From contig JACPDF010000022.1 in NCBI GenBank assembly GCA_016184145.1, forward strand, positions 1,542 to 65,541: a stretch of 64,000 nt of DNA. Direction: 5' to 3'. Numbering within the stretch: position 1 is the first letter of the stretch; every line of letters begins with the position of its first letter. The position numbers were made by a program, and so were the translations under genes. The notes under the pieces were generated by a model, which was not told the origin of the DNA, did not search any database, and worked only from the letters and a program-made list of their open reading frames with translations. Of this stretch, positions 1 through 64,000 are shown one piece after another. Source of the DNA: Candidatus Woesearchaeota archaeon (GTDB taxonomy: Archaea > Nanobdellota > Nanobdellia > Woesearchaeales > GW2011-AR4).

Positions 1-2
1 AA

Positions 3-1262
3 AGGCGGCAGATTGAGGATGATTGGAAGCGCGGGAGAGAGGCTGCAGGAGAGGCACCTTCAGGCAAAGATAAAGAGCAAAAGAGAAAAGAGCTTGATAG
101 CGAGATAAAGAATAACGAGAAGGCTATTGAAGAGCTAAATCCGAAAATTGCAGCCAAGGATAAAGCAATAGAGAGCCTTGAAAGCAGCATAGAAAAGACA
201 GAAGAAGAAAAGGAAAAGCTGCAGGATAAGGCTGCTGAGAAGAAAAAGGGGCTTGAAGGAATAAGCTATGTAGCATCACTCTTTAAGTTTAGAGAAAAAA
301 AGCCAGTCAGGGAGATTAAGGAAAAAGAGCCCGTATTAAAGAAGGAACAAATAGAGAAAGAAAAAAAGCCGGCAAAAAAACCTGAGATTAAAGAGGTTTT
401 AGAGCCGAAAAAAGAAACGGAAACAGGACCAAAGGAAAAAGCCGGATTATTCTCGGGGATTTTCAGAAAGAAACAAGAAGCAAAGAGAATAGATGAAAAG
501 CCGAAAAAAGAGCCTGAAAAGCGAAAAGAAAAAGAGAGGCTAATAGAAGAGAAAAAGCCGGAAGAAGAGATTAAGAAAAAGAAAGATGTATTGTTCCCAG
601 GCCTGTTTGAAAAAGGGGAGAAAAAACCAGCAAAAACCGAGGATAGAATAAAAGAGGAAAATGAACTTAAACAATTAGAGAGGGAAGTAAAGGATCTTGT
701 ATTAAGAGTTGAGGACAAAGGAAAAAAATGGCTGGGAATACTTGAAGAAGACTTGGAAAGATGGGAGGGGAAAAAGAAGAGCTTGGAAGGGGAAAAAGAC
801 AAAGCTGCCGGCCGGGAAGTAGAGGAAGAAAAACCGGAAGAGCAAAAACCAGAAGAGCACGACCTTGAAAAAAGCATACACGAGCTTGGGGGAAGATTAG
901 GACAGAAGAAAGAGGAAAAGCCCGGCTTGATAAGGAGAATAATAAAAAGGAGCGGAGAAAAGAAAGAGAAGACAGAAAAGACTGAAGAAATCAAAAAAGC
1001 CGGAGAAGAAGTATTGGAAGCAAAGGAAGAAGAAGAGCCCCTTGAAACAGAGAAAAAGGGGGAAAAAGAGGGAAAGAGCAGGAAGTTTACAAAATGCCAT
1101 AAGATGCTTGTGAAAGCTGATGAGGCTTTTGGGAAAAATGACAGGGCAAAGGCAAAGAAGCTTTATTTGAAAGTAAGGGATTTGTACACAAAACTGGAGT
1201 ATATCGAGAAAAAAGAGATATATGACGAGCTTTTGCAGCTTTACAATAAATTAAGCAAATAG
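3..1262 (+). CDS. Lys/Glu-rich coiled-coil protein, 5'-partial (runs off the window start); its C-terminal ~55 aa is conserved with the 22650..23690 protein
   Basis: Frame 3 is open from nt 3 with no stop up to the annotated 591..1262 ORF. The product is extremely K/E-rich with EKK repeats. The C-terminal tail (KCHKMLVKADEAF...LYLKVRDLYTKLEY) aligns to the tail of the 22650..23690 protein. The antisense 266..994 ORF is low complexity and rejected. Confidence 0.6.
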   Translation, partial: RRQIEDDWKRGREAAGEAPSGKDKEQKRKELDSEIKNNEKAIEELNPKIAAKDKAIESLESSIEKTEEEKEKLQDKAAEKKKGLEGISYVASLFKFREKKPVREIKEKEPVLKKEQIEKEKKPAKKPEIKEVLEPKKETETGPKEKAGLFSGIFRKKQEAKRIDEKPKKEPEKRKEKERLIEEKKPEEEIKKKKDVLFPGLFEKGEKKPAKTEDRIKEENELKQLEREVKDLVLRVEDKGKKWLGILEEDLERWEGKKKSLEGEKDKAAGREVEEEKPEEQKPEEHDLEKSIHELGGRLGQKKEEKPGLIRRIIKRSGEKKEKTEKTEEIKKAGEEVLEAKEEEEPLETEKKGEKEGKSRKFTKCHKMLVKADEAFGKNDRAKAKKLYLKVRDLYTKLEYIEKKEIYDELLQLYNKLSK

Positions 1263-1536
1263 AAAAAACGGCCAATAGCAAAAGACAATAATTTGCCAAA
1301 ACAGTAAACAGGTTCTGATAAAAATAGGCAATAATAAGAAAAAAAACAGATAATAAAATTAAAAATTGTCAATGTTAAAAAACAATAATAAAGTTTTCAG
1401 CAAAAAATAGGCGGTAATAAAAGCCTAAAAGAGTTATTTAGGATTATAAATGGATATCAATAAGAATAATCAGCTTCTATAATGCACCGCTAATAAACAA
1501 TTTATTTTTATACTAATTAATAATCCAGGATAGAGT

Positions 1537-2661
1537 ATGCAGAAAACTGACAGCATCAAGGAGAGAAAGGATACGGCAAACGAGAAAATCAAGGAATTAG
1601 AGGAATTAATATCAAAGTCAAAATACAACAAAAGGACTCAGCATGCTATTGGCCTGTATAAGGCGCAGCTTGCAAAATTGAAGGAAAAGCAGGCTTCCAG
1701 GGGCAAAGGTAAAAAGGGGGAAGGGTATGCTGTAAGGAAAACTGGGGATGGGACTGTTGTACTGCTTGGATTTCCTTCTGTTGGTAAAAGCACGCTGCTC
1801 AATGCCATCACAAATTCCGAGTCAAAGGTTGGGGCCTATGCCTTTACAACACTTACTGTAATTCCGGGAACTCTTGAGTATAAGCACGCAAAGATACAGG
1901 TTTTAGATGTTCCAGGAGTTGTGCATGGCGCTGCTGCCGGAACGGGAAGGGGGAAAGAGGTCCTGGCTGTGATAAGGAATGCCGATATGGTCTTGATAAT
2001 GGTTGATGTTTTCCATCCGGAGCATCACAGGGTATTGCTAAAGGAGGTGTATGATACTGGGGTGAGGATAAACCAGAAAAAGCCGGATGTAAAGATTGAA
2101 AAGACAAGCAGAGGGGGAATAAGCATAGGCTCGACTGTAAAGCTTACAAAACTGGACAAAAAGACTATTGAGAGCGTGTTGAGGGAATTTGATGCGAATA
2201 ATGCAAACATAGTCATCAGGGAAGATATAGATGTTGACCAGTTAATTGACGTGGTTGAGGCAAATAAGGTGTACATGCCATCTATAATTGTTTTGAACAA
2301 GATTGACATGGCAAATAAGGAAGAGCTTGAAAGGGCCAGGGGAAAAATAAATCCTGATTTGTGCATTTCCGCTGAAAAAAATATCAATATTCAGGAATTG
2401 AAAGAGCTGATATTCCAAAGGCTGAGATTGATAAGGATCTACCTTAAAGAGTACAATAAAAAGGCTGACATGGAAGAGCCGCTGATAATAAAGGAAGGGG
2501 CTACATTAAGGGATTTGTGCTCGAAACTGCACAAGGACTTTGTCAGCAAGTTCAAGTTTGCCAAGGTATGGGGAAAGTCGGCAAAATACCCGGGACAGAG
2601 GATTACAAAGATTGATCATAGAATGGAAGATGAGGATGTAATAGAGCTGAGGATAAAATAG
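1537..2661 (+). CDS. Developmentally regulated GTP-binding protein (Drg/Rbg1-type Obg-family GTPase with C-terminal TGS domain)
   Basis: G1 motif GFPSVGKSTLL, G2/G3 region FTTLTVIPG...DVPG, NKID motif and a TGS-like C-terminus are present. Length 374 aa and the N-terminal coiled segment are typical of archaeal Drg. Confidence 0.85.
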   Translation: MQKTDSIKERKDTANEKIKELEELISKSKYNKRTQHAIGLYKAQLAKLKEKQASRGKGKKGEGYAVRKTGDGTVVLLGFPSVGKSTLLNAITNSESKVGAYAFTTLTVIPGTLEYKHAKIQVLDVPGVVHGAAAGTGRGKEVLAVIRNADMVLIMVDVFHPEHHRVLLKEVYDTGVRINQKKPDVKIEKTSRGGISIGSTVKLTKLDKKTIESVLREFDANNANIVIREDIDVDQLIDVVEANKVYMPSIIVLNKIDMANKEELERARGKINPDLCISAEKNINIQELKELIFQRLRLIRIYLKEYNKKADMEEPLIIKEGATLRDLCSKLHKDFVSKFKFAKVWGKSAKYPGQRITKIDHRMEDEDVIELRIK

Positions 2662-2695
2662 GCCCCTAAAAACATTTTTAAATCTGCCAGTTTTC

Positions 2696-3619
2696 TTGGA
2701 GACGATGGAATTATTCATAAATAACGGGAATTTAATAGGGAAAGATGAATGGAAAAAAAAGATTGATGCAATTGAGACTGACTTTAATAGTCTGGAAACC
2801 AACAAGGAAAGGGCAAAAAGGAAGCTAATGGACGCTATCCAGGATGCCTTGCTGAGCAGAACAAAAAATTTAGGCAGGTTTGGTGTATTGTTTTCCGGCG
2901 GGGTTGACAGCACTTTATTGGCTTTTTTGTGCAAAAAAAACAATTTGAATTTTACATGCTATACCATCGGCCTTGAGAATTCCCAGGATATTGAATATGC
3001 AAAGGCAATAGCGGAAAAATATGAGCTTGATTTGAAGCATAAAATATTGTCATTGGAAGAATTTGAAAACGTGATTAAAGATACAATAAAAATCCTGGGA
3101 AGCTATGAGATAGTATGGGTTTCTGTCGGCTCTGTTCTTTATGCAACGGCAAGATTAGCATTACAGGACAATATAAAAATACTGTTTGGCGGCCTGGGGA
3201 CGGAAGAAATATTTGCAGGCTACCAGAGGCATGAAGAAGCATTGAAAGACAATGACTTTGAGGCTCTGCACAAGGAGTGCTGGTCAGGCTTAAAGAATAT
3301 GTGGCAACGCGATCTGCTAAGGGATTTTAAGATAGCAAAGAATCTTGGCGTGGAATTAAGGACTCCTTACATGGATGAGGGTTTGATAAAAACAGCAATG
3401 AGCGTGCATCCAATGTATAAGCTTGATAAAGGGCAGAAAAAAATAATCCTGAGAGAAGTTGCGGAGGATTTTGGCCTGGACAAGGAATTTGCCAGCAGGA
3501 AGAAAAAGGCTGCGCAATATGGGAGCAATTTCATCAAAGGCATAGACAAGCTGGCAAAAAAGAACGGCTTTTCAGCAAAAAAAGAGTATCTCCAGAGTTT
3601 GGCCAATAGGTTTAAATAA
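2696..3619 (+). CDS. PP-loop ATP pyrophosphatase, asparagine synthetase-like domain protein
   Basis: SGGVDS PP-loop motif (GVLFSGGVDSTLLAFL). The approximately 300-aa stand-alone adenylation domain is typical of archaeal AsnB-like/PP-loop proteins. Confidence 0.6.
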   Translation: METMELFINNGNLIGKDEWKKKIDAIETDFNSLETNKERAKRKLMDAIQDALLSRTKNLGRFGVLFSGGVDSTLLAFLCKKNNLNFTCYTIGLENSQDIEYAKAIAEKYELDLKHKILSLEEFENVIKDTIKILGSYEIVWVSVGSVLYATARLALQDNIKILFGGLGTEEIFAGYQRHEEALKDNDFEALHKECWSGLKNMWQRDLLRDFKIAKNLGVELRTPYMDEGLIKTAMSVHPMYKLDKGQKKIILREVAEDFGLDKEFASRKKKAAQYGSNFIKGIDKLAKKNGFSAKKEYLQSLANRFK

Positions 3620-3640
3620 GACAAAGAAAAAATTGCTGCA

Positions 3641-3880
3641 ATGGCGAAAGACAAGAGTGTGGAAGAGCAGATTGGCTTCCATAAGGGAGCTTTGACAACC
3701 CTGGCTAAAGAAAGGGAAGAGATGCTGAGGATACTGCAGATTGTTGAGCAATTAATGCAAATGCATATCAAAGGGCTTAAGGATTTAGGGGTTGATCTTC
3801 AGCAGCAGGCTAAAGAGACAAAAAGCCCCAATGGCAAAAAAAACACCAGGAAAAAGCCAATAGAGGATATTTTGAAATAA
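3641..3880 (+). CDS. Small hypothetical protein (79 aa), alpha-helical
   Basis: The ORF sits immediately downstream of the PP-loop gene on the same strand. No motif recognised. Confidence 0.35.
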   Translation: MAKDKSVEEQIGFHKGALTTLAKEREEMLRILQIVEQLMQMHIKGLKDLGVDLQQQAKETKSPNGKKNTRKKPIEDILK

Positions 3881-3993
3881 GGCAACAATTAGGTTTTCAA
3901 TAAATAAGCGATAATTCCTTAGCCAATAATACTAACATAATAAAATACAACAATTAATAAATAAAAATAATAATTCTTATTGCAAATATTAGA

Positions 3994-4413
3994 ATGGAAT
4001 ACTCTTTCAATTGTTATGGGCATAAGAATATAACGGCTAAACACAAAACTACTTTGGAGTTTACTAAAGATAAAGATATGAGTTTAAAAGGGGATTGCAT
4101 TATTGGGGCTGGGGCTGATTTTAAGTTAAGCGAAATCAAGCAATTTATTAAAAGCTCAAACAATAAAAATATAGCAATAACTATGCAAACAATGTCAAAA
4201 AACAAAAAAATACAGGATAAAATAATAGCTGAGATTAACCCGGGTTTTAGCAGCAATAAAGAGATGGTAATCAGAAAAACAGATTTTATTTCTGAAAGGA
4301 CTTTTGCAATAAAAGCAAGTAAGGTAGCTTTTGAATTGGACAGGGACTTGATTGGGTTTTTAAAAGAAGAAAAGAGCAAAATTAAGGTTATTATTAAGGG
4401 CTATTCAAGCTGA
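3994..4413 (+). CDS. Hypothetical protein, DUF371-like (archaeal)
   Basis: N-terminal pattern CYGHKNITAKHKTTLEFTKD...GDCIIG resembles the archaeal DUF371 family from memory; no search was run. Low GC with AAA-rich codons, similar to the downstream island. Confidence 0.4.
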   Translation: MEYSFNCYGHKNITAKHKTTLEFTKDKDMSLKGDCIIGAGADFKLSEIKQFIKSSNNKNIAITMQTMSKNKKIQDKIIAEINPGFSSNKEMVIRKTDFISERTFAIKASKVAFELDRDLIGFLKEEKSKIKVIIKGYSS

Positions 4414-4583
4414 TGTTTAATTCTCAAAGCTAAAATGTTTTTTATATATTTTATATAAACCGTTAAGTAGCGAAAACAGATAGTTTTTTAAATTAATAAA
4501 GCTTAACTATAGCCAAACAAAGGGGTGTTCTTTAAAAGTTTGAGTTAAAGCAGATAGATGGAAGACTGGGGGGTATCTAAATA

Positions 4584-6092
4584 ATGAATATGATGGAAAC
4601 TTGGATGGAAAAAATAGGTGGACTGGGAATTTTTACATCTCCACGAAACTTTAAAATTTCAACTATAGACGATAGGGTATTAGCCACATTTGATAATGGT
4701 TTCGAGTTGGGGAGTATTTTTGATACTAAAGGATATAAAGAAAGCATTGATATGTTTGGGCCATGGCTATCAGAGCCGCAACTTGAGATTTCTAGAAAGT
4801 TTGAGGAATATACCCAGGAACTTTTTAAAAAATTGGGGCCAAGGAGATATAGCGGATTGCCCTCTTATTCTCATGTGCTGGATAATGCCAGCATTGGCTT
4901 TGAGAACTCAAAAGCTGCACAAATCCCATTAGACTTTATCATAATGCTGGATAAAATTGGGCATGATAATATTGAAATCCATGAAAATATAATGGATTTA
5001 TTAAACCAATATGAAACTGAGTTAATCCAGGGGAGATTAGATAAAGCAGCAGAAATAGGTAGAAAATTAAGAGCCGAAAGAATATCATTAAAAGGTAATA
5101 TTGATGGCAGGCTATTAAGATATTTGATGGAGACCAGAACGAAAGGGAGTGAAAAAGAGGCTTTAAGAAGAGATATTGTATCCGCAACAAAGATTATTTA
5201 TGATTTAACAAGGTTCTCAGACGCTTGGCCCTACCCGTTGTCTATGGGTATACAGTTCGGAAGGAAAAGAAACGAGGATTTGGGCCTTACATTCAGGAGG
5301 ACTCCTGTAAAATTTGATGACAGGACATGTAATGTTATGGAATACAAGCGCCAACCTTTATTGGCAAGGCAGATAGAAAGGGCGTATAATGGGGGGGATG
5401 CTGGCAGAAAACTAAGGGAAATATACGGAGATGTTAACGCAAGGGCTGTTGAAATGCCAGCTGCTATTAAAGTGCAAACTGCATTTAAGAGCCTTTTCCC
5501 GCTACATTATATGAATGAAACAATGAATGAATATGGCGCCGATATTAATAATGGTAAATATGGGGACAGGACCAAGCAATTATTTTGGCTGGCTATGCAG
5601 AGCAAAAAAAGGGTGGTTGAGAAAACTTTAGGGCTGTTGGAGTCAGCAGTCAAATTTTATGAAGGCGGCAATATTCCAGAAGGGGTAAAGGAAGCAATTG
5701 ACAGGGACATAAAGCACAAGAGAAAAACAAGTTATTTTGATAAAGTTACTGATGATGGTTTTGTAGAGCCTTGGATTGTATATGATGTAGCCGGAAGGGG
5801 TTATATAGAAGCGTTAGACAGGTCCCAGGATAGAAGGGTTGTGCCATACAGGGCTGCCAGAGAGCTCCAAGTTTTAATTCCGATGTCTAATCATATCTTT
5901 GACAAAGACAGCAGAATGCATATTTCTTCCGGAGATTATGATCCAAAAAAACATGATTTCTACACTTTAAAGCTCGTCCCCCAAACTTTGGCTTCTGTGA
6001 AACACGATTACTTGGATTTAGTTTCAAGGCTAAAATTCCAAACTGAAACGGAAAAAATAAGCGGTAGCAGATTGCCACTATTACTTCTTTAA
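4584..6092 (+). CDS. Large hypothetical protein (502 aa), no recognisable motifs; first gene of the atypical-composition island
   Basis: Long ORF with a GGGGGT Shine-Dalgarno-like sequence upstream of the ATG and a TATA-like tttatata in its upstream region. Arg codons are dominated by AGA/CGN, unlike the AGG-rich core genes. No Walker A motif or nuclease motif found. Confidence 0.6.
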   Translation: MNMMETWMEKIGGLGIFTSPRNFKISTIDDRVLATFDNGFELGSIFDTKGYKESIDMFGPWLSEPQLEISRKFEEYTQELFKKLGPRRYSGLPSYSHVLDNASIGFENSKAAQIPLDFIIMLDKIGHDNIEIHENIMDLLNQYETELIQGRLDKAAEIGRKLRAERISLKGNIDGRLLRYLMETRTKGSEKEALRRDIVSATKIIYDLTRFSDAWPYPLSMGIQFGRKRNEDLGLTFRRTPVKFDDRTCNVMEYKRQPLLARQIERAYNGGDAGRKLREIYGDVNARAVEMPAAIKVQTAFKSLFPLHYMNETMNEYGADINNGKYGDRTKQLFWLAMQSKKRVVEKTLGLLESAVKFYEGGNIPEGVKEAIDRDIKHKRKTSYFDKVTDDGFVEPWIVYDVAGRGYIEALDRSQDRRVVPYRAARELQVLIPMSNHIFDKDSRMHISSGDYDPKKHDFYTLKLVPQTLASVKHDYLDLVSRLKFQTETEKISGSRLPLLLL

Positions 6093-6304
6093 TTTTTAAG
6101 TTATAAACTGAAACCAAAAAAGTTTAGGGATAAAAATATAAATAAATGCATAAATAAGCTTTCTGGTTAATTGATTTTATATGCCTATCAGTTCACGAAA
6201 ACACTACTTTTTAGTGGTATAAAATAGAAAGATTTAAAAAGCCTATGCTGCACTAAAAGCGTTTAAATTGGCTGGGAAATCGTTAATCACTCAGGGAGTT
6301 AAGA

Positions 6305-7534
6305 ATGGACTACAAAGACATACCTGCAACCGACAATAATTATTACACACTAGTTACATTTCTAAGAAGACAAATAATAGACAATATAAGGGTAAAAGGA
6401 AAAAATGCTGCGCCTCGGATAGTTGAAGAAACCTTAGATTCGCTTATGCCTGGTGATATTTTAAGGGGGTTTGAATCTTGGAATGACCAAAAATCCAAGC
6501 TTGAGCAATTATTCATACCTTATTTTTTAGACAATATAGTATATGTTAACATGGAGCCAGAAAGAGGCGGAAATAGATACCAATACGCGCTTGCTACAGA
6601 AGGGAGATGCCTGCAAAGGCATAAGGGTTCCACCAACAAGTTTGGGTTTATACGGGGAAAGCCGCTTGCTAATAGCGAGTTGTATACTTATGACGAGCTG
6701 GTAAAAAATTGGAAAGAAATCTTTGTGCTTGATGATCAAATAAGCGATGATCCAAATTTAAGAGATAAATACGCCCCAAGATGCAGCCATGGAAATGTAG
6801 AAACGCCTGCTTTAGTTCTAACCACCCAGCATCAGCTAAGGATCGTAGATAATAACGGGGCTTATGTGCCTGGCACAAATATATGCTATTCCAGAACTAA
6901 GTCGGGTGTGGGGCATTTATTCAAAATGGCCGAGTATCTTACTAACTTAAGGGCAGATGGAAGTGGGAGGGAAAGCATAGATGATTATCTTGCCGCTTTG
7001 TCAAGAGAGCCTGATCCGAAAAAGATATGGGTAAAGGCAATGAAATGCATTATGAAGGCTGCTGAATCGACTCGTTCAAAGCTGAATGATGTTGTTAGGC
7101 TTAGAGGGTATACGCCTAAGGAAGCTGAGGATTTAAAAAGGGCTTTAGAAAGCGACCCCGAAGTCGGAAAATTTGTCAATGGAAGGACAGATTTAGTGTT
7201 TACTACAGAAGCCCTTTCAGAAGATATGGAAACTAGAAGAATTGGGGAGTTGTGGTTTGCAATTGGCGAAAATGGTGGAAACAAAGTAGTATGGCAGGTT
7301 TACCATGAGCAAGATTATACCAGAATTGAGGGGGACACACAAACAAAGCATCTTGAGTATAAAGCAAAAAGGGAATCTAAAATTTTGAATGGATTTACAC
7401 TTTGGCATTGGGCTATCATGAAAAGGCTAGCCCCATATTTTGTTGATGAATGCCTACGTAGCAGTTTTAGGGAAGTTTATGGACACTATTTAAGCATAGA
7501 CCCAAAGGCTTTTAAGGGGCATGATAAAAAATAA
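6305..7534 (+). CDS. Large hypothetical protein (409 aa), no recognisable motifs
   Basis: Long ORF with its own AT-rich upstream region containing TATA-like motifs. Atypical codon usage (CGG/CGT/CGC/CGA all present). One R-x4-H (RCLQRH) is seen but it is not diagnostic. Confidence 0.6.
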   Translation: MDYKDIPATDNNYYTLVTFLRRQIIDNIRVKGKNAAPRIVEETLDSLMPGDILRGFESWNDQKSKLEQLFIPYFLDNIVYVNMEPERGGNRYQYALATEGRCLQRHKGSTNKFGFIRGKPLANSELYTYDELVKNWKEIFVLDDQISDDPNLRDKYAPRCSHGNVETPALVLTTQHQLRIVDNNGAYVPGTNICYSRTKSGVGHLFKMAEYLTNLRADGSGRESIDDYLAALSREPDPKKIWVKAMKCIMKAAESTRSKLNDVVRLRGYTPKEAEDLKRALESDPEVGKFVNGRTDLVFTTEALSEDMETRRIGELWFAIGENGGNKVVWQVYHEQDYTRIEGDTQTKHLEYKAKRESKILNGFTLWHWAIMKRLAPYFVDECLRSSFREVYGHYLSIDPKAFKGHDKK

Positions 7535-7640
7535 GTAAGATTAATTTTTAAAATAAGGTATGATTGGCAGTGGTTTTTGCGGCTAAGAGTCCTTGATTTT
7601 GCCGGAAAAGTGATGGATAGAATTTTTCGCCCGTACTTGA

Positions 7641-8285
7641 TTGTTAAAGATCTGGATGAATCCAGAAAAAAATAAAATGAAGATAATAAGCGCTCAATAT
7701 CCTGTGTTAGAACCTGTTGAAAGAGAATTAAAAGGCAATGAGCCGGGAATTTTAGTTTTGCCGGAAGGAAGCTGGGATGTTGTCAATGGGTTAAAATTCG
7801 AGGATTTCTTAGCAGCAACCTTAGATTATCGTGTAAGCGTAGTTGGCACCAGAAAAGAAAGAGAAGAATTTGATGTGGCATATTTTCTGAGAGGAGGAAA
7901 GGCAGAACCTGCAGCAATTTATCCGCATGATGGTGCAGAGCAGAATGCAACCATAAGGGATTTATGTTTAAGATTTAATAGAGTACATGATATTTCCCCA
8001 ACGCGAGACTCTGTTTTGTCTATTATTAAACAATGTAGCGAGATATATAGCCCTTTGGCAAGCGAAGATAAAGTTGACTTAATGTGCGTTCCATCCTCAA
8101 TTGATCATACAATATACAGCAGCGGTAGAGCTTTGCTGCTTGATGTTAATAGAAGAAATATTGGCGAAAATTCCTTACTGGTGCAAGCAGTATTACATCA
8201 AAGTGAAGGAACTGGTGTTTTTCAACTGCCGGATTTTAAAAAGCTTGGCAGGAAAGTTGATGGTTATTCTGTATATCAGTTATGA
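7641..8285 (+). CDS. Hypothetical protein (214 aa; true start possibly the ATG at 7677, MKIISAQY)
   Basis: ORF with the same codon bias as the two upstream genes. Weak LVLPEG motif, not assignable. Its 3' end overlaps the convergent 8280..8729 gene by 6 nt. Confidence 0.5.
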   Translation: MLKIWMNPEKNKMKIISAQYPVLEPVERELKGNEPGILVLPEGSWDVVNGLKFEDFLAATLDYRVSVVGTRKEREEFDVAYFLRGGKAEPAAIYPHDGAEQNATIRDLCLRFNRVHDISPTRDSVLSIIKQCSEIYSPLASEDKVDLMCVPSSIDHTIYSSGRALLLDVNRRNIGENSLLVQAVLHQSEGTGVFQLPDFKKLGRKVDGYSVYQL

Positions 8286-8729
8286 CATAATCCTCCTCTC
8301 CTTGCCAACATAATTCAGTATTTTCCCTTCCTTATACCTGCCGGTCCCTAAAAAATCATCATTATTCTTTAATATGACAAATCCCGAATAATTTTCTTTT
8401 GTTTCCAAGTCTTCGCCTTTGAGCCATTTTTTTGCCTGCTCTTCATTTATTTCTATGATGTTTTTTGATGCCTTTGGCCCTACAATCTGGCTTCCTTCTA
8501 TGCTTAGCCTAATGCCAAGCCTGTCAATCTCGCAAAAATACATTCCAATGGAGTTGATCCTTAATTTTGACAAATCAATTTTTGAAATATCCTTGTTTAC
8601 TATGAAAACCCTGTTTTTCTGGTTCTTGAGGAACGCACAATCTAATTTTAATTTTGCTCCCCATTGCTTTTCAATCAGGAAATAAATTTCCTTAATTTCC
8701 CTGCTGTTGAGAATTTTTAGCTGCGGCAT
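8280..8729 (-). CDS. Nip7/UPF0113-like pre-PUA/PUA domain protein (ribosome biogenesis)
   Basis: About 150 aa with the pattern FVILKNNDDFLGTGRYKEGKILNYV near the C-terminus and an N-terminal alpha/beta domain, matching archaeal Nip7 homologs from memory. Confidence 0.5.
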   Translation of the reverse strand: MPQLKILNSREIKEIYFLIEKQWGAKLKLDCAFLKNQKNRVFIVNKDISKIDLSKLRINSIGMYFCEIDRLGIRLSIEGSQIVGPKASKNIIEINEEQAKKWLKGEDLETKENYSGFVILKNNDDFLGTGRYKEGKILNYVGKERRIMS

Positions 8730-8732
8730 TTT

Positions 8733-8996
8733 TTATTTAACGAACCCCATTATTTCTTTTTTCATCCTTGGATTTAATGAAACATGCAATTCTCCAGTTG
8801 ATTTTTTGCATAACAATAAGCCACCGTTAATTAATTCCTTAATTGCCTTGTCAATCAATTTTTGGCCTTCTTTAGAACCTGAAATATTTGCAGGAAAGCC
8901 TTTTTTTATATTCCTAAGTTCCGTATGTTTTCCTCCCCACCTTGGAGGCGTTATAAGGCTTTCCAAGATTATTCTTTTGATTATGCCTATGTCCAT
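8733..8996 (-). CDS. Small hypothetical protein (87 aa)
   Basis: Co-oriented and only 3 nt upstream of the Nip7-like gene, so probably an operon. No motif assigned. Confidence 0.4.
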   Translation of the reverse strand: MDIGIIKRIILESLITPPRWGGKHTELRNIKKGFPANISGSKEGQKLIDKAIKELINGGLLLCKKSTGELHVSLNPRMKKEIMGFVK

Positions 8997-9101
8997 GAAA
9001 TTGTCTTTATATGCATCTTATTATTATACTTTACTATTTTAATGATATAATGTTATATCAAAACAAAAGATTTATATATCAGTCACACTTATCAGAACTA
9101 T

Positions 9102-9431
9102 ATGGAGAAATCAATATTTATAAAAGTGCTTGGTGACACGCCGAAGATAAGGATTTTGAATTACCTGATAAAATACCGCGGCTTGGACTATTCGATGTCG
9201 GATATAGCAAGGAACAGCAACGTTGGATGGGCAACGTTAAGCAGGTTATGGAAGGAGTTTATAAAATTAAAAATAGTTGTTCCAACAAGAGAGATTGGTA
9301 AGGCTAAGTTATTTAAGCTAAATGAGGACAATAGCGCTGTTCAAGAGTTAATAGGAGTATATAAAAATTTATTGCAGCAGGAAACAGAAGATTATTTTTC
9401 AAAAAAAGAAAAGGTAAAAATAATGAGTTGA
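9102..9431 (+). CDS. Winged helix-turn-helix transcriptional regulator
   Basis: N-terminal PKIRILNYLIKYRGLDYSMSDIARNSNVGWATLSRL is a typical archaeal wHTH (ArsR/TrmB-like). Confidence 0.6.
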   Translation: MEKSIFIKVLGDTPKIRILNYLIKYRGLDYSMSDIARNSNVGWATLSRLWKEFIKLKIVVPTREIGKAKLFKLNEDNSAVQELIGVYKNLLQQETEDYFSKKEKVKIMS

Positions 9432-9438
9432 ATAAAAC

Positions 9439-11202
9439 TCAAATCCCCCAGACAGGATTTTTCTCCCTCATTATTGCTGCTATCTCCTTGAGAAGCTCTT
9501 TTTCCTCCTGGGTAAGGTGCTTTTTTAATTCTTTGAACTTCTTGAAGTCCTGTTCGGGAACAGCTGAATACAGGATATCATTCTCATTTATCTGCCTTCC
9601 TACCGTGACCCTTGGCAGGGAGATTGCCACTTGTTTGCCTCTTTCCGCCTTTTCCACATTCTCCTGGTCCTGCTGTATGCTTTTTACCTCTGTTATTTTA
9701 TTTCCATCTTTTTTCATTAACGGTGTGTTGACTTTCAAAGTTCCAAAAAGAACATCAACGCCTACAACAGCAGGGTTATTCTGCCTAAAGACATAGCCTT
9801 TCATGAGCTGGAGCTTGCATGGCCTCACCAATAAGTCTATCTCGCCAGTTTCCTGCTTTTTCCTTTCCTCTTCGCGCCATTTCTCAAAATCCTCTATCAA
9901 TTTATAGATGACGTTGTTTGTGATGACTTTGACGTTTTTAGGGACAGAAACACCAGGAACCAAGGAAGCATTAAAACCAAGAATTGCGCTCTGCAGAGGA
10001 TCCTGCTCATAGCTTATTTGGGCATCGGAAATGTCTTTTTTTGATATGCTGCCTATGGATGCCTTTTTTACATCAATATTTTTTTCTTTTAACAGTTTCA
10101 ACAACGCTTCCAAGCTTCCAAGAGAATCTGCCTTTATTACTATGCCCTGCAAGTCAGTTTTAACAATAACCTCTTCAACTTCCTTTTTGATCTCTTCTTT
10201 TACTTTCCCTGCGTCACTTGCATTGCAAGACCTTAATGGCATTCCTGACACGACCTCGTCAATTCCAGGCGCGACTATTTTGACGCCTGCTACCGCGCTT
10301 ACCTCCTTTACATTCTGGAATTTTGTCTTCTTGTCTTTCATGTCCTTCAGGGGCAATGGCTCCAAAAGGGTCTTTATTTTCGTGCCTATAGGCTCTGTTA
10401 AAGTTCCTATGACTATTACATCATTCTGCCTCAAGGTGCCATCATAGATTATGACATCGAGAGTTGTCCCTATCCCTTTTTCCTCCTTTACCTCTAGAAT
10501 TGTGCCTTTTGCATTGCCATCAACATTTATATTCAGCTTTTTTTCCAGATATCTTTGCGCCAAGCCGGTTAAAACCATCAGTAATTCCGGAATCCCTTCG
10601 CCTGTTTTTGCTGATGTGGGTATTATGGCAATCTGCTTTGTATAATCCTCAATCCTGTCAAACCTTTCTGAATTAAGGCCAAGCTCCGAGAGCTTTCCGA
10701 CCAATTCATAAAGCTTTGTATCAAGGATTTTTTGCACAGATTCCGGCTGGGAACTGACATTTTGGATAAGGAATATGCTTTTGCTCTGCCATCCCGGCAG
10801 CAGGTCAATTTTATTTAATGCAACAATAAAAGGGGTCTTATATTGCTTTAAGATCTCAATGCACTCCAAAGTCTGCGGCATAATGCCCTCATTCACATCC
10901 ACTACCAGAATAGCAATATCTGCCAGGTTTCCTCCCCTTTTCCTCAGGTTGGTAAAGGCTGCATGGCCCGGGCTATCAATAAACAATAATCCTGGGATTG
11001 TGATTGAAAGTTTCAATGTCTCGAGCAGTTTCCCGCATATTTTTTTAATTGTCGGGAGAGGTATGCTGCTGGAGCCTATATGCTGGGTTATTTTGCCTGC
11101 TTCTGTTTGAACTATAGAAGTGCTCCTAATAAAATCCTGCAAGCTTGTTTTTCCATGGTCTATATGACCTAAAAATGCCACTATTGGCTGCCTGATTTTC
11201 AT
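9439..11202 (-). CDS. infB: Translation initiation factor aIF5B/IF-2
   Basis: GTPase G1 motif AFLGHIDHGKTSL followed by the DSPGH region and long beta-barrel domains; 590-600 aa. Start chosen at MKIRQPIV (the annotated ORF extends 18 codons further upstream). Confidence 0.9.
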   Translation of the reverse strand: MKIRQPIVAFLGHIDHGKTSLQDFIRSTSIVQTEAGKITQHIGSSSIPLPTIKKICGKLLETLKLSITIPGLLFIDSPGHAAFTNLRKRGGNLADIAILVVDVNEGIMPQTLECIEILKQYKTPFIVALNKIDLLPGWQSKSIFLIQNVSSQPESVQKILDTKLYELVGKLSELGLNSERFDRIEDYTKQIAIIPTSAKTGEGIPELLMVLTGLAQRYLEKKLNINVDGNAKGTILEVKEEKGIGTTLDVIIYDGTLRQNDVIVIGTLTEPIGTKIKTLLEPLPLKDMKDKKTKFQNVKEVSAVAGVKIVAPGIDEVVSGMPLRSCNASDAGKVKEEIKKEVEEVIVKTDLQGIVIKADSLGSLEALLKLLKEKNIDVKKASIGSISKKDISDAQISYEQDPLQSAILGFNASLVPGVSVPKNVKVITNNVIYKLIEDFEKWREEERKKQETGEIDLLVRPCKLQLMKGYVFRQNNPAVVGVDVLFGTLKVNTPLMKKDGNKITEVKSIQQDQENVEKAERGKQVAISLPRVTVGRQINENDILYSAVPEQDFKKFKELKKHLTQEEKELLKEIAAIMREKNPVWGI

Positions 11203-11310
11203 AGCAAAAAGAAATGGAATTTGTTTTTTAAAGGTTGTTATATTTTTATAATACACTATAAAGCGCAGAAATGTTTATATATCACCAACACTTTATGATG
11301 CAAGGGTGTT

Positions 11311-11655
11311 TTGATGCAGAATCATAAAATCTTTTTTGCCATGGTTCTAGTTTTAGGGCTGATAGGAATGATAAGAAGCCCGGATTTTATTCCTGGAGAC
11401 ACTGATTTCATGCTTGTCAATGTCAATAACGAGGGCAGTGACGACATTGATAACTTGCAGGTCAAGGTTTTCATATATGATTTAGGGGTTGTGCTGCAGA
11501 CAGATGAATTTGACCTGGATGACCATGACGCAGAAGGAAAGCTTCTTTACTGGAGTGTTCCAAATGATGCAAAACCGGGAAATTACTGGGCTAGGATTAC
11601 TGTAAGCAACGATGATGTAAGGGAAGCAACTCACAGGATTGTTACAATAGCATAG
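11311..11655 (+). CDS. Small secreted hypothetical protein
   Basis: N-terminal hydrophobic signal-like segment (FFAMVLVLGLIGMI) followed by a beta-rich acidic domain. Confidence 0.45.
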   Translation: MMQNHKIFFAMVLVLGLIGMIRSPDFIPGDTDFMLVNVNNEGSDDIDNLQVKVFIYDLGVVLQTDEFDLDDHDAEGKLLYWSVPNDAKPGNYWARITVSNDDVREATHRIVTIA

Positions 11656-11742
11656 ATAGTATAATCCAAAAAGGCTTTTTTATTCTTGATTTGTTATTCT
11701 CCAATATTATCTTAATCAATAGTTTTTTATTTTGGGCTTAAT

Positions 11743-12828
11743 TTGTATTTTTATAAAATGCCTAAAAAGAATAATTTTCCTATGAGGAAGGTAAGAGAAG
11801 GCTCTGCCGAGGTATTCATACCGACAGAGGAAAAGATATCAAAAGAGCTTCCTGTGTTCTACAATCCTGCAATGAAATTAAACAGGGATATTTCCATACT
11901 ATTGTTGCAGCAATTTCCTTCTATGAATATATGCGATTTGCTGGCTGGAACCGGAATCAGGGCTATAAGGATGGCCAAGGAGCTAAAGCATAAATCAATA
12001 GCAGCCAATGACAACAGCAAAAAAGCATTTGAGCTGATAAAGGAAAATATGAGGCTAAATAAAGTAAAATTTAGCGTCCATAATGAGGATGCGAACAGGT
12101 TTTTGCTGAATTCAAAAGGATTTGATTATATCGATGTTGATCCTTTTGGCTCCTCAAATTTTTTCCTTGATGCCGCAGTAAAAAGGATTTCAAGGAACGG
12201 CATTTTGGCTGTGACGAACACAGACACAGCAGCCCTTACCGGGACTTACCCTAAAGCATGCATAAGGAAATACTGGGCTACGCCGAAAAGGGATTATATG
12301 ATGCACGAAACGGGCCTGAGGATTTTGATAAGGAGAGTGCAATTGATAGGAATGCAGTATGAAAAAGCCTTGATTCCGATATTTTCCTATTATAAGGACC
12401 ATTATCTGAGGATTTTCTTTAAATGCATTAAGGGAAAGAAGGAATGCGATAAAGTTGCAGAGCAGCATGGCGTGCTCAATAATGCCGGGCCTTTGTGGCT
12501 AGGCATATTATGGGACAAAAAATTAGCCGACAAAATTTATCGTAAAACAATAGGAAATAAAATAATAAAAATCAATGATAATAAAAGCTATGATGAGCTG
12601 TTGAAATTCCTGAAAATAATAAAAGAAGAGTCAAAAATAAATGCTGCAGGATTTCATGATATACATGAGGCAGCAAAGGAAAAAAAATTAAAAGTGCTGA
12701 TGAAGAAAGAAGATTTAATCAGGAAAATAAGGAAGATAGGCTATAAGGCTGCTTCCACCCATTTTTCAGGGACGGGAATAAGGACGGATATTGACTACAA
12801 GAGATTTTTAGCCCTGTTAAAGGGATAG
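11743..12828 (+). CDS. trm1: tRNA (guanine26-N2)-dimethyltransferase Trm1
   Basis: REGSAEVFIP...PVFYNPAMKLNRDISIL...DLLAGTGIRAIRMA pattern and a length of about 360 aa match archaeal Trm1. Confidence 0.85.
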   Translation: MYFYKMPKKNNFPMRKVREGSAEVFIPTEEKISKELPVFYNPAMKLNRDISILLLQQFPSMNICDLLAGTGIRAIRMAKELKHKSIAANDNSKKAFELIKENMRLNKVKFSVHNEDANRFLLNSKGFDYIDVDPFGSSNFFLDAAVKRISRNGILAVTNTDTAALTGTYPKACIRKYWATPKRDYMMHETGLRILIRRVQLIGMQYEKALIPIFSYYKDHYLRIFFKCIKGKKECDKVAEQHGVLNNAGPLWLGILWDKKLADKIYRKTIGNKIIKINDNKSYDELLKFLKIIKEESKINAAGFHDIHEAAKEKKLKVLMKKEDLIRKIRKIGYKAASTHFSGTGIRTDIDYKRFLALLKG

Positions 12829-12876
12829 ATTTTTATAGCCAACTAGCCGAATATACATAAAAAGTGTTTAGTTCGT

Positions 12877-13683
12877 TTGGATATAGCAAGATTTTTTGCT
12901 GAAAAAATGAAACATAAAACGATATCCAATGATAAAACGACCAATTATATTATATTGTTTCTTGTTATTGTTGTGATTGCGGGTATTGCTGTTTCTATTG
13001 CGAATAAAAAGGAAGCCAAAACCGCGGAAAAGACAGAAGAAAGCGCAGGATCAGGGTTTCTTGATGTAGACGCCTCTCCAAGCAATGCGCACATATTTTT
13101 GGATAATGAATACGTGGGAGAAAGCCCAACTGTTTTGTACAATATTCCAGCAGGGCAGCATGAAGTTGCAATAAAAAAAGACGGCTATGAGGATTTTACA
13201 ATTAATGTCGAAATTGAGGCTGGAAAAAAGGCCTTTATCCAGGCTGAGCTAGCGCAAATACAGGTTTTGGAAGAAAAAGAAGAAATCCAGGAAACGGCAG
13301 GAGAAGAAAAAATTGAGGAAGAGTTGGGGAAAGAAACACCAACAACCGAAAGCACAGTAAATGTCGGAAACAGAATTTTGCTATATTATGATTTTAGCGA
13401 GAAAAAATTTACAGACAACAGGCAGCAAGGCTCAGATGTTTTCTCAAAAAGGTTTGACACCTACCTATTATTTACAAGGTATAATCCTGTGAATATCAAG
13501 GTTGTTGATAAAAGCATTGACAGCATCAAAAAGGAAGATTGCGCTGACATAAATGATGAAATAGGATACCTGCATTCCGGACAGAGCTTATGCATTGTTA
13601 CAAAAGAGAGTGGAATGGTGGCATTAGGCGGCGAGTGGGATAAAACAGAAAATGCGGAATTGGAATGGAAAATGCTTAATTAG
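12877..13683 (+). CDS. Membrane-anchored PEGA domain protein
   Basis: N-terminal TM helix followed by a PEGA-like beta domain (FLDVDASPSNAHIFLDNEYVGESPTVLYNIPAGQHEVAIKKDGYEDF). Confidence 0.6.
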   Translation: MDIARFFAEKMKHKTISNDKTTNYIILFLVIVVIAGIAVSIANKKEAKTAEKTEESAGSGFLDVDASPSNAHIFLDNEYVGESPTVLYNIPAGQHEVAIKKDGYEDFTINVEIEAGKKAFIQAELAQIQVLEEKEEIQETAGEEKIEEELGKETPTTESTVNVGNRILLYYDFSEKKFTDNRQQGSDVFSKRFDTYLLFTRYNPVNIKVVDKSIDSIKKEDCADINDEIGYLHSGQSLCIVTKESGMVALGGEWDKTENAELEWKMLN

Positions 13684-13976
13684 CCAACAGCCCTTCTTAC
13701 ATCTATTGTCTCTACGGAATTGACGCCTTCTATGCTTCTTAAGTCTTCTTCCAAAGCATCTGGGGAACCTTTGCTTTCGTCCATGACAAAGGTTATCTTT
13801 AATGCTTTAAGACCGAAGGCTATCGGCTCCTGCTCAGATTTCATTTCCTTGCTGCCAGAAAAAGACTTTATTTTTTCCCTAGACTCTTTTTCTATGCTGT
13901 CCAAATCAATATCTGGAGATTGAGGCATTATCCTTATTGTAGCCACAACACGCGCCATTTTAGTTTGGACCTTCAA
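13680..13976 (-). CDS. Elongation factor 1-beta (aEF-1beta)
   Basis: ARVVATIRIMPQSPDIDLDSI... and a length of about 90-98 aa are typical of archaeal EF-1beta. Confidence 0.8.
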   Translation of the reverse strand: MKVQTKMARVVATIRIMPQSPDIDLDSIEKESREKIKSFSGSKEMKSEQEPIAFGLKALKITFVMDESKGSPDALEEDLRSIEGVNSVETIDVRRAVG

Positions 13977-14136
13977 AATTACAACTGGAGCAGGTGTATT
14001 TAGCTGCTATTTGCCTGCAGTGCATGCACCTTATTATTTCTGTCTTGCCGCAAGCAGGGCAGCTGAACTTTGTCGTGCCTTTTGAACTTGCAATATCCTT
14101 CCTGCATGATGAGCATACTAATTTCTGGTTTGCCAT
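13960..14136 (-). CDS. Zn-ribbon protein (COG2888-like), conserved partner of aEF-1beta
   Basis: Four CxxC pairs (CSSC, CPAC, CMHC, CSSC). Start taken at MANQKL. Adjacency with the EF-1beta gene is the classical archaeal arrangement. Confidence 0.65.
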   Translation of the reverse strand: MANQKLVCSSCRKDIASSKGTTKFSCPACGKTEIIRCMHCRQIAAKYTCSSCNFEGPN

Positions 14137-14218
14137 GGTTTTTTGGAATAAAGGCGTGTTTATAAAGCTTATTGTTTGGTATTTTATTGTTGTTTTTAAC
14201 ATTATAATTATTCATTTT

Positions 14219-14300
14219 AATTCTAGGCTCGGCGCATTACGGCCTCGCATTTAGTGGGATGTACAACATTAAGAACACGTTCGCATTGTCCCGTGATTAA
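14219..14300. repeat. Intergenic repeat family R1, copy 1 (aattctaggctcggcgcattacggcct...cattaagaacacgttcgca)
   Basis: A 27-nt block and a 20-nt block are near-identical to 26640..26722. Confidence 0.8.
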
Positions 14301-14332
14301 ATATCTTTGTTTAACGAACCTAGCGAACATAC

Positions 14333-15430
14333 CTAATTTATTGCAGAAATGATGTTTTCCTCTTCATTTATTTCAAAAGTTTTCCCAAAAAATTTTTCTA
14401 TTGCGTAAATGTTTGTTTTTGCATGGCTAGTTATTGATGAGGTTCTAATTGCGCTATTGCCTACTAGGACCATGAATTTTAATATCTGGTCCGCAAGGTG
14501 CTTATCAGCAGCAGCTTTGCTCTCTATCTCCCTAATTAGATTATTTGCCGTCTCTGCCCCTACAATTTCAGCTTTCTTTCCTCTTTCTCCTAAGGCATCT
14601 GCCCCTAGCCTTATGGGATTCCATATATTAATTTCGTCCTTATTTTTCGAAAAAATTGCCCATATGGTTATTCCTGAGCCAGTTGACAATGCCTCATTAT
14701 ACTCAATCTGGATATTTACGGGACAGCCATAATTCTTTAAGCATATTTCTGCGGATTTTGCCTGCCGCTCCGCGACATTTGCATTCTGCAAATCCGCAGA
14801 TGCATGGGATATGCCTTTTATTTGAATCAAATGCCCTTGCTCCATCAGGCTGATTTTCGGGGCATTTTCTTTTAGATAGTTATGGAATTCTTCAAAATTA
14901 TTGAAATCTGATATTTTGTATTTTGGCTTTATTTTTAATTCCACCCTGCCATTGCCTTTTGGGTAATAGCCGCGCTTGAGCAATCTGCATTCTATGCTTG
15001 CATATTTCTGCAGCTGGGGCAAAAAAACTTCTTTGAAATAGTCTATCGGAGCTGCCCATTTTCCGTCTGTGCCTCCAGTTATATTTAACTTTACAGGCTT
15101 GTTTGCAAACATTGACGGCAGCAAAATTGACTGCAAAAAAAGAGAAATACTTCCAGCGGTTTGGATGTCTATTTCTATTGTTTTTCCTTCTATTTTTCCA
15201 GGGGAGTATCTTAGCCTTGTAGAGCCCAAGTAAGCTCCTTCTGCCTTTGCATTGCATAATTTTTCCAGGGCTTTTATGCAGAATAAATGCTGGCTCTTAA
15301 GGCCTGGCTGCGGCCTGTTTTTCCTTATATCAGCTATTTCAAAGGGCTTTTGGGTTATTGTTGACAAAGCAAGAGCTACGCGGGCTATTGAGCCGCCTCC
15401 TTCAAGATACGAACCATCCAATTCAATCAT
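14333..15430 (-). CDS. rtcA: RNA 3'-terminal phosphate cyclase
   Basis: N-terminus IELDGSYLEGGGSIARVALALSTITQKPFEI... with a length of about 365 aa. Confidence 0.85.
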   Translation of the reverse strand: MIELDGSYLEGGGSIARVALALSTITQKPFEIADIRKNRPQPGLKSQHLFCIKALEKLCNAKAEGAYLGSTRLRYSPGKIEGKTIEIDIQTAGSISLFLQSILLPSMFANKPVKLNITGGTDGKWAAPIDYFKEVFLPQLQKYASIECRLLKRGYYPKGNGRVELKIKPKYKISDFNNFEEFHNYLKENAPKISLMEQGHLIQIKGISHASADLQNANVAERQAKSAEICLKNYGCPVNIQIEYNEALSTGSGITIWAIFSKNKDEINIWNPIRLGADALGERGKKAEIVGAETANNLIREIESKAAADKHLADQILKFMVLVGNSAIRTSSITSHAKTNIYAIEKFFGKTFEINEEENIISAIN

Positions 15431-15483
15431 AGAAAAGGGGGAAAAGAGTTGTTATATAAAAAATTATTATATAAAATTATCAG

Positions 15484-15750
15484 TTAAATTTTCTCTATAT
15501 CAGCTAGTGTACTATCAATATCTTCCAGACCAGATGAGTCGAGCTCATTTTCCGCATTATTTATGCCGGAAATTCCAGCTGCTACATCATCAGCAGGCGT
15601 TTCCACTACAACAGGCGGAGAAGGCGCTGGAGGAGGAGGTGTTGGAGCTTTAACCTCAGGCTGCTTGGCAGCGCATCCTACAAACAGAAATAATGATAAA
15701 ATCATTAAAACAGCAATTGTAATAATTGTAAAATTCTTAGTCATTGACAA
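15484..15750 (-). CDS. Small secreted lipoprotein-like protein, Pro-rich
   Basis: Signal peptide ending in the lipobox-like LFLFVGC, followed by a PTPPPPAPSPP linker. Confidence 0.5.
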   Translation of the reverse strand: MSMTKNFTIITIAVLMILSLFLFVGCAAKQPEVKAPTPPPPAPSPPVVVETPADDVAAGISGINNAENELDSSGLEDIDSTLADIEKI

Positions 15751-15856
15751 ACACCCCTTCTTGGTATATTAACCATAATTAACTATATTCCTAAGAGGAG
15801 TTATATTTAAATCTTTCTGTGGCGTTTAATATTAAAAATAAAAAAAATGAAGAAGA

Positions 15857-17221
15857 CTATTCCTCATCTTCTTCTTCAACTTCTACAGTCTCATTAGCAT
15901 CTATCTCAAGCTCATGCCCTGCTTCCCTTATTTTTTCCACTATGTCCTTAAGCTTTTCGTGTGCATCTTTCAATGAACTCCTTGCATCCTTAAGCAGGGA
16001 TCTGGCATCATCAACAAGATCCTTCTGGGTCTCCCTGTCAGTAGCGTTTATTGCCTGTCTGAGCTTTTCCTGTGCCTGGTTAAGGCTGTCTTTTGCATTC
16101 TGAACAAGAGTGCTAAAAGCTGCTACTTCTGCGTCGACATCTACCTCAATGCTCTGCGCTTCCATTTTTTCCAAGGCTACATCAAGCTTCTTCTCAAGCA
16201 CTTCTGCTCGATTTAAAGCCACTTCAACTCTTGCCGCAACAACCCTTTCGGCAAATGCCCTTGCTTTATGCTCGATTTCTTTCCATGCCCTCCTAAGCTC
16301 TTTTGCCGCTGTTTTTAGCTCGTCTTTTGTCTCTGCCGCTTGTATTTTCTCCTTTATTGCTGCAATTTCCGCAATCTGGTTGTCTATCTTTTCCACAAGT
16401 TGGGCGGCAGTTTCGTCGCTTATGTGCTCATTTTCTTCTATCTTTGCCTTTATCCTTTCAAGATGCTCGATAATAGAATCCGCCGAGCTCAACAATACCT
16501 CCTTTGCATGCTCTAATGCAGTTTCTTCATCGCCTGATTCCTTTGCAGCAAGATACCTTTCTCTTGCATTTTGGTATTTTTCCCTTGCATTTTCATATCT
16601 TTCCCTTGCTTTCTCGAAGTTTTCCCTCGCAACTTCTATTTTCTGCCTTGTGAGGACTCTTTCCCTTAGGTCTTCAGCAGTCCTTACCTGCCTCACCCTT
16701 ATTTCTCTTAGCTTTTCTTTAATCTCTGTCTTATTCATTCCTGCGAGCTCTGCCTGCCTTGCCCTTGAAAGCGCAGCCAGCTTTTCTACCTCATCCTTGT
16801 CAAGTCCTGCAATCTTATCTATAGCAACATTACTTAGAGCTTCAAGCCTTCTTAGCTTCTCAGGATCCTGGATTCTCAGCTTTTCCTTAAGCTCTTCCCT
16901 CCTCTCCGTAAATCTCTTCCTGATTTCTTCCTTTGTCATTGATGTAGCATTTCTTTTTTCCAAACTGCTTCTTATCTCTACCTTGTTTTCGTCTTCATCA
17001 ACTTTTACTTCTGTTTCTAGCCTTATATTATTGTCAGCATTATCCCCAGCAGCCGTATTTACTTCTATCTTATTATCTCCAGAATCACTTTGACCTTCAT
17101 CTGCAACTGCTATCGGCACTAAACTTATCAAAAACAGCGCCGCAACAAATAATGATATTAATTTTTTTTCAAAATTCTTCGAATTTTGCAAGCCTTTATT
17201 CAACAGTTTCATTTTTTCCAC
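15857..17221 (-). CDS. Secreted coiled-coil protein (454 aa, E/K/R/A-rich)
   Basis: N-terminal signal/TM segment (LISLFVAALFLISLVPIAVA) followed by long heptad-like charged repeats. The antisense 16110..17093 ORF is rejected. Confidence 0.6.
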   Translation of the reverse strand: MEKMKLLNKGLQNSKNFEKKLISLFVAALFLISLVPIAVADEGQSDSGDNKIEVNTAAGDNADNNIRLETEVKVDEDENKVEIRSSLEKRNATSMTKEEIRKRFTERREELKEKLRIQDPEKLRRLEALSNVAIDKIAGLDKDEVEKLAALSRARQAELAGMNKTEIKEKLREIRVRQVRTAEDLRERVLTRQKIEVARENFEKARERYENAREKYQNARERYLAAKESGDEETALEHAKEVLLSSADSIIEHLERIKAKIEENEHISDETAAQLVEKIDNQIAEIAAIKEKIQAAETKDELKTAAKELRRAWKEIEHKARAFAERVVAARVEVALNRAEVLEKKLDVALEKMEAQSIEVDVDAEVAAFSTLVQNAKDSLNQAQEKLRQAINATDRETQKDLVDDARSLLKDARSSLKDAHEKLKDIVEKIREAGHELEIDANETVEVEEEDEE

Positions 17222-17485
17222 CTCAAATGGTTTTATTTCTTGAATTTTAGATTATTTATTTGGCAAATGCCAACAGGTGTATAGACTAATTTATTTATAA
17301 ACATGCTTTTTTAGTCTGAAAATTAAGGGTTTTTAAGAAATTTTAATACTTTACAAAGCTTTATCTAATCTTTTTATTGAAAAAGAAGCCCGTTTAGAGC
17401 TTTAAACCAAAAAATGGGTTTAATTTTATTTTTTAGACTAACGGGATTATAAAAATTTAAATACACCTTACACTTTTTTGATGTT

Positions 17486-18211
17486 ATGGATGCTTTAATC
17501 AGGGGATTTTTGTTGGCTGCAGTGCTGTCTTTGTTTTCCAATATTGCGATTGCTGCGAATGTGCATGGCAATATCTATGATTTGTCGCTGAACAAAGTTT
17601 CCGGTGCAAGGGTTGTTGTTAATACAACTCCGGAGCAGTTTATGGTGTCTAAGGATGGAAGCTACTCATTTGATGCTCCAAACGGATTCTATGCAATTAG
17701 AGCAGAGTTAAGGCAGGATGGCACTGTTGCTTCAGAGAGCAGAAACATATCAATAAGCCAGGAAGGAAAGTATGTGATTGACCTTATATTGTTCCCGAGC
17801 TTTGATGAAGAGGATGATATTTCGAGGGAGCCAGAGCTAAGCTTTCCTGAAACGGAGAATGGGAGTTTTACGCCATTTATTATTATTTTATTTCTCGTTA
17901 TACTTGCTATAGTGATCTTTGTCATTTTCAAAGGCAAAAAAGAAAGCATGAAAGGAAGTGGTGAAGGAAGTGGCGAGAATGTCCATACTGAAGAAAAAGA
18001 AAAGGACAAAAAAGAGGATGATTCAGATCTGGATAAGGTTATTGAGGTAATAAAAAAGGAAGGCGGAAGGACGACACAGAAGGAGATAAGGAAGCAAATT
18101 CCTGTGTCAGAAGCCAAGATAAGTCTGATGATAGCCGAGCTTGAGCACAAGGGCATTATCAGGAAAATCAAGAAGGGAAGGGGAAATATTATAGTCTTGG
18201 AGAAGAAATAG
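17486..18211 (+). CDS. Single-pass membrane protein: extracellular CarbopepD_reg-like beta-sandwich, TM helix, cytoplasmic winged-helix DNA-binding domain
   Basis: Signal peptide, a GARVVVNTT...DGSYSFDAPNGFYAIRA beta-sandwich pattern, the TM helix FIIILFLVILAIVIFVIF, and the C-terminal RTTQKEIRKQIPVSEAKISLMIAELEHKGIIRK wHTH. Confidence 0.55.
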   Translation: MDALIRGFLLAAVLSLFSNIAIAANVHGNIYDLSLNKVSGARVVVNTTPEQFMVSKDGSYSFDAPNGFYAIRAELRQDGTVASESRNISISQEGKYVIDLILFPSFDEEDDISREPELSFPETENGSFTPFIIILFLVILAIVIFVIFKGKKESMKGSGEGSGENVHTEEKEKDKKEDDSDLDKVIEVIKKEGGRTTQKEIRKQIPVSEAKISLMIAELEHKGIIRKIKKGRGNIIVLEKK

Positions 18212-18260
18212 CCTGAAAGCAAAAACCTTATAAATCCATGCTCATTTAAGCTCAATTGGG

Positions 18261-19064
18261 GTGTGGTGTTTGTCAGCTGAAAAAGAGATAGTCAACTTCT
18301 GGCTCAATAGTAAGGGCTATTTTACTTTAGGCAATGTCAAAAGCCATAACAGGGATATAGGGATTCTGGCCTTAAAGTTTGACAAAGGGAGCTTAATCAG
18401 GGCAATACATGTGGAGGTATGCTGCTCAATAACAGGCTTCATCGACCAAAACCACATTTTTGAGAAAATAATATTTGAAAAATTTAATGATAAAAACATC
18501 ACAGATGCAATAAACAAATACACAAAAGATACCGGGAGAGAAGAGGATATAGAGAATGTTATTGTCCTTAATTCACTGCCAAAAGAAATGGATGCTATAA
18601 CAAAAAAATTCGAGAAAAACAATATTGCATTGTTTGAGTTTGAGGACATTCTTGCTGATGTGATGAAAGGCCTTAAGACAGAGTACTTCAAGGATGATGT
18701 CGTAAGGACAATGCAGATTGTGAAATACCTTCTGATAGCAAATCCCAAAAAGCTTGTTGATGTCTTGTATGCTGGCTTAAGCCCCTCAAAAAGAAAGGAG
18801 TTTATTGCAGAGCTATTGGGCAGGGATGAGATAATCAAGGAGTTCAAGAAAACAAATGAAGAGAGGCTGGCAATGATATTAAAGCAGGCAATGATCAAGC
18901 CGGAAAGGCTTGCTGAGATGCTTGAGAAAGATATTCTGAACAAAAGAACCAGAAAACCATTCATCGCCTCATTGATCGAGCAGGAAAAAACAGGAAGAGC
19001 TTATAAGAAAGGGATGACAATTAAGAAAGAGACTCCACTAAATAAATTTTTTGCGCGAGAATAA
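18261..19064 (+). CDS. Hypothetical protein with an N-terminal restriction-endonuclease-like (PD-(D/E)xK-like) fold, possibly inactive
   Basis: EKEIVNFWLNSKGYFTL...RDIGILALK...IRAIHVEVCCS resembles Hjc/NucS-type core strands, but the expected Lys is replaced (EVC). The rest of the protein is alpha-helical. Confidence 0.3.
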   Translation: MWCLSAEKEIVNFWLNSKGYFTLGNVKSHNRDIGILALKFDKGSLIRAIHVEVCCSITGFIDQNHIFEKIIFEKFNDKNITDAINKYTKDTGREEDIENVIVLNSLPKEMDAITKKFEKNNIALFEFEDILADVMKGLKTEYFKDDVVRTMQIVKYLLIANPKKLVDVLYAGLSPSKRKEFIAELLGRDEIIKEFKKTNEERLAMILKQAMIKPERLAEMLEKDILNKRTRKPFIASLIEQEKTGRAYKKGMTIKKETPLNKFFARE

Positions 19065-19085
19065 ATAAGGATAAAAAAGATAAAA

Positions 19086-19277
19086 ATGGATAAAAACCAA
19101 TCTTTAATGCTGGCAGCAGTTATTTTTGGCGTTATAGCTTTGTTGCAGTTAATAAGGGCTGTTTTTGGATGGCAAGCTGTAATTGAAAATTTTAATGTCC
19201 CTGTTTACTTTAGCTATATCGCGTTTATTGCAGCCGGCTACCTGTCATGGCATATGTATAATGCAAGCAAGAAATAA
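19086..19277 (+). CDS. Small membrane protein (63 aa, two TM helices)
   Basis: Hydrophobic helices LMLAAVIFGVIALLQLI and YFSYIAFIAAGYLSW. Confidence 0.4.
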   Translation: MDKNQSLMLAAVIFGVIALLQLIRAVFGWQAVIENFNVPVYFSYIAFIAAGYLSWHMYNASKK

Positions 19278-19299
19278 TTTATTATTTGGTTAAAATAAT

Positions 19300-19707
19300 T
19301 TATTTTTTAGTTATTCTAGCCATTTCCAAAGCTGCTTTGACTGCCCTTTTTGCATATTCTTCTGCTCTTGACTCTGCCTGCTTCCATGTCACTCTCGGGC
19401 CAATGATTCCAAATCCAATAGGTTTTTTGTATTTTAGAGAAATATCAACGAGTTTTTTGGCAATCGTGCCAACAATAATAACATCGTGATGGGTTTCTCC
19501 TCGTATTACAGCGCCTAAAGCCGCTATAGCATCTATTTTCTCTTTTTCAAGAATATTTTTTACGGCAAATGGAATTTCGAATGATCCCGGAACATGTATT
19601 TTTTTGGCTACCTCCGCTCCTAAGCTTTTTGCAGCTTTTACAGCAGCCTTTTCCATCCTTGATGTTATCTCCTTATTGAAATCAGAAACAACTATGGCTA
19701 TTTTCAT
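19300..19707 (-). CDS. ribH: 6,7-dimethyl-8-ribityllumazine synthase
   Basis: MKIAIVVSDFNKEIT...VPGSFEIPFA...GAVIRGETHHD is typical of archaeal RibH (about 135 aa). Confidence 0.85.
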   Translation of the reverse strand: MKIAIVVSDFNKEITSRMEKAAVKAAKSLGAEVAKKIHVPGSFEIPFAVKNILEKEKIDAIAALGAVIRGETHHDVIIVGTIAKKLVDISLKYKKPIGFGIIGPRVTWKQAESRAEEYAKRAVKAALEMARITKK

Positions 19708-19779
19708 TTTTTTGATTTTTATAGATTTATTTTATTATATTTGTTGATCAGTCCGTATTGTTTATTATTTATAATGGAA

Positions 19780-20247
19780 TCAGTTTATTTTTATCGGGCC
19801 CTGATCTTCCTTGCCCTGCCTTTTCCCCATGCCTGCGTATTTTGTCAAGGTTTCCTTGCCTTTTAGCAATTCTATGGCATTCAAGGCATGCTTTTCTGTG
19901 CGATTCTTAGCTATTTGATAAAGCTCCTTGTCATTGTCAGCCTCATCCATATGGACAAAGACTTCCATTATATGCTTATTTGCCATTAACTGCGCTGTTT
20001 GCATCCCTAAAGAGGCTTCGTGGCTGCATTGCTTGTCAATTGGCTTTGGCCCCGCCATCCCCAAAGCCAGCACTATGTCGCAATTGTATTTCTCAAAAAG
20101 CAGTTTGCATGCTACCGGCAGGTCTTTCATTCCAGGAACTGTGTAGCGCTCTATCTGATGCTTGGAAATTTTTTTGATTGCGTCTACTGCAAATTCTGCC
20201 ATGTTTATCCTTGAAAAGGTTGTGTCTGCAATCCCGATTTTTGCCAT
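19780..20247 (-). CDS. ribC: Archaeal-type riboflavin synthase
   Basis: About 155 aa lumazine-synthase-fold protein (IGIADTTFSR...VPGMKDLP), adjacent to ribH and ribK, matching the MJ1184 family from memory. Confidence 0.7.
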   Translation of the reverse strand: MAKIGIADTTFSRINMAEFAVDAIKKISKHQIERYTVPGMKDLPVACKLLFEKYNCDIVLALGMAGPKPIDKQCSHEASLGMQTAQLMANKHIMEVFVHMDEADNDKELYQIAKNRTEKHALNAIELLKGKETLTKYAGMGKRQGKEDQGPIKIN

Positions 20248-20249
20248 TT

Positions 20250-20669
20250 TTATAATAATTCTATTTTTATTCTGTCTCCGTCTTTCAGATTTAATATTTC
20301 CCTCAGATTAAATTCTGAAATTACCTCAACAATGTCAAGGCCGTATCTTGTGAATTCTGGAATGATTATTGCACATTTAATCTGGTTTATCATGCAGGGA
20401 TAACAATAAACTTTTCCAAACTGCTTTATTCCTTTTTTAAACCCGCCAATTTTTATTAAATCTAGTGAGCTGATGAATTTTTTTGCTTGTTGCTTGTCTA
20501 CTTTAAGGTTGAGTGTTCCTTTGAATGGAGCATACCCCAGCTTTTTTTCCATGGAAAGCATATATGGCTCCAGAGACATGAAAAAGGCTCCATCCCCAAC
20601 GCCAGTGCTCACTATACCATGCAAAGCAGTTTTTACACCCCTCATACAATCCCAGAAGGACAATTTCAC
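20250..20669 (-). CDS. ribK: CTP-dependent riboflavin kinase (archaeal RibK, DUF120)
   Basis: GIVSTGVGDGAFFMSLEPY...PFKGTLNLKV...GKVYCYP pattern of the MJ0056 family. Confidence 0.75.
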   Translation of the reverse strand: MKLSFWDCMRGVKTALHGIVSTGVGDGAFFMSLEPYMLSMEKKLGYAPFKGTLNLKVDKQQAKKFISSLDLIKIGGFKKGIKQFGKVYCYPCMINQIKCAIIIPEFTRYGLDIVEVISEFNLREILNLKDGDRIKIELL

Positions 20670-20678
20670 TTATAAAGT

Positions 20679-21113
20679 TTACTTAATAAGCTCTTTAAAG
20701 CTCAAGGTAAGCTTTCTGCCCGTCTCGATGTCTTTTGCAAGGACTTTTTTTGCCATGCCGATTATTTTTATTTGGTCTCCTTTATACTTTATTATATCTC
20801 CTTTTTTGAAACTTGGCATTTTAAAAAGCAGGTTTACCCTGTACACGTCTCTGCTCGTTAGCCTGTTCCTTGTGTGTAGTTTTCTGCTCACTTCCAAGTG
20901 CCCTGAAAACCTTTCCTGCAATTTATTTCCAATGCTCCTGAGAAATCTCTGGGAGGATATGTAAATGTCCAAGCCGTTATTTATCTTCTTTGTTTTGGCT
21001 ATAGATACATTTCCTTTTTCTTTTATCTCTTTTGCTATAAAGTCCAGAACCTCGTCATTCGGGTTCCTTACCTGCAAAATTCCCTCAAAATACTCATTGT
21101 GCCTTGCTTCCAT
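20679..21113 (-). CDS. Hypothetical protein, possibly Nmd3-like OB-domain fragment
   Basis: EGILQVRNPNDEVLDFIAKEIKEK resembles the mid-region of Nmd3. No Zn-binding cysteines are present; the call is uncertain. Confidence 0.3.
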   Translation of the reverse strand: MEARHNEYFEGILQVRNPNDEVLDFIAKEIKEKGNVSIAKTKKINNGLDIYISSQRFLRSIGNKLQERFSGHLEVSRKLHTRNRLTSRDVYRVNLLFKMPSFKKGDIIKYKGDQIKIIGMAKKVLAKDIETGRKLTLSFKELIK

Positions 21114-21251
21114 TTTTAATATTTTATTTTTGATATTTTATTAATAATTATGATATAATTATAATCCAATTATTAATTTATTGATTTTTAACTATTGCTG
21201 GTTTAAAACAAAAACAAAAGCTTTTTATGTTATTGTGTAGTTTTTCGGCTT

Positions 21252-21860
21252 ATGGATAAAAAGGAAATGGAGAAGAATTTAAAGAAAGTATGGCATTTTA
21301 TCTGGGAAGACAACAGCATATGGAGCTGGATTGTGAACATTATTTTAGCTTTTATTCTTATTAAGTTCGTAGTTTATCCTTTTTTAGGATTGGTGTTGAT
21401 CACGAGCCATCCGGTTGTTGCAGTTGTGAGCGGCAGCATGGAGCATAATGGGATGGAGCTTGAGCAATGGTGGGAAAAAAACAAGGACTGGTACTTGAAG
21501 AACGGGATTGACAAAGCAGCTTTCGAGCAGTTTTCCCTAAAGAATGGCTTTAACAAGGGAGATATAATGATTCTAGTTGGAAAAGATGGGAGAAATATCA
21601 AAATAGGGGATGTCATAGTTTTTGTTGAGGGAGGTAAAGATCCCATAATACATAGGGTTGTAAAAAAGGCAGAGAGAAAGGGAACCATTTATTTCCAGAC
21701 AAAAGGGGATAACAACAGGGATTCGATAAAAACCAGCCAGCTTGACGAGACCAATATAGCAGAGACTGAGGTCATAGGGAAGGCTGCTTTCAGGGTGCCT
21801 CTTCTTGGATATATAAAAATAGGCTTTGTGGAGATTCTAAAATTGGCAGGCATACAATGA
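21252..21860 (+). CDS. Signal peptidase I (archaeal/eukaryal S26B type)
   Basis: N-terminal TM helix, catalytic-box VVSGSMEH, GDIMIL, and the IIHRVV motif. Confidence 0.8.
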   Translation: MDKKEMEKNLKKVWHFIWEDNSIWSWIVNIILAFILIKFVVYPFLGLVLITSHPVVAVVSGSMEHNGMELEQWWEKNKDWYLKNGIDKAAFEQFSLKNGFNKGDIMILVGKDGRNIKIGDVIVFVEGGKDPIIHRVVKKAERKGTIYFQTKGDNNRDSIKTSQLDETNIAETEVIGKAAFRVPLLGYIKIGFVEILKLAGIQ

Positions 21861-21897
21861 AAAGATTATTAAACCAGCACTAAAAGTTTAATATAAC

Positions 21898-22215
21898 ATG
21901 TTCTGTCCGAAGTGCGGCTCTGTATTGCTGCCAAGGAAGGAAGGCAGCAAGAGGATTCTTGTATGCAGCTGCGGCTATAAATCAAGCGGCATGGAGAAAA
22001 CGAAGATAACGGAGACCATCAACAGGAAAGGGAGGGAAGTGGAAGTCATAGAAAAGACTGATTTTGAGACGCTGCCAAAAACAAAAGCAGAATGCGAGAA
22101 ATGCGGGCATAAGAAGGCCTTTTATTGGACTTTGCAGACAAGAGCAGGAGACGAGCCTGAAACCAAGTTCTTAAAGTGCGAGAAATGCGGATATACGTGG
22201 AGAGATTATGACTAG
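21898..22215 (+). CDS. tfs: Transcription factor S / RNA polymerase subunit M
   Basis: N-terminal Zn ribbon CPKCGS...CSCG and C-terminal CEKCGHKKAFYWTLQTRAGDEPETKFLKCEKCG (a TFIIS-type Zn ribbon with the acidic RAGDEP loop). Confidence 0.9.
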   Translation: MFCPKCGSVLLPRKEGSKRILVCSCGYKSSGMEKTKITETINRKGREVEVIEKTDFETLPKTKAECEKCGHKKAFYWTLQTRAGDEPETKFLKCEKCGYTWRDYD

Positions 22216-22263
22216 GATTTAGCAGTCCAACGGTTAGATCATTAATTAGGCATTCATTAATTT

Positions 22264-22512
22264 ATGCAAATCAGAGAAAAGTCATTCAGGGTCATAATAA
22301 AGCCAAATTCTTCTAAAAATGAGATTATCAGCTTCGATAAGGATAAAAAGGCATATAAGGTAAACATAAAGGAGAAAGCAGAAGATAATAAGGCAAACAA
22401 GGAATTATTAAGGTTTTTGTCTAAATATCTGGGAAAAAGGGTAAAAATCAAATCCGGGCTTAAGTCAAGGGAAAAGCTTATTGAAGTTATTGATTATAGT
22501 GGCGGAATTTAA
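22264..22512 (+). CDS. DUF167/YggU family protein
   Basis: About 80 aa with the pattern IKPNSSKNEI...KAYKVNIKEKAEDNKANKELLRFLSKYLG...V.I.SGLKSREK. Confidence 0.6.
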   Translation: MQIREKSFRVIIKPNSSKNEIISFDKDKKAYKVNIKEKAEDNKANKELLRFLSKYLGKRVKIKSGLKSREKLIEVIDYSGGI

Positions 22513-22649
22513 TATTTGTAATGATTGTTAAATTCCGCTAATATAGGCACGGATTACCTATTACAAAAATTAACTTCCGTGCCTATAAAATAATAAACAT
22601 TTAAATATTATATTCAAAATATTGTTTCAAAAAGAGGTGTGTTTAGTCA

Positions 22650-23690
22650 ATGAGTCTGCTTAATTTCATTGTTATTTCTGGCATTTTTGGCAAAAAGGAT
22701 AATGATCTAGACATATCACCCCCACCGCCGCCTTTTCCGCAGATAGGAGAAAAGGAGAAAGACCTGATAGAAAGCGAGAAGAGGAGAAAGGCTGAGGAGA
22801 AAGGGAGAAAAGCGCAGGAAGTGCTGCGCTTAAAGGAAGAAAAAAGGGAGCAGGAAGAATTGAAGAGAAGAAAGCTGGAAAAGATACGGGCAGAGGAGAA
22901 GAAGAAGAAACAAAAAGAGCTGGAAAGAAGAAAGCTTGAGCAGCAAAGGAGAAAAGCGCAGGAAGAGGGAATAAGGCAGAAGGAGCTTGAGAAAAGAAGG
23001 AGAGGAGAAGAGGAGAAGAGAAAAGAACTAGAGAAGAAAAAGAGGCAGGAAGAGATAAAAAGGAAAAACAAAAGGCTGATGGAGAGAAGAGCCAAAACAG
23101 CAAAGAAAAAGACATTTGATTTCTTAAATAAAGTAGGGCTGGCAAAAACGAAGAAAGAGAAAACAGAACATCACAGGCAGAGGAAGGAATACGCTGAATT
23201 AAGGAAAAATGCAGAGAAAATGCTGGCGGAGGAAGCGAGACGGAGGGAACTAGAGAGTAAAAAACAAATTAAGATTAAGGAGAAAGGGGAGGGGAAGCTG
23301 GAAAAAGAGACCTCAAAAGGAATAGAAAAGCCCCATGAGATAGCAGGAGCTGAAGAAGAGATACAAAAGGCGATAGAAGGGATAAAGAAAAAGGAAAAGG
23401 AGCCTTCAAAACTGAAAAAATTATTTGGGAGAAAAGAAGAGGAAAAATTAGAGACTCCGGAAGTAATGCCGAGCTTTGAGGAAAAGGCTGATGAAGTTGA
23501 TCTTATAGAGGAAAAGATACATAAGGCAAGGCTGGCGTTAATGGATTTCAAGTTTGATATGGCAAAAAAGACTTACATTGAGATTATGAGAATATATAAT
23601 GATATGGACAGCAAGAAGAAAGCCAGAGTCTATCCTGACATAAAAGACCTGTATTATGAAAGGAAGACTGCGGAAAAATACGCAAAGTAG
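22650..23690 (+). CDS. Lys/Glu/Arg-rich coiled-coil protein with an N-terminal hydrophobic segment and a conserved C-terminal domain (paralog of 3..1262)
   Basis: (E/K/R) repeats over about 250 aa. The C-terminal IHKARLALMDFKFDMAKKTYIEIMRIYNDMD...YPDIKDLYYERK aligns with the tail of the first ORF. Antisense ORFs 22643..23095 and 22672..23145 are rejected. Confidence 0.6.
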   Translation: MSLLNFIVISGIFGKKDNDLDISPPPPPFPQIGEKEKDLIESEKRRKAEEKGRKAQEVLRLKEEKREQEELKRRKLEKIRAEEKKKKQKELERRKLEQQRRKAQEEGIRQKELEKRRRGEEEKRKELEKKKRQEEIKRKNKRLMERRAKTAKKKTFDFLNKVGLAKTKKEKTEHHRQRKEYAELRKNAEKMLAEEARRRELESKKQIKIKEKGEGKLEKETSKGIEKPHEIAGAEEEIQKAIEGIKKKEKEPSKLKKLFGRKEEEKLETPEVMPSFEEKADEVDLIEEKIHKARLALMDFKFDMAKKTYIEIMRIYNDMDSKKKARVYPDIKDLYYERKTAEKYAK

Positions 23691-23842
23691 ATGTTTCTGT
23701 TTTTATATGTAATGAAAGACAAAAATTTTGACTTAATTTGTTTTGTCTTTCAAACATTAGTAGCTGATTTCTATAAGCAATAATTTTTATCAGCTACTAA
23801 TGTTCCACAAAGTTAATAAATAAATTGAATTCCTAGTTTTCC

Positions 23843-24460
23843 ATGGCTAGAAGCTTGTTTATTGTTCTGGATGGCATGGATGGCTCTGGAAAAAGCGAGA
23901 TGGTAAAGCTGCTGCATAACTATATTTTTTCAAAAAGCAGGAGCTACAGGATATTGACAACTAGGGAACCTACAAGTGGCAGCTATGGAAGAGAGATAAG
24001 GGAAATCCTTGCATCTGACAAAGATCCTAAAGAGAATGCGGAAAAGCTGCTTGAGCTTTTTATAAAAGACAGGCAGGAGCACGTCAATAATTCTATTGTG
24101 CCATTCCTTAAAAAGAGCAATGGAGACATGAATATTGTAATATGCGACAGGTATTATTATTCCACAATTGCATTCCAGGCTGTGCAGGGATTGGACATGA
24201 AAATGCTCGTTGAGAAAAATAAAAAATTCCTTAAACCTGATGTAGCGTTTATCATGGACCTAAAGCCGGAGATTGCGCTGGAAAGGATAAAAAGGAGGGA
24301 AAAGGAAAAATTTGAACAGGTTGATTTCATGAGGAGGCTGAGGGAGAGGTTCTTGCAGCTGCCAAAAATCTTAAAGGATAATATAAAGATTATAGATGCA
24401 TCAAAGGATGTTGATAAGGTATTTGAGGCTATAAAGAAAGAAGTTGACAAAATCCTCTAA
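23843..24460 (+). CDS. tmk: Thymidylate kinase
   Basis: P-loop FIVLDGMDGSGKSEMVKLL, a DRY-like motif (CDRYYYS) and lid region; about 205 aa. Confidence 0.85.
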   Translation: MARSLFIVLDGMDGSGKSEMVKLLHNYIFSKSRSYRILTTREPTSGSYGREIREILASDKDPKENAEKLLELFIKDRQEHVNNSIVPFLKKSNGDMNIVICDRYYYSTIAFQAVQGLDMKMLVEKNKKFLKPDVAFIMDLKPEIALERIKRREKEKFEQVDFMRRLRERFLQLPKILKDNIKIIDASKDVDKVFEAIKKEVDKIL

Positions 24461-24575
24461 AGCAATCAGAATCAGCTTTCTTCCTCGTCCTCTGTTTCCT
24501 TGTCTTCTTCTGTAAACTCATCAAGCTTCTTGTTCTTCTGCATTGTCTTGTAGCTGACTGTCATTTTCACCTCTT

Positions 24576-25031
24576 TTAGAGACCGGTGCTTCCAAAGCCA
24601 TTTTCTGACCTCGTTGTTTCGGAAAGCTGAGCTGACTCTTCAAAAACAGCTTCTTCCACTTTGGCAAATATAAGCTGGCCTATCTTCCTGCCCTTTTCTA
24701 TCTTGTAAGTTTCAGCGCTCAGGTTTATTACAGGAATTTTTATTTCTCCCCTATATGAGCTGTCGATTGTTCCAACAGCATTTGCATGGGTTATTCCATG
24801 GTTCATAGCCAAACCGCTTTTGGGCCTTATCTGGCATTCATATCCATAAGGAATTTCAAGCTTTAATCCTGTAGGCACCAGTTTGCGCTCCATTGGTTTT
24901 AAGACACAATCTTCTGCAGAATAAACATCTACACCTGCGTCTCCTTTGTGGGCATAAGAAGGCGTGGGAACATCAGCAACTTTCTGTATCTTTATTTTAA
25001 TCACCATTTTAGAAGCCTCAATTTCTTGCAA
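24576..25031 (-). CDS. dut: dUTP diphosphatase (trimeric dUTPase)
   Basis: Motifs AHKGDAGVDV, RPKSGLAMNHGI, GTIDSSYRGEI and the C-terminal GFGSTG. Confidence 0.85.
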   Translation of the reverse strand: MQEIEASKMVIKIKIQKVADVPTPSYAHKGDAGVDVYSAEDCVLKPMERKLVPTGLKLEIPYGYECQIRPKSGLAMNHGITHANAVGTIDSSYRGEIKIPVINLSAETYKIEKGRKIGQLIFAKVEEAVFEESAQLSETTRSENGFGSTGL

Positions 25032-25078
25032 GAAGGTTGTATTTAAATTATATGGGTATGCAAAATATAGTTTCTATG

Positions 25079-25579
25079 CTATTTTTTAATTAATCCCATT
25101 ATTGATTCTATTTTATTGTACAATATCCTGCCATCTTCTGCATCAGCCTTTATGTTGATTGTGTTAAAAGAGCTGGTTATTTGGGTTATGTTCCATACTG
25201 TGCCGTATTTTTCAAGATTTTGCAGTATTGCTATTGTCTTATTTATCAGCTCACTTGAATAGGTTTTGTTTGTAAATTCCTTTGTTTTTTTCAGAATACC
25301 ACTAAATGACATTTTTGCTTTTTCTGTTTCTATTGGCTTTACTTCTGCATCCGGCTTTTTGAAGATTTCCTCTTCCTCCTGCATATCTATTTTTTCATCT
25401 ACAATAAATGTGACAACCTTGCCAGTTGATTTGCGGTAAAAGCCAAGGTTCCATGGCTGCTCCTTGTTTTCTTCGGAAATTTTCAGGGCATAGGAGAAGA
25501 AAGTGTCCGGATTTTTTTGCTTCCATTCCTTGAACTCTTTGCTTTCATTCAGTTTTTCTAATGCCTCTTTTAGCTCCAT
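25079..25579 (-). CDS. Hypothetical protein (166 aa)
   Basis: ORF divergent from taw1. No motif recognised. Confidence 0.4.
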   Translation of the reverse strand: MELKEALEKLNESKEFKEWKQKNPDTFFSYALKISEENKEQPWNLGFYRKSTGKVVTFIVDEKIDMQEEEEIFKKPDAEVKPIETEKAKMSFSGILKKTKEFTNKTYSSELINKTIAILQNLEKYGTVWNITQITSSFNTINIKADAEDGRILYNKIESIMGLIKK

Positions 25580-25619
25580 ATTTTGGATTTAGCGCTAAAA
25601 ATTTATATATGTTTGTATA

Positions 25620-26603
25620 TTGCCAAGGAGAATGGCAATTGCGCTGAATGTTTTCCAGGAGCAGAAGGATTTAAAGGAGAAGAAGAGGCATAATGAGGGC
25701 TATAGGCTGGTTGGGAATCATTCTGCAGTCAAAATATGCGGTTACTGCAAGAAATCAATAAAGGGGGAGGATGTCTGCTATAAGAATACCTTTTATGGAA
25801 TAGAGAGCTGGAGATGCATCCAGATGTCTCCTACATTCTTTTGCGACCATAGATGCGTTTTCTGCTGGAGAGACATAGATTATGTATGGCCAAAATGGCA
25901 AGGGCCAATAGATAATCCCAATGAGATAGTGGATAATGCTATAAAAGCACATGTCGAGCTTTTGCAGGGATTTAAGGGAAACCCAAAATCTGTTGAAGAA
26001 AAGCTTAAGGCCATGGAAAAGCCCCTGCATTTTGCAATTTCCTTGACTGGAGAGCCGACAATGTATCCTAGGCTGCCGGAAATGATTGACTACATAAAGG
26101 AAAAAGGAATGACTGCTTTTTTGGTTACTAATGGGACTATTCCGGAGATGGTTGAGAAATTGATTGATCACCAGCCGACACAGCTTTATATTTCTGTCTA
26201 TGGTACTAACAAAGAGATGCATCAACGTACAGCTAACCCGATAACAAAAGATGCGTGGGAAAGACTGCAAAAATCATTGTCTATGATGCACAAGTTCAAC
26301 AGGAATGTCATGAGGCTGACTTTAGTAAGAGGATTTAATTTCATGGATCCAGAAGGGTATGCAAAGCTTGCTGAAAAATACAATCCTATGTTTATTGAGG
26401 CAAAAGGTTTTGCCTTCGTTGGACACAGTCAAGAACGTTTAGAAGTGCATAATATGCCGTATCATCATGAAATAATGGAATTCGCCAAAAAGATAGAAGA
26501 AAACTCGTCTTATAAGGTAATTGACAGCAAAGCGGAGAGCAAAGTTGCTTTGTTGGTTAAGGAAGATTTTGAAGGAAGGAAGATGAATTTTGGAGGGTTG
26601 TAA
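25620..26603 (+). CDS. taw1: tRNA 4-demethylwyosine synthase (radical SAM, Taw1/TYW1)
   Basis: YRLVGNHSAVKICGYC near the N-terminus and the radical SAM cluster CDHRCVFC; about 327 aa, typical of archaeal Taw1. Confidence 0.8.
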   Translation: MPRRMAIALNVFQEQKDLKEKKRHNEGYRLVGNHSAVKICGYCKKSIKGEDVCYKNTFYGIESWRCIQMSPTFFCDHRCVFCWRDIDYVWPKWQGPIDNPNEIVDNAIKAHVELLQGFKGNPKSVEEKLKAMEKPLHFAISLTGEPTMYPRLPEMIDYIKEKGMTAFLVTNGTIPEMVEKLIDHQPTQLYISVYGTNKEMHQRTANPITKDAWERLQKSLSMMHKFNRNVMRLTLVRGFNFMDPEGYAKLAEKYNPMFIEAKGFAFVGHSQERLEVHNMPYHHEIMEFAKKIEENSSYKVIDSKAESKVALLVKEDFEGRKMNFGGL

Positions 26604-26639
26604 AATAGTTTTATTATTGATTATAATTATTATTTCCAC

Positions 26640-26722
26640 AATTCTAGGCTCGGCGCATTACGGCCTTGCAATATTTGAATACTCAGCATTAAGGACACGT
26701 TCGCAATAGTTCGTGTTAAAAG
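26640..26722. repeat. Intergenic repeat family R1, copy 2
   Basis: Shares aattctaggctcggcgcattacggcct and cattaag(g/a)acacgttcgca blocks with 14219..14300. Lies between the convergent taw1 and phosphoesterase genes. Confidence 0.8.
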
Positions 26723-26743
26723 AGTTTGCTTTCAGAATAAAGT

Positions 26744-27346
26744 TTATATTTTTATTATCTTCCCGTAAGGCCCCGGATTTACAATTAAAGTTTTCTTCAG
26801 ATTATCTTTTTTGTTGAAATTCTCATGCAGATGCCCGCAAATATACAAATCTACCTTATTTTTTGCTATGAAATCCCTATAGGTTTTGTTGCCGCAATGC
26901 TCTCCAACTATTAAATCCACTTTTGTTCCGTAAGGAGGCGCATGGGTTATGAAGACTATTTTTTTATCGTAGTTTTTTTTGATGATTTTTCTGAATTTTC
27001 TGCCGGTTAGGTAAAAGCGCGGCTCCCTCAAAGAAAAACCTCCGCCGCCATAGCCCAAAAAGAGGCATTCATCATATTTATAAAAATTTTTATGGATAAA
27101 AACCAGATTATTGTATTCTTTGCATATTCTTCTCGTCAATGCTTCTGTTTCATGGTTCCCGTGTATTAACAGGATTTTTTTCTTTAGTTTGCTTAATTTG
27201 CTCAATACAATATCGAGACCCTGCTCAAATATTGTCAAATCCCCTGCGCAAACCAACAAGTCAGGGTTTTCCATCTTTATTTTCGACTTTATTTTATTTA
27301 ATGCTATGCTTGATAGATGAATATCTGTAAAGGCAAGGATTTTCAT
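26744..27346 (-). CDS. Calcineurin-like metallophosphoesterase
   Basis: Motifs ILAFTDIHL, CAGDL and LIHGNHE. Confidence 0.8.
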   Translation of the reverse strand: MKILAFTDIHLSSIALNKIKSKIKMENPDLLVCAGDLTIFEQGLDIVLSKLSKLKKKILLIHGNHETEALTRRICKEYNNLVFIHKNFYKYDECLFLGYGGGGFSLREPRFYLTGRKFRKIIKKNYDKKIVFITHAPPYGTKVDLIVGEHCGNKTYRDFIAKNKVDLYICGHLHENFNKKDNLKKTLIVNPGPYGKIIKI

Positions 27347-27391
27347 TTTGGTTTTATGTTTTAAAGTATTTTATAAATTTATTTAATTTTA

Positions 27392-27556
27392 GGGCTTTGC
27401 ACAAAAACTACGCTTCGCTTCGGGTTAGCAGCTTCAAATCTTTAATGTTCAAATTTAAGGCTGACATTTCCCGTATGGAGCATCCCCTTTGTCAGCTTAA
27501 TGTTATATTAAAAGAGATTTGACCTTAAGGCTGCTAACCACTTTTTGTGCAAAGCC
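27392..27556. mobile_element. MITE-like element copy A (165 nt, terminal inverted repeats gggctttgcacaaaaa / tttttgtgcaaagcc with a nested inverted repeat)
   Basis: Perfect 15-16 nt terminal inverted repeats. The conserved core gacatttcccgtatggagcatcccctttgtca is shared with copy B. Confidence 0.65.
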
Positions 27557-27561
27557 TGATT

Positions 27562-28794
27562 TTAGGAAATGTTATAGTAGTCTTCCAGAACAACCTTATC
27601 AACATTCTCAACATCCTTAACAATATAGAGCTTTCCATTCCCTAACTCTATTATTTTTTCTGCGAGCTTTTTTCCTTTCTCGCCCAGATTTATTCCGATT
27701 AAAGAGATGGTTATGCCTTTGTTTCTTGCTATTGAGACCTCTTTTAACGTGTCTTTTTCCGGCTCCTCTCCAAGAGTGGGCATAGCATCTGTTATCAGGA
27801 TCAGGTGTTTGGTTACATTGCCATGCGGAAACAATTCTATTGCTTTTTTCAACGTGGCTTTAAAGTCTGTCTGCCTTGAAGCTCTGGCAACTGCTATATT
27901 CCTCAGCAGGAATGTAAAATCACTTGTAGGCTCTATTGTCGTCTTGATTTCAGAGCCGAAAACTATTAAGCCTACTTTATCTTTTTCATGTATTGCTTTG
28001 TAAGCTAACGCAATTCCTGCTCTCTTGCACGCATCCATCTTGTTCCCTTTCATGCTCCCGGATGCATCCAAAGCGTAGATTATGTAATTTTGACCGCGGC
28101 TTTGCCTTTCAAATACCTGCAGGTCTTTTTGATCGAGAGCCTTATGGCCTCTTCTTATTGCGAGTTTGGATGAGCGCTTTATTGAGATATCCCTGTATCT
28201 ATCCCCTTTTTTGTAAGCCCTTGAAGATTCCTTGCTGCCATAGATAGATGCCTGCTTGTGCATTTTTTCCCCTAAAATTCCTTTAGGGGTTATTTTGTCT
28301 AACTCTTCAAAATACATGACTAGGGATGCCAATTCAAAGCCTTTCTCGCTTATATTTGAATCAGAATCAAGAAAACCCTCATCTCTCAGGCTTTCTATGT
28401 TTTTTTCAATCCTGAACCTTAGTTCTTTCCTAAATTCCGGAATGTTTATGTTTTTCCTTATGTAGTCTGGATCATAGCCTGTGGCCAACTTCAATAAAGA
28501 AGGGCCATAGATATTATGTGCGATGCTGTAGTTTTTAACAAGCTGCTGGTACATTAGCTCAGGGGCAAATGACTGCAGGCCCTGGTTTATCGAATCAGCA
28601 ATTAGCTTGCCCTTCTCTATGGTTTCCTTGTCATTCTCCAGGACAGAGCGCATTAACTTATCCTCTGCCTTTTGCGCAGAAAGATTTCCGGTTAATTCCT
28701 GTATTTCCTCTTTTTCATCAACATGTTGCCGGCTGTCAAAGTAAATCACCTTTTTTTTCCTCAAGAACTTCAGAATCAATAATGTTTTTCTCAA
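27562..28794 (-). CDS. von Willebrand factor type A domain protein
   Basis: MIDAS motif YALDASGSMKG followed by ...LITDAMPT. The annotated start overlaps the upstream MoxR gene by 59 nt; the true start may be a later Met (e.g. MRSV). Confidence 0.75.
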   Translation of the reverse strand: MRKTLLILKFLRKKKVIYFDSRQHVDEKEEIQELTGNLSAQKAEDKLMRSVLENDKETIEKGKLIADSINQGLQSFAPELMYQQLVKNYSIAHNIYGPSLLKLATGYDPDYIRKNINIPEFRKELRFRIEKNIESLRDEGFLDSDSNISEKGFELASLVMYFEELDKITPKGILGEKMHKQASIYGSKESSRAYKKGDRYRDISIKRSSKLAIRRGHKALDQKDLQVFERQSRGQNYIIYALDASGSMKGNKMDACKRAGIALAYKAIHEKDKVGLIVFGSEIKTTIEPTSDFTFLLRNIAVARASRQTDFKATLKKAIELFPHGNVTKHLILITDAMPTLGEEPEKDTLKEVSIARNKGITISLIGINLGEKGKKLAEKIIELGNGKLYIVKDVENVDKVVLEDYYNIS

Positions 28795-29665
28795 ACTGGT
28801 GCTGTACGTATTCTTCCGGGCTTTGTAGGTATTTTACAGACGGCTTCAGCCTTATCCTGTGCGCCAAAACAGAAACAACTGATTCTTCTATGTCATTAAA
28901 ATTCACTGATTTTCTTCCATGCAATAGGGCATTTGATTGGGACCTTTCGTACAACCCTAAAGATGCCCTTACAGAAGGCTTTTTTTCCAGATTCTTGTCT
29001 TCCCTCAATAATCTTACAAAATAAACCATTAATTCGAGCAATTTATTGCCAATGAATATACCATCAATTTTTTTGCCTTTTTCCACTACAATCTCTTTTT
29101 CTATGCCGATGTTTTCAGGATAATGCATGTAGATGAAATCAAATCTGTCAACTAAAACATCCGAGAGTTTTTCTGTTGATGTGTCTTCCGGATTCATTGT
29201 GCCAATAAAAATAAAATCAATTTCAAAATCAACATCATAGCTGCCAATGGTTGCTTCTTTTTCTTCCAAAACCTGCAATAAAGCGTTTTGGACTTTTTCT
29301 GGGCACCTGTTAAGCTCGTCAAAGAACAAAATTCCCTTGTCTGCCTTGAAAATCTTTCCTTTTGTAAATGCTTCTATGCTTAATGGGCCGAATTTAAGCG
29401 CCTTTACCGGATCTATGTCTCCAAGAAGGTCTTCTACAGTGAGGTCTGGAGAGCCCTGGACACGGACAAAAGGATTATTTTTGCCAAGAAGCTTTGCAAT
29501 ATTCTTTGCTAAAGTGGTTTTTCCTATTCCTGGAGGACCTACAAAGATTATATGCCTGTCTGCCAGCAAGGCTGATTTTACAGCCGACTTTACCTTATCC
29601 TGGCCAATAATGTCTGTGAAAGGGTCATTTTCCAGCAACCTTTTTTGCAGTTCTTTGTTTGCCAT
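28736..29665 (-). CDS. MoxR/ChlI-family AAA+ ATPase
   Basis: Walker A FVGPPGIGKTTLAK, Walker B FFDELNR, sensor region; about 309 aa. The pairing with a vWA protein is the classical MoxR-vWA arrangement. Confidence 0.8.
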   Translation of the reverse strand: MANKELQKRLLENDPFTDIIGQDKVKSAVKSALLADRHIIFVGPPGIGKTTLAKNIAKLLGKNNPFVRVQGSPDLTVEDLLGDIDPVKALKFGPLSIEAFTKGKIFKADKGILFFDELNRCPEKVQNALLQVLEEKEATIGSYDVDFEIDFIFIGTMNPEDTSTEKLSDVLVDRFDFIYMHYPENIGIEKEIVVEKGKKIDGIFIGNKLLELMVYFVRLLREDKNLEKKPSVRASLGLYERSQSNALLHGRKSVNFNDIEESVVSVLAHRIRLKPSVKYLQSPEEYVQHQFEKNIIDSEVLEEKKGDLL

Positions 29666-29735
29666 AGCATGTAATTAATATATAGCCAAAACTTAAGGGT
29701 AAGGCTTATTATTTTAAAAAGGTTGGGATTTGTCA

Positions 29736-29900
29736 GAGGTTGGTGCGAAATTCTCGCTTTGCTCGGGTTGCCATCAGTTCGCACTTAATGTTATTTGTTA
29801 TATTGACATCTCCCGTAGGGAGAGCATCCCCTCTGTCAATGTGCTTTCATTTTTAAGGGTGCTCACAAATTGATGGCAACCCTCATTTCGCACCAACCTC
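29736..29900. mobile_element. MITE-like element copy B (165 nt, terminal inverted repeats gaggttggtgcgaaat / atttcgcaccaacctc)
   Basis: Same length and architecture as copy A, with the same conserved core (gacatctcccgtagggagagcatcccctctgtca) in the same orientation. Confidence 0.65.
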
Positions 29901-29913
29901 GATTTGTCAAGAA

Positions 29914-31122
29914 CTATTTTCTACTAGTATATGCTGCATGCCTTCTTACCATGTACTTGAATACTATTGGGGCTAAGAAAGTGCTTATCATTGCGACTGT
30001 TATTATTATTGTAAAGATTGAAACTGTAATGATGCCGCTTTGCAAGGCTAAAGTGGCAATTACAAGCTCTGTATCCCCTTTAGGCAAAACACCCCAGCCA
30101 ACAATTAACCCCTCATTGAAAGAGCCCTTGCTCAGCATTACGCCAATTATAGTTCCAGCTAAAGTTCCAATGATATCAATGAAAGCAAATGTTCCAACTA
30201 GAAGCAAATTTGAGGATAAGGAAAATAAGTCCGTCTGCAAGCCAACGCTAACAAAAAATATGGGTATTAGGAATCCAAATGATACTATATGCAATGAATG
30301 CGAAAGCTCGTTTTTTCTCCATGGCTTCCTGTCTGCACCAGTAAGCAAGGTCTGCCTTACAAGAGCTCCTGCAATTAACGAGCCTATCAATGAGCCTATC
30401 CCTAATAACTCTGAGATGTATGCAACTGCAAGGACAATTATCAAAGCCCCCATGAATAAGGAAGCCTGTGATTTTTCTCTTTCGAATATCTTCAATGCAA
30501 AGGGAATAAGCGAGACTCGCAAGAGTATTACTAAAGCTACAAAAAATAGTATATTTATTGCCAATACTGTAAAGTCAGGTGTATCTGCAGTTGCTGAATG
30601 GAATAAAATCAAAACCGAGCTTATAAGGAGCAGCTCAAAAACATCATCAACGGTGCCGGATGCTATGATCAAATTTCCGATTTTGCTTTTTAGCAGCCTG
30701 ACTTCTTCAAGAATATCAAGGGAAATTGCCTGAGAACTGACTGAAACAGAGATACCCATAACAATTGATACTAAATTGTCAAAACCAAATAAAAATTTTG
30801 CAGCAAGAAAGCCAAAAGCAAATGGGATTAAGGTATTAAAAATCGCAATGTATGATGTTTCTTTCAGATTTTTTCTAAACTCCTTCAAATTAAGCTCCAA
30901 TCCAATAAAAAAGAACAGCAAAATAATGCCTATATTGGCCAAAAAGGAAAAAGATAAAGAAATGTCTTCTGTAAATAACATGCTTTTGAAAAGAGGTATG
31001 CCGAGGATTGCACCAGCCAAGATTTGCCCTATAACCCTTGGCAGCTTGAAATAGCGGAATATCTCTGATAAGATATAGGCAAGAACTAAAGCTATTAAAA
31101 TAACTAGCAAAACATTGCTCAT
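29914..31122 (-). CDS. Cation:proton antiporter (CPA2/KefB-like Na+/H+ exchanger)
   Basis: About 12 TM helices and the N-terminus LPRVIGQILAGAILGIP typical of Kef/NhaP-type exchangers. The antisense 29870..30733 ORF is rejected. Confidence 0.8.
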   Translation of the reverse strand: MSNVLLVILIALVLAYILSEIFRYFKLPRVIGQILAGAILGIPLFKSMLFTEDISLSFSFLANIGIILLFFFIGLELNLKEFRKNLKETSYIAIFNTLIPFAFGFLAAKFLFGFDNLVSIVMGISVSVSSQAISLDILEEVRLLKSKIGNLIIASGTVDDVFELLLISSVLILFHSATADTPDFTVLAINILFFVALVILLRVSLIPFALKIFEREKSQASLFMGALIIVLAVAYISELLGIGSLIGSLIAGALVRQTLLTGADRKPWRKNELSHSLHIVSFGFLIPIFFVSVGLQTDLFSLSSNLLLVGTFAFIDIIGTLAGTIIGVMLSKGSFNEGLIVGWGVLPKGDTELVIATLALQSGIITVSIFTIIITVAMISTFLAPIVFKYMVRRHAAYTSRK

Positions 31123-31168
31123 AAAGGTTCAATAGAAAATGAGGTTTATATAGTTTATGATTATTAAA

Positions 31169-31768
31169 TTAGGCTCTAAATTTGCCTTCCATAATTATTT
31201 CCTTTAAAGGCTTTCTTTGAGAAGGTATTTCCCTTTCCTGCAATTCTTGAGGCAAATCGGATTTTTTCCCCCTTTTTCCAATAGCTGCCATTGCCTCGAC
31301 ATTATAGACTTCTGGAATTCCCAGAGCTTTTTTTGCCTTTTCATAATCAAATCCCTGCATTCCATGTATGACATAACCTCTTCTTGCTGCTTCCAAAGCC
31401 ATGTTTTCCCAGGCAGCCCCTGCGTCAAAGCTGTGGGTTATTGATGGCTGGCCATTATGGTCAAAGGTTTTCTTGGATATAATAACAACCAAAACAGCGG
31501 CATTTTTTGTCCAGCTTTGGTTAAACTCCACCATTAAATTAAATAATCTATCCCAGTGTTCTGTATTTCTTTTTGCGTAAATAAAGCGCCATGGCTGGTT
31601 GTTGTAAGAAGAAGGCGCCCATCTTGCAGCTTCAAAAATAGCCATTAGCTCCCGCTCGTCAATTTCCGCCCCAGTCATTGCCCTCGGAGACCACCTGTTT
31701 AATATCAAAGGGCTTATATCGTAATCTGATTTTCTATGTTGCTTTATTTCATTTGAAAGCTTTTCCAT
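31169..31768 (-). CDS. Nitroreductase family protein
   Basis: RWSPRAM...FEAARWAPSSYNNQPWRF pattern. Confidence 0.8.
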   Translation of the reverse strand: MEKLSNEIKQHRKSDYDISPLILNRWSPRAMTGAEIDERELMAIFEAARWAPSSYNNQPWRFIYAKRNTEHWDRLFNLMVEFNQSWTKNAAVLVVIISKKTFDHNGQPSITHSFDAGAAWENMALEAARRGYVIHGMQGFDYEKAKKALGIPEVYNVEAMAAIGKRGKKSDLPQELQEREIPSQRKPLKEIIMEGKFRA

Positions 31769-31845
31769 AAAAAACCAGAATTTTTGCTAGATTAATAAAC
31801 TTTTTGTTTATAATGCAAAATAAATTAATTGTTTCAATGCTAATT

Positions 31846-32439
31846 TCATATCAAAAATCTTGTAAAAGAGATTGCTATTGCCGCAACCAACGGGATTATT
31901 ATATTATCATCAACCTGCTCTGCTCCTATTTTTATTTCAATGCTTTCTGCCAGCATTGCAAAAAAAGATGCTATTAAAGCTTCATGCCATGCCAAAAAAG
32001 CCAAGGAACCAATAAAGGCTGCTATAAAGCCTGCAATCATCCCTTCAATGAATTTTTTATCGGAAAAGGGATGCTTTATTCTTCCGTATCTTACCCCAAA
32101 TAAATGGCTTACACTGTCTCCAAAGGCCAAAACAAGTATGGCAGGCATTGCTATATCAAGAGGGAAAAAAGACAATGCCAGAAAAACTCCAATCAGATAG
32201 AAAATAACCCCTTTGCCAGGAAATGATTTTAAGTCTTTTTCCCTATCAAAATTCTTCAGAAACCAGTAAATTACCGGTATTTTGTGTTTTTTGCTCAGGA
32301 AGGATACAATTATGCCTATTATTATCAGGAAAAATATGTGGGTTTTATTGAGCAAGCCATAAATAAGCAGGGCTACTATAGCTGTCCCTAAGAACATATG
32401 AAAAAGCTGCCTTTTTGCTTCAAGCTCCTTATTATTCAT
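31846..32439 (-). CDS. CTP-transferase-family (CDS/dolichol kinase/CarS-like) membrane protein
   Basis: Polytopic protein whose C-terminal motif GDSVSHLFGVRYGR resembles the cytidylyltransferase signature. CarS cannot be distinguished from dolichol kinase from sequence alone. Confidence 0.5.
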   Translation of the reverse strand: MNNKELEAKRQLFHMFLGTAIVALLIYGLLNKTHIFFLIIIGIIVSFLSKKHKIPVIYWFLKNFDREKDLKSFPGKGVIFYLIGVFLALSFFPLDIAMPAILVLAFGDSVSHLFGVRYGRIKHPFSDKKFIEGMIAGFIAAFIGSLAFLAWHEALIASFFAMLAESIEIKIGAEQVDDNIIIPLVAAIAISFTRFLI

Positions 32440-33035
32440 TTTAAGAACTTAAATGGCCTGTATTTTTCCTCAATATAAATAATGAAAACCCCAATGAGAT
32501 AGCCTAAAAATGCCCCAAAAACAACATCACTTAAAAAATGGTACTCAAGGTATATTCTGCTGAACGCAACAAAAAAAGCGAATAAAATCCAAAAAAACTT
32601 TAATTTTGGAAATTCTTTGTTTAGTATTGGCAATGCTGCAAATAAAGCTGTTGCATGCAGACTTGGGAAGGAATAATTCAAACCGGTTAAAATTTGGCTT
32701 GTCTCTATTGGCCTTGGCCTCAATGTTATTATTTTAATAATATAAGAGAGTATAATAGAAATAAAAAAGGAAAGCCATAAAGGAAAAATCCATTCCCTCT
32801 TTTTTTCCTCCCATAAAAATAATGCAGTTATTAAAATAAATATTACAAAAATATTGATAAAATCTGTAAACCAGCCAAATATTATATCAAACAGGTTATT
32901 TTTTATTAAAGAAACCATATATTGGGCGTTTTTGTCTAAAAAAAATGATGTAAAAAAAAGGATTATGCCTGCTACTAACAAGACAATTTTATTTGACTTT
33001 TTCATTTTTTCTTTTTTCTTTCCCGATGCTTCCAA
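32436..33035 (-). CDS. PAP2-family phosphatase (phosphatidate / polyprenyl-diphosphate phosphatase)
   Basis: PAP2 motifs KxxxxxxRP (LRPRP) and YSFPSLHA (the PSGH-like motif), plus TM helices. Confidence 0.65.
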   Translation of the reverse strand: MEASGKKKEKMKKSNKIVLLVAGIILFFTSFFLDKNAQYMVSLIKNNLFDIIFGWFTDFINIFVIFILITALFLWEEKKREWIFPLWLSFFISIILSYIIKIITLRPRPIETSQILTGLNYSFPSLHATALFAALPILNKEFPKLKFFWILFAFFVAFSRIYLEYHFLSDVVFGAFLGYLIGVFIIYIEEKYRPFKFLK

Positions 33036-33613
33036 ATAAAATACACAAAAAACAAAATAACTAAAGCAACAAAGATTATATCCAATTCTTTTGAGTACTG
33101 ATGTATTTTATCCCAATGCTGGCCAAGCCTAAAACCGGCATATAACAATATAAGGTTCCATATAGTGGCCCCTAAAAATGTATATATTATGAATTTATGC
33201 ACGGCCATCTTTGCAATGCCGGCAGGTATGGAAATCAAATGCCTTACAACAGGAATAAACCGGCTTATGAATATTGTTTTTTGACCCTGCCTTTTAAACC
33301 AGTTTTCCGTCCATTCCAGATGCTCTTTTTCAAGCAATAAATATCTGCCATACTTTAAAACAAAAGGCCTTCCACCATAAAATCCTATATAATAAGAAAA
33401 CAAGGAGCCAAAAATAGAGCCGAGGCTGCTAACTAATAGTGCAAGAAAAAAATCAAACCTTCCCTGCAAAGCCAAGTAGCCGGCAAATGGCATTACAATT
33501 TCACTTGGAATCGGGGCTATCATGCTTTCCAAAGCCATCAGAATAAATAATCCAAAATACCCTGTTGTAGACATCCCTAAAGTTATATACTCAACAAGCT
33601 TCTCTACAATCAT
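33002..33613 (-). CDS. DedA/SNARE-associated family membrane protein
   Basis: GYFGLFILMALESMIAPIPSEIVMPFAGYL...GGRPFVLKYGRY pattern. Confidence 0.75.
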   Translation of the reverse strand: MIVEKLVEYITLGMSTTGYFGLFILMALESMIAPIPSEIVMPFAGYLALQGRFDFFLALLVSSLGSIFGSLFSYYIGFYGGRPFVLKYGRYLLLEKEHLEWTENWFKRQGQKTIFISRFIPVVRHLISIPAGIAKMAVHKFIIYTFLGATIWNLILLYAGFRLGQHWDKIHQYSKELDIIFVALVILFFVYFIWKHRERKKKK

Positions 33614-34644
33614 AATACATCATTCCTAATGGTTTTATTTTCGATTATTTTATTCGGCCATATTTTACATCCAGGATTTATGATGACATTTTTTGCCGTT
33701 ACATTATCTCCAATTATCGCTCCCAGCCTTCCAGCATTTATTCTTTTGTTTTTTACAATAGAAACAGTATTGTTTTTTGATATTATTTTCCCATCAAAAC
33801 TGACGTTTTCTCCAATTATGGAATCTTCAACAACGGAATTTTTGCCGATAATTGCATTGTCCATTATAATAGAATTTTTTATATTTCCGTTTATAATACA
33901 ATCGCTTCCTACAGAAGAATTTTTAACAAATCCCGTTATTTTCGAATTTTTCCCTATTGAATTTTTATTTTTCCTGAAAAATTTATCTGCTTTCAGCAAA
34001 TCCCACGGATAGGCCACAGGCAAATATTTTGTTGTCTTGATGCAATGGATTTTTTGTTTTTTTGCAAAATTAACCAGTGCATCTGGAAATTCATATTCTC
34101 CTCTTGGGCCTTTGCCTGCTTTTTCGACATACTTAAATATTTTCCCATCCAGCACATAGAGCGCCGTGCTGATTGAATTTGAGATAAACTTTTCTGGCTT
34201 TTCAATTATATTTACAAGAACGCCGTTTTTCTCCTGAACGACTCCGAAATTACCGGGATTTTTCACTTTTGTAACAAGGATGGAATATTTGCTTTTTATG
34301 CATATTTTTATATCCTGCCTTTGGTAAATATCATCCCCCATCATCAGGATAAATCTTCCATTAATATGGTTTTTGACAACGGAAACCGCATGGCCGGTTC
34401 CAAGCTGCTTTTTCTGCTCGATATATTTTATTTTCAGCTTGGGGTATTTTTCTAAAATAAATTTTTTAATCATTTCCTGCCCATAGCCAACAACCATAAT
34501 TATCTCATCAGCCAATCCCTTAACTGCTTCCAGGTTGCGCTCCAGGATTGCCTTATTTGCAGCTTTGAGCAATGGCTTCGGCCTTGTGAGTGTCAAAGGG
34601 TATGTTCTTGTGGATTTTCCCGCTGCCAGAATAACGGCCTGCAT
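33610..34644 (-). CDS. Sugar-phosphate nucleotidyltransferase with C-terminal left-handed beta-helix (GlmU/RmlA-like)
   Basis: N-terminal MQAVILAAGKSTRTYPLTLTRPKPLL and C-terminal hexapeptide repeats (IIGKNSVVEDSIIGENVSFDGKIIS...). Confidence 0.8.
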   Translation of the reverse strand: MQAVILAAGKSTRTYPLTLTRPKPLLKAANKAILERNLEAVKGLADEIIMVVGYGQEMIKKFILEKYPKLKIKYIEQKKQLGTGHAVSVVKNHINGRFILMMGDDIYQRQDIKICIKSKYSILVTKVKNPGNFGVVQEKNGVLVNIIEKPEKFISNSISTALYVLDGKIFKYVEKAGKGPRGEYEFPDALVNFAKKQKIHCIKTTKYLPVAYPWDLLKADKFFRKNKNSIGKNSKITGFVKNSSVGSDCIINGNIKNSIIMDNAIIGKNSVVEDSIIGENVSFDGKIISKNNTVSIVKNKRINAGRLGAIIGDNVTAKNVIINPGCKIWPNKIIENKTIRNDVL

Positions 34645-34645
34645 T

Positions 34646-35881
34646 TTACACCAGCCTTATATCATTTACATTATTCTTTACATTAGAAGCCTTTACCAGG
34701 GTTTTTATCAGGGTTTTTGCGTCTGCAAACTTCCTTTTTCCTGCTGCAAAGAGCCTTTTTCCTTTTACAAAGGTCTTTTTATGCTTTTTTTTGAATGCCA
34801 AAGCGTGCTTTTCATTTTTTACAGGAGGCCCGATAATTTCCACTTGCGTTGGAAGCTTGGTGTCTTTTAATGCATAATAAAATAAAGAATTTGGAGCATG
34901 CCACATCATATCGCTTTCCACTACCTTGAAGCCGCACCTCACCAATTCGTTTTCAATATAATGGAAAGCCTTCAGCATCTTTGCCCCTGCAACATCTGTC
35001 TTTTTCTTTAATGGCATAACATTTAGCATTACAAGATTACTGCCGAATTCCTTCCTGATGTCCTGCTCTGTAAGGGCTTTTACCTCGAAAAATTCCTTTG
35101 ACGGCTTTTTCAGAAATTCCCTGGCCTTGTGCTTTATAATCTCAAATTTTTCATGGTCCAAAGCAGCAGCAGCATTCCTGTCCTTCTGCACAGGGTCTAT
35201 AACAATGATGGGGCTTGTAAGCTTTGACTGGTTTATTTCGGAAAAAATATTTTTTCCCTTGTAATAGCCTTTAATGTCAATAACTTCCTTGTCCTTCCAT
35301 TTCGCGATTGCCTTAATGAGGGCTAAAAAAGAGCCGTAATAGATTGTAATTATCTCACACACATAGCCACTAAAGCCGCGGATGTAGCTTTCGGCGCCGT
35401 AAACTTTTGCTGCCTTGAAGAACTGTTTTGTGAGCCTAATCTCATCGTTCAGCTTTTTGTGTTTAAGGACGAAGTCTGAATGCAACGGAGAGACATCAGT
35501 TATATTTTTTGCCTGCTCTGCCTTCCTTATATCCAGTATAGGGACTATCTCAAAGGTAAATTTTCCTTCTTTTATCTGGAAATAGTCCCTTGAACCGTGC
35601 AATCTTCTTATCTTGAAATGCTTTTTGAGAAAATCTCCAAGAATATCTGAAAGCTGGTCGCTTTTATCCTTAAATATTTCATAGTTGAATTTTACAAAGA
35701 TGTCGGCATCAAAGGTCTTTAGCCATGTGTCTTTTGCCCCAGAGCCTCCAAGAACAGCTTTTGCGTGCCTTAATCCGGAATTTATCTTTTTAATCAGGCT
35801 GTCTGCCTTACCAAAAATCTCTTTTTCGTATTTGCTGTCCGGTCTTATTTTCCTTATAACTTCTGAGAGCAGCTTTTTCAT
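34646..35881 (-). CDS. cca: CCA-adding tRNA nucleotidyltransferase (archaeal class I)
   Basis: LLSEVIRKIRPD...AVLGGSGAKDTWLKTFDADIFVKF pattern; about 410 aa. Start taken at MKKLLSEV. Confidence 0.8.
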   Translation of the reverse strand: MKKLLSEVIRKIRPDSKYEKEIFGKADSLIKKINSGLRHAKAVLGGSGAKDTWLKTFDADIFVKFNYEIFKDKSDQLSDILGDFLKKHFKIRRLHGSRDYFQIKEGKFTFEIVPILDIRKAEQAKNITDVSPLHSDFVLKHKKLNDEIRLTKQFFKAAKVYGAESYIRGFSGYVCEIITIYYGSFLALIKAIAKWKDKEVIDIKGYYKGKNIFSEINQSKLTSPIIVIDPVQKDRNAAAALDHEKFEIIKHKAREFLKKPSKEFFEVKALTEQDIRKEFGSNLVMLNVMPLKKKTDVAGAKMLKAFHYIENELVRCGFKVVESDMMWHAPNSLFYYALKDTKLPTQVEIIGPPVKNEKHALAFKKKHKKTFVKGKRLFAAGKRKFADAKTLIKTLVKASNVKNNVNDIRLV

Positions 35882-35982
35882 GCATTTTTGTTGTCTATGT
35901 CCATATAAAAACATTTGTGTTTTTGCAATTTCAATTTAAATTAGAAGACAAGGGTTAGCCTGCTAGACAGAAGCGAAAAAGA

Positions 35983-38439
35983 TTAATCATTTATGATTTT
36001 GGCTACGCTGACTAATTTATCATTATCATCAAGCTTCATCAGCCTTACCCCCTGGGTGCTTCTTCCTATGACGGAAATCTGGGATATTGGCATCCTTATT
36101 GTTATCCCATTCATTGTTATAAGCATTATCTCGTCATTATCATCGACAGAATTTATTGAAATTACCTTTCCATTCCTTTCAGAGCAGATTATATTTTTAA
36201 CTCCTAAACCGCCCCTGCTTATCAGCCTGTATTCTGATATTTCTGTCCTTTTTCCATAGCCGTTTTCTGTTACAGTGAGCAGAGTCTTATCATCAGTCGC
36301 GACAACCATCCCTATCACATAATCATGTTCGGAAAGTTTAATCCCACGAACTCCCTGAGCAGACCTTCCTGTGGGCCTTACATCATTCTCGTTAAACCTC
36401 ACTGCTATGCCGTTTCCGGTAGCTAATATTATCTCCTTGCTGCCATCCGTAAGCTTTACGCCTATAAGGCTGTCGTTCTGCTCAAGGGATATTGCTATAA
36501 TCCCGGTTTTTCTTGGGTTTGAGTAGGCTGCAAGACCTGTTTTCTTTATTGTGCCATTCTTTGTGGCCATGATAAGATAATGGCTGCTGTCAAAATTCAT
36601 TACGGGTATGTATGCAGTCACATGCTCATTATTTTCCAGATTAACGAGATTTATTATAGCTTTACCTCTTGCCTGCCTTGATGCTTCCGGTATGTTGTAA
36701 ACCTTAAGCCAGTAAACCTTTCCCTTATTTGTAAACATCAGTATGTATGAATGGGTGCTTGCAATAAATATGTCCTTTACGAAATCCTCTTCTTTTGTTG
36801 TTGTGGCTATAAGCCCTTTTCCGCCGCGTTTCTGCTGCCTGTAAGCAGCAAGAGGCTGCCTCTTTATGTAGCCGGAATGGGTTATGGTTATCACGCAATC
36901 ATGCTTTTCTATTATGTCCTCTACTTCGAATTGCGATGCTTCTGACTGCATTATCTGGGTTTTTCTGCTGTCTGAATAATTCCCTTTAAGTTCAAGAAGC
37001 TCTTTTTTTATTATGTCCAAGATTTTTTGCGGCGATTGTAAGATGGACTTTAGCTCCTCTATCAGCTTGAGAAGATCTTTGTGCTCCTGCTTTACCTTTT
37101 CCTGCTCCAAAGATGTCAAGCGCTGCAATCTCATCTCTAAAATAGCAGTGCTCTGCTCTTTTGAAAGAGCAAAAGCTGATATTAATGCGTTGTTGGCATC
37201 TTCAACAGACTTGCTCTCTTTTATCAGCTTTATTGTCCTGTCCAGATTATCAAGGGCTATAATAAGGCCTTCAAGAAGATGAGCCCTATTCTGGGCCTTG
37301 TGCATATCAAACAAAGTCCTTTTTCTTACAATATCTTTTCTATGCTCAATATAGTGGCTTATTATCTGCTTTAATCCCAGCACTTTTGGTATGTTGTTCA
37401 CCAAAGCGACCATTATTATGCCAAATGTGACCTGCAGCCTTGAGTGCGTATAAAGCTGGTTTAGGATAACTTCCGGGTTAGAATCTTTTCTAAGCTCAAT
37501 CACAATCCTTATTCCATCCTTGTCTGACTCATCCCTTATATCTGATATGCCGTTGATTTTTTTGTCCCTCACCAGATCAGCAATATGGCTTATCATCTCT
37601 GCCTTGTTTACCATATAAGGAATTTCCGTTACAATTATCCTCTTCCTGTCTTTTATGTCTTCTGTCTCTGTTTTTGCCCTTACTATTATTTTCCCCCTTC
37701 CTGTCTTATAGGCACTTTTAATTCCGCTTGTGCCGCATATTATTGCTCCTGTAGGAAAATCAGGCCCTTTGATGTGCTGCATCAGCTGCTCTGGAGTGAT
37801 ATCAGGATTGTCAATCTGACTTATTACCGCGTTTATTGTCTCAGACATATTATGCGGGGGAATGTTTGTGGCCATGCCGACTGCAATCCCCGAGGAGCCG
37901 TTGACAAGCAGATTTGGGACTTTTGACGGCAGGACTAATGGCTCCTGGGATGTATTGTCAAAATTAGGCGCAAGCTTTACCGTCCTTTTTTCTATGTCCT
38001 GCAGCATCTCTTCCGCAAGCTTTGTCAATCTTGCTTCTGTGTACCTCATTGCGGCTGGATTGTCACCATCAATGCTGCCAAAATTACCCTGGCCGTCAAC
38101 CAAAGTATAGCGCATAGAGAAATTCTGTGCCATCCTCACAAGGGAATCGTATATTGCCGCATCGCCATGCGGATGAAATTCAGCCATAGTCCTTCCCACT
38201 ATGAAGGCTGATTTCCTGAATGGCTTATTGTGGAGCAAACCGGCATGGTACATTGAGTAAAGAATCCTGCGATGCACCGGCTTTAAGCCATCCCTTACAT
38301 CAGGCAATGCCCTACCAACAATAACAGACATAGAATAATCTAGGTAAGACTGCTTCATTTCATCTTCTATTATCCTTGGGATTATTATAGTTCCTGAGCT
38401 AAATTCCTGCTCTTTATTTTCATTAGTTTTTTCATCCAT
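35983..38439 (-). CDS. gyrA: DNA gyrase subunit A
   Basis: N-terminus [30 protein letters not shown] with the active-site Tyr region (AMRYTEARL) and C-terminal beta-pinwheel repeats; 818 aa. Confidence 0.9.
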
Positions 38440-38901
38440 TTTTTCTTCAGAAATTAGGCTTATTTGCCGTCGACAAAAGGTATATTTCTGGATTTATAAG
38501 GGTTGTGTTTTTTGAGTATTATTTTCTATATTGAAATTAATAAGACTTTAAGGTGCTTGCCACTTATAAGAAATGCATAAAGAATCATGATTTCTGCACT
38601 ATGCTTTCCCTGACTTTATAGCTATGACCACAATAAACACATCTCTTCTTGTTTTTTTCTGAAATCAAGCCAGTGGAATTATATTTCATCCTGTTTTTGC
38701 ATTTTGGGCATTTTAGGAGAAGCATCATTTTCGGCTGTCTCTAATCAATTTTTCATTATATAATATGATGATTAATTTTTACTATTATAGTTTGCTATTT
38801 TTTATTATAATCAAAATTTATTGAACAGTTGTTATTGCTTATTGAAATTATTGTTTATTTTTAATGAACATTTTATTATTTTTTATTAAGATGTTTTGAT
38901 T

Positions 38902-39951
38902 TTATTGTTTTTCCTCTTCGCTTTCCCCCTTTTCTTCCATTGAGGCATCTAAAAGGTCTTTTGGCTCTTCTTCTGTTTCATTCACTTCTCTTTTTTGTTT
39001 TTCTGCAACTTCTTTGCCGCTTTCCGCTTCCTCGCCCTCTTCTTTTGGAGGGTGCAGCATTCTCTCTACTTTCCTGTCAATTATTTTTTCCATATCTTTG
39101 CTTACCTGTATGCCTTTGCCCTTGAATTTGGGCTTTTTCTTCTCTTCTTCTTTTTCTTCCAGGATTTTTTCATCTTCTTCTTTCATTCCCTTTATTCTTT
39201 CCTTTTCTTTTTCCTGCTCTTCTTCAGAAGGCTCGTCCACAACTTCAAGGCTCCCAAGCTTTTCCTTGTATTCCATTATTTCAGGATTTTCTTCTTCCAA
39301 GCTTTCTGCCACTTTATTTTCTGATTCTTTTTCGTTTTCAAGCTTATCCAAAGAATCTATCTGCTCCTTTATTCTTTCGTCTGTCTGCTCTTCTTCCATT
39401 GCCTTTCTTCTCTGCTCTTCCTTAATCGATTCTATTTCCTTTTCTTTTTCCTCTATGGCTCTTGCAATGCTCTGGAAGTCCTGGAACTGCTCCCTCAAAT
39501 TTTCTTGAGGCAGGTCAAAATATTCAAAGAATTTCTGGGTAAGCTTAATCAGATTCGTGCGGCCGTGCTTCTGCCTCGTTATGTAGCCCATCTCTTCAAG
39601 CTCCTTCAGATGGTCGTAAGCCTTGTTTGTTCTTATCCTTATTAAGTCTGACTGCTTTATTGGATACTTGAATGCTATTACAGCCAAAGTTTCCATTATT
39701 GTCCTGCTCAACTCTGTTTCCGTCACTATATTTCTTACTAAAGGAAGAAACTGCTCTCTTACAGTCAATTTCCAGAAATTGCCTTCATTTATGAGCATGG
39801 TGCTTGAATTCTTCTCGTGATATTCTTTCTTTAATTCCTCTAATGCTGCTTGCACTTCATCTTCCTTAGCCTTGGCTAATTTTGACAGTTCTTCCACGCT
39901 CATCTTCCTGCCTGAAGAAAAAAGCAATGCATCCAGTTTATTCTTGAGCAT
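38902..39951 (-). CDS. scpB: Segregation and condensation protein B (ScpB) with a long acidic C-terminal extension
   Basis: Tandem winged helices (LDALLFSSGRKMSVEEL...; TLAVIAFKYPIKQSDLIRIR...YITRQKHGRTNLI), then an E/K-rich tail of about 170 aa. Antisense ORFs 38995..39508 are rejected. Confidence 0.7.
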   Translation of the reverse strand: MLKNKLDALLFSSGRKMSVEELSKLAKAKEDEVQAALEELKKEYHEKNSSTMLINEGNFWKLTVREQFLPLVRNIVTETELSRTIMETLAVIAFKYPIKQSDLIRIRTNKAYDHLKELEEMGYITRQKHGRTNLIKLTQKFFEYFDLPQENLREQFQDFQSIARAIEEKEKEIESIKEEQRRKAMEEEQTDERIKEQIDSLDKLENEKESENKVAESLEEENPEIMEYKEKLGSLEVVDEPSEEEQEKEKERIKGMKEEDEKILEEKEEEKKKPKFKGKGIQVSKDMEKIIDRKVERMLHPPKEEGEEAESGKEVAEKQKREVNETEEEPKDLLDASMEEKGESEEEKQ

Positions 39952-40549
39952 TTTCCATCTCTTTTTTTACTAAGCTGTAAGAGCCGTTCTCCTCTTTTAG
40001 CTTGTTATCTTTTATCATATCATCTAAGAATATCTTGAGTTCTTCTGATTTTATGCCTGTCACTTTTGAGAGCTTTTCCCTATCAAGGCTGCCATATAAT
40101 AAGGATATAAGGATCATGTTCTTTACTGTTGTGTGCATGTTTTTCTTCAAAAATTCATTCTCATTCTTTTGTTTTTTGACAATCATATCAACATCATGCA
40201 GCCTTGCCTGTAAATCATTTACAAAATCTTCTATCATCGACCTGTCCAGATTATAAGATTCCGGCTTCAGTATCTGGACAGAAGAGGGCATATAATCAAA
40301 ACAGAAAGCTATTAGCTTCCTTATGCCTTTTACCACCATCTCCAGTTCTGCAAAAGTTGCCCATAAGCCTTGTTTTTCTTTGGCATCAGCAAATTCCTCC
40401 TTGAGGACTATAAGGTCTGAGTCCTGCTTTATCTTATCCACATATATCTTAAGGGCTTTTTCCACATGCCCTTTCGGCTTCCCAAGTACCTCTATTATGA
40501 CTTTGCACCTTATGTGGGTTTTCTCATCAGCAATTTTCAGTTCTGGCAT
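39938..40549 (-). CDS. Hypothetical protein upstream of scpB (possible kleisin-like partner; unproven)
   Basis: Overlaps the scpB start by 14 nt on the same strand. No ScpA signature recognised. Confidence 0.4.
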   Translation of the reverse strand: MPELKIADEKTHIRCKVIIEVLGKPKGHVEKALKIYVDKIKQDSDLIVLKEEFADAKEKQGLWATFAELEMVVKGIRKLIAFCFDYMPSSVQILKPESYNLDRSMIEDFVNDLQARLHDVDMIVKKQKNENEFLKKNMHTTVKNMILISLLYGSLDREKLSKVTGIKSEELKIFLDDMIKDNKLKEENGSYSLVKKEMENAQE

Positions 40550-40775
40550 AATTTTTTAGAATGGAATTAGGTTTAAAAAGGTTGTGGAAAACTCTTTTGA
40601 GTTTTCGCAACCTCGAAAATCACGAGAAAAGCGAAGCTTTTCTGTGACACAACAAAATCCAAAGGATTTTGTGTGCAGGAAATTCAAAAGGAATTTCCAC
40701 GCACAGAAAATTTTCAATTTTCTTGTGTCTCTGATTTTCGGTTGGTTTTTAAAAATTCGGCTTTGAATGCTTAGC

Positions 40776-42542
40776 TTATCTTCTCCAAATCAGTACAATG
40801 TTCAGAACAACAGAAAGAAATACCAAAAACATAAGAATAAGGTTTTTTGCCTTTTCAGTTGTCGACTCATAGACTATGCCATAATTGACGGCATTATTCG
40901 TTATTTTGTTTTTTATTCCATCATCAATATTAATTTCTTTTGCTTCCAATTCCTCTGGATTGTTATTTTCATCCTGATTGTTTTTAACAACTATGTCTTT
41001 TGTTATCTCATTGTTTGTTTTCTGGCCATTTTTATTTAATACAACTTTAAATTTGTAATTTCCCGGCTGCATGTTTTCCACCATATTGCTCAGTTCCACA
41101 ACCTGCAGCGAGTTTCTATTCAAGGTAAACTCTTTCATATTTTCTTCCCTTTCACCGGAATATGATTTTGAGCCCCTGTAAACATAGCTCCATAATTTTA
41201 TGTCCATATCCTCATCATTATTGTTGTCCAGAACTATTTTTGCGCTGAATTTTTTGTTAACATCAACAACTTCGTTAAAATCTTTCAATTCAAAATCAAA
41301 GCCTTTTGCTGCTAATTTTTTGCTTTCTATTATTTTTACATCGCACATCGAATCTGTGAGATCATCTATTCTGATTTCTTCTTCGTCCTGGGAATCCAGG
41401 CCTTCTGCCTTAATCGTGTAATCATCATTGTCAAATTTCCCATCGCAGTTAGGGTCTATTTGTACAGGAATTGTCAAAGAATAATTTGTATACTTTGATT
41501 CCAAGCCGGTTCTTGACTGCTTGCTTACCCTGTTGCCATTATTGTCTTCTATCCACACTGCAATACTCTCCTTGTTGGTGTTGCCCTTATAAGCGTTAAG
41601 CCTTACTCTTATTATCTGGCCGAACTTTGCCTGTTTGTCATTTCCAAGATCAAGCACATTTTCTATGTTTATTGATGATTTCTCATCCAATGGCTTTCCT
41701 TTTATTGTTATTATCTGCATGTCGAAATTATTTTCTATGTTTGCGTCATCGCATCCAGTTGTTATATTGGAATCCAAAATGTAAGATTTGCCTTCATCAA
41801 GATTTGGGGTGTATTCTGATGAGGTTTTTTGTGTTGTTATGGATTCGTTAGTAAATGGCTCGTATTCCCTTACTAGCTTTCCGTTAAGATCCTCTATCTT
41901 TGCCCTCATTGTAAAGTTAGTTGTTGTTCCGGATATCTTTGAAGCCCTTATTTTGAATGTAAAATCCGATGAGTTGTCAAACAAAGTCTTCGAGAGGATG
42001 AAATTTACCGCATAATCACATCCTTCATTTATTATGGCACTGCCATCATTGGGAAATCCTGGCGTGGGGTTTGACTTATGCAAAGAGCCGTTTAGGACAG
42101 CCCAGCTCAAGCCATCTGTAGTTGAATTATAATTTTTAACATCAACCAAATTTCCATTACTATCATACAAATAAAATGCTTCTCCGCTGTTGCTCAATCC
42201 ATTCCCTATAGAACTATCGTCAACATAAAGCCTTACAGCATCTGAACTTACATTAAAGTTGTTATAAACCCTTGTTGAGCCATCTGCTATTATTGCGAAG
42301 CCGTATGCAGGTATTACTGTTCCTTCCTTATTGTATAATCCCCCTTCTATTGTGTCATTGTCATTATTATCCCCGATAATCCAGTTGCTTGCATTTATGC
42401 CTGCGCTTTCATTGTTGTACAGCTCTATCCACTCATTTAGGCTTTCATCTGCTACCGGATCTGCCATTATTTCATTTATCATTAAGGCATCGGATATGCC
42501 AATAGACAATAAAAAAGCCAATAAAAGGAATAAAAATCCCAT
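40776..42542 (-). CDS. Secreted lamin-tail-domain (LTD) surface protein with C-terminal TM anchor
   Basis: Signal peptide, LTD pattern MINEIMADPVADESLNEWIELYNNESAGINASNWIIGDN, Asn/Asp-rich beta repeats and a C-terminal hydrophobic anchor plus RR. Confidence 0.65.
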   Translation of the reverse strand: MGFLFLLLAFLLSIGISDALMINEIMADPVADESLNEWIELYNNESAGINASNWIIGDNNDNDTIEGGLYNKEGTVIPAYGFAIIADGSTRVYNNFNVSSDAVRLYVDDSSIGNGLSNSGEAFYLYDSNGNLVDVKNYNSTTDGLSWAVLNGSLHKSNPTPGFPNDGSAIINEGCDYAVNFILSKTLFDNSSDFTFKIRASKISGTTTNFTMRAKIEDLNGKLVREYEPFTNESITTQKTSSEYTPNLDEGKSYILDSNITTGCDDANIENNFDMQIITIKGKPLDEKSSINIENVLDLGNDKQAKFGQIIRVRLNAYKGNTNKESIAVWIEDNNGNRVSKQSRTGLESKYTNYSLTIPVQIDPNCDGKFDNDDYTIKAEGLDSQDEEEIRIDDLTDSMCDVKIIESKKLAAKGFDFELKDFNEVVDVNKKFSAKIVLDNNNDEDMDIKLWSYVYRGSKSYSGEREENMKEFTLNRNSLQVVELSNMVENMQPGNYKFKVVLNKNGQKTNNEITKDIVVKNNQDENNNPEELEAKEINIDDGIKNKITNNAVNYGIVYESTTEKAKNLILMFLVFLSVVLNIVLIWRR

Positions 42543-42672
42543 TTTTAATCAATTTTTGAAAATTTGTATAAAAACTTTTCACTTTGGATTATGTTAGCTT
42601 CACCATTTTAAAATGATAATAAAAGTTTAATAAAGAATCTCTTTTTATTTATGGGAAAGAAGAGGTGCGGCT

Positions 42673-43365
42673 GTGGGGTTTTTAAAATTCTTAAAAAGGG
42701 ATAAAAGCAAAAATCTGGATGTAGATTTTGACAATTTTGATGTTCCGCCTATGCCTCCTGCGCCTTCAGGCATGGAGGGAAAGGATTTCGAGAATCTTCC
42801 AGAGTTGCCGGAATTGCCTGATTTTGGTGAGCCTGCTCCGGAGATGGAAAAGACGGAAGAGAAGAAAAAGCTGGTTTCTGAGGTTAAAATCCCATTGCCG
42901 CAAACAATGAGAATGGAGGAGGCTGTTTTGCAGCAACCTGAGAGTTTTAAGCCTATTGAGAATACTGAGGATATGAAAACTGATTTTGAGATGGAGATGC
43001 CGGAAGAACCAATGCCCAAAATTAAAGAGTATATTCCAGAGATGGAGCCTGAGCCTAGAAGAACAAGCAGAGCAGGCCCTTATGAAAGGTTTTCCAGGGG
43101 TGCTATCAGAGAAGAAATGAGCATTTTGGAGCATAAAGATGCGAAAGGGCCGGTTTACATGAGGGTGGACAAGTTCAGAAATGTTTTGAGGAACGTAAGC
43201 GAGATGAGAAGCGGCTTAAGAGCTTCAAATGAAATTCTTTCAAAGCTTACCCAGATTGATGCCAATGCAGACAAGGAATTTGAAAAATGGAAAAATATTA
43301 TGGTGGATATGCAAAAAAAGCTCGTTTTTGTCGATAAAACTTTATTCAAAGGTGATAAGAAATGA
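42673..43365 (+). CDS. Coiled-coil protein paralog 1: Pro/Glu-rich disordered N-terminus plus a conserved C-terminal module of about 70 aa
   Basis: The C-terminal module PVYMRVDKFRNVLRNV...EFEKWKNIMVDMQKKLVFVDKTLF aligns with ORF2 (PVFIKIEDYKDILDIL...ELEMWGSTLNEIEKKVESIDRTLF). Confidence 0.6.
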   Translation: MGFLKFLKRDKSKNLDVDFDNFDVPPMPPAPSGMEGKDFENLPELPELPDFGEPAPEMEKTEEKKKLVSEVKIPLPQTMRMEEAVLQQPESFKPIENTEDMKTDFEMEMPEEPMPKIKEYIPEMEPEPRRTSRAGPYERFSRGAIREEMSILEHKDAKGPVYMRVDKFRNVLRNVSEMRSGLRASNEILSKLTQIDANADKEFEKWKNIMVDMQKKLVFVDKTLFKGDKK

Positions 43366-43607
43366 AAAGCTATAAGACGGGAGAGGCTCCGGTATTCATA
43401 AAAATCGAGGATTATAAGGATATTTTGGACATATTGGAGCTCATAAAAGACAGGCTTAGCGAGGCAAAGAGGACTTTAGCTGATATAAATGAGATAAAAA
43501 ATGATGAGGATGCGGAATTAGAGATGTGGGGCTCCACATTAAATGAGATAGAGAAGAAAGTAGAAAGCATTGACAGGACACTGTTTGAGCCTGAAAGCAC
43601 TTATTAA
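43362..43607 (+). CDS. Coiled-coil protein paralog 2 (81 aa; the conserved module alone)
   Basis: ATGA start/stop overlap with ORF1, which indicates translational coupling. Confidence 0.6.
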   Translation: MKSYKTGEAPVFIKIEDYKDILDILELIKDRLSEAKRTLADINEIKNDEDAELEMWGSTLNEIEKKVESIDRTLFEPESTY

Positions 43608-43608
43608 A

Positions 43609-44013
43609 ATGGAAAAGGAAAGTGAAGATATACTTTTTGTTGGAATAAGGGAGCCAGGCGAGGTAAGGAGAAATATCCTGGAGTCTTTAAAGGATATAGT
43701 CGAGGTCCTGCAAAGGTTTGAAAAATTCAAGCATGCAAGGAAGGAGAAACTGTACAGTATAGGCAAGCTGAGCAATGACTTAAAGGGGATAAACAAGATA
43801 CTTTCTGATTTAAAAGCTGCTATTCCGGAGACAAAGCTAAGGGAAATAAAGATAAAAGCCGTTCTTAAGGAAGAAAAGAAAGAGAAGCAAAAAAAAAGAA
43901 GGCATGGCAAAAGATCCAAAGATGCTGAAGGGGAAAAAAGGCCGTCTACAGAAATTGAAAGGCTGGAGTCGGAATTGGGCGCAATAGAAGAGAAACTAAG
44001 GGGATTGCAATAA
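43609..44013 (+). CDS. Coiled-coil protein paralog 3 with a basic Lys/Arg-rich tail
   Basis: Starts 1 nt after the ORF2 stop (MEKESEDILFVGIREPGEVRRNIL...); a weaker match to the module. Tail KKEKQKKRRHGKRSK. Confidence 0.55.
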   Translation: MEKESEDILFVGIREPGEVRRNILESLKDIVEVLQRFEKFKHARKEKLYSIGKLSNDLKGINKILSDLKAAIPETKLREIKIKAVLKEEKKEKQKKRRHGKRSKDAEGEKRPSTEIERLESELGAIEEKLRGLQ

Positions 44014-44220
44014 ACTTATATTTGATTTTAATTTCTACTTTTTTTCTAATTTTAATCTGCTCTGCAATTCTAGTGCGAGGCGTCGCTTTCTGGGCATGCA
44101 CAAAAATCGGGGATTTTTTGGCATCCTGAAAATTCCCAATTTTCATGATATCGCTCCGCCTCGGTTATTTATTTGATTTAGCAATGTTTTTAAATTGAAT
44201 ATTGATTCTTGAAGCCTTAT

Positions 44221-44390
44221 GCGGAGGTGCCGGAGTGGCCAAACGGGATAGACTCAAGGCATTTGAATGTTGAGTGCTCATAATGAGTGCGATGATAAAA
44301 ATCATTTGTAAGTCATCTATTGGCTTAGTGCCTACGCAGGTAATTATTAAGCACTGCTTGATAATCTGCAATCGAATCCTGTCCTCCGCA
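44221..44390 (+). tRNA. tRNA-Leu (anticodon CAA), class II, apparently with two introns: a canonical one next to the anticodon and one in the T-loop
   Basis: Acceptor gcggagg pairs with cctccgc plus discriminator a. D-stem ccg/cgg with D-loop gagtggccaaa. Anticodon stem ataga/tctat, loop ctCAAgg. Variable arm ggc-ttagt-gcc. T-stem gcagg pairs with cctgt. An insert of about 56 nt lies between 44259 and 44315 and an insert of about 30 nt lies inside the T-loop (44342..44371). Confidence 0.7.
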
Positions 44391-44424
44391 TTATTACATA
44401 ATTTATTTATACTAAATTCTATAA

Positions 44425-45882
44425 TTGTTTAATATGCAGAGCAAAATTACAAGAATAATTGCTGTTTTTCTCATTTTTGCTGTATTGCTTGGAATAATGC
44501 AGTTTACAGTACCTTACATTATCGGGTTTGACGGCTATTATAACATAAAGGTTGCGGAGATAATAAAAGAAGAAGGCTTTGTAAAAGAAGGCATAGCTCC
44601 TGAAAACACAATATTGGCAGATAATTATGCGGACATACAGGTTTTGTTCAGGATTTTACTGATACCGTTTACATTCCTTGGGCTTGAGCTTGGGGCAAAA
44701 ATAGCTGCCATTTTGTTTGGAGCAATAGCATTTACTGTATTTTTCTGGTTTTTGACTGAGAACAGGATAAGGCATGCTCTTTTTTGGTCGGTGCTTTACT
44801 TATTTACATCCGAGGCGTTAATGTACAGGCTCATGCTGCCGAGGCAGATGCCTTTGGTAATTTCTTTGCTGTTATTAACAATTCATTTTCTGCAGAAAAG
44901 AAAATACGTTTTTTTGTTTTTTACAATGCTTGCTCATGTTTTATTGCACAGCAGCTTTGTTTTCCAGTTCATTATAATTATTTTTTATCTGATTTTAGAA
45001 AAAATAATTTCAAAAGAATTTAACTATAAAATTATTTTATATCCGATTATTGGAGCCGTAGCCGGGTTGATTTTGAATCCTCACTTTCCAAATAGTGTTA
45101 TTATGTCGTATATGCAGATTTTCAAGGTAAATTTAGTTGGAAATTTATACAATGTTGAATGGAAGGCTTGGACATTTAGCGAATTCATAAAAAACAACAT
45201 TCTCGTCTTAGCATATTTTATTGTTATTGTTATTGCCATTTTTAAAACTAGGAAAATAAATAAAAATAAATTATTTTTTCTCCTGTTAGCGTTGTTTTTC
45301 TTTATCTATACAATTTTATCAAGAAGGATGCAGGAATATCTTGTGCCATTTTCAATAATAGCGCTAGCATTAATTTTGGATGATTATATTCCAATATTTG
45401 ACAGAAGCAGGCTATTTAGCAAATTTAAATACGCAGCAATAATCTTCCTGATTATAGTTGTGGGAATAAACTTCAGCTTATTAAGAGAAGATATAAGAAA
45501 TAACACCTTTTTGCATAATTTTAACAAATGCGCGGGTTGGATGAAGGATAATATCCCGGAGAATTCCTTGGTATTTGTAAATGCCTATGCTTTCCCTTAC
45601 CTGTTTTTTGAGAATAGTGATGCAAGGTACACCCATGGAATAGACTTAACATATTCTTATCTTTATGATGATGAAAGCTTTGAGAGGTACATGGGAATTT
45701 TGCAAGGGACTCTTAAATCAGATGCTGATTATATAATTAAAGACTATAATCCTGACTATGTGTTCTCTGGAAAGGTAAAACAGGATGTGCAGCTATTCAA
45801 CTATATTGTAGCGCACAAAGAGAATTATAAGGCTGTGTACGAGGATGAATGGTGCGCGGTCCTAAAGGCCAAGCAGATATAG
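44425..45882 (+). CDS. Polytopic membrane protein, GT-C-fold glycosyltransferase-like (PMT/ArnT-like)
   Basis: More than 10 TM helices with an early loop, GFDGYYNIKVAEII. No AglB WWDYG motif. The assignment is tentative. Confidence 0.4.
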   Translation: MFNMQSKITRIIAVFLIFAVLLGIMQFTVPYIIGFDGYYNIKVAEIIKEEGFVKEGIAPENTILADNYADIQVLFRILLIPFTFLGLELGAKIAAILFGAIAFTVFFWFLTENRIRHALFWSVLYLFTSEALMYRLMLPRQMPLVISLLLLTIHFLQKRKYVFLFFTMLAHVLLHSSFVFQFIIIIFYLILEKIISKEFNYKIILYPIIGAVAGLILNPHFPNSVIMSYMQIFKVNLVGNLYNVEWKAWTFSEFIKNNILVLAYFIVIVIAIFKTRKINKNKLFFLLLALFFFIYTILSRRMQEYLVPFSIIALALILDDYIPIFDRSRLFSKFKYAAIIFLIIVVGINFSLLREDIRNNTFLHNFNKCAGWMKDNIPENSLVFVNAYAFPYLFFENSDARYTHGIDLTYSYLYDDESFERYMGILQGTLKSDADYIIKDYNPDYVFSGKVKQDVQLFNYIVAHKENYKAVYEDEWCAVLKAKQI

Positions 45883-45940
45883 TTGATATTGATCAATTAT
45901 TGGTTATGCCACTATATTTATAAACATGCTATGATTCTAA

Positions 45941-47275
45941 ATGCGGATGATTGAAATTTATGCAGTAGGCGGCTATAATGAAATAGGAAAGAACTGCACT
46001 GCAATCAAGGTTGATGATGAGGTTGTTATTATTGACTTGGGCATCCATCTGGAAAGCTACATCAAGCTTACAGAGGATGAGGACATTGTAAATATAAACC
46101 CGGAGAAGCTAATGAAAGTAGGGGCAATCCCGGATATTTCTATCCTGAACAAAATTATGGATAAGGTAAAGGCAGTCATAATAAGCCATGCCCATCTTGA
46201 CCATTTAGGAGCTGTTCCGTATCTTGCAGACAAGTTTGATGCTCCGATAATAGGGACTCCTTTTACAATTGAAGTTATAAGAGCCATATTAAGGGATGAT
46301 AAGATAAGCCTAAAGAATAAAATAATAACCCTAAACTCAAATTCTTCCTATGACATCTCCAAGAACATAAAAGTGGAATTTATACACATTACCCATTCCA
46401 CGCCGCAAACAGCCTTGGTGGCAATACATACAAAATACGGGACAATACTTTATGCCAACGATTTTAAGCTGGACATGCATCCTGTCCTTGGAAAAAAGCC
46501 GAATTTCAAGAGGCTGCAGGAGCTTGGAAAGGAGAATGTTATTGCCTTAATAGTCGAGTCAACTTACGCAAAAGACGCAAAAAAGATGCCTTCTGAAAGC
46601 GTTGCAAAAGAGATGTTGAGGGAGGCTATGCTGGAGACAGAAAACAAGAACAACATAATATTAGTAACTACATTTTCATCGCATATAGCAAGGCTAAAGT
46701 CAGTAATAGAGTTTGGGAAAAAGCTCAACAGGAAAGTTATTTTCATGGGAAGGTCGCTGGCAAAGTATGCAAAGGCTGCTGAAAATGTGGGTTTAGTGAA
46801 TTTCTCAAAAGATGTGGAGATGGTTAAGTACGGAAAGCAGATAAAAAAAAAGCTTAAAAAGATTGAGAAGGAAAGGGAAAAGTATGTCCTGGCTGTTACC
46901 GGGCATCAAGGAGAGCATAAATCTGTACTGTACAGGATGATGAGGGGCGAGCTTGGATTTAGGCTGCATCCAGAGGATAACGTGATATTCTCATGCAAAG
47001 TGATCCCAACACCTACAAACATAGCAAACAGGGAAGCGCTTGAAAATGAGCTAAGGCAGCTTGGCATAAGGGTTTTTAGGGATGTGCACCAGTCAGGGCA
47101 TGCTGCAAGAGAGGACTTGAGGGATTTCATAGGGCTCGTAAAGCCAAAGAAAGTGATTCCTGCGCATGGGAATAAGGAGATGAAAGAGGCCCTGGCAGAT
47201 CTTGCAACTGAGATGGGCTATAAAATGGAAAAGAGCATATTCCTGGTAAAAGACGGGCATAAGGTTGCTATATAA
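45941..47275 (+). CDS. rnj: Ribonuclease J (metallo-beta-lactamase / beta-CASP family)
   Basis: HxHxDH motif IISHAHLDHLGAVPY, beta-CASP motifs, and the C-terminal HQSGHAARED; 444 aa. Confidence 0.8.
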   Translation: MRMIEIYAVGGYNEIGKNCTAIKVDDEVVIIDLGIHLESYIKLTEDEDIVNINPEKLMKVGAIPDISILNKIMDKVKAVIISHAHLDHLGAVPYLADKFDAPIIGTPFTIEVIRAILRDDKISLKNKIITLNSNSSYDISKNIKVEFIHITHSTPQTALVAIHTKYGTILYANDFKLDMHPVLGKKPNFKRLQELGKENVIALIVESTYAKDAKKMPSESVAKEMLREAMLETENKNNIILVTTFSSHIARLKSVIEFGKKLNRKVIFMGRSLAKYAKAAENVGLVNFSKDVEMVKYGKQIKKKLKKIEKEREKYVLAVTGHQGEHKSVLYRMMRGELGFRLHPEDNVIFSCKVIPTPTNIANREALENELRQLGIRVFRDVHQSGHAAREDLRDFIGLVKPKKVIPAHGNKEMKEALADLATEMGYKMEKSIFLVKDGHKVAI

Positions 47276-47325
47276 ACCACAAAAATTATAAATAAACGGC
47301 TATTTTTCTGCTTTGGGGGAATATT

Positions 47326-48066
47326 ATGAAACTTACTCTGGCAGAGCCTAAATACCTAAAGGAAAGCATATCTATTATTTCTGATTTAGTTAATGAAGCC
47401 AGATTTAAAGTCAATAAGGAAGGGATTGAGCTGGTTGCTATGGACCCTGCGAATGTTGCTATGGTCATATTCAAGCTACTAAGCAGCACTTTTACTGAGT
47501 ATGATGTCAAAAAGGATGTGGAAATTGCCATTAATCTAAGCAATTTAAAGCAGATAATGAGAAGGGCAAAGCCTAATGACATGCTTACATTGGAGCTTGA
47601 TCCTGACAATAAGCTGAAGATACAGCTCAAAGGGGACAATGTGAGGACTTTTAATCTGCCAATAATAGAGCTTGATGAAAAAGAGCAGAAAATACCAGAG
47701 CTAAACTTTCCTGTCGGCATAAGGATTCCTTCTATTGTGCTCAATGAGGCTGTCGAGGATGTTGATGTTGTTGCCGAGTCAGTTGCATTTCTTGCAGAGC
47801 CAAAGAAGTTTACAATTTATGCGGAAGGAGACCTAAGCCAGGCAAAGATTGAGATAAAGGAAGGCGATAATGTAAAAATAAAAGCCGATGAGAAAGCAAA
47901 GGCAAAGTACAGCATAGAATACCTCAAAAAGATGATAAGCGGAAGCAAGATTGCAGATGAGGTTCTTATCCAGTTTAACAATGATTACCCGCTAAAGCTG
48001 GAGTACAAGACTGTAGATAAGGTAATGCTGAGTTTTATCCTTGCTCCGAGAGTTGAGAACGACTGA
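47326..48066 (+). CDS. pcn: DNA polymerase sliding clamp PCNA
   Basis: About 246 aa with N-terminus KLTLAEPKYLKESISIISDLVNEARFKVNKEGIELVAMD and two similar domains. Confidence 0.85.
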   Translation: MKLTLAEPKYLKESISIISDLVNEARFKVNKEGIELVAMDPANVAMVIFKLLSSTFTEYDVKKDVEIAINLSNLKQIMRRAKPNDMLTLELDPDNKLKIQLKGDNVRTFNLPIIELDEKEQKIPELNFPVGIRIPSIVLNEAVEDVDVVAESVAFLAEPKKFTIYAEGDLSQAKIEIKEGDNVKIKADEKAKAKYSIEYLKKMISGSKIADEVLIQFNNDYPLKLEYKTVDKVMLSFILAPRVEND

Positions 48067-48098
48067 GCATAATCTTTATAAATAAGAATTCTAATTTT

Positions 48099-48566
48099 TT
48101 GCATATGGATGAGGCAGTTTCTTTCCTGAAAGAATGGTTCATAAGATTTCTTGAGAATAGGGATTTGGTAAGGAAGAATATTGCAAGCATTGATGGCAAA
48201 GAAGGATTTGATTTCGTTGTAAATTATAGGGATAAAGCTGTAAATTTTTTAATCATGCCAATTTTAGAGGGCAATAGCCTAGAAAAAATAAATAATAACG
48301 AAAATTTCGGCATTATCACCCTTAACAATTCCCAGAATATAAGATTCTCATATAACTGCTGGAAAAAAATAGCTGAAATGAGGTTTTTGAGCCTGTATTT
48401 CGTAAATCCATTTTCTAATACAGATAAAGCATGGATACTTTGCCCTTATGCGCATGACAGGATATGCGACAAAAATTCCCTGTGGCTGGGGCTTAAAGCA
48501 ATGGCTGAGATGGTAGAGCCCATTAATTATGAAAAAGTCATGGAAAGGCTCAAACTAGAAAGATAA
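48099..48566 (+). CDS. Hypothetical protein (155 aa)
   Basis: ORF downstream of PCNA. No motif recognised. Confidence 0.4.
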   Translation: MHMDEAVSFLKEWFIRFLENRDLVRKNIASIDGKEGFDFVVNYRDKAVNFLIMPILEGNSLEKINNNENFGIITLNNSQNIRFSYNCWKKIAEMRFLSLYFVNPFSNTDKAWILCPYAHDRICDKNSLWLGLKAMAEMVEPINYEKVMERLKLER

Positions 48567-49143
48567 GCAGCTGGCCTACAAAGCCGCTGACTATTGGTAC
48601 TATTAAGTTATCGTCCAATTCATCTACTAATGTTTCTGTTATTGTTGCCACAAAGGCCATTATAATTGGTATGTATATGTTTATTGTAAAGGCCAAGCTT
48701 ATCAATACTGCCACTATAAGATTTGTTACTAGCTCTGATGCAAAGCCTACAACAGTCTTGTTCTTGAATAATAAGGTGGTGCCGTATTTTTTCCCTGCGA
48801 TTGCCGCAGCAACATCGCCAAAAGTTGTCATTAACAATGCTGCAAGGGCTATGGCAGTGTCAAATACTGCAAACGCTATTATTGTTGAGGAAAAGAAAAA
48901 AATAACGCCGTAAACCCTGTATTGCTCCTTAGGCCTTATGAACTGGTGGAAAAAAGGGAGCTTGAAATTCAATTCTAAGCGGAAATACTCCAATACTAGG
49001 AAGAATATAAGCAGCCCAACAAGGAACAATAAAGCAACCTGCTGCCCTGCCTGATTCTTTATTGCAAAGAAAAGGACAAGTACTATTAAAATAGTTATGT
49101 GGATTATTTTCCTGCCTATCTCATGAAAAAACTGCCAAGGCAT
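48550..49143 (-). CDS. CTP-transferase-family membrane protein (CarS/dolichol kinase-like), second paralog
   Basis: Polytopic protein whose motif TFGDVAAAIAGKKYG resembles the cytidylyltransferase signature. Confidence 0.5.
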   Translation of the reverse strand: MPWQFFHEIGRKIIHITILIVLVLFFAIKNQAGQQVALLFLVGLLIFFLVLEYFRLELNFKLPFFHQFIRPKEQYRVYGVIFFFSSTIIAFAVFDTAIALAALLMTTFGDVAAAIAGKKYGTTLLFKNKTVVGFASELVTNLIVAVLISLAFTINIYIPIIMAFVATITETLVDELDDNLIVPIVSGFVGQLLIFLV

Positions 49144-49241
49144 ATTCAGCTATTGGTAGCGTTTTAGTATATATAACTTTCTTAAATTGCGTCTTTAGCG
49201 AGTAGCGAAAGCTTTTTAAACGCCCGAGAGTTAGTTTTAAT

Positions 49242-49742
49242 ATGAATTCGATAGACAAATTTAAGAACGATAACGGGGGAATCGGCAGGGATAATATCAA
49301 GAAAATTATACCTTATGACGATCCTTTTCTGATGATAGACAGGGTAGTAAGCCTTGATAAAAAAAAGATTATAGCAGAGAAGGATGTAAAGGCTGATGAA
49401 TATTATTTCAGGGGCCATTTTAAAGGCTTTCCTATAATGCCTGGAGCATTGATTGTTGAAGGCCTTGGGCAAGCAGCTACATTGTTAATAAGATATAACA
49501 TACCAAGCCACGAAGAGAAAGATGTTTTGGCATATAAGATAAGAGGCGCAAAGTTTTTCAGGCCGACTTTTCCTGGTCATACATTGAGGTTTGAGGCAAA
49601 ACTTACTTTCAAGCTTAAAATGGCATGGTTTGTAAATGGGATTGTATATAGAAACGAGAAGGTAGTGTCAAAGGTAAAAATGGTTTTAGCTGTTGTTGAT
49701 AAAGATAAGTTTAGGGGAAAGTATAGCGGAAGAACTAAATAG
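49242..49742 (+). CDS. fabZ: 3-hydroxyacyl-thioester dehydratase, FabZ-like hotdog fold
   Basis: PYDDPFLMIDRV...YYFRGHFKGFPIMPGALIVEGLGQAA matches the FabZ signature. Confidence 0.75.
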   Translation: MNSIDKFKNDNGGIGRDNIKKIIPYDDPFLMIDRVVSLDKKKIIAEKDVKADEYYFRGHFKGFPIMPGALIVEGLGQAATLLIRYNIPSHEEKDVLAYKIRGAKFFRPTFPGHTLRFEAKLTFKLKMAWFVNGIVYRNEKVVSKVKMVLAVVDKDKFRGKYSGRTK

Positions 49743-49873
49743 ATAAGATAATTGTTTAGTTCTTCCTGATACACTGGGAAATGCTTTGCATTTCCGGTGT
49801 CCCAAAAATCTACGATTTTTGAGGATAGCAAACACACATCTATCTGGAAAGAAATATTTTGTGGGGGGTAAAA

Positions 49874-50878
49874 ATGCCTGTTTATATTAAAGGAGTCGGA
49901 ATGACGAAATTTGGCGTGCATACGAAAACCAGCCAGGAGCTGTGCTATGAGGCTGCCCTTGAGGCTATTCAAGATGCGGATATCCAGCCAGAAGACATAA
50001 ATGCCATTGTTATTTCCCGAGGGGATTCTGCAGTTGATGGAGAGAGGCAAAGACTGTTTCCTTCCGTAATAAGCAGCATTCTTCAGAAAGAAAACATCCC
50101 AATAATCCAAGTAACGGCTGCCTGCAGCGGCGGAGGGGCTGCATTGTGGGACGCTATCCATTCAGGCTATGATAATGTGCTGATAATTGGAGTAGAAAAA
50201 TTAACTCCCACTCCAACAAAAATAGTGACTGATAATCTGATGATGGCATCTGAAAGAATATACGAGCAGACCGAGGGCCTTAACTTCCCAGCCCAGAACG
50301 CTTTGATTGCCCAGCAATACATGATGAAATACAATGCTACAGAAGACGATCTTGCATTAGTGGCTTTGAAGAACCACGACAATGCTTTTCTAAACCCCAA
50401 GGCAAGGTTTATAGAGATTATCGGATCTTCATTGTATGCTGACAGGCTCCCTGCATTTGAAAGCAGGGATATGACATCATGGGAAGCTACGAAGCTTGCT
50501 GCAGCAGAGGCATATAAACGAGCAGGGATAACGCCAAAGGATGTTAATTTTGCAGAGCTGCATGATGCATTTACATCTGTGGAGCTAATGACATATGAAG
50601 ACCTTGGCTTTGCGGAAAATGGAAAAGGAAAGGTTCTGATAAAAAAGGGGATTACGAAAATTAATGGAGAATTGCCAGTAAATGCATCCGGCGGCTTAAA
50701 GGCGAAAGGGCATCCGGTAAGCGCCACAGGCGTTTCCCAGATTTATGAAATAGTAAGCCAAATGAGAAAACGAGCAGAAAAAAGGCAGCTAAACAATGTA
50801 AAAATCGGCTTGGCGCATAATGTTGGAGGTACCGGCAGCACTGCAACAGTCCACATATTAAAAAACATAGGTGGTTAA
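49874..50878 (+). CDS. Thiolase-family protein (acetyl-CoA acetyltransferase / SCP-x-like), paralog 1
   Basis: VYIKGVGMTKFG...TAACSGGGAALWDA (active-site Cys) ...NASGGLKAKGHPVSATGVSQIYE. A GGGGGT Shine-Dalgarno-like sequence precedes the ATG. Confidence 0.8.
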   Translation: MPVYIKGVGMTKFGVHTKTSQELCYEAALEAIQDADIQPEDINAIVISRGDSAVDGERQRLFPSVISSILQKENIPIIQVTAACSGGGAALWDAIHSGYDNVLIIGVEKLTPTPTKIVTDNLMMASERIYEQTEGLNFPAQNALIAQQYMMKYNATEDDLALVALKNHDNAFLNPKARFIEIIGSSLYADRLPAFESRDMTSWEATKLAAAEAYKRAGITPKDVNFAELHDAFTSVELMTYEDLGFAENGKGKVLIKKGITKINGELPVNASGGLKAKGHPVSATGVSQIYEIVSQMRKRAEKRQLNNVKIGLAHNVGGTGSTATVHILKNIGG

Positions 50879-52346
50879 TGTGATAATCAGATGGGTTTCA
50901 GAAGACGGGAAGAGAAAATGGATTTATCCTGTTGAGAAGGACTTATATTCCAAGGGCAGGATAATAAAACAGGTGAGCACAAAAGCAAAGGTCATTGGTA
51001 TAACCAAGGTCAATATTCCCTCGCCATTGCACCCCATTATCCCTTATTATGTCATGCTGCTGGAAGACAAATACGGAAACAGAATGCCAAAGAAAACAAT
51101 GAGAGAATGTAAGATTGGGGACACTTATGAGGTTAAGGCTGCTACAACTGATAATGCAGTTATAATAACAAAGATAAAATATGATGTAGAGGAATATTTG
51201 AAAGAATCTCTTAAGCTAGTCCACGCTCATGAGCTTGAGGCTGCTGATAAAATTCTCATAAAACCAAGCATAATAGAGGCTGCTTATGCATACCAGGCAG
51301 TCAACACGAATCCTAAAGTTATAGATGGGCTGATAAGTTACCTCAGGGAAAAGGGCATAGAGGATATTGCAGTTGGAGAGCAGGCTATGCTTGGCAATGA
51401 TGTTATTGATGCTGCAAATAAGGCAGGAATTCTTGATGTATGCAAAAAGCACAATGTGCCTTTTATTGATTTAAGCAAAGCAGAATATGCCGAAAAAACA
51501 TCTGACGGATTCAGCTTTAGGATTGCAAAAGATGCTATGGACAGAAAGGTGATAAATGCACCAGTGGTGAAGACAAATTCCCAGATTGGGATTTCAGGAG
51601 CAATGGAGAATATGATAAGGGTTACAGACGAGAGAACCCAGAAAAAGATGTTCGAGGAGGATATAGAAAAGAGCCTGCCAAAGCTTATAAAAGCGCTCCC
51701 GGAATTTTTAACTGTGGGAGATGCTACCATAGGCCTTCATGCTCAAGGCCCTACCTCACTAGGAGAGCCTGCATTCCTGAACATGCTGTTTATCAGCAAG
51801 AATCCTGTTGCTTTGGATTCCGTATTTGCTGAAGCTGGTTTGTTTAAAATGCCCCAATACCTGAAAGAGGCTGCTGCAATAGGTTTAGGAAGCAATAATG
51901 CCAGGGATATAGAGATTGTAGGGGACGAGCTGGAAGCCATAAAGCAGCACCTAAAATACCCGGAAAAAGATGTAACTTCCCACCCCCACATAAAACTCAT
52001 AGACGGAAAGGCTGATCCTTATATCTTTAATTCTGCTTTGAAAATGACTGCTAAGCTTGTAGGCCTGCTGGGCTATGAAATGTGGGTTGCAATAGGACTT
52101 CATTTTTCAGAAGAAGAACTTGCAGGAAAAAATAGGCTGGTGGCGTATGGAAAGGATGCAATCAAGAGGACAAGAGAACTTGGAGCGAAAACAATAGCAG
52201 AGATTCCTGATGATATAGATGATATGGAGAAAATAGTGCTATTAAAGAGTGTTTTGGAAAACAAAGAAAAAAGGAATATCACGGCAGCGGATAAGCTTAA
52301 ATCAAAAATTACTAGTATCGGAGCTAAAATCAAGGGCTCATTTTAA
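50871..52346 (+). CDS. Fusion protein: N-terminal DUF35-like OB-fold (thiolase-associated) and C-terminal DUF362-like domain
   Basis: N-terminus GRIIKQVSTKAKVIGITKVNIPSP...PYYVMLLEDKYGNRM...IGDTYEV matches the DUF35 OB-fold pattern without the Zn ribbon. The C-terminal ~380 aa contain ILIKPSII...NTNPKVIDGL, INAPVVKTNSQIGISGAMENM and DATIGLHAQGP, resembling DUF362 from memory. Confidence 0.5.
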   Translation: MVNVIIRWVSEDGKRKWIYPVEKDLYSKGRIIKQVSTKAKVIGITKVNIPSPLHPIIPYYVMLLEDKYGNRMPKKTMRECKIGDTYEVKAATTDNAVIITKIKYDVEEYLKESLKLVHAHELEAADKILIKPSIIEAAYAYQAVNTNPKVIDGLISYLREKGIEDIAVGEQAMLGNDVIDAANKAGILDVCKKHNVPFIDLSKAEYAEKTSDGFSFRIAKDAMDRKVINAPVVKTNSQIGISGAMENMIRVTDERTQKKMFEEDIEKSLPKLIKALPEFLTVGDATIGLHAQGPTSLGEPAFLNMLFISKNPVALDSVFAEAGLFKMPQYLKEAAAIGLGSNNARDIEIVGDELEAIKQHLKYPEKDVTSHPHIKLIDGKADPYIFNSALKMTAKLVGLLGYEMWVAIGLHFSEEELAGKNRLVAYGKDAIKRTRELGAKTIAEIPDDIDDMEKIVLLKSVLENKEKRNITAADKLKSKITSIGAKIKGSF

Positions 52347-52365
52347 TTACAACAGGTGTTTTATT

Positions 52366-53379
52366 GTGACATACATAAAAGGTATCGGGATGACGAAATT
52401 TGATGTTGACCAGAGAAGCTCTTATGAGAGAGTATACGAATGCGTAAATGATGCCCTTGACAGCGGCAATATCGGAATAGAGAATATAGATGTTATTTTT
52501 GTTTCCAATGCCGAGGCAGAATCAAACGGGGAAAGGCAGAAACACATTGGGCCTATGATGAGCAGCATGTTCCAGAAAAAGATGCCGATAGTCACTGTGC
52601 CTGCAGGCTGTGGCGGAGGAGGCACGGCACTATGGAATGCCATTCATTACCAGAAAAACAATAAGGAAAATAATATCCTGGTTATAGGTTTTGAAAAGCT
52701 AGTTGCAAATTTATCTGAAAGGGCGACAGATGAGATGCTTATGGGTGGTGAAAGGGTATACGAGCAAAATGAAGGCGTAATATTTCCAGCCCAGAATGCA
52801 TTAGTAGCGCAGCAATACATGATGAAATACAATGCTACAGAAGACGATCTTGCATTAGTGGCTTTGAAGAACCACGACAATGCTTTTCTAAACCCCAAGG
52901 CAAGGTTTACAGACATAGAGATAGCAGGCAGCGGATTAAGCACCAGCAATTTAGCAAGTTTTGAAAGAGAAGATATGACTTCCTGGGATTCTACAGTTAC
53001 TGCTGGAAAAATAGCCTATAAGGAAGCTGGCATTAAGCCAAAAGATATTGATATAGCTGAAGTCCATGATGCATTTACTCCTGTTGAGCTGATATCTTAT
53101 GAAGACCTTGGCTTTACAGGAAAAGGAAAAGGCAAGGACCTAATAAGGGAAGGATACACAAATTTATCAGGCAAGCTTCCAGTCAATACTTCTGGCGGCT
53201 TAAAGGCAAAGGGACATCCTATAAGCGCAACAGGCGTTTCCCAGATTTATGAGCTTGTTCTGCAATTGAGAGGTCAGGCAGGGAAAAGGCAGGTTGACAA
53301 TGTAAAAATCTGCTTGGCGCATAATATAGGAGGAGCAGGCAGCACTGCAAGCGTGCATATACTGAAGAAAGTTGTTTAA
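52366..53379 (+). CDS. Thiolase-family protein, paralog 2 (probable GTG start)
   Basis: TYIKGIGMTKFD...VPAGCGGGGTALWNA...NTSGGLKAKGHPISATGVSQIYE. aggtg lies 9 nt upstream of the GTG. Confidence 0.75.
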   Translation: MTYIKGIGMTKFDVDQRSSYERVYECVNDALDSGNIGIENIDVIFVSNAEAESNGERQKHIGPMMSSMFQKKMPIVTVPAGCGGGGTALWNAIHYQKNNKENNILVIGFEKLVANLSERATDEMLMGGERVYEQNEGVIFPAQNALVAQQYMMKYNATEDDLALVALKNHDNAFLNPKARFTDIEIAGSGLSTSNLASFEREDMTSWDSTVTAGKIAYKEAGIKPKDIDIAEVHDAFTPVELISYEDLGFTGKGKGKDLIREGYTNLSGKLPVNTSGGLKAKGHPISATGVSQIYELVLQLRGQAGKRQVDNVKICLAHNIGGAGSTASVHILKKVV

Positions 53380-53393
53380 ATTAGAAATAAAAA

Positions 53394-54806
53394 TCATAAT
53401 CTTGGATTTAAAATATGTATCGCTTTTCCCATTGTCGCTTCTGCAGCTTCCATCAGGCTCTCGCTTAATGTGGGATGTGGATGAATAGTCAATGCTAAAT
53501 CATCCAAAGTCGCTTTCATTTTTATTGCCAACGATGCCTCGCTTATAAGATCTGAAGCGTCTGAACCGATAATTTCCACGCCAATAATTTTATTATTTTT
53601 AGAGTCTGCTATTATTTTTACAAATCCTTCTGTGTCTGATTTTGTCATTGCCCTGCTTGAAACAGAAAAGGGAAATTTTCCCACTTTTACTTTTATGCCA
53701 TTATCTTCTGCATCCTTTTCTGACATCCCTACTGTAGCGATTTCCGGATCAGTAAAGATTACAGAAGGAACAACAGAATCTTCATATTTTTCTTTGTTGT
53801 TGGTTATTATTTCCGCAACAAACTTTCCCTGGTAGGATGCCTTGTGGGCAAGCATTGGGCCAATTGAAACGTCTCCTATTGCATAAATATTCCCATCATC
53901 TGTGATTAAATTTTTGTTTACATTTATGAATCCTTTATTGTCTAACTGCACTTTTGTATTCTCCAGGCCAAGGCCTTTTGTATTTGGGTACCTGCCTATA
54001 GCTACAAGCACTTTATCCGCTTCCAAGGAAATGCTTCCTTTTTCTTTTGAGCTTGCAATTATCTTGGTATTTTCAAATTTTTCAGCCTTTGTATCCAAGC
54101 AAATATTTACGCCCAGCTTTTCCAGCTTTTTATGAATAACCTCAACTATTGCCTTGTCAAATCCCGGAAGCAGCTGACCTGTCATCTCTATTATAGAAAC
54201 ATTGCTGCCAAGCTTTGCATATACTGTTCCCAGTTCTAGCCCGATATAGCCGCCTCCAATTACAACAAGGTTTTGCGGGATTTTGCCCAGGTAAAGAATT
54301 TCTGTTGAGCTTAGAATTTTGCTGCCATCAAACTTTAGATTGGGGATTTCCACTGGCTTTGAGCCAGTTGCTATGATTGCCTTTTCAAAATCAATATAAG
54401 AAATATCATTTCCATTGCTTATTTTTAGTTTGCTGGAGGATTCGAAGGCTGCAATACCTTTCACAACTTCGATATTATTGCCTTTGCATAGGTTTTCTAT
54501 CCCTTTGTTTAGTTTTGCTATTATGCTGTCTTTCCATTCCTGCATCTTTTGGAAGTCCATAGATACATTGTCAGCATTAATCCCCATGTTTGAGGCGTTT
54601 TTTATCCTGCTTAGGAAATCGGAAGCGTAAATCATAGCCTTGCTTGGTATGCAGCCATAATTAAGGCAGATGCCTCCAAGCTTATCGTCTTTCTCCACAA
54701 GAACTGTTTTTTTTCCGAGCTGGGCTGACCTAATAGCAGCAACATAGCCGCCAGGGCCTGCGCCTATTACTACAACATCAGCCTTTGCATTATTATTTTT
54801 TCCCAT
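53394..54806 (-). CDS. lpdA: Dihydrolipoyl dehydrogenase (E3, lipoamide dehydrogenase)
   Basis: FAD site VVVIGAGPGGYVAAIRSAQLG, redox-active disulfide GGICLNYGCIPSK, NAD site VVIGGGYIGLELG, and a C-terminal dimerisation HPHPTLSE motif. Start taken at MGKNNN. Confidence 0.85.
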   Translation of the reverse strand: MGKNNNAKADVVVIGAGPGGYVAAIRSAQLGKKTVLVEKDDKLGGICLNYGCIPSKAMIYASDFLSRIKNASNMGINADNVSMDFQKMQEWKDSIIAKLNKGIENLCKGNNIEVVKGIAAFESSSKLKISNGNDISYIDFEKAIIATGSKPVEIPNLKFDGSKILSSTEILYLGKIPQNLVVIGGGYIGLELGTVYAKLGSNVSIIEMTGQLLPGFDKAIVEVIHKKLEKLGVNICLDTKAEKFENTKIIASSKEKGSISLEADKVLVAIGRYPNTKGLGLENTKVQLDNKGFINVNKNLITDDGNIYAIGDVSIGPMLAHKASYQGKFVAEIITNNKEKYEDSVVPSVIFTDPEIATVGMSEKDAEDNGIKVKVGKFPFSVSSRAMTKSDTEGFVKIIADSKNNKIIGVEIIGSDASDLISEASLAIKMKATLDDLALTIHPHPTLSESLMEAAEATMGKAIHILNPRL

Positions 54807-55000
54807 TTTTGTTAATCTACTTCCACAATATTTAAATCTTCTCCTAGTATTTCGGAGGGTTGCGAAGGTTTGCTGGAGCAAACCTCGAAAATCCTTTTTT
54901 GATTTTCCGTTGCAATCCCTCCACTAGTGTGCGGGTACGCACAAATAGAAAGTTTAAAAAAGCCCTTAATTTTGCTCTTAGAATCGATACAATAAATAAT

Positions 55001-55984
55001 ATGGCCGATATAATGAGTTTACAACAATCAAAATCATGGAAGCCTGACAGGCCTGTTTCAAGGGGGGCTACAGAATTCCACAATGCGGTAATAAATGCTA
55101 CATGGAACCATGAATGCCTTGATTACCTCATATCTTTGGCTGAGCCAAACATCGAGGAAAATGATATTATAGTTGATTTTGGCGCTGGCACAGGCACTTC
55201 TGCAGCCAGAATTCTTGAAAAAATAAAGACCGGAATAAGACTATGGCTTGTTGACAATTCACCGGCGTGGCTGGGCAAAGCCTACGAAATTTTCGGAAAA
55301 ACCCCGAATGTCAGCTTTTTTGTTCTGGAGAAAAAAAATGGGGATGATGCTACCTTGTCTGAGACAGTGGGAAAAGAAACTGTGGATAATGTGCTTTCCG
55401 CCAATACAGTCCATTTGATCCCGGATTTGAAATCTACATTTAAGGGTATTGCCGAGGCATTAAAGCCAAAAGGCATCTTCGTTTTTAACAGCACGAACGT
55501 GACAAGAGAAGGAAGACCTGACGGAGCATTGATGCTGGATTCAACTGTTTACAGGGTGCATGACATTGCCATAGACATAATAAGGAGCGATCCAAGATAC
55601 AAAAAATACAGAAAAGATATTGACAACAAGATAGTCGAAGAAGCCCCGCAAAGGAACTTCATATTTCCGCAGCCTAAGCCGATTAGTGATTATTTGAAAG
55701 CGTTAAAGGATGCTGGTTTTGAGTCAATTAAGACCAATTATAAATGCATCAGGGTCAAGTATAATGAATACATTAAATTCCTAAGGGTCAAGAGGCTGCA
55801 GGCCGGAATGCTGCCGGAAGTTGGCGGAAAGAAACCAAGCCCTGAAGAGGAAAAAGACAGAGACGAGCTGGTAACAATGGCTTCTTTAAAGCTTTTTAAG
55901 GAATTAGAGGAAAATAATCCTCTTGCGGACAGCGAGGCTTGGCAATGCGAATGGGCTTATGTTTCAGCTGTAAAACCAGGTTAA
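55001..55984 (+). CDS. Class I SAM-dependent methyltransferase
   Basis: Motif I IIVDFGAGTGTSA and post-I acidic residue (LVDNS). Start taken at MADIMS (the annotated ORF extends 47 codons upstream). Confidence 0.65.
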   Translation: MADIMSLQQSKSWKPDRPVSRGATEFHNAVINATWNHECLDYLISLAEPNIEENDIIVDFGAGTGTSAARILEKIKTGIRLWLVDNSPAWLGKAYEIFGKTPNVSFFVLEKKNGDDATLSETVGKETVDNVLSANTVHLIPDLKSTFKGIAEALKPKGIFVFNSTNVTREGRPDGALMLDSTVYRVHDIAIDIIRSDPRYKKYRKDIDNKIVEEAPQRNFIFPQPKPISDYLKALKDAGFESIKTNYKCIRVKYNEYIKFLRVKRLQAGMLPEVGGKKPSPEEEKDRDELVTMASLKLFKELEENNPLADSEAWQCEWAYVSAVKPG

Positions 55985-55985
55985 A

Positions 55986-56720
55986 ATGCTAAAAGGAAAA
56001 ACTGCACTTATAACAGGAGCTTCGAGGGGAATTGGAGAATCTATTGCTATTGAGTTTGCCAAAAACCATGCTGATGTCATTATAAACTACTACAGCGACA
56101 AGCATGAAGCGCAGAAAGTTGTTGACAAAGTGAAAAAATATGGCGTTAACTGCGTTGCTGTGCAGGCCGATGTCAGCAAGGTTGATGAAGTAAAGAGGAT
56201 GGCTGATGAAATACAGAAACAATTCAAAAAAGTCGACATTCTTGTCAATAACGCAGGAATTGTAAAGGACAGAACATTGAAGAATATGACCCTGGATGAA
56301 TGGCATACTGTGATAAACACAAACCTCAACGGAGTTTTTTATGTGACTAAATTTATTTTGCCTTTGATACCAGAAGGGGGCAGGATAATAAGCATATCTT
56401 CCATTGTGGGGCAGTATGGAAATTTTGGGCAGAGCAATTACGCAGCTGCAAAAGCCGGAATCATAGGGTTTACAAAGTCACTTTCGAAGGAGCTTGGAAA
56501 GAAAAAGATAACAGTAAATGCAATCGCCCCAGGCTTTGTTAAAACAGCAATAACCAAGGACATACCTTTTTTCAGAAAAAAGCTGATAAACCATATGATA
56601 CCATTGAAAGAAGAGGCTATGCCGGAAGATATAGCTACTGTAGCAGTTTTTTTGGCTTCTGATAAATCAAGATACATAACCGGGGCAGTCATTAATGTTG
56701 ATGGCGGCCTGGCTATCTAA
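55986..56720 (+). CDS. fabG: 3-oxoacyl-[ACP] reductase-type short-chain dehydrogenase (FabG-like SDR)
   Basis: TGASRGIGESIA, NNAG, catalytic S...YAAAK, and PGFVKT. Confidence 0.8.
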   Translation: MLKGKTALITGASRGIGESIAIEFAKNHADVIINYYSDKHEAQKVVDKVKKYGVNCVAVQADVSKVDEVKRMADEIQKQFKKVDILVNNAGIVKDRTLKNMTLDEWHTVINTNLNGVFYVTKFILPLIPEGGRIISISSIVGQYGNFGQSNYAAAKAGIIGFTKSLSKELGKKKITVNAIAPGFVKTAITKDIPFFRKKLINHMIPLKEEAMPEDIATVAVFLASDKSRYITGAVINVDGGLAI

Positions 56721-56836
56721 AAAGTATAGATTTATAAATAAGCCTCTTTTACTAAAGATTAGTTATCTTAAGGTCTTGAGGAGTAATTCTTGGGATTTCT
56801 TAAATAGCTTAAAAATTTGAGAGGTATGAATTAAAT

Positions 56837-57205
56837 ATGGACAGAGATAGGGGATTTAGGCAAAAATTCGCTCCAGTCAAGGTTGGAGACGAGTTAGATG
56901 TAAAGATAGAGGCTGTAGGGGAGAAGGGAGACGGCATAGCAAAGAAAGAAGGCTTTGTTTTGTTTGTGCCTAACACGAAAGAAGGCCAGGAAGTAAGGAT
57001 AAGGGTAACAAGAGTGTTAAGGAATGTAGGGTTTGCAGAGGTGGCTGGAGAGGCAGGAAGCGCGCCAGAGCAATCTGAGGAAGCGGATGCAGAAGAGCAG
57101 CAGGAAGAAGAAACTTCCTATACGCCTGAAGAAAATACAGCAGAACCTGAAAGCCAAGGAGAAGATACAGAGGATTTTGGCGAGGATTTGGAAGAAGACA
57201 AGTAA
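56837..57205 (+). CDS. TRAM domain protein with acidic C-terminal tail
   Basis: VKVGDELDVKIEAVGEKGDGIAKKEGFVLFVPNTKEGQEVRIRVTRV matches the TRAM pattern. Confidence 0.7.
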   Translation: MDRDRGFRQKFAPVKVGDELDVKIEAVGEKGDGIAKKEGFVLFVPNTKEGQEVRIRVTRVLRNVGFAEVAGEAGSAPEQSEEADAEEQQEEETSYTPEENTAEPESQGEDTEDFGEDLEEDK

Positions 57206-57262
57206 TAAGATAATTCTATTATTATTATAATTAATTTTAAATAGTGTTACCTATAAGAGAGA

Positions 57263-57802
57263 TTGATGAGACTTTTCATAGCTTTTGATGTTCCTGATGA
57301 TGTAAAGGAGTACATGGCTCGCATACAGGGCATTATAGGGGACAATCTGGCTGAAATAAGATGGGTAAAGAAAGAGCAAATGCATTTAACATTAAAGTTT
57401 CTTGGGGAAGTGCAGCCAAATGCAGCAGATAAAATAAAGGATGAATTAAGAAAAATAAGATTTGACTCTTTTACTGTTTATTTGAACTCCATAGGGGTTT
57501 TTCCCAATGAAAATTATATAAGGGTTGTATGGGTTGGCTTGGAGCCGGAAGACAAGATTATAGGGCTGCAACGGAGCATTGATGAAAATCTCAAGGAATT
57601 CTTCAAAAAAGAAAAGGATTTCAAAGCCCACATAACATTGGGAAGGGTAAAATATGTTAAGAACAAAGAGCAGTTTTTAAGCAAATTAAAGGGCATAAAA
57701 GTTGAAAAGAAAAATTTTAGAGTAGATAAGTTCAAGCTCATGAAAAGCACCTTGACAATGCAAGGGCCTCTTTATGAAGCGGTTGAGGAATTCGGGCCGT
57801 AG
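57263..57802 (+). CDS. thpR: RNA 2',3'-cyclic phosphodiesterase (2H family, ThpR/LigT)
   Basis: Two HxTx motifs, HLTLKF and HITLGR; about 180 aa. Confidence 0.8.
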   Translation: MMRLFIAFDVPDDVKEYMARIQGIIGDNLAEIRWVKKEQMHLTLKFLGEVQPNAADKIKDELRKIRFDSFTVYLNSIGVFPNENYIRVVWVGLEPEDKIIGLQRSIDENLKEFFKKEKDFKAHITLGRVKYVKNKEQFLSKLKGIKVEKKNFRVDKFKLMKSTLTMQGPLYEAVEEFGP

Positions 57803-58067
57803 AAAGCAGCGGAAAAAACAAGTTTTTCGAGGTTTTGGCCAAAACCAATGGAAACAAAGTTTCCAAGGTTTCGAAAATTAGTGAATTGTGAGCGAGTTCG
57901 GAAAAACGAGCTCACTCGCATCTCACTCGAATTTTCCAAAACCTTTTTAAATCAAGCTTCTTTCTCAAGGACTATTACCAACGTGCGCTGTTTTGGCGCG
58001 CAATGCTGCATGAGGTAATAAAAACTGCAGTTCAGTTTCTGGACTGTTTCAAGTTTAAGGAGGAAAA

Positions 58068-58667
58068 ATGACAGAAGAGAAGTTTTTGGTGCCTACTGAT
58101 GAATACCTTAAGTCAGGAATACACATAGGGACAAAGTACAAGACAAGGTACATGGAGAAGTTCATATACAAGACAAGGCCTGATGGATTGTCCGTATTAA
58201 ACCTGCAGAGAATTGATGAAAGGATAGCCATAGCTGCAAAATTTCTTGCCACATATAACCCTGAAGACATCCTGATTGTTGGAAGGAGGGAAAGCGCCTG
58301 GAAGCCCATAACAAAATTCGGGAAAGTTATCGGAGCAAAGGTATATGCTGGAAGATATCCTCCTGGAATTCTGACAAATCCCGGCTTGGAGGATTATATA
58401 GAAGTAAAAGTGCTGCTGGCTGTGGATGTATGGCCCGACAGGAATGCTGTCATGGACTGTGTAAAAATAGGAATACCTGTTATTGCCATATGCGACACAA
58501 ACAACCAGTCAAATAACATAGACCTGGTGATTCCCGGAAATAACAAGGGCAAAAAGAGCCTTGGGCTGTTTTTCTGGATACTTGCCAAAGAGTATCTAAA
58601 AGCAAGAGGGATAATAAAAAGCGACAAGGACTTCAAGGAAAAATTAGAGGATTTTACTGAAGAATAG
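58068..58667 (+). CDS. rps2: 30S ribosomal protein S2 (uS2, archaeal type)
   Basis: YLKSGIHIGTKYKTRYMEKFIYKTRPDGLSVLNLQ...VIAICDTNN. Confidence 0.9.
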   Translation: MTEEKFLVPTDEYLKSGIHIGTKYKTRYMEKFIYKTRPDGLSVLNLQRIDERIAIAAKFLATYNPEDILIVGRRESAWKPITKFGKVIGAKVYAGRYPPGILTNPGLEDYIEVKVLLAVDVWPDRNAVMDCVKIGIPVIAICDTNNQSNNIDLVIPGNNKGKKSLGLFFWILAKEYLKARGIIKSDKDFKEKLEDFTEE

Positions 58668-58669
58668 AC

Positions 58670-59452
58670 TTATTTTTTCTTTTCTGTTTCAAGAATAAAA
58701 TCGCAGATTTCCTTGAATATTCTTTTCTTATCGAAATCCACGCTTATCACGTGACCAGAGTTTTGGATATAAATGATTCTTTTTTCACTTATCCTTAGAG
58801 CATCATAGATAAACTGCGAGCTTTTAGGCTTTATTGTATTGTCTTTTTTTGAATGTATAATTAATGTTGGAACCTTGATGTTTTTTATTTCCTTCTTTGC
58901 AATTTTTATAAGTTTTAATGCAGATGCCATGGACTCTAGAGGAACCTGCTTGTATGCTATCCTATCCTTCAAGGCTTTTTCATCTGCAATATCGAAAAAT
59001 GCTTCTTTTCTTCCAGGATAATATCTGCCGTAGTCTTTTATTGAGTATTTTTTGAAATATTTTAAAATTGGCGTAAATTTCGCTAATGGGCTTGTATAGA
59101 AGATTGCCGGGGCTAATAGCACTAATCCCTTTATTTTATTATTCTTAATGTTGGCAGCGAGGTGCAATGAAAGCATGGCTCCAATTGACAGGCCAATTAC
59201 ATAGATTTTATCACAATTCTTATTTAGGAAATCAAAATCTTCTGTAACGGAAGAATACCAGTCCTGCCATGTGGTTTTACTTAGATCTTTTACAGAGGCG
59301 CTGTGGCCTTTGAGAAGAGGCGCAAGCACAGTATACTCCTTCGAATGCAAATAAGATGCGAGCTCTTCCATTTCCTGCGTGGAAGAAGTAAGCCCGTGCA
59401 CTAACAAACAGCCGATTTTGCCTTTTTTCTTAAATAACCTGCTGCCTTTCAT
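58670..59452 (-). CDS. Alpha/beta hydrolase (carboxylesterase/lysophospholipase-like)
   Basis: Oxyanion-hole region LLVHGLTSS and nucleophile elbow GLSIGAM (GxSxG). Confidence 0.75.
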   Translation of the reverse strand: MKGSRLFKKKGKIGCLLVHGLTSSTQEMEELASYLHSKEYTVLAPLLKGHSASVKDLSKTTWQDWYSSVTEDFDFLNKNCDKIYVIGLSIGAMLSLHLAANIKNNKIKGLVLLAPAIFYTSPLAKFTPILKYFKKYSIKDYGRYYPGRKEAFFDIADEKALKDRIAYKQVPLESMASALKLIKIAKKEIKNIKVPTLIIHSKKDNTIKPKSSQFIYDALRISEKRIIYIQNSGHVISVDFDKKRIFKEICDFILETEKKK

Positions 59453-60444
59453 CAGATTATGTCTAGAAGCTGGTCTATTGCTTCCTTAAGGTCCATCCCC
59501 TGATAGAGCACTTTGTGCGCATGGGCTATCAAAGGGGTCTCTAAACCATTATTTTTGCACAATTGGTAAACTGCTTTTGTATTTTTAATGCCTTCTGCCA
59601 CCATACCATGCATTTCTTTGTTTATCTGCGCTATACTCTTTCCTTTTGCAAGCCCTTCCCCAACAAACCTGTTTCTGCTATGGTTGCTGTAGCATGTAGC
59701 AACTAGGTCGCCAACTCCCGCCAACCCATAACAGGTTTCTCTTTTTGCCCCGAATTTCCTTGCTATAATGCTCATTTCAGAAAGGCCTAAAGTAAGGATG
59801 CTAGCTTTGGAATTATCCCCGAACCTTAGGCCGTCGCAAACCCCTATTGCTATCGCGACTATGTTTTTTATGGCGCCGCATATTTCAACCCCTGTTACAT
59901 CGTCATGAGGATAAGTCTTAAAATAAGGAGTGCAAAAAACTTTTGCCACTAATTCCCTCGTGCTTTTGTTTTCCGATGCCACTACTGTTGCTGTGGGCAG
60001 CTTAACAGCAACCTCCTCCGCATGGTTTGGCCCTGACAAAACCGCAATGCTCTTTGCCTCGGGCAATTCTTCTTCCAGCACTTTTGACATGAGCTTTCCT
60101 GTATTCTCCTCTATACCTTTGGCTACATGGACAACAATCATGCTTTTATCGATGAATCCTGAAAAAGATTTTGCAGTATGCCTTAGAAATTCCGAAGGCA
60201 CTGCGAAGACAACCATGCCAGAATTTTCAATAGCATCTTTCATTGAATGGGTTGAACTTACACTAGAGGGTATTTTGATGCCTTTAAGATATTGACCATT
60301 TTCTCTTTTTTTATTTATCTCATCAGCAAGCTCTTCTCTTCTCGCCCATAAAGAAACCTTATATCCTTTTTCTCCGAGCAGTATGGCCAAAGCTGTTCCC
60401 CAGCTTCCTGCTCCAATAACCGCAATTTTTCCTGCCTTTTTCAT
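59452..60444 (-). CDS. gpsA: NAD(P)H-dependent glycerol-3-phosphate dehydrogenase (bacterial GpsA type)
   Basis: IAVIGAGSWGTALA, GPNHAEEV, GAIKNIVAIAIG and C-terminal helical domain; 330 aa. Confidence 0.85.
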   Translation of the reverse strand: MKKAGKIAVIGAGSWGTALAILLGEKGYKVSLWARREELADEINKKRENGQYLKGIKIPSSVSSTHSMKDAIENSGMVVFAVPSEFLRHTAKSFSGFIDKSMIVVHVAKGIEENTGKLMSKVLEEELPEAKSIAVLSGPNHAEEVAVKLPTATVVASENKSTRELVAKVFCTPYFKTYPHDDVTGVEICGAIKNIVAIAIGVCDGLRFGDNSKASILTLGLSEMSIIARKFGAKRETCYGLAGVGDLVATCYSNHSRNRFVGEGLAKGKSIAQINKEMHGMVAEGIKNTKAVYQLCKNNGLETPLIAHAHKVLYQGMDLKEAIDQLLDII

Positions 60445-60446
60445 GT

Positions 60447-61078
60447 TTAATAATTATATTTCTGCCCTGACAGATTTGCTATTTCCCTCATTATACTGTC
60501 TGTTACCGACCTTAAGAGTTTTTTTGTCATTGGCTTATTGTAATACTTGTCAAAATACATCGGCTTACCGAAACTGAATGACGCTCTTTTTAATTTCGGT
60601 ATTTTTGCGCCTTTTGGTAGTATTTCAAATGTGCCTTTTATTCCTACCGGGATAACAGGAACCCTTGCCCATAAGGCTAATCTTGCCACTCCTGTCTTGC
60701 CTTTTTGGAGCTTTCCTGTCAGGTTACTATGATTGCCCCTCTCCTTAGGTATGATACGGCTGCTTTTATAGCCCCTTCGCCTTTTTCCCTGTCTATGGGA
60801 ATATAGGTTATGTATCTTTTCCATAAACTGTGCCATGTACTTTGGGTGATGCTTTCAAAATGCTCTTTTTTTGCTATGAAATAGAGTTTTTTGTTCAAGT
60901 ATGGAACTACTATAGAGCCTATCATGAAATGCTCTATGTAGCTGCAATGGTTAGGGGCAAGTATGAAGGCTTTGTCTTTAGGCAGATTCTCCAATCCCCT
61001 GATATTTTTTATCCAAAGCTTTATTATGGGCGGAACAAGATATTTCCCTATGGGTGGAGGAAAAGGCTTTATTTTCAT
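60447..61078 (-). pseudogene. Frameshifted 1-acyl-sn-glycerol-3-phosphate acyltransferase (PlsC-like) paralog
   Basis: The N-terminal part (60719..61078, APNHCSYIEH) and the C-terminal part (60447..60836, LTGKLQKGKTGVARLALWARVPVIPVGIKGTFE) lie in different frames. Compared with the intact neighbour, about 11 nt are missing just upstream of the shared tract. Confidence 0.7.
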
Positions 61079-61668
61079 AGCTTGTACCTCTGATTGGATA
61101 ATTTTGCAATTTCTGTCATTATTTTATCAGTAAGTTTTCTCAATATTTGCTTTTTTATCTCTCTTTTATAATAATTATCAAAATAGATCGGTTTTCCTAT
61201 ATTTATTACTATATTTTTTTTAAATTTTGGCATGATTTTCCCTTTAGGCATAAGCTCAAATGTGCCTTTTATTCCTACCGGGATAACAGGAACCCTTGCC
61301 CATAAGGCTAATCTTGCCACTCCTGTCTTGCCTTTTTGGAGCTTTCCTGTCAGGATGGCTTCCTGCAAAACTATTTGCCCCTCAGCTTCCCTGTCAAAAG
61401 TAATCTGCCTGCCAATTTTGAATATCCACTTAATTATTGGATTAGAAACCAGCTCTTTCTTTGCAAGATACCTAACTTCCTTTTTCCTCAGCCTCATTAA
61501 AACTGTTGAAAGGGCTATTATATCCAGATAACTTGAATGGTTTGCAGCTAAAATAAACCCTTTTTTTTGCGGAAGATTTTCCTTTCCATTGATTTTTCTT
61601 ATGAGAATCTTGCTGCATAATTTAAGAAAAGGACCGTATATAATCCATAAAATAAAATTGCTGAACAT
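61075..61668 (-). CDS. plsC: 1-acyl-sn-glycerol-3-phosphate acyltransferase (PlsC family)
   Basis: HX4D motif AANHSSYLD, FDREAEG, LQKGKTGVARLA and VPVIPVGIKG blocks. Confidence 0.8.
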   Translation of the reverse strand: MFSNFILWIIYGPFLKLCSKILIRKINGKENLPQKKGFILAANHSSYLDIIALSTVLMRLRKKEVRYLAKKELVSNPIIKWIFKIGRQITFDREAEGQIVLQEAILTGKLQKGKTGVARLALWARVPVIPVGIKGTFELMPKGKIMPKFKKNIVINIGKPIYFDNYYKREIKKQILRKLTDKIMTEIAKLSNQRYKL

Positions 61669-61731
61669 ATCATAGAAGATAGCTTGTTAATTTAAAAAGC
61701 TTATTGATATAAAAAAGAAAAAATAAAGGAC

Positions 61732-62760
61732 TTAAATGTCCTTTATGCCCGAGCTTTCCACATAGAAGCTGGCTTCCCCTTCCGGTAGGTTTGGACTATC
61801 TACTAATTTTGCAACTCTGCTGCCTTTCTTTCCTTTTCTCAAGTAGATTCTGAAAGTAGAGGCATGGCCCACTATATGGCCTCCAATTGCTGTGGTGGGG
61901 TCTCCAAAGAACATATCAGGCCTGGCCATTACCTGGTTAGTTACATAGACGCAAATATTGTTCATGTGCGCGATTTTTGCCAAATCCCGCATATGCCTGT
62001 TGATTTTCTGCTGCCTCTCTGCTAATGTGCCCCTGCCTATGTATTCAGCCCTGAAATGCGCTGTCAAAGAGTCTATAATTACCAGCTTTACGTCAAAGCC
62101 CTGTTTTTTTATCAAATCCTCAACTTTTTCTCCTAGTAATGTCTGATGGTCTGAATTATAAGCACGAGCTACTTTGATGTTTTTAAGCGCTTCTGTAGTG
62201 TCCAAGCCAACGCCTTTTGCGAGCTGTTCTATTCGCTCCGGCCTGAATGTGTTTTCTGTGTCTATGTAGACTGCTACTGCTCCAGGAAACTGCTTCTGGA
62301 CATTAACAGCAAGAATATGCCCAATCTGCGTTTTTCCACTTCCATACTCACCAAAGCACTCTGTTATTGCTCCAGTCTCAAAGCCTCCGCCCATTAAAGC
62401 ATCGAAGCTTTTGCTTCCTGTACTTAATTTCAGGACTTGCTCCCTTTTTTTGAGAACTTCTTCCCCTGACTCAAAGCCCATCTCTAGCGATGCTCTTGCA
62501 ACTGCTATGAGCTTTTTTGCTGCTGCTTCTGTCATTCCTGTTGCATCCACCATCTCTCCGGGTGTTGCAACTGCGACTGACATCAAATCCGAGTAGCCTA
62601 CAGCCTCTAATTTTTCTGCAGTGGCCGGGCCTACTCCAGGAAGATCAGAAAGCGCCTTTTCCTTGACTACTTTAGTTTCTTCCCTTAATCTTGATTTTTT
62701 CTCAACTGCTTTTTTTTCATTGTTTTGCAATGTTTCCGGTTCCATTAATACTTGTTTCAT
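61732..62760 (-). CDS. radA: DNA repair and recombination protein RadA
   Basis: N-terminal HhH ([15 protein letters not shown]), Walker [13 protein letters not shown], Walker B VVIDSL. Confidence 0.9.
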
Positions 62761-62822
62761 TTAATCACCTTTTAAAGTTTTTCTTTGTTTTATTGTTTTT
62801 TCAGTTAAAAAATAAAAAAAAT

Positions 62823-63098
62823 TTATGCATCTTGCTGTTCTTTCATTACAAGATACTCGTAGGCTTTCTGCAATACTAAAGATGCTTTTGGCAGGTCATT
62901 GAGCCTTAAAGTGCTTGTTGACTGCCAGTCTCCGTTTTTATCCTTGTACCTTCTCTGGAAAGATACTGTCCGGTAGCTTACATCTTCACCTGACTGGCCT
63001 TTTCCCTGGTTCTGCCAGACTGCAGCAACTAAAGCTCCAGTAGAAAACTTTTTTTCGGGCAAATTGCCCACTGTTTCTGTTTCTATTTTTTGATTCAT
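62823..63098 (-). CDS. Small PC4/YdbC-like putative ssDNA-binding protein
   Basis: Start at MNQKIE, preceded by GAGGT 7 nt upstream. Pattern AVWQNQGKGQSGEDVSYRTVSFQRRYKDKNGDWQSTSTLRLNDLPKA resembles PC4-like domains from memory. The upstream extension in the annotated ORF lacks a ribosome-binding site. Confidence 0.35.
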   Translation of the reverse strand: MNQKIETETVGNLPEKKFSTGALVAAVWQNQGKGQSGEDVSYRTVSFQRRYKDKNGDWQSTSTLRLNDLPKASLVLQKAYEYLVMKEQQDA

Positions 63099-63615
63099 TT
63101 TACTTACCTCTTCCTTGTCGGATTTTGTTTCAACATCCCCTGATTGTGAGCTCCAAATGAAATGGTGAATGAGTTTCTTGCGAATCTCACAATTCACTTG
63201 TGCTCCGAGGATGGAGGCGCTATATGCTTTGCACACAGCGATAATATCAATGACAGAGCTCTTTTAAATACCCTGTGCGCAGATGTCCAGTGGCATTAAA
63301 ATAGTGGATTTTTGGCTTTTAGACTATAAAAAGGCAGAATTTTTGGGTTTCAGAATGTCCAGTGCATTTAACATATCTTAAGCGGGAGCTTCGCAACTTT
63401 AACAAGTAAAAGTTCGCTTAAGAATAGTTATATTCACTTTTTTAGACACCTATAGAAAGGCTTACACCGTAAATCTTTATTGAGAGGCACTTTCGCATAA
63501 TCTTAAAAATGCAAACTCAAAGAGATTCGCATAACGAGAGATTATACGGTTCACTTCGTTCTCCTAAGTTTTTACATTTAGATAGAGAGGGGGCTTAGAA
63601 CTCGTTACGTTATTA

Positions 63616-64000
63616 TCAAACGAATATACTTAATTCCTTCTGCTCTTTTTCTAGAGAATAATTTTCCACAAGATTTTCCGGAATGGGAAGTTTTTCTAAA
63701 TTTCTCGGTTCAACCTTAACCGCACCAGAACCATAGCTTTTGCCAACTAATTTTAGATTCTTAATAGTTTCTGGATGATTTAATACTTCCCACAATGCGT
63801 TAACATGTCTCTTATCAGTTTTTTTAGGATATACGCACAGAAATGTAGTAAGAGGTAAAACGTCAGCTTCATTTTTAATAAATCTAGAATTCCTTCTTCC
63901 TAAATATGCAAAAAGTAACGGGGGGGTTTGTCTTTTTTCCATTTGATACCAAAATTTTCTTTGTTTTAATAAAGCACGTTTAGGCAAATTCAATTCTATT
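63616..64000 (-). CDS. Partial ORF (runs off the window end), possibly the C-terminal region of a DNA methyltransferase (TaqI_C/Eco57I-like)
   Basis: The frame stays open to the window edge. The pattern LFAYLGRRNSRF...VYP...NALWEVLNHP...VEPRNLEKLPIP resembles C-terminal domains of N6-adenine MTases; this is uncertain. Confidence 0.3.
   Translation of the reverse strand, partial: IELNLPKRALLKQRKFWYQMEKRQTPPLLFAYLGRRNSRFIKNEADVLPLTTFLCVYPKKTDKRHVNALWEVLNHPETIKNLKLVGKSYGSGAVKVEPRNLEKLPIPENLVENYSLEKEQKELSIFV

Follow-up and report, generated by a model that had tools for sequence, protein, structure and literature searches.

The locus described here holds a MoxR-type AAA+ ATPase gene and a gene for a vWA-domain protein, which lie between two inverted-repeat elements, A and B, within the window, meaning the whole 64-kb stretch of DNA that was analyzed (Table 1). 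A sits between the stop codon of the vWA gene, 5 nt away, and the promoter of a metallophosphoesterase gene, the next start codon being 46 nt away, and B sits between the stop codon of a Na+/H+ exchanger gene, 13 nt away, and the MoxR promoter, directly upstream of its BRE/TATA. In each case the element occupies a short intergenic spacer and borders, on the upstream side, the BRE/TATA promoter of the following minus-strand gene. The first-pass annotation had placed two such elements outside the MoxR and vWA genes, and they are indeed found there. When the boundaries are set by the flanking duplications, the start of A moves by one base, from 27392 to 27393, and the equal length of 165 nt that had been given to both elements then holds for B, while A is 164 nt long. 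The terminal inverted repeats of 15-16 nt are perfect and the nested repeats are present, as had been described, and so is a conserved core in the same orientation; the core is asymmetric and includes the blocks GACATYTCCCGTAKGG and GCATCCCCTYTGTCA, which are common to A and B and have exact matches nowhere else in the 64-kb window. In a pairwise alignment the two elements, lying in the same orientation, are identical at 97 of 168 columns (~58%), and their terminal repeats differ. They are the sole copies in the window that nhmmer detected with the profile of the family to which they belong.

Table 1. Coordinates of the elements, their flanking duplications, and the neighboring features in the window.
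Feature	Position	Strand	Description
MITE copy A	27393..27556	+	164 bp; nhmmer 120 bits, E 1e-35; exact empty site in L059/L060
A, terminal inverted repeats	27393-27407; 27542-27556		GGCTTTGCACAAAAA and its complement; 15 nt, 100%
A, nested arms	27423-27437 / 27525-27539		87%
A, interior			bulge on one side, CTACGCTTCGCTTCGGG; apical core, GACATTTCCCGTATGGAGCATCCCCTTTGTCA
A, left duplication	27384..27392	.	TAATTTTAG; 9 bp
A, right duplication	27557..27565	.	TGATTTTAG; 8/9 identical to left; includes vWA stop codon 27562-27564
MITE copy B	29736..29900	+	165 bp; nhmmer 99 bits, E 4e-29
B, terminal inverted repeats	29736-29751; 29885-29900		GAGGTTGGTGCGAAAT and its complement; 16 nt, 100%
B, nested arms	29765-29779 / 29868-29882		93%
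B, interior			bulge, TCTCGCTTTGCTCGGG; apical core, GACATCTCCCGTAGGGAGAGCATCCCCTCTGTCA
B, left duplication	29727..29735	.	GATTTGTCA; perfect 9 bp; directly upstream of conserved MoxR BRE/TATA region
B, right duplication	29901..29909	.	GATTTGTCA; perfect 9 bp
MoxR-type AAA+ ATPase gene	28736..29665	-	conserved syntenic host gene; context, not cargo
vWA-domain protein gene	27562..28749	-	395-aa ATG used by relatives and gene callers; mechanical ORF to 28794
Unoccupied intergenic site	47265..47280, roughly 47272/47273	.	filled in syntenic L020 by a degraded member, ~137 bp

A and B are each flanked by a duplication of their own. Among 24 full-length copies of the family, 16 are flanked by exact direct repeats of 8 nt or longer, compared with 5.4% of mismatched left/right flank pairs, and with the minimum length raised to 9 nt the proportions are 37.5% of the 24 copies and 2.0% of the mismatched pairs. 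The 9-bp repeats adjoin the GG...CC tips, as exemplified by GGAAGAGAA, GATAAGGAT, GGGCAACAA, TTAGCTTCC, TTCCTTTAG, TGAGTTTTT, and GATTTGTCA. The duplication is 9 bp long in all unambiguous copies, and a recognizable duplication is absent at some copies (L008, L026). In the relatives L059 and L060, whose vWA protein is 87% identical, the target 9-mer of A, CTAAAATCA on the gene strand, occurs once and the element is absent, making this an exact empty site: these relatives read CCTAAAATCAAATAAATTTATAAAT where the window reads CTAAAATCA, element A, and CTAAAATTAAATAAATTTATAAAA. The MoxR promoter, CCAACCTTTTTAAAATA on the gene strand, is likewise kept in relatives with no element beside it. Contig L001 stops precisely at 29735, a position consistent with B being still polymorphic, and a junction lacking B would consist of GATTTGTCA joined to AGAACTATT.

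The bracketing of a two-gene operon by two related elements in direct orientation had suggested a composite mobilizable cassette, in which A and B would jointly act as the ends of a transposon that moves MoxR-vWA. Precedents of the Tn903 type and Acinetobacter MITE-flanked integrons can be invoked for such a unit, and mobilized cassettes flanked by MITEs are known in bacteria (reviewed in PMC10969869). Tn903 and the Acinetobacter class 1 integrons resemble the present locus in that a gene set lies between two related inverted-repeat elements, but their flanking copies are near-identical and a single duplication surrounds the whole unit, whereas here there is one duplication per copy, the outer flanks of the pair are unlike (TAATTTTAG versus GATTTGTCA), the two elements share only the ~58% identity given above with dissimilar terminal repeats, and the enclosed genes are ancestral. 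A search with the vWA protein gave 1764 matches below 1e-30, the best 120 of which were 74-100% identical and came from Woesearchaeota or Nanoarchaeota wherever named, and more than 100 vWA protein clusters were found at 75-87% identity. MoxR-vWA stands in the same syntenic block without the elements in L053, L055, L057, L059, and L061; a hypothetical gene of 197-199 aa lies directly upstream of MoxR in L053, L055, and L057, and the downstream order in L053 is metallophosphoesterase (preceded by an additional ORF of 180 aa), Taw1, a gene of 166 aa, and dUTPase. The empty site of A is exact in the closest relative, and no MoxR or vWA gene adjoins a family copy at the other element-holding loci. 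Because there is a separate duplication for each copy and the pair pre-exists in element-free relatives, the composite-cassette reading is refuted, and we leave it next to no chance of being correct. MoxR-vWA occupied the locus before either insertion, each copy in the window inserted independently, and the two genes were not carried between A and B. The elements are very probably copies of a non-autonomous MITE family that were inserted singly near promoters and took no part in MoxR-vWA transport.

The label "MITE-like" in the first-pass annotation is borne out by a multicopy family with 9-bp target-site duplications and orthologous empty sites. About 40 further copies were found in Woesearchaeota/Nanoarchaeia assemblies and metagenomes, several per genome, and define a family of ~164 bp. 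An exact-pattern scan of GTDB genomes yielded 15 loci, every one in an archaeal assembly of the Woesearchaeota/Nanoarchaeia type; four of these assemblies have the element on 2-4 contigs of one genome (the window itself holds two copies), and a scan of metagenomes yielded 25 loci, 23 of them real. In one metagenome, identical copies of 168 nt occupy two separate loci, L026 and L037. The copies measure 161-168 bp and have only trivial ORFs, the third positions of would-be codons being conserved like the remaining positions. Their ends are GG-tipped 15-bp inverted repeats with a consensus of about GGCTCWGTAGAAAAT. Nested insertions and truncated remnants occur among the family loci, and public short-read contigs end precisely at these elements. 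Since the collection scans demanded an exact match to the core, part of its seeming invariance is an artefact; among five copies selected otherwise than by the core, P2 is 76% identical, the core 62%, and helix 1 (P1) 50-57%. Copies that were not chosen via the core keep the apical hairpin, UCCC-GUA(A)-GGGA, and the bulge on one side. It had been proposed that a lack of both other copies and target-site duplications would speak against the MITE reading; copies and duplications were both found, and the reading therefore stands. According to a published survey, a Woesearchaea genome ranks with the most MITE-dense of the archaea, at 105 per Mb (PMC11602168). Two other origins were considered and rejected. 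Integron attC-like sites would have GTTRRRY/RYYYAAC core sites, to which the arms do not correspond, and the target duplications are of unrelated sequence; as for a viral, plasmid, or phage origin, the lone IMG/VR match is a GC-rich chance match, and blastn against PLSDB and a phage collection returned nothing.

A and B are each predicted to fold into a single long rod, with energies of -59.9 and -71.5 kcal/mol and z scores of -6.4 and -8.8 against dinucleotide shuffles, none of 200 shuffles folding as well as A or B, and the opposite strands of both elements fold equally well. The 37 consensus pairs are 96.4% paired, compared with 79.7% in shuffled controls and ~40% with slid partners; both-side changes are seen at 24 of these pairs, and P1 is 98.3% paired across 23 copies. 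G·U pairs take up 3 of the ~530 cells of P1 and P2, and mismatches 9, proportions that selection on an RNA would not be expected to leave. The strand test, in which G·U pairs are set against A·C mismatches, rests on small numbers and gives an RNA strand no support. Strong covariation with almost no G·U argues for palindromy at the DNA level rather than for an RNA gene, and the whole-length hairpin is best read in this way. Independently transcribed non-coding RNA genes, with flanking repeats that are coincidental, might account for the covariation and for the TATA-like box that most copies have ~18 nt beyond one of their ends. The TATA boxes, however, are features of the flanking genes, located beyond the duplications, and the same explanation is confronted with 9-bp duplications far above controls, exact empty sites, nested insertions, truncated remnants, and the lack of a G·U signature and of an Rfam match, which make it extremely unlikely. 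A known RNA family or a tRNA-like gene was rejected because Rfam gave no match in the window or in eight related loci at the gathering threshold, and none over 27300-30000 at E values up to 10, and because ARAGORN found no tRNA. A Y-RNA/Ro60-like pairing with the vWA protein was also discarded: the protein has no TROVE domain, only vWA and DUF58 models matching, and there is no conserved neighborhood, the element lying beside vWA/MoxR nowhere else.

As a source of the mobilizing activity, the IS903 group of the IS5 family appears to fit the tips and the 9-bp duplication best. The inverted repeat of IS903, GGCTTTGTTGAATAAATC, was verified and adjoins an IS5-family transposase, and its first 12 nt (GGCTTTGTTGAA) recur unchanged in the copies L005 and L053 and are matched in part by other copies. 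IS903B is reported to make 9-bp direct target repeats (PMC9769513); this value is taken from the literature because the one IS903 copy inspected for it, on plasmid pLVPK, has no duplication. Prokaryotic MITEs derived from DDE insertion sequences, in particular from IS903-group members of the IS5 family, resemble the present family in being small (~164 bp), non-coding, multicopy, and intergenic, in their GG(C)-tipped terminal repeats and 9-bp target duplication, in their nested and clustered insertions, and in forming a stable stem-loop when single-stranded. The present family differs from them in its DPANN hosts, its very diverse terminal repeats, its full-length covarying palindrome with conserved asymmetric loops, and its near-fixed TATA distance, and in that no cognate transposase gene was found in ~400 kb of loci and the window. 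The IS6 family is the other candidate. Its elements are abundant in archaea, with ends of the form GG...cTGTt...caaa and duplications of 8 bp (PMC7986276), and repeats of the GGCTCTGTTGAAAAT type match this end consensus well in their GG tips, cTGTt, and caaa motifs, which they share with IS6 (IS26) ends and the rare MITEs of that family. The 8-bp duplication of IS6 is nevertheless at odds with the 9 bp seen in all unambiguous copies. Because the IS6 ends fit about as well as those of IS903, it is chiefly the 9-bp length of the duplication on which the family assignment rests. The surroundings of the copies yielded no transposase of any type, and in ~400 kb of loci plus the window tblastn gave nothing significant with either the IS903 transposase or a sequence of the IS26 transposase (Tnp26). 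A weight-matrix scan of the collected loci for paired ends 0.7-2.5 kb apart produced no convincing pair, and the recurrent neighboring ORFs are housekeeping ones, namely short-chain dehydrogenases and subunits of pyruvate:ferredoxin oxidoreductase.

Family membership, the multicopy distribution, the duplications, the empty sites, the synteny, and the promoter-proximal positions are all directly established by these comparisons, and the movement of the elements may be pictured as follows. A DDE-type transposase supplied in trans would bind both ends and excise or copy the element, which would then be joined to a target opened by two cuts 9 bp apart, the repair of this stagger giving the 9-bp direct repeats. 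The covariation of the arms could arise because both ends must fit one transposase, together with a template-switch "correction" of imperfect inverted repeats. The terminal repeats diverge between copies (in the window, GGCTTTGCACAAAAA versus GAGGTTGGTGCGAAAT) beyond the usual tolerance of one transposase. The interior, too, is palindromic and covarying, and transposase binding alone is insufficient as an explanation of this. One could imagine that the elements are not classical DDE-dependent MITEs but are retroposed or structure-specific, moving through an RNA or a single-stranded hairpin intermediate recognized by its shape and not by the sequence of its ends. The wide variation of the terminal repeats between copies despite 98% complementarity within a copy, the conservation of the entire element as a rod with asymmetric loops, and the failure to find a matching transposase in ~400 kb of loci and the window would agree with such a route. 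Retroposition, however, generates duplications of variable length and HUH/Y1 systems generate none, whereas a fixed 9-bp duplication is a hallmark of staggered DDE cleavage; moreover, the tips share a GG...TG...AAA consensus with IS903 and IS6 ends, and the few ORFs scanned near the copies included neither a reverse transcriptase nor an HUH gene. We therefore regard a shape-recognized intermediate as very unlikely and retain the DDE-dependent MITE as the preferred reading.

A TATA-like hexamer is centered 15-24 nt from one end in 19 of 25 copies, compared with 15% of random intergenic sites. The near-constant spacing of ~18 nt between the insertion and the TATA-like box was unexpected. Measured from the start codons of the neighboring genes, the TATA boxes are ~25-30 nt upstream, beyond the duplications, and they are therefore a property of those genes. 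As the element ends ~18 nt from the center of the TATA box, the 9-bp target lies directly upstream of the BRE. Integration guided by promoters or transcription factors is known for Ty3 and the Dictyostelium TRE at Pol III genes, and IS5 is found upstream of some Escherichia coli promoters. These systems likewise show a narrow set distance upstream of a core promoter element, but they belong to another transposon class and another domain of life, and in the tiny spacers of the present hosts targeting is inseparable from selection. It is conceivable, although quite unlikely in our estimation, that insertion is guided to the upstream edge of the archaeal core promoter, through DNA bent by TBP/TFB or by a transposase that reads the whole covarying hairpin instead of a set end sequence, and that the copies are then retained as insulators or terminators amid the tightly packed genes of these reduced genomes.

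Another possibility, compatible with the MITE reading, is that the elements are or became functional for the host as bidirectional terminators, insulators, or sources of small hairpin RNAs, with retention on the promoter side being selected. Transcripts of either strand would carry a very stable hairpin between an A-run and a U-run, and bacterial MITE transcripts have been described as terminator-like or sRNA-producing hairpins (PMC10969869). The closeness of A and B to the vWA and exchanger stop codons and to the MoxR BRE/TATA, the frequency of the TATA-like hexamer near one end, and the persistence of the bulge and apical hairpin in copies not selected by the core would also agree with a host role. 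Against it, the long helices are nearly devoid of G·U pairs, close relatives work without elements at the same sites, there is no clear orientation bias (tandem contexts stand at roughly 5 to 1 in a small sample), and there is no Rfam family, so that a host function seems possible but on the whole unlikely. Among the bacterial MITEs that are palindromic over their whole length and act in RNA, Correia/NEMIS, ERIC, RUP/BOX/SPRITE, and QMITE elements are alike in size, terminal repeats, short duplications, and intergenic location, and their transcripts would form long hairpins able to terminate or stabilize mRNAs (PMC10969869); the present family differs in its unrelated sequence and archaeal host. 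The terminator or small-RNA alternative offered in the first-pass annotation is thus acceptable as a possible side effect of the hairpin, but not as the defining feature of the elements.

The present analysis removes a false lead, in that MoxR-vWA is an ordinary conserved host operon. What appears to be a previously uncurated MITE family is now bounded by its GG...CC tips, its 9-bp duplication, and its length of ~164 bp, and this should aid the annotation and assembly of Woesearchaeota genomes. The family also provides a tractable case for studying the DNA-level co-evolution of inverted-repeat arms and, given the tiny spacers, for asking whether archaeal transposition is targeted to the BRE/TATA edge or whether copies merely survive there. 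If the guided-insertion reading were true, the family would represent a promoter-targeted, shape-recognized mobile element in DPANN archaea.

A and B, the two hairpin elements on either side of the MoxR and vWA genes, are upheld as the MITE-like elements (miniature inverted-repeat transposable elements) that the first-pass annotation had seen in them, on the grounds of dispersed copies, 9-bp duplications and empty sites, and the element has every structural feature by which prokaryotic MITEs are recognized (PMC10969869). The terminal inverted repeats are perfect in both copies, with arms of 15 nt and 16 nt, a second, inner arm pair is present in each, and the two lie in the same orientation with a common core and 97 of 168 alignment columns identical; the equal length of 165 nt assigned to them holds for B and is lost for A once the duplications set the boundaries. 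The blocks around GACATYTCCCGTAKGG...GCATCCCCTYTGTCA that A and B have in common find exact matches at no other place in the window, and a profile search of the window returned A and B as the only family copies. On folding, each forms one long rod (z-scores of -6.4 and -8.8, respectively, against shuffled controls), and the opposite strands fold equally stably. Both copies are also mosaics: A has its interior in common with the copy at database locus L027 and entirely different terminal repeats, and B has its interior in common with those at L021, L034 and L038 and tips like those of L016, which suggests recombination between subfamilies or rapid turnover of the tips.

Features of the window and of compared loci (L numbers)
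Feature	Locus	Coordinates	Detail
Element A	window	27393-27556	164 nt; boundaries set by flanking duplications; duplication TAATTTTAG/TGATTTTAG
Element B	window	29736-29900	165 nt; boundaries set by flanking duplications; duplication GATTTGTCA
TATA-like box by A	window	27366-27377	
TATA-like box by B	window	29708-29719	
MoxR-type AAA+ ATPase gene	window	between A and B	minus strand
vWA protein gene	window	between A and B	minus strand
Outer neighbours of the A/B pair	window		Na+/H+ exchanger; metallophosphoesterase
Nitroreductase and Na+/H+ exchanger genes	window	29914-31768	
Four-hairpin intergenic structure	window	40608-40745	
Duplication of copy	L004		GGAAGAGAA
Duplication of copy	L021		TTCCTTTAG
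Duplication of copy	L028		TGAGTTTTT
Duplication of copy	L029		GATAAGGAT
Duplication of copy	L036		GGGCAACAA
Duplication of copy	L038		TTAGCTTCC
Copy from profile search	L030	521-684	
Copy from profile search	L020	2201-2326	
Copy from profile search	L053	791-956	
Three elements back to back	L026	761-1186	
First element	L026	761-930	family copy
Second element	L026	937-1074	138 bp
Third element	L026	from ~1084	start of another copy
238-nt variant	L022 (= L007)	4326-4563	
238-nt variant	L009	5300-5538	
Copy within a copy	L030	380-720	

When the shared core was used as a pattern against one genome per GTDB species, 15 loci were found, all in archaeal MAGs whose labels are almost without exception Woesearchaeota, Nanoarchaeota or Nanoarchaeia and of which one can contribute as many as four contigs, and a metagenome scan added 25 loci, two of which are GC-rich chance matches; the search for copies elsewhere thus revealed a dispersed family. 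It is absent from PLSDB and a phage collection, and a viral copy was dismissed as the sole viral match is a chance one. No MoxR or vWA homologue was found near the copies at the 15 genome loci, for each of which 8 kb was fetched, which means that the element has no fixed link to the MoxR-vWA operon. A profile search recovered three copies not chosen via the core (L030, L020 and L053).

Some loci hold compound arrangements. The second of the three inverted-repeat elements in L026 has family-type tips GGCTTTATTGCAAGT, an unrelated interior and its own 9-bp duplication, GAAAAATTG. The 238-nt variants, which come from two different genomes, have 74 nt inserted at one and the same position, between the P2 arm (P1 and P2 being the long helices) and the helix that follows it, and the insert has TGTCA...TGACA inverted ends of its own. 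In L030, a family copy lies within another whose outer arms differ (GCACGGCGGGAGTAATT / AATTACTCCCTCCGTGC); together with L033 and L037, this locus represents nested insertion and copies whose outer stem is an alternative one.

The flanks, read copy by copy, carry direct repeats right next to the GG...CC tips; wherever their length was unambiguous, it was 9 bp. When the flank windows on the left and right were compared blind, exact repeats of 8 nt or longer turned up in 16 of 24 full-length copies but in only 5.4% of mismatched flank pairs, and those of 9 nt or longer in 37.5% and 2.0%, respectively; the 16 include a few chance repeats that are off-register, and about 13 directly adjoin the tips.

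The closest relative, L059/L060, whose vWA protein is 87% identical, provides an exact empty site for A: between vWA and the metallophosphoesterase gene it reads ...CCTAAAATCAAATAAATTTATAAAT... without an element, while the same spacer of the window, on the gene strand, reads CTAAAATCA-[A]-CTAAAATTA-AATAAATTTATAAAA. The 9-mer occurs once in the empty site and twice around A; the vWA stop codon lies within it and was left intact by the duplication. The promoter block CCAACCTTTTTAAAATA upstream of MoxR, directly adjoined in the window by B and its duplication, is also kept in the relatives without an element, and no family member lies beside their syntenic MoxR-vWA genes. Conversely, the window lacks an element at ~47272, the site of a degraded copy in the syntenic locus L020. 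The proposal that A, MoxR-vWA and B form a composite mobilisable unit is refuted because the two copies are flanked by separate duplications and the pair's outer flanks are unmatched, because A and B are only ~58% identical with different terminal repeats, and because the MoxR and vWA genes are ancestral at the locus.

In the relatives L053, L055 and L057, a 197-199-aa hypothetical gene is followed by MoxR, and L053 continues in the window's order (vWA, metallophosphoesterase, Taw1, a 166-aa gene, dUTPase) with one additional 180-aa ORF after vWA. The nitroreductase and exchanger genes, which in the window separate the conserved 197-aa hypothetical gene from MoxR, are extra relative to these three loci; L061 has a nitroreductase at the same place and L053 an exchanger farther upstream, so that the insertion is a local gene-order difference. 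The vWA protein is strongly conserved: its search gave 1764 matches below 1e-30, the best 120 at 74-100% identity. Around the start of the vWA gene (28736-28794), the mechanically called ORF has 410 aa and a TTG start, while all relatives have 395 aa and an ATG start, and the true start is probably at 28749, with a 14-nt overlap with the MoxR end. The nearby Taw1-type wyosine radical-SAM gene indicates an archaeal host, and homologues bear the names Woesearchaeota or Nanoarchaeota.

In an alignment of 23 full-length copies, both sides changed in 24 of 37 consensus pairs, and pairing holds in 96.4% of the cells, compared with 79.7% for shuffled and ~40% for slid partners (covariation score, 0.479 versus 0.157). 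The ~530 cells of the two long helices contain only three G·U pairs and nine other mismatches, which is the pattern of true DNA inverted repeats, unlike that of most RNA helices, and this scarcity favors maintenance of the arms at the DNA level. Both tips might be constrained to fit one transposase. Template switching during replication is also known to "perfect" imperfect inverted repeats (PMC7202029) and may likewise keep the arms matched. The asymmetric parts, a one-sided bulge (CTCGCNTNCGCTCGGG) and an apical UCCC-GUA(A)-GGGA hairpin with a pyrimidine tail, are present in copies outside the pattern selection too; the near-invariance of the core is partly an ascertainment artefact of that selection, identities in five unselected copies being 62% for the core, 76% for P2 and 50-57% for P1. 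At the curated threshold, neither the window nor eight related loci matched an Rfam family, and a permissive one (E-value up to 10, 27300-30000) gave nothing on the elements; the window has no tRNA. Ro60/Y-RNA-like pairing with the vWA protein was dropped, as the protein lacks a TROVE domain. Elsewhere in the window, four adjacent hairpins sit in a closing stem (CAACC..GAAAATCA / TGATTTTCGGTTG; -53.4 kcal/mol, z-score of -6.1), with no Rfam match and a sequence unrelated to the MITE family.

Among insertion sequences, a duplication with a fixed length of 9 bp, together with inverted repeats tipped by GG, is indicative of a DDE transposase. We infer such a partner for the family, which would act in trans and cut the target with a stagger that gives the 9-bp duplication. 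The terminal repeat consensus is approximately GGCTCWGTAGAAAAT. The IS903 repeat GGCTTTGTTGAATAAATC, verified in thousands of plasmids and beside a transposase annotated as IS5-family, is identical over its first 12 nt to the repeats of L005 and L053, and IS903B target repeats are 9 bp (PMC9769513). The ends of the IS6 family, which is common in archaea, fit about as well (GG tips, cTGTt, caaa), but its duplications are 8 bp (PMC7986276) rather than 9 bp. No transposase was matched by tblastn with the IS903 transposase and a Tnp26 sequence in the fetched loci and the window, and a weight-matrix scan revealed no IS-sized pair of ends; the recurrent ORFs beside copies encode dehydrogenases and pyruvate:ferredoxin oxidoreductase subunits.

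In most copies, a neighboring gene has its start codon ~45 nt from an element end, and divergent gene pairs flank 13 of 22. In 22 of 29 cases, the nearest TATA-like hexamer has its center 15-24 nt off the element end; such a hexamer occurs on at least one side of 19 of 25 copies versus 15% of intergenic positions drawn at random from those loci (per flank, 44% versus 7.8%). Seen from the genes, which appear to be leaderless, the 9-bp target falls immediately upstream of their BRE/TATA. The copies show no clear bias in orientation relative to neighbor genes. One possibility is that this region is targeted, and another is that copies survive there in very short spacers; the same TATA spacing in several long-spacer copies (L005, L034, L036 and L038) leans toward targeting.

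Independent public short-read contigs (Logan), drawn from the same samples or related ones, are broken at the elements: L001 corresponds exactly to 27527-29735 and stops at the base just before B, the beginning of L044 coincides with the right end of A (27556), and L043 terminates within B (29867). These ends are consistent with repeat-induced assembly breaks, and B is possibly present in some members of a mixed population and absent from others. In a large survey, a Woesearchaea genome was already reported to carry MITEs at very high density (PMC11602168); the features of the present family for specialists are its fixed promoter spacing and a palindrome that covaries over its whole length with very diverse tips.

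Follow-up and report, generated by a model that had tools for sequence, protein, structure and literature searches.

What do three small, tightly packed genes encode in the genome of a Woesearchaeota archaeon, and do their products work together? The genes, here called the triad, were found in a 64,000 nt stretch of contig JACPDF010000022.1 from this DPANN archaeon, and this whole stretch is referred to as the window. The Woesearchaeota and their DPANN relatives are tiny, abundant archaea not yet in culture, and over half of their genes lack an annotation. To our knowledge almost nothing is known about the organisation of membrane, chromosome and division in these organisms. An earlier note on this DNA had read the triad as three paralogues that share a novel module and may form a hetero-oligomeric assembly.

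Gene structure and conservation of the triad

All three genes are encoded on the forward strand. ORF1 (42673..43365) starts with GTG and encodes 230 amino acids; it is the candidate membrane-tether subunit, and 104 homologues have the same architecture. ORF2 (43362..43607; 221 homologues) encodes 81 amino acids and consists of the module alone with an LFEPES tail, while ORF3 (43609..44013; 101 homologues) encodes 134 amino acids, giving a total of 445 residues for the three proteins. The positions, the tight packing and the gap to the upstream gene are all as the earlier note had given them. ORF1 and ORF2 overlap in an ATGA at 43362-43365, and the TAA of ORF2 ends at 43607, one base before the ATG of ORF3 at 43609. 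The GTG at 42673 is the right start of ORF1, since the homologues have MGFLKFLKR as their conserved N-terminus; a GAGGTG is found at 42662-42667, 5 nt ahead of the start codon. An AGGTGA is located within ORF1, 9 nt upstream of the start of ORF2.

An AT-rich intergenic region of 130 bp (42543..42672) separates ORF1 from a divergent gene at 40776-42542, the product of which matches the Pfam family LTD (4.6e-14). TATA-like stretches are found upstream of ORF1 at 42622-42635 (AAAGTTTAATAAAG) and at 42643-42653 (TTTTTATTTAT), and the region is a putative ORF1 promoter as read directly off the DNA. A T7 run in a T-rich stretch of the forward strand (44039..44045), 26 nt past the stop codon of ORF3, is a possible archaeal oligo-T terminator. 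Scanning the locus for sigma-70 promoters gave nothing relevant and scanning for hairpin terminators gave no hits, but both scans use bacterial models that are not applicable to archaea.

The triad is a true operon and is conserved as a whole. In all of the 30 loci fetched the genes follow one another in the same order and are tightly spaced, the intergenic distances ranging from -38 to +24 nt with one outlier of 103 nt (locus L004), and no triad member is missing from any locus with adequate flank. The triad is also kept in divergent loci where the identity of ORF2 is only 49-59%, and ORF1 and ORF3 are down to 23-45% identity in lineages still carrying all three genes. A search of 544 sequences and of the window gave neither natural gene fusions nor tandem or extra copies of the module. 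The family comprises 3,422 clusters at 50% identity, and every labelled member belongs to the Woesearchaeota or Nanoarchaeota; a GTDB scan using ORF2 only covered 18 loci, all from close relatives. The mean column identity of ORF2 is 80% in the alignment of its homologues. Compared in the same genomes, ORF2 shows 80-88% identity, as against 84-87% for PCNA, about 70% for RNase J and about 62% for ScpB. ORF2 is thus conserved at the level of PCNA, in keeping with the role of a core subunit having several interfaces.

The recurrent neighbours of the triad are GyrA, ScpB and MJ0538 upstream, and RNase J and PCNA, in places with MCM, downstream. ScpB and the MJ0538-family gene are present in many loci, and RNase J and PCNA in nearly all of them, including the divergent ones. 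The triad and RNase J are separated by one or two variable genes and are found on separate transcription units. The neighbours differ in function, covering replication, RNA decay, phosphate transport and a surface protein, and the neighbourhood may simply be a gene order that related small genomes have retained. The 30 neighbouring genes that were annotated (26.7-60.4 kb of the window) include no FtsZ, SepF, CdvB or Vps4.

Protein families, paralogy and long helices

The earlier note recognised no named family, and this agrees with searches of Pfam, NCBIfam, PDB, PHROG and PADLOC, where none of the three proteins matched a family. A match to ESCRT-III or prefoldin had been put forward as a finding that would speak against novelty, and the profile scans gave neither. 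Snf7 and PspA_IM30 are absent from the matches listed at E <= 10 for the three proteins of the window. A scan of 89 family members at E <= 0.5 also has neither in its listing of the 25 families with most matches. Prefoldin and Prefoldin_2 are likewise not listed for either the window proteins or the family members, and the strand-then-helix layout found here differs from the helix-hairpin-helix of prefoldin. In Pfam and NCBIfam there is further no match listed to SepF (DUF552), DipB (DUF2073), ZipA, ZapA/B, EzrA or DivIVA; the triad proteins are predicted to be all-helical past a short strand. A profile search against PDB sequences returned only coiled-coil noise from viral fusion proteins and formins (E of at least 0.003). 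Foldseek searches of PDB with the AlphaFold models of ORF2 and ORF3 gave no matches, as expected since the models are single helices. The PHROG and PADLOC scans contained no meaningful match, and on this count the triad is not a phage or defence module. Literature searches for coiled-coil operons in Woesearchaeota or DPANN archaea and for MJ0538 retrieved nothing relevant. One JGI record names a homologue of ORF2 'EzrA', and this looks like a coiled-coil artefact. Judged from these searches the family is novel, and any function given to it here is putative.

The C-terminal part of ORF1 (residues 154-228; 43132..43356), with the strand PVYMRV followed by a helix of ~60 residues, is a true paralogue of ORF2. 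BLASTP aligns the two without gaps at 3e-11, hhalign gives 98.2% probability (E 6.3e-14) over 75 ungapped columns, and the family alignment of the ORF1 module and ORF2 is also free of gaps. Of the three paralogues claimed earlier this pair stands, while ORF3 is only architecturally similar. Pairwise BLASTP of ORF3 against ORF1 and ORF2 gives short pieces in differing registers (E 0.008-0.015), hhalign gives probabilities of 12.8% and 44%, and the module profile does not match ORF3 in HMMER even at E <= 10. The motif KK-[LV]-x-x-[VI]-D-[KR]-T-L-F, which had been ascribed to ORF3 as well, is absent from it. A greedy hhalign alignment of ORF3 to the module is collinear with the basic linker as an insertion (45% probability), and its score is 27.5, where column shuffles score 11.3 +/- 2.2 and the reversed alignment 18.5. 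As a sign of kinship this is suggestive only, and at the level of sequence ORF3 is not demonstrable as a third paralogue.

What all three proteins have in common is a layout, in which a short hydrophobic strand is followed by one heptad helix of 56-60 residues. The earlier '~70-aa module' is not a compact domain in the AlphaFold monomers, which form a short strand and one continuous helix of ~60 residues. In ORF2 the strand is PVFIKI, the helix spans residues 15-75 (pLDDT 84 in the model), and the LFEPES tail is invariant. ORF2 is strongly acidic (21 D/E vs 12 K/R), and a polar layer, K46/E49, is conserved in the middle of its helix; W56 is conserved as well, with W206 as its counterpart in ORF1. 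In ORF3 the corresponding region (residues 6-73; 43624..43827) contains the strand (D)ILFVGI, a long heptad helix at residues 16-71 (pLDDT 92-97) and an invariant LP(x)TKLR at the end, with I23, L24, E25, I30, L34, F37, E38, F40 and P73 being invariant. The best hydrophobic period is 3.50 for ORF2 and the ORF1 module and 3.45-3.5 for ORF3, and the heptad power of 78-110 exceeds the 99th percentile of shuffles (50-67). The heptad phase is near-constant over about 60 residues, including the polar KNDED middle, while the helix of ORF3 has a phase shift of about 50 degrees at its midpoint. Heptad periodicity over several heptads, as used to recognise a coiled coil, is accordingly seen in the ORF1 module, in ORF2 and in ORF3. 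The core of the module has Leu at a and Ile at d, a combination that tends to give bundles with more than two strands (a Harbury-type rule). A direct-coupling analysis of hairpin versus continuous helix (378 distinct module sequences, Neff about 191) was uninformative, as the top couplings were artefacts from adjacent residues, gaps and the division into ORF1 and ORF2 subfamilies.

ORF1 and ORF3 carry additional elements. The N-terminus of ORF1 (MGFLKFLKRDKK) forms a nearly invariant short amphipathic basic helix, GFLKFLKRDKS, at residues 2-12 (42676..42708). In an alignment (A1) of 34 ORF1 proteins of 180-297 aa over 406 columns, G2, F3, L4, K5, F6, L7, K8, R9 and K11 are each found in at least 90%, and D23 and P26 are invariant, while the linker is poorly conserved. 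Divergent members have an N-terminus of the same basic and hydrophobic type (MGLFKKKDK, MFKLFSKKSK, MGILKFFKKEK). This helix is a putative membrane-binding element. Against such a role, the N-terminal 11-mers have a modest hydrophobic moment (0.4-0.5), and at about 9 residues the helix is short. A conserved LDxPPxPP motif follows at residues about 22-30. The linker of residues 21-150 (42733..43122), with short motifs of the LPELPDFP type, varies in length and is probably disordered. It contains 21 Pro and 31 Asp/Glu and is thus as rich in Pro and Glu as had been claimed. Variation in linker length leads to ORF1 homologues of 144 to 353 aa. ORF1 contains no cysteine, and no window protein outside the triad was found to have the module or an N-terminus of the MGFLKFLKR type.

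In ORF3 the long helix is followed by a polybasic linker (residues 76-112; 43834..43944) of variable sequence and low model confidence. Its 17 K/R in 37 residues correspond to the basic stretch noticed earlier, and the net charge of the linker is at least +5 in 95 of 104 homologues, the median being +7. One lineage only (L018, L019) has a C2H2-like zinc finger inserted in the linker, with the pattern C-x2-C-x12-H-x3-5-H and a full-length match to zf-C2H2 (23 positions) at 20-22 bits vs the Pfam cut-off of 25; the pattern is missing from ORF3 of the window. The protein ends in a conserved leucine-zipper-like helix (TEIERLESELGAIEEKLRGLQ; residues 113-134; 43945..44010), modelled as helical at residues 115-133, where L119, L123, I126, E127, K129, L130 and L133 are invariant. 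When compared using hhalign, this helix resembles the second half of the ORF1/ORF2 module.

A proposed membrane-associated complex and its alternatives

Long helices of such strong heptad periodicity are naturally read as parts of a hetero-oligomeric coiled-coil assembly. The assembly proposed earlier is retained in this form, but as one made from two paralogues and one similar protein. We give a probability of about 0.5 to the triad being a membrane-associated heteromeric coiled-coil complex. The packing and strict co-conservation of the genes, the ORF1-ORF2 paralogy, the PCNA-like constraint on ORF2, the invariant N-terminus of ORF1, the retained basic charge of the ORF3 linker, the finger inserted there in one lineage and the recurrent neighbours are in favour of it, while the functional mix of these neighbours, the lack of FtsZ, SepF, CdvB and Vps4 among the 30 annotated genes and the sub-threshold scores of the zinc finger count against it. 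The AlphaFold models are monomers, and monomer models of long helices say little about binding among the three; we infer both the formation of the complex and its stoichiometry. The three proteins would be subunits of one co-translated complex specific to Woesearchaeota-type DPANN archaea, in which every subunit has a short hydrophobic strand at its N-terminus followed by a helix of about 8 heptads, or roughly 9 nm, and the helices may bundle in parallel. ORF2 would be the bare helix and invariant core. ORF1, its paralogue, would be carried on a long flexible Pro/Glu-rich linker that begins with the amphipathic basic helix, and this helix might dock the complex to the membrane from the cytoplasmic side. 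ORF3 would supply the third long helix, and its polybasic linker may bind a polyanion, either DNA, RNA or acidic lipid; the linker could equally well bind acidic lipids. The zipper helix at the C-terminus of ORF3 might either bring in a partner or turn back to add a fourth strand. Built in this way, the complex would serve as a scaffold or tether at the membrane periphery. The cytoskeletal, division or envelope role suggested by the earlier note would follow from the architecture only. The likeliest role would be in division or chromosome handling, an assignment in which we have low confidence.

The polybasic linker and the C2H2-like insertion would also suit a complex centred on nucleic acids and lacking a membrane role, for instance an accessory to chromatin, SMC or RNA processing, in which the N-terminus of ORF1 is a protein-binding peptide. 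The presence of ScpB, GyrA, PCNA, MCM and RNase J nearby, with RNase J and PCNA so regularly downstream, is in favour of this. Still, ORF3 is the only basic protein of the three, whereas ORF2 is strongly acidic, the invariant F/L and K/R residues of the ORF1 N-terminus are most simply explained by a membrane-targeting helix, and variable genes and separate transcription units lie between the triad and RNase J. This explanation is therefore considered unlikely. A link to the LTD gene had also been claimed. The two genes are a divergent pair with a shared 130-bp region, and in the majority of the closer loci an LTD homologue adjoins the triad. The triad might then be a cytoplasmic adaptor that from the inside anchors or positions the LTD protein, a C-terminally membrane-anchored adhesin of an envelope or host-attachment apparatus. 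However, the link is lost in more distant loci, since unrelated genes replace the LTD neighbour in L023 and L025-L030 while the triad is intact. The LTD protein also evolves much faster (57-79% identity vs 74-88% for ORF2), and there is no sign of a transmembrane or secreted part in the triad, making such an adaptor quite improbable.

It might further be argued that DPANN genomes are dense, with overlapping genes being common, and that the triad encodes three separate small proteins, for instance regulators, that are merely co-transcribed and share no complex. The strict co-occurrence and the fixed order and spacing, which persist although ORF1 and ORF3 have diverged to such low identities, argue against this, and so does the interaction-type module common to ORF1 and ORF2. 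Isolated amphipathic heptad helices of 60 residues are moreover not stable alone. We find this explanation hard to credit. The least probable alternative, for which we see very little chance, is a membrane-remodelling polymer like ESCRT-III or PspA, with the C-terminal helix of ORF3 recruiting an AAA ATPase in the manner of a MIM. Such a polymer would explain an MGxF/L-type N-terminal amphipathic helix, the clustering of several small helical paralogues in a single operon and the ExxLxxKLxxL-like terminal helix of ORF3; the N-terminus of ORF1 may be comparable to those of ESCRT-III proteins and the ORF3 helix to MIM1. On the other hand, Snf7 and PspA_IM30 are not among the matches listed in the scans described above, the PDB profile search was negative, the models have one continuous helix with an unbroken heptad phase at its middle and not an alpha1-alpha2 hairpin, ORF2 and ORF3 are 81-134 aa long as compared to about 200, and the 30 annotated neighbours include no Vps4/CdvC-like gene.

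Relation to known systems and significance

The membrane-associated complex preferred here has some likeness to known tethers. CdpC (HVO_0399), the membrane anchor of FtsZ1 in Haloferax volcanii, is reported to have an N-terminal amphipathic membrane-binding helix, a long disordered linker that evolves fast, and a C-terminal domain for interaction that is conserved; its two terminal domains carry zinc fingers that it needs for function (10.64898/2026.07.16.738847). ORF1 displays the same three-part layout in all homologues, with a predicted membrane helix. In contrast to CdpC, ORF1 lacks cysteines and any Zn-ribbon match, no sequence similarity was found, and CdpC is a single protein while ORF1 belongs to a three-gene coiled-coil operon. 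The Dip/Arco system, a recently discovered archaeal system for divisome positioning, is reported to be encoded by a three-gene operon near replication genes, comprises a Ras-like GTPase, a SepF-like DUF2073 protein and a Zn-ribbon/IDR protein, and is among DPANN archaea reported in Nanohaloarchaeota only. The operon structure, the replication genes nearby and the amphipathic membrane-binding helices, which are only predicted for the triad, are similar, but none of the domains of the Dip/Arco proteins so described is found in the triad. The triad is not described in the papers on these two systems, the components of which have different domains.

SepF, ZipA, FtsA and EzrA tether the division ring to the membrane by means of a short amphipathic or transmembrane anchor, a flexible linker and an interaction domain, which resembles ORF1, and ZapB is, like the triad proteins, a small coiled-coil protein (81 aa, entirely coiled-coil). 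The triad differs in having no profile match listed to SepF, ZipA, EzrA or ZapB and no FtsZ gene nearby. With ESCRT-III and PspA/Vipp1 the triad has in common paralogues that are small and helical, an amphipathic helix at the N-terminus and possibly a recruiting helix at the C-terminus, while the triad proteins lack a profile match, have a single continuous helix, are about half the size and have no Vps4 in sight nearby. The helices of ~60 residues (16-17 core layers) with uninterrupted heptad register, the polar layer at the middle of ORF2 and the up to four helices that three proteins may provide bring SNAREs to mind. V-SNARE_C was matched by 7 of 54 family members (best E 0.041) and the syntaxin-6 N-domain (STX6) by 9 of 35 (best E 3.8e-4), in both cases below the gathering score and to be read as coiled-coil noise. 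The triad differs from SNAREs in lacking a transmembrane anchor, the R/Q zero layer (K/E in ORF2) and an NSF/SNAP-like partner, and we know of no endomembrane system in DPANN archaea.

The triad stands out by its strict co-inheritance, its about 3,400 clusters at 50% identity and an 81-residue core constrained like PCNA, and with 445 residues it is a small and tractable target. In its most far-reaching form, which we consider speculative and unlikely, the triad would be the core of a so far unrecognised DPANN-specific machine, in which ORF1 attaches a heteromeric parallel bundle to the membrane and ORF3 connects it to the chromosome or to some other polyanionic structure for segregation or division, unrelated to FtsZ tethers, ESCRT-III, Min/Dip and SMC adaptors. 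Such a machine would, if true, serve ultra-small archaea that lack most of the known divisome accessories. If the triad is not a tether, it still adds three new protein families; if it does tether DNA or a division apparatus to the membrane, it would represent a new class of component in archaeal cell biology.

Organisation and conservation of the triad

The three adjoining forward-strand genes of this Candidatus Woesearchaeota MAG, here called the triad, are tightly packed. ORF1 (42673-43365; 230 aa) starts with GTG, with GAGGTG five bases upstream, while the ATG of ORF2 (43362-43607; 81 aa) overlaps the ORF1 stop codon as ATGA and has AGGTGA 9 nt upstream. ORF3 (43609-44013; 134 aa) begins one base past the ORF2 stop codon and is followed by a run of seven T (44039-44045). 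An AT-rich spacer of 130 bp separates ORF1 from the divergent LTD gene (40776-42542), which encodes a surface protein with a lamin-tail domain (4.6e-14). Checked against the window sequence, the coordinates and gene junctions described in the earlier note were correct. ORF2 and ORF3 are found exactly in the protein collection as HYU50_02410 and HYU50_02415. ORF1 has no exact entry there; its best full-length match is 73% identical and a 145-aa fragment 99%, and the deposited annotation may lack the GTG-started gene or place its start wrongly. Antisense ORFs of 122-126 aa cross the triad on the minus strand (42645-43019, 42766-43134, and 43539-43919), but since the conserved proteins are those of the forward strand, these are probably artefacts of coding-strand composition.

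Word-seeded searches gave 221 cluster representatives for ORF2, 104 for ORF1, and 101 for ORF3. An exhaustive HMMER search with a joint ORF1+ORF2 profile found 3,422 clusters (50% identity) at E <= 1e-3, and 1,480 at E <= 1e-10; among the matches listed, all those with a named organism are from Woesearchaeota or Nanoarchaeota. The order ORF1-like, ORF2-like, ORF3-like is kept in all 30 loci compared, wherever the contig allows, even where identity to the window proteins is 49-59% for ORF2 and 23-45% for ORF1 and ORF3. Between adjacent genes as called, overlaps reach 38 nt and gaps 24 nt, apart from a single outlier of 103 nt (L004). The triad is a real, conserved, lineage-specific operon encoding three uncharacterised protein families.

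When window proteins are compared with their counterparts in one and the same set of loci, identities are 74-88% for ORF2, 81-87% for PCNA, 69-75% for RNase J, 59-70% for ScpB, 45-56% for the ORF1 module (described below), and 43-56% for ORF3. The 81-residue helix of ORF2 is thus as constrained as the sliding clamp, which suggests that it makes contacts on almost all of its faces.

Some taxonomic labels are at odds with this distribution. Six loci titled 'uncultured Methanosarcinales archaeon' (L006, L008, L009, L014, L017, and L020; GTDB records of binchicken assemblies) carry a Woesearchaeota triad with 57-88% ORF2 identity, mostly with RNase J/PCNA/LTD synteny, and their label looks wrong. 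A contig labelled SAR324 cluster bacterium (NVSR01000018.1; L016, 5584-6198) has at its very end an in-frame fusion in which an unrelated N-terminal portion precedes a stretch resembling ORF2 (residues 14-78, 83% identity); a chimeric contig or bin contamination is the most likely cause.

Relationships and architecture of the proteins

A module of about 70 residues, predicted to consist of a short strand and a long helix, makes up the C-terminus of ORF1 and the whole of ORF2. ORF1 residues 154-228 align with ORF2 without gaps (BLASTP E 3e-11, 24% identity, 61% positives), comparison of the two family alignments by hhalign gives 98.2% probability over 75 columns (E 6.3e-14), and the module is also free of gaps in a joint MAFFT alignment of 54 sequences. 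When it comes to ORF3, BLASTP against ORF1 and ORF2 gave short pieces only, in inconsistent registers, hhalign gave 12.8% against ORF2 and 44% against ORF1, and the module HMM did not recover it from the window even at E <= 10. Under greedy hhalign settings, ORF3 residues 31-70 and 111-134 are collinear with the two halves of the module, the basic linker being an insertion at its polar centre. The score of this alignment is 27.5 (probability 45%), as compared to 11.3 +/- 2.2 (maximum 16.9) for 60 column shuffles and 18.5 for the reversed alignment, a hint that ORF3 and the module may have a very distant common origin. The earlier description of three coiled-coil paralogues is largely accurate and holds for ORF1 and ORF2, while the paralogy of ORF3 was overstated; the triad consists of two paralogues and a third protein sharing their general layout.

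AlphaFold2 models built on the family alignments give ORF2 a short extended segment, APVFIKI, followed by a continuous helix at 15-75 (mean pLDDT 84). In ORF3 they show an extended ILFVGI and a helix at 16-71 (pLDDT 92-97), then a basic region of low confidence before the terminal helix at 115-133. When hydrophobicity is averaged over each family, the strongest period is exactly 3.50 residues for the ORF1 module and for ORF2 and 3.45 for ORF3, and its power exceeds the 99th percentile of shuffles. The heptad phase of ORF1 and ORF2 is near-constant across 60 residues, and the register therefore crosses the conserved polar middle unbroken (K46/E49 in 'IKNDEDAEL' of ORF2), which speaks for a single long coiled-coil helix and against a hairpin. 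In ORF2, position a is taken by Leu (25, 32, 39, 53, 60, and 74) or Val (67), and position d mostly by Ile (21, 28, 42, 63, and 70), with A35 and an invariant W56. Ile at d combined with Leu at a favours bundles of more than two strands.

The ORF1 N-terminus, MGFLKFLKR(D/E)KK, is nearly invariant among homologues, distant ones starting with MGLFKKKDK, MFKLFSKKSK, or MGILKFFKKEK. As a helix it would have F3/L4/F6/L7 on one face, opposite K5/K8/R9, with a computed hydrophobic moment of only 0.4-0.5 for the 11-mer. It is followed by an LDxPPxPP motif and then by LPELPDFP-like motifs within a Pro/Glu-rich stretch that is free in length and sequence (proteins of 144-353 aa). Although the ORF3 linker varies in sequence, 95 of 104 distinct homologues have a polybasic one (net charge at least +5; median +7), and TE(L/I)E(K/R)LESELxAIExKLxxL in the C-terminal helix is among the most conserved parts of the protein. 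In one lineage (L019 and L018) the linker contains FKCDRCDKEFKSRQSLTKHHKLH, which scores 20-22 bits against full C2H2 zinc-finger models, just below the cut-off. The ORF3 homologues with this C2H2-like finger lie at 6212-6772 in L019 and at 4168-4371 plus 4408-4791 in L018, where the two ORFs reflect a frameshift, a sequencing error, or a real split.

Genomic neighbourhood

In the window the triad is preceded by the LTD gene, an MJ0538-family gene overlapping ScpB, and GyrA, and followed by genes for an EpsG-like membrane protein, RNase J, and PCNA. With one or two variable genes in between, RNase J and PCNA also lie downstream in nearly all of the loci, including the most divergent, while ScpB/MJ0538/GyrA and LTD are frequent upstream and lost in several loci. 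None of FtsZ, SepF, CdvB, and Vps4 is among the 30 annotated neighbouring genes (window 26.7-60.4 kb). Such neighbours speak mildly for a role related to DNA or division, but they may also reflect inherited gene order.

Several neighbours deserve mention in their own right. Next to GyrA (35983-38439), ScpB (PF04079, 5.9e-34) shares 14 nt with a gene for 203 aa (38902-40549 for the pair, minus strand) that has no match in the local Pfam copy; its counterpart in related loci carries the precomputed assignment PF27325 'MJ0538'. Most loci have this pair at the place expected for the ScpA kleisin, and the MJ0538-family gene may therefore encode a divergent kleisin or partner. A MoxR-type AAA+ ATPase gene and a VWA/DUF58 gene form an overlapping pair (27562-29665, minus strand) that two distant loci also have within a few genes of the triad (L025, 7256-9473; L026, 6550-8326), and a single divergent locus (L029, 6771-7586) has a gene for a ParA/MinD-family ATPase three genes upstream of the triad. 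A bacterial-type NAD-dependent glycerol-3-phosphate dehydrogenase (59452-60444, minus strand; GpsA domains 5e-59 and 1e-53) is present in this archaeon, and near it are a FabA-like dehydratase, a DUF362 gene between two thiolase-like genes, and an SDR/enoyl-ACP-reductase-like gene (49242-56720), which together hint at bacterial-style lipid or fatty-acid metabolism.

A possible complex and its alternatives

Searched singly against Pfam and NCBIfam, the three proteins and 89 family members gave only sub-threshold coiled-coil noise, including NPV_P10, IFT20, SKA1, syntaxin-6 N-domain, V-SNARE_C, and laminin II; Snf7, PspA, prefoldin, SepF, ZapA/B, and DivIVA are absent among the matches listed. 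PDB-sequence profile searches, Foldseek, PHROG, and PADLOC were all negative for the triad, and in a literature check the archaeal Dip/Arco system proved unrelated. The module had not been recognised as any named family in the earlier note, which agrees with the lack of a confident ESCRT-III or prefoldin match, and judged by sequence the three families are new. In architecture they come closest to the membrane-tethered coiled-coil scaffold among known kinds. [quoted passage not shown]

We estimate a probability of about one half that the triad proteins form a heteromeric parallel coiled-coil complex, because of their strict co-inheritance, translational coupling, shared interaction-type module, matching-length heptad helices, and one ultra-conserved minimal subunit. 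In such a complex the invariant basic amphipathic N-terminus of ORF1 would bind membrane on a long flexible tether, the conserved polybasic linker of ORF3, to which one lineage adds a C2H2-like finger, would contact nucleic acid or acidic lipid, and the free C-terminal zipper helix of ORF3 could serve as a fourth strand or to recruit a partner. Other readings are possible, each with less support. An ESCRT-III-like polymer would fit the amphipathic N-terminus of ORF1, and has the profile searches and the single continuous helix of the models against it; an adaptor for the LTD protein would fit the divergent gene pair of the window, less so the loci that have lost LTD. A purely nucleic-acid complex would draw on the ORF3 linker and make the ORF1 N-terminus a protein-binding peptide, and unrelated co-transcribed proteins would sit poorly with the strict co-occurrence of the three genes.

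For the heteromeric complex, a role in division or chromosome handling is the best guess, albeit a doubtful one, and the cytoskeletal, division or envelope-associated assembly suggested in the earlier note is likewise hypothetical. The triad family is large, highly constrained, and tractable.

Follow-up and report, generated by a model that had tools for sequence, protein, structure and literature searches.

The window analyzed here, a stretch of DNA of 64,000 nucleotides (64 kb), carries on its + strand a class II tRNA-Leu(CAA) gene of 170 nt that is divided into three exons (44221-44390; all coordinates within the gene refer to this strand). Exon 1 (44221..44258), as given by the ARAGORN cloverleaf after intron removal, comprises the acceptor 5′ strand, the D arm, the anticodon stem 5′ strand and the anticodon loop up to G37, with the anticodon CAA at 44255-44257, and is laid out as GCGGAGG-UG-CCG-GAGUGGCCAAA-CGG-G-AUAGA-CUCAAG. 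It is followed by an intron of 56 nt at the canonical 37/38 site (intron 1; 44259..44314), which was placed by BHB geometry and by comparison with homologs. Exon 2 (44315..44341) holds A38, the anticodon stem 3′ strand, the long variable arm, the T-stem 5′ strand GCAGG and T54, and a second predicted intron of 30 nt lies in the T-loop at position 54/55 (intron 2; 44342..44371), as indicated by a BHB scan, a rescue screen, covariation and its presence or absence among homologs. Exon 3 (44372..44390) contains T-loop positions 55-60 (UCGAAU), CCUGU, CCUCCGC and the discriminator A73, with no CCA. Downstream of intron 1 the gene reads A-UCUAU-U-GGC-UUAGU-GCC-UAC-GCAGG-U, the 30 nt of intron 2, and UCGAAU-CCUGU-CCUCCGC-A.

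Many of these elements had been listed in a preliminary description made from the letters alone, and they were all found in place: the acceptor stem GCGGAGG/CCTCCGC with discriminator A, the D arm with its 3-bp stem CCG/CGG and 11-nt loop, the anticodon stem ATAGA (44248-44252) whose partner TCTAT stands 56+1 nt downstream, the variable arm GGC-TTAGT-GCC, the T-stem strands GCAGG (44336-44340) and CCTGT (44378-44382) at a distance of 37 nt, the hairpin ATTATTAAGC/GCTTGATAAT inside the T-loop insert, and the absence of an encoded CCA end from 44221-44390. The same description had proposed a class II tRNA-Leu(CAA) with a second intron within the T-loop. Deletion of 44259-44314 and 44342-44371 gives a perfect ARAGORN match to such a tRNA, and the second intron can now be placed between T54 and T55 with a length of exactly 30 nt. 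The spliced product has 84 nt and is folded by ARAGORN into a class II cloverleaf with G18G19, a UUCGAAU T-loop and A73; its predicted junctions are CUCAAG|AUCUAU in the anticodon arm and GCAGGU|UCGAAUCC in the T-arm. When compared with an intron-less tRNA-Leu(CAA) (L041; related loci carry L numbers throughout), it aligns without gaps and is identical at 73 of 84 positions, and the differences in the stems can be read as compensatory. A gene structure of this kind far exceeds chance expectation.

Genomic Context

The window is archaeal, with genes for PCNA, RadA, aIF5B, an archaeal CCA-adding enzyme, ScpB and GyrA, and has 38% G+C. Synteny with the window, at ~77-80% nucleotide identity over the DNA compared, is seen in two of the related loci, L003 (Woesearchaeota NC_groundwater_261) and L036 (from Hainich groundwater). 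The source of the window is therefore a Woesearchaeota (DPANN) genome. The host organisms are probably mesophiles of groundwater or marine environments.

A TATA-like box, TTTTTAAATT, is found at 44187..44196 (+), 34 nt upstream of the tRNA 5′ end, where it presumably serves as the promoter. Of 45 related tRNA-Leu loci, 26 have such a box in the interval from -42 to -24, and in most of these it stands at -31 to -38. In nine relatives the leader in front of the tRNA repeats the acceptor strands of the tRNA around an unrelated hairpin, and the promoter box precedes the upstream copy. An intron at 7/8 that would consist of this leader hairpin was rejected, as no junction has BHB geometry on manual checking.

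The lack of an encoded CCA had been connected in the preliminary description with a CCA-adding enzyme gene in the 64-kb window, and this gene is present at 34646-35914 on the - strand, with Pfam matches to tRNA_NucTransf2 (7.7e-38) and CAA_C (2.2e-12). A scan of 67 ORFs of the window, each at least 120 aa long, detected no EndA or RtcB domain, and for this reason the endonuclease side of our interpretation draws on the literature. An exact lookup of the neighboring RNase J-like protein returned no record.

Detection by tRNA Finders and Excision Screen

Because two introns interrupt it, the gene escapes the standard tRNA finders. ARAGORN (default, -i, -i0,120 and -ps) reported no tRNA in the whole 64-kb window, and Rfam gave none at gathering thresholds in the 64-kb window or at E values up to 10 in the local kilobase. 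A crude scan for a T-arm plus acceptor pair elsewhere in the window returned two matches only, both of them implausible. When intron 1 alone was deleted ARAGORN called no tRNA, while deletion of intron 2 alone resulted in a Leu(CAA) call with a misplaced anticodon intron. A single-intron fold with an alternative T-arm, which the preliminary description had named as an outcome that would refute it, was not found by ARAGORN.

In a SPLITS-like screen we enumerated, in the ~430 nt around the gene, every excision that has a 4-bp central helix (H), 2 nt and then the cut on both strands, together with an inner or outer helix of at least 3 bp, and ARAGORN in intron mode was used as the tRNA test. As a single excision, only 1 of the 119 BHB-like candidates rescued a tRNA call, and this was the 30-nt T-loop insert, GCAGGU|AAUUAU...CUGCAA|UCGAA. 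The same screen, when applied to 16 relatives, gave a rescue that included the predicted non-canonical intron in 14 of them. The rescued tRNA carries another amino-acid label in L022, L036 and L037; no rescue was obtained in L028 and L044, and L016 gave spurious calls only.

The T-loop Intron

The central helix of intron 2 is formed by 44336-44339 (GCAG, exon) with 44366-44369 (CUGC, intron), all four pairs being Watson-Crick. It is accompanied by bulges at 44340-44342 (GU|A) and 44370-44372 (AA|U) and by an inner helix (h′) of 10 bp between 44343-44352 and 44356-44365, and there is no outer helix. With a 4-bp helix, two 3-nt bulges and a 10-bp inner hairpin, the T-loop junctions match the relaxed HBh′ form, in line with the earlier suggestion that a T-loop intron at this place would need relaxed BHB recognition: the junctions have BHB geometry and lack the outer helix. 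The exonic strand of H is the T-stem 5′ strand itself, and the T-arm can therefore form only after splicing. In a geometry scan across the 170-nt region intron 2 was the best BHB candidate (H 4/4, h′ 10 bp). A mirror-image motif, with the bulge 5′ of the helix strand, was judged to lack the two-fold symmetry of a BHB and was dropped.

The fold of the 47-nt T-arm region has a z of -3.4, and none of 200 shuffles folds equally well; in the unconstrained fold of the whole precursor, the intron 2 helix replaces the T-stem. In the minimum-energy fold of the T-arm given by RNAfold, H is lengthened to 6 bp and the 5′ bulge is displaced by two nucleotides. The helix thus has two nearly equivalent registers, of which the enzyme would need to select that of the BHB conformer over that of the 6-bp helix. 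As U occupies both column 6 and column 9 in the alignment of the introns, the alignment is blind to the register of the helix.

The 54/55 intron was found in seven distinct sequences, namely those of the window, L006 (identical to L034 and L043), L033, L036, L038, L039 (identical to L042) and L040. Its hosts are both Leu(CAA) and Leu(UAG) genes, L038-L040 being tRNA-Leu(UAG). When the seven sequences are aligned on the HBh′ structure, 99% of positions are paired, H (GCAG/CUGC) is invariant and 5 of the 10 h′ pairs show two-sided, compensatory changes. The observed covariation values are attained by 0 of 500 shuffles, a statistic that overstates independence because the seven intron copies are kin, and pairing falls to 24-43% when the partner strand is slid by 1-3 columns. 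Searches of the window and the 44 related loci with blastn-short and with a covariance model built on the seven 54/55 copies found no further copies of the 30-mer outside tRNA-Leu T-arms, and therefore nothing here points to a spread into other tRNAs.

Homologs and Intron Turnover

One genome per species was scanned for exact matches to a 22-mer of exon 1 from the D-loop and anticodon arm (44237-44258). This gave 32 identical loci, which are labeled mostly as Woesearchaeota or Nanoarchaeia. Six of them are labeled "uncultured Methanosarcinales", a label that is doubtful because all six have the same Woesearchaeota-type gene and synteny. Further cases were added by a metagenome scan (variable arm, then 'GGT + non-T'). 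In ~22 Woesearchaeota orthologs the T-arm is uninterrupted, as in L021 (GCAGGUUCGAACCCUGC), and ARAGORN recognizes an ordinary single-intron tRNA-Leu(CAA). One such ortholog (L026) matches the spliced sequence of the window at every position from T54 to the 3′ end (TTCGAATCCTGTCCTCCGCA).

Other relatives are interrupted in the T-arm at different positions. An insert of 28 nt is found at 53/54 in L010, and inserts of 23-83 nt are found at 59/60 in L003, L022, L025, L028 and L037. Of the two syntenic loci, L003 (~77% nucleotide identity) has no 54/55 intron and carries an 83-nt intron at 59/60, and L036 (80%) has the 54/55 intron together with a third insertion in the anticodon stem 5′ strand. 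An additional intron in the D-loop is present in L016, L019, L033 and L035. Syntenic relatives should differ in this way in their intron content if the introns are real, and should not if the introns were assembly noise.

At all three T-arm sites, 54/55, 53/54 and 59/60, a single rule (a 4-bp H, 2 nt, then the cut) finds the junction that restores a 5-bp stem and a 7-nt T-loop. At these junctions H has 3 of 4 pairs in L028 and 4 of 4 in all the rest. An outer helix is absent at 54/55 and 53/54 (HBh′), and at 59/60 the T-stem itself forms the outer helix (hBHBh′ or hBH). This agreement of two independent criteria, helix geometry and restored T-arm, is the strongest argument that the T-arm inserts are spliced introns.

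The Anticodon Intron and Its Kink-Turn-Like Module

In intron 1, H is formed by 44253-44256 (CUCA) with 44309-44312 (UAAG) and has 3 of 4 pairs, C32-G, U33-A and A35-U, with one C-A mismatch at C34. The bulges are 44257-44259 (AG|G) and 44313-44315 (UC|A), the anticodon stem serves as the outer helix, and the inner helix is weak, giving an hBH-like motif. By manual reading, UGAG replaces UAAG in L001, L002, L016, L022, L024 and L026, so that H has 4 of 4 pairs at the same junction. The preliminary description had an anticodon intron next to the anticodon and a mature loop CUCAAGG. The intron itself stands, at the canonical site and with a length of exactly 56 nt, and the loop is corrected to CUCAAG|A: the 38/39 junction that would give CUCAAGG was ruled out by manual reading, with H at 1 of 4 pairs against 3 of 4 at 37/38. 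As BHB geometry favors 37/38, position 38 is A (A44315) and the mature loop is CUCAAGA.

The local fold of intron 1 is unexceptional (z = -1.0). The intron is present, with a conserved sequence, in all loci of the genome scan, which was seeded with the D-loop/anticodon-arm 22-mer of the gene itself; in L012 the anticodon intron has 107 nt. MAFFT misaligns the hairpin region of intron 1, and the consensus that RNAalifold derived from this alignment was accordingly poor; an anchored count was used instead.

Within intron 1 there is a kink-turn-like module at 44270..44297 (+), which consists of UU-GA, a 7-bp hairpin, a 3-nt bulge (GAU), GA and UA; the hairpin stem pairs 44274-44280 with 44284-44290 (+). 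The order NUGA, a hairpin of 6-7 bp, N(A/G)U and GA is common to 27 orthologs, and it fits a kink-turn with the G-A of the non-bulged strand, the C-stem, the 3-nt bulge and the second G-A. The G-A dinucleotides were demanded by the search pattern, and their constancy is not independent evidence. The first pair of the NC-stem (4n-4b) is Watson-Crick in 27 of the 27 pattern-matching orthologs (UA 15, AU 10 and CG 2), a conservation matched by 0 of 10000 shuffles, and in the anchored count the stem of the hairpin carries compensatory changes. An anticodon intron with a putative kink-turn signature that is supported by covariation is the less expected result of this study.

In most Leu(CAA) orthologs, by manual reading, NUGA is preceded by 7 nt that could pair with A31-G37 of the tRNA, with C34 opposite the fifth nucleotide upstream of the box (N+5). 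This complementarity extends over at most 7 bp in the C34 region, against roughly 8-12 nt for a box C/D guide of the tRNA-Trp type, and is also found in the divergent introns of L001 and L022 (manual reading). It is weaker in the window, where C32 stands opposite an A, and absent from L033, L035 and the Leu(UAG) introns (including L038). Manual inspection of the alignment gave one kink-turn per intron, with no second box pair (C′/D′) and no terminal RUGAUGA/CUGA pair. A C/D match from Rfam in the local kilobase (sR5, 11.5 bits, E 8.8) was set aside as noise.

Discussion

In this paper we looked at a tRNA gene that was read from its exons, and the anatomy of the gene, the geometry of its junctions, the covariation of the T-loop intron and the presence or absence of this intron among orthologs can all be seen directly. 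Based on these data, the locus is very probably a tRNA-Leu(CAA) gene that is functional in its Woesearchaeota (DPANN) host, with two protein-spliced (BHB-type) introns that are removed at the predicted junctions. Transcription would start at most a few nucleotides upstream of G1, driven by the TATA-like box at -34. The 170-nt precursor would have no T-arm; instead, GCAG of the T-stem 5′ strand would pair with CUGC of the 30-nt insert to form HBh′, and CUCA of the anticodon loop would pair with UAAG from the 3′-terminal part of the 56-nt intron, giving an hBH-like motif that stacks on the anticodon stem. For both introns the tRNA splicing endonuclease (EndA), which in this host would need a broad specificity, is expected to cleave two nucleotides 3′ of each strand of the central helix. 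The exons would then be ligated by an RtcB-type ligase. The joining of T54 to U55 would allow the T-stem and the canonical UUCGAAU loop to form, and the CCA-adding enzyme would finish a tRNA of 87 nt.

Other explanations should be weighed against this one. The tRNA finders reject the locus and a second genomic copy is possible, and one may suggest that the gene is disabled, with the 30-nt insert left unspliced and tRNA-Leu(CAA) supplied by another gene. We consider this very unlikely: the exons are intact and colinear with those of the intron-less and single-intron orthologs, the promoter-like box is kept, the junction of the insert alone restores a canonical T-loop, and a BHB-compatible fold of the insert is maintained by compensatory changes in seven sequences from two isoacceptors. 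If the inserts were instead self-splicing introns (group I or II) or fragments of mobile elements, a view for which it can be said that group I introns occur in archaea (PMC6125680, a report that also mentions Woesearchaeota), they would have to do without a catalytic core of hundreds of nucleotides, since 30 and 56 nt are far too short to contain one. Rfam gives no match at gathering thresholds and nothing relevant at E values up to 10, and the 30-mer has no copies outside tRNA-Leu T-arms in the window and the 44 related loci; this idea can hardly be taken seriously.

It is also conceivable that excision of the T-arm insert uses other boundaries, such as 53/54, or relies on a non-BHB activity, and that the mature T-loop is not UUCGAAU. 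The 6-bp helix of RNAfold, which moves the 5′ bulge, speaks for this, as does L006, where the 53/54 and 54/55 junctions lead to an identical product. Yet in the window the 53/54 junction has H at 3 of 4 pairs, lacks an inner helix and would leave the loop AUCGAAU, and only at 54/55 do both cleavage sites lie two nucleotides 3′ of a 4-bp helix. The same rule fits the 53/54 and 59/60 introns of the relatives and, by manual reading, the perfect BHBs of their anticodon introns. There is thus little chance that these other boundaries are used, and excision at 54/55 by a BHB-type mechanism is the reading with which we continue.

Another question concerns the role of the kink-turn-like module in intron 1. 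In Pyrococcus, C34 of tRNA-Leu(CAA) is targeted by trans-acting C/D sRNAs, and the intron of pre-tRNA-Trp of Haloferax and Pyrococcus is itself a C/D guide (PMC7994747). Intron 1 resembles these RNAs in its D-box-like NUGA and C-box-like (R)AUGA and, in most orthologs, in a potential pairing with the anticodon loop that would place C34 opposite the fifth upstream nucleotide; it differs from the tRNA-Trp intron in having one kink-turn and no second box pair. One hypothesis is that the 37/38 intron binds L7Ae and is a minimal, single-kink-turn, box C/D-like guide for 2′-O-methylation of C34 in tRNA-Leu(CAA), which may act in cis on the precursor or in trans once excised and circularized. We regard this as improbable, but worth stating, and intron 1 was not filed as a C/D guide because of its single kink-turn, the complementarity of at most 7 bp and the patchy conservation of the latter. 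A weaker version of the hypothesis is that the kink-turn draws L7Ae, which may shape the precursor so that the imperfect BHB is recognized. If the guide reading were true, intron 1 would be the DPANN counterpart of the euryarchaeal tRNA-Trp intron. If L7Ae binds the kink-turn, a DPANN tRNA intron would gain a protein-binding module, and the cause of the sequence conservation of intron 1 would become testable. The kink-turn of the canonical intron is the part that most deserves an experiment.

For annotation, these results mean that ARAGORN, even in intron mode, overlooks the gene as well as no fewer than 15 relatives that have a second or third intron. Rfam also misses the two-intron gene, and a search anchored on the exons recovers such genes. 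Kaneta et al. predicted the tRNAs of one Woesearchaeota genome, and incomplete sets were taken there to hint at unidentified disrupted genes (PMC5829648); the locus described here is a concrete example of the disrupted genes behind the apparently incomplete tRNA sets of DPANN. With regard to turnover, syntenic Woesearchaeota with 70-80% nucleotide identity vary in the T-loop site (none, 53/54, 54/55 or 59/60), and this differing intron content makes them a good natural series for the gain and loss of non-canonical introns.

Comparison with Known Systems

Multi-intron tRNA genes have been described in Thermoproteales and other Crenarchaeota (Sugahara et al., 2008, as cited in PMC4090602 and PMC4033280). 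According to the two citing papers, introns in Crenarchaeota and Nanoarchaeota are found at 53/54, 56/57, 59/60 'etc.', with up to three in one gene. The Woesearchaeota genes resemble those of Thermoproteales in that related species vary in the presence of introns and in that isoacceptors share them, here Leu(CAA) and Leu(UAG) at 54/55. They differ in that Thermoproteales belong to another superphylum and are hyperthermophiles, and 54/55 is not among the sites named in the list consulted, which ends with 'etc.'.

The enzymes of archaea differ in the motifs that they accept. Strict α4 and α′2 endonucleases require the full 3-4-3 hBHBh′ and leave the relaxed form uncut (PMC3239211; PMC5829648), and the HBh′ and hBH forms are substrates of the (αβ)2 and ε2 enzymes (PMC3239211). 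It was also reported that α4 EndAs with an 'L3' insert occur across DPANN and accompany more disrupted tRNA genes (PMC5829648).

The closest parallel is ARMAN-2 (Candidatus Micrarchaeum), which is also a member of DPANN. Its pre-tRNA-Pro(GGG) has T-loop introns at 53/54 and 59/60, its pre-tRNA-Cys has an hBH intron at 59/60, and a 59/60 hBH was cleaved in vitro (Fujishima et al., 2011; PMC3239211). The gene of the window shares with ARMAN-2 the T-loop introns of BHB type, several introns in one gene, relaxed motifs and the need for a broad-specificity endonuclease, and its relatives use the same 53/54 and 59/60 sites. It differs in the site, 54/55, and in the form of the motif, an HBh′ in which the T-stem 5′ strand is part of the central helix and no outer helix exists, whereas the Pro example of ARMAN-2 is drawn as a strict hBHBh′; the lineage, Woesearchaeota, is also a different one. 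The endonuclease would be of the α4+L3 type rather than ε2, which for this lineage follows a general statement in the literature. As T-loop introns and multi-intron tRNAs are described in Thermoproteales and ARMAN-2, the gene adds one more case to a phenomenon already known from archaea, here in a lineage for which there was hardly any earlier description.

A kink-turn-like module in the anticodon-adjacent intron

The 37/38 intron of the window tRNA-Leu(CAA) gene carries a kink-turn signature (window 44270-44297) that is composed of an NUGA box, a hairpin of 6-7 bp, a 3-nt bulge and a GA. The same module is present in orthologues within L001-L035, a set of related tRNA-Leu loci from genome and metagenome scans, and comparison of these shows compensatory changes in its hairpin stem. 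At the 4n-4b position (the first pair of the NC stem), 27/27 orthologues keep a Watson-Crick pair, and three types of pair occur there. In most orthologues, though not in every one, the anticodon loop is complementary to the stretch 5' of NUGA, with C34 at N+5, opposite the fifth nucleotide upstream of the box.

A second instance of the kink-turn-like layout can be seen in L003, the closest syntenic relative of the window, whose T-loop intron is the longer one (83 nt, at 59/60). It contains AUGA-GGAAUU-UUCA-AAUUCC-UCG-GA around locus positions 5215-5305, and its 4n-4b is A opposite C.

A structured leader in related loci

Another element is a structured leader that takes up the ~45-70 nt 5' of the tRNA-Leu start, found in L003, L011, L013/L030, L016, L021, L028, L039 and possibly L004; it is absent from the upstream region of the window tRNA-Leu. 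In order, the leader has a copy of the tRNA's own 5' acceptor strand, an unrelated hairpin and the 3' acceptor strand that matches the copy; a conserved pyrimidine-rich linker then leads into the real tRNA. Its outer stem covaries with the acceptor stem of the downstream tRNA. At least in L003, whose promoter is homologous to that of the window, a TATA-like box lies ~33 nt 5' of the upstream acceptor copy. The leader was also considered as a BHB-type element, the archaeal tRNA splicing motif, and was rejected as such because its geometry does not match.

Gene family and genomic surroundings

Additional intron variety exists within this one orthologous family: D-loop introns (L016, L019, L033, and L035), three introns per gene (L033 and L036, the latter with a third insertion inside the 5' strand of the anticodon stem) and an anticodon intron that is 107 nt long and appears to hold a nested insertion (L012). 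The contigs of L004, L009, L010, L016, L021, and L022 are labeled 'uncultured Methanosarcinales', yet carry a Woesearchaeota-type tRNA-Leu(CAA) gene; the label is probably wrong, through an error of binning or taxonomy. L010, L016, and L021 are, in addition, syntenic with the window over an extended downstream region.

The window itself holds several RNA-processing genes: Trm1, an m2,2G methyltransferase (11743-12828, +), the RNA 3'-phosphate cyclase RtcA (14333-15430, -), a Taw1/TYW1-like radical-SAM wyosine-formation protein (25620-26603, +), the CCA-adding enzyme (34646-35914, -), a beta-CASP RNase J-like nuclease (45941-47275, +) and a LigT-like 2H phosphoesterase (57263-57802, +). Neither EndA nor RtcB, the splicing endonuclease and ligase, was found among the 67 window ORFs scanned, each of at least 120 aa.

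U55 of the T-loop, the pseudouridine-55 position, is near-universal in tRNAs. In the tRNA-Leu genes of L035, L037, and L041 the T-loop is UCCGAAY, in which C replaces U55.
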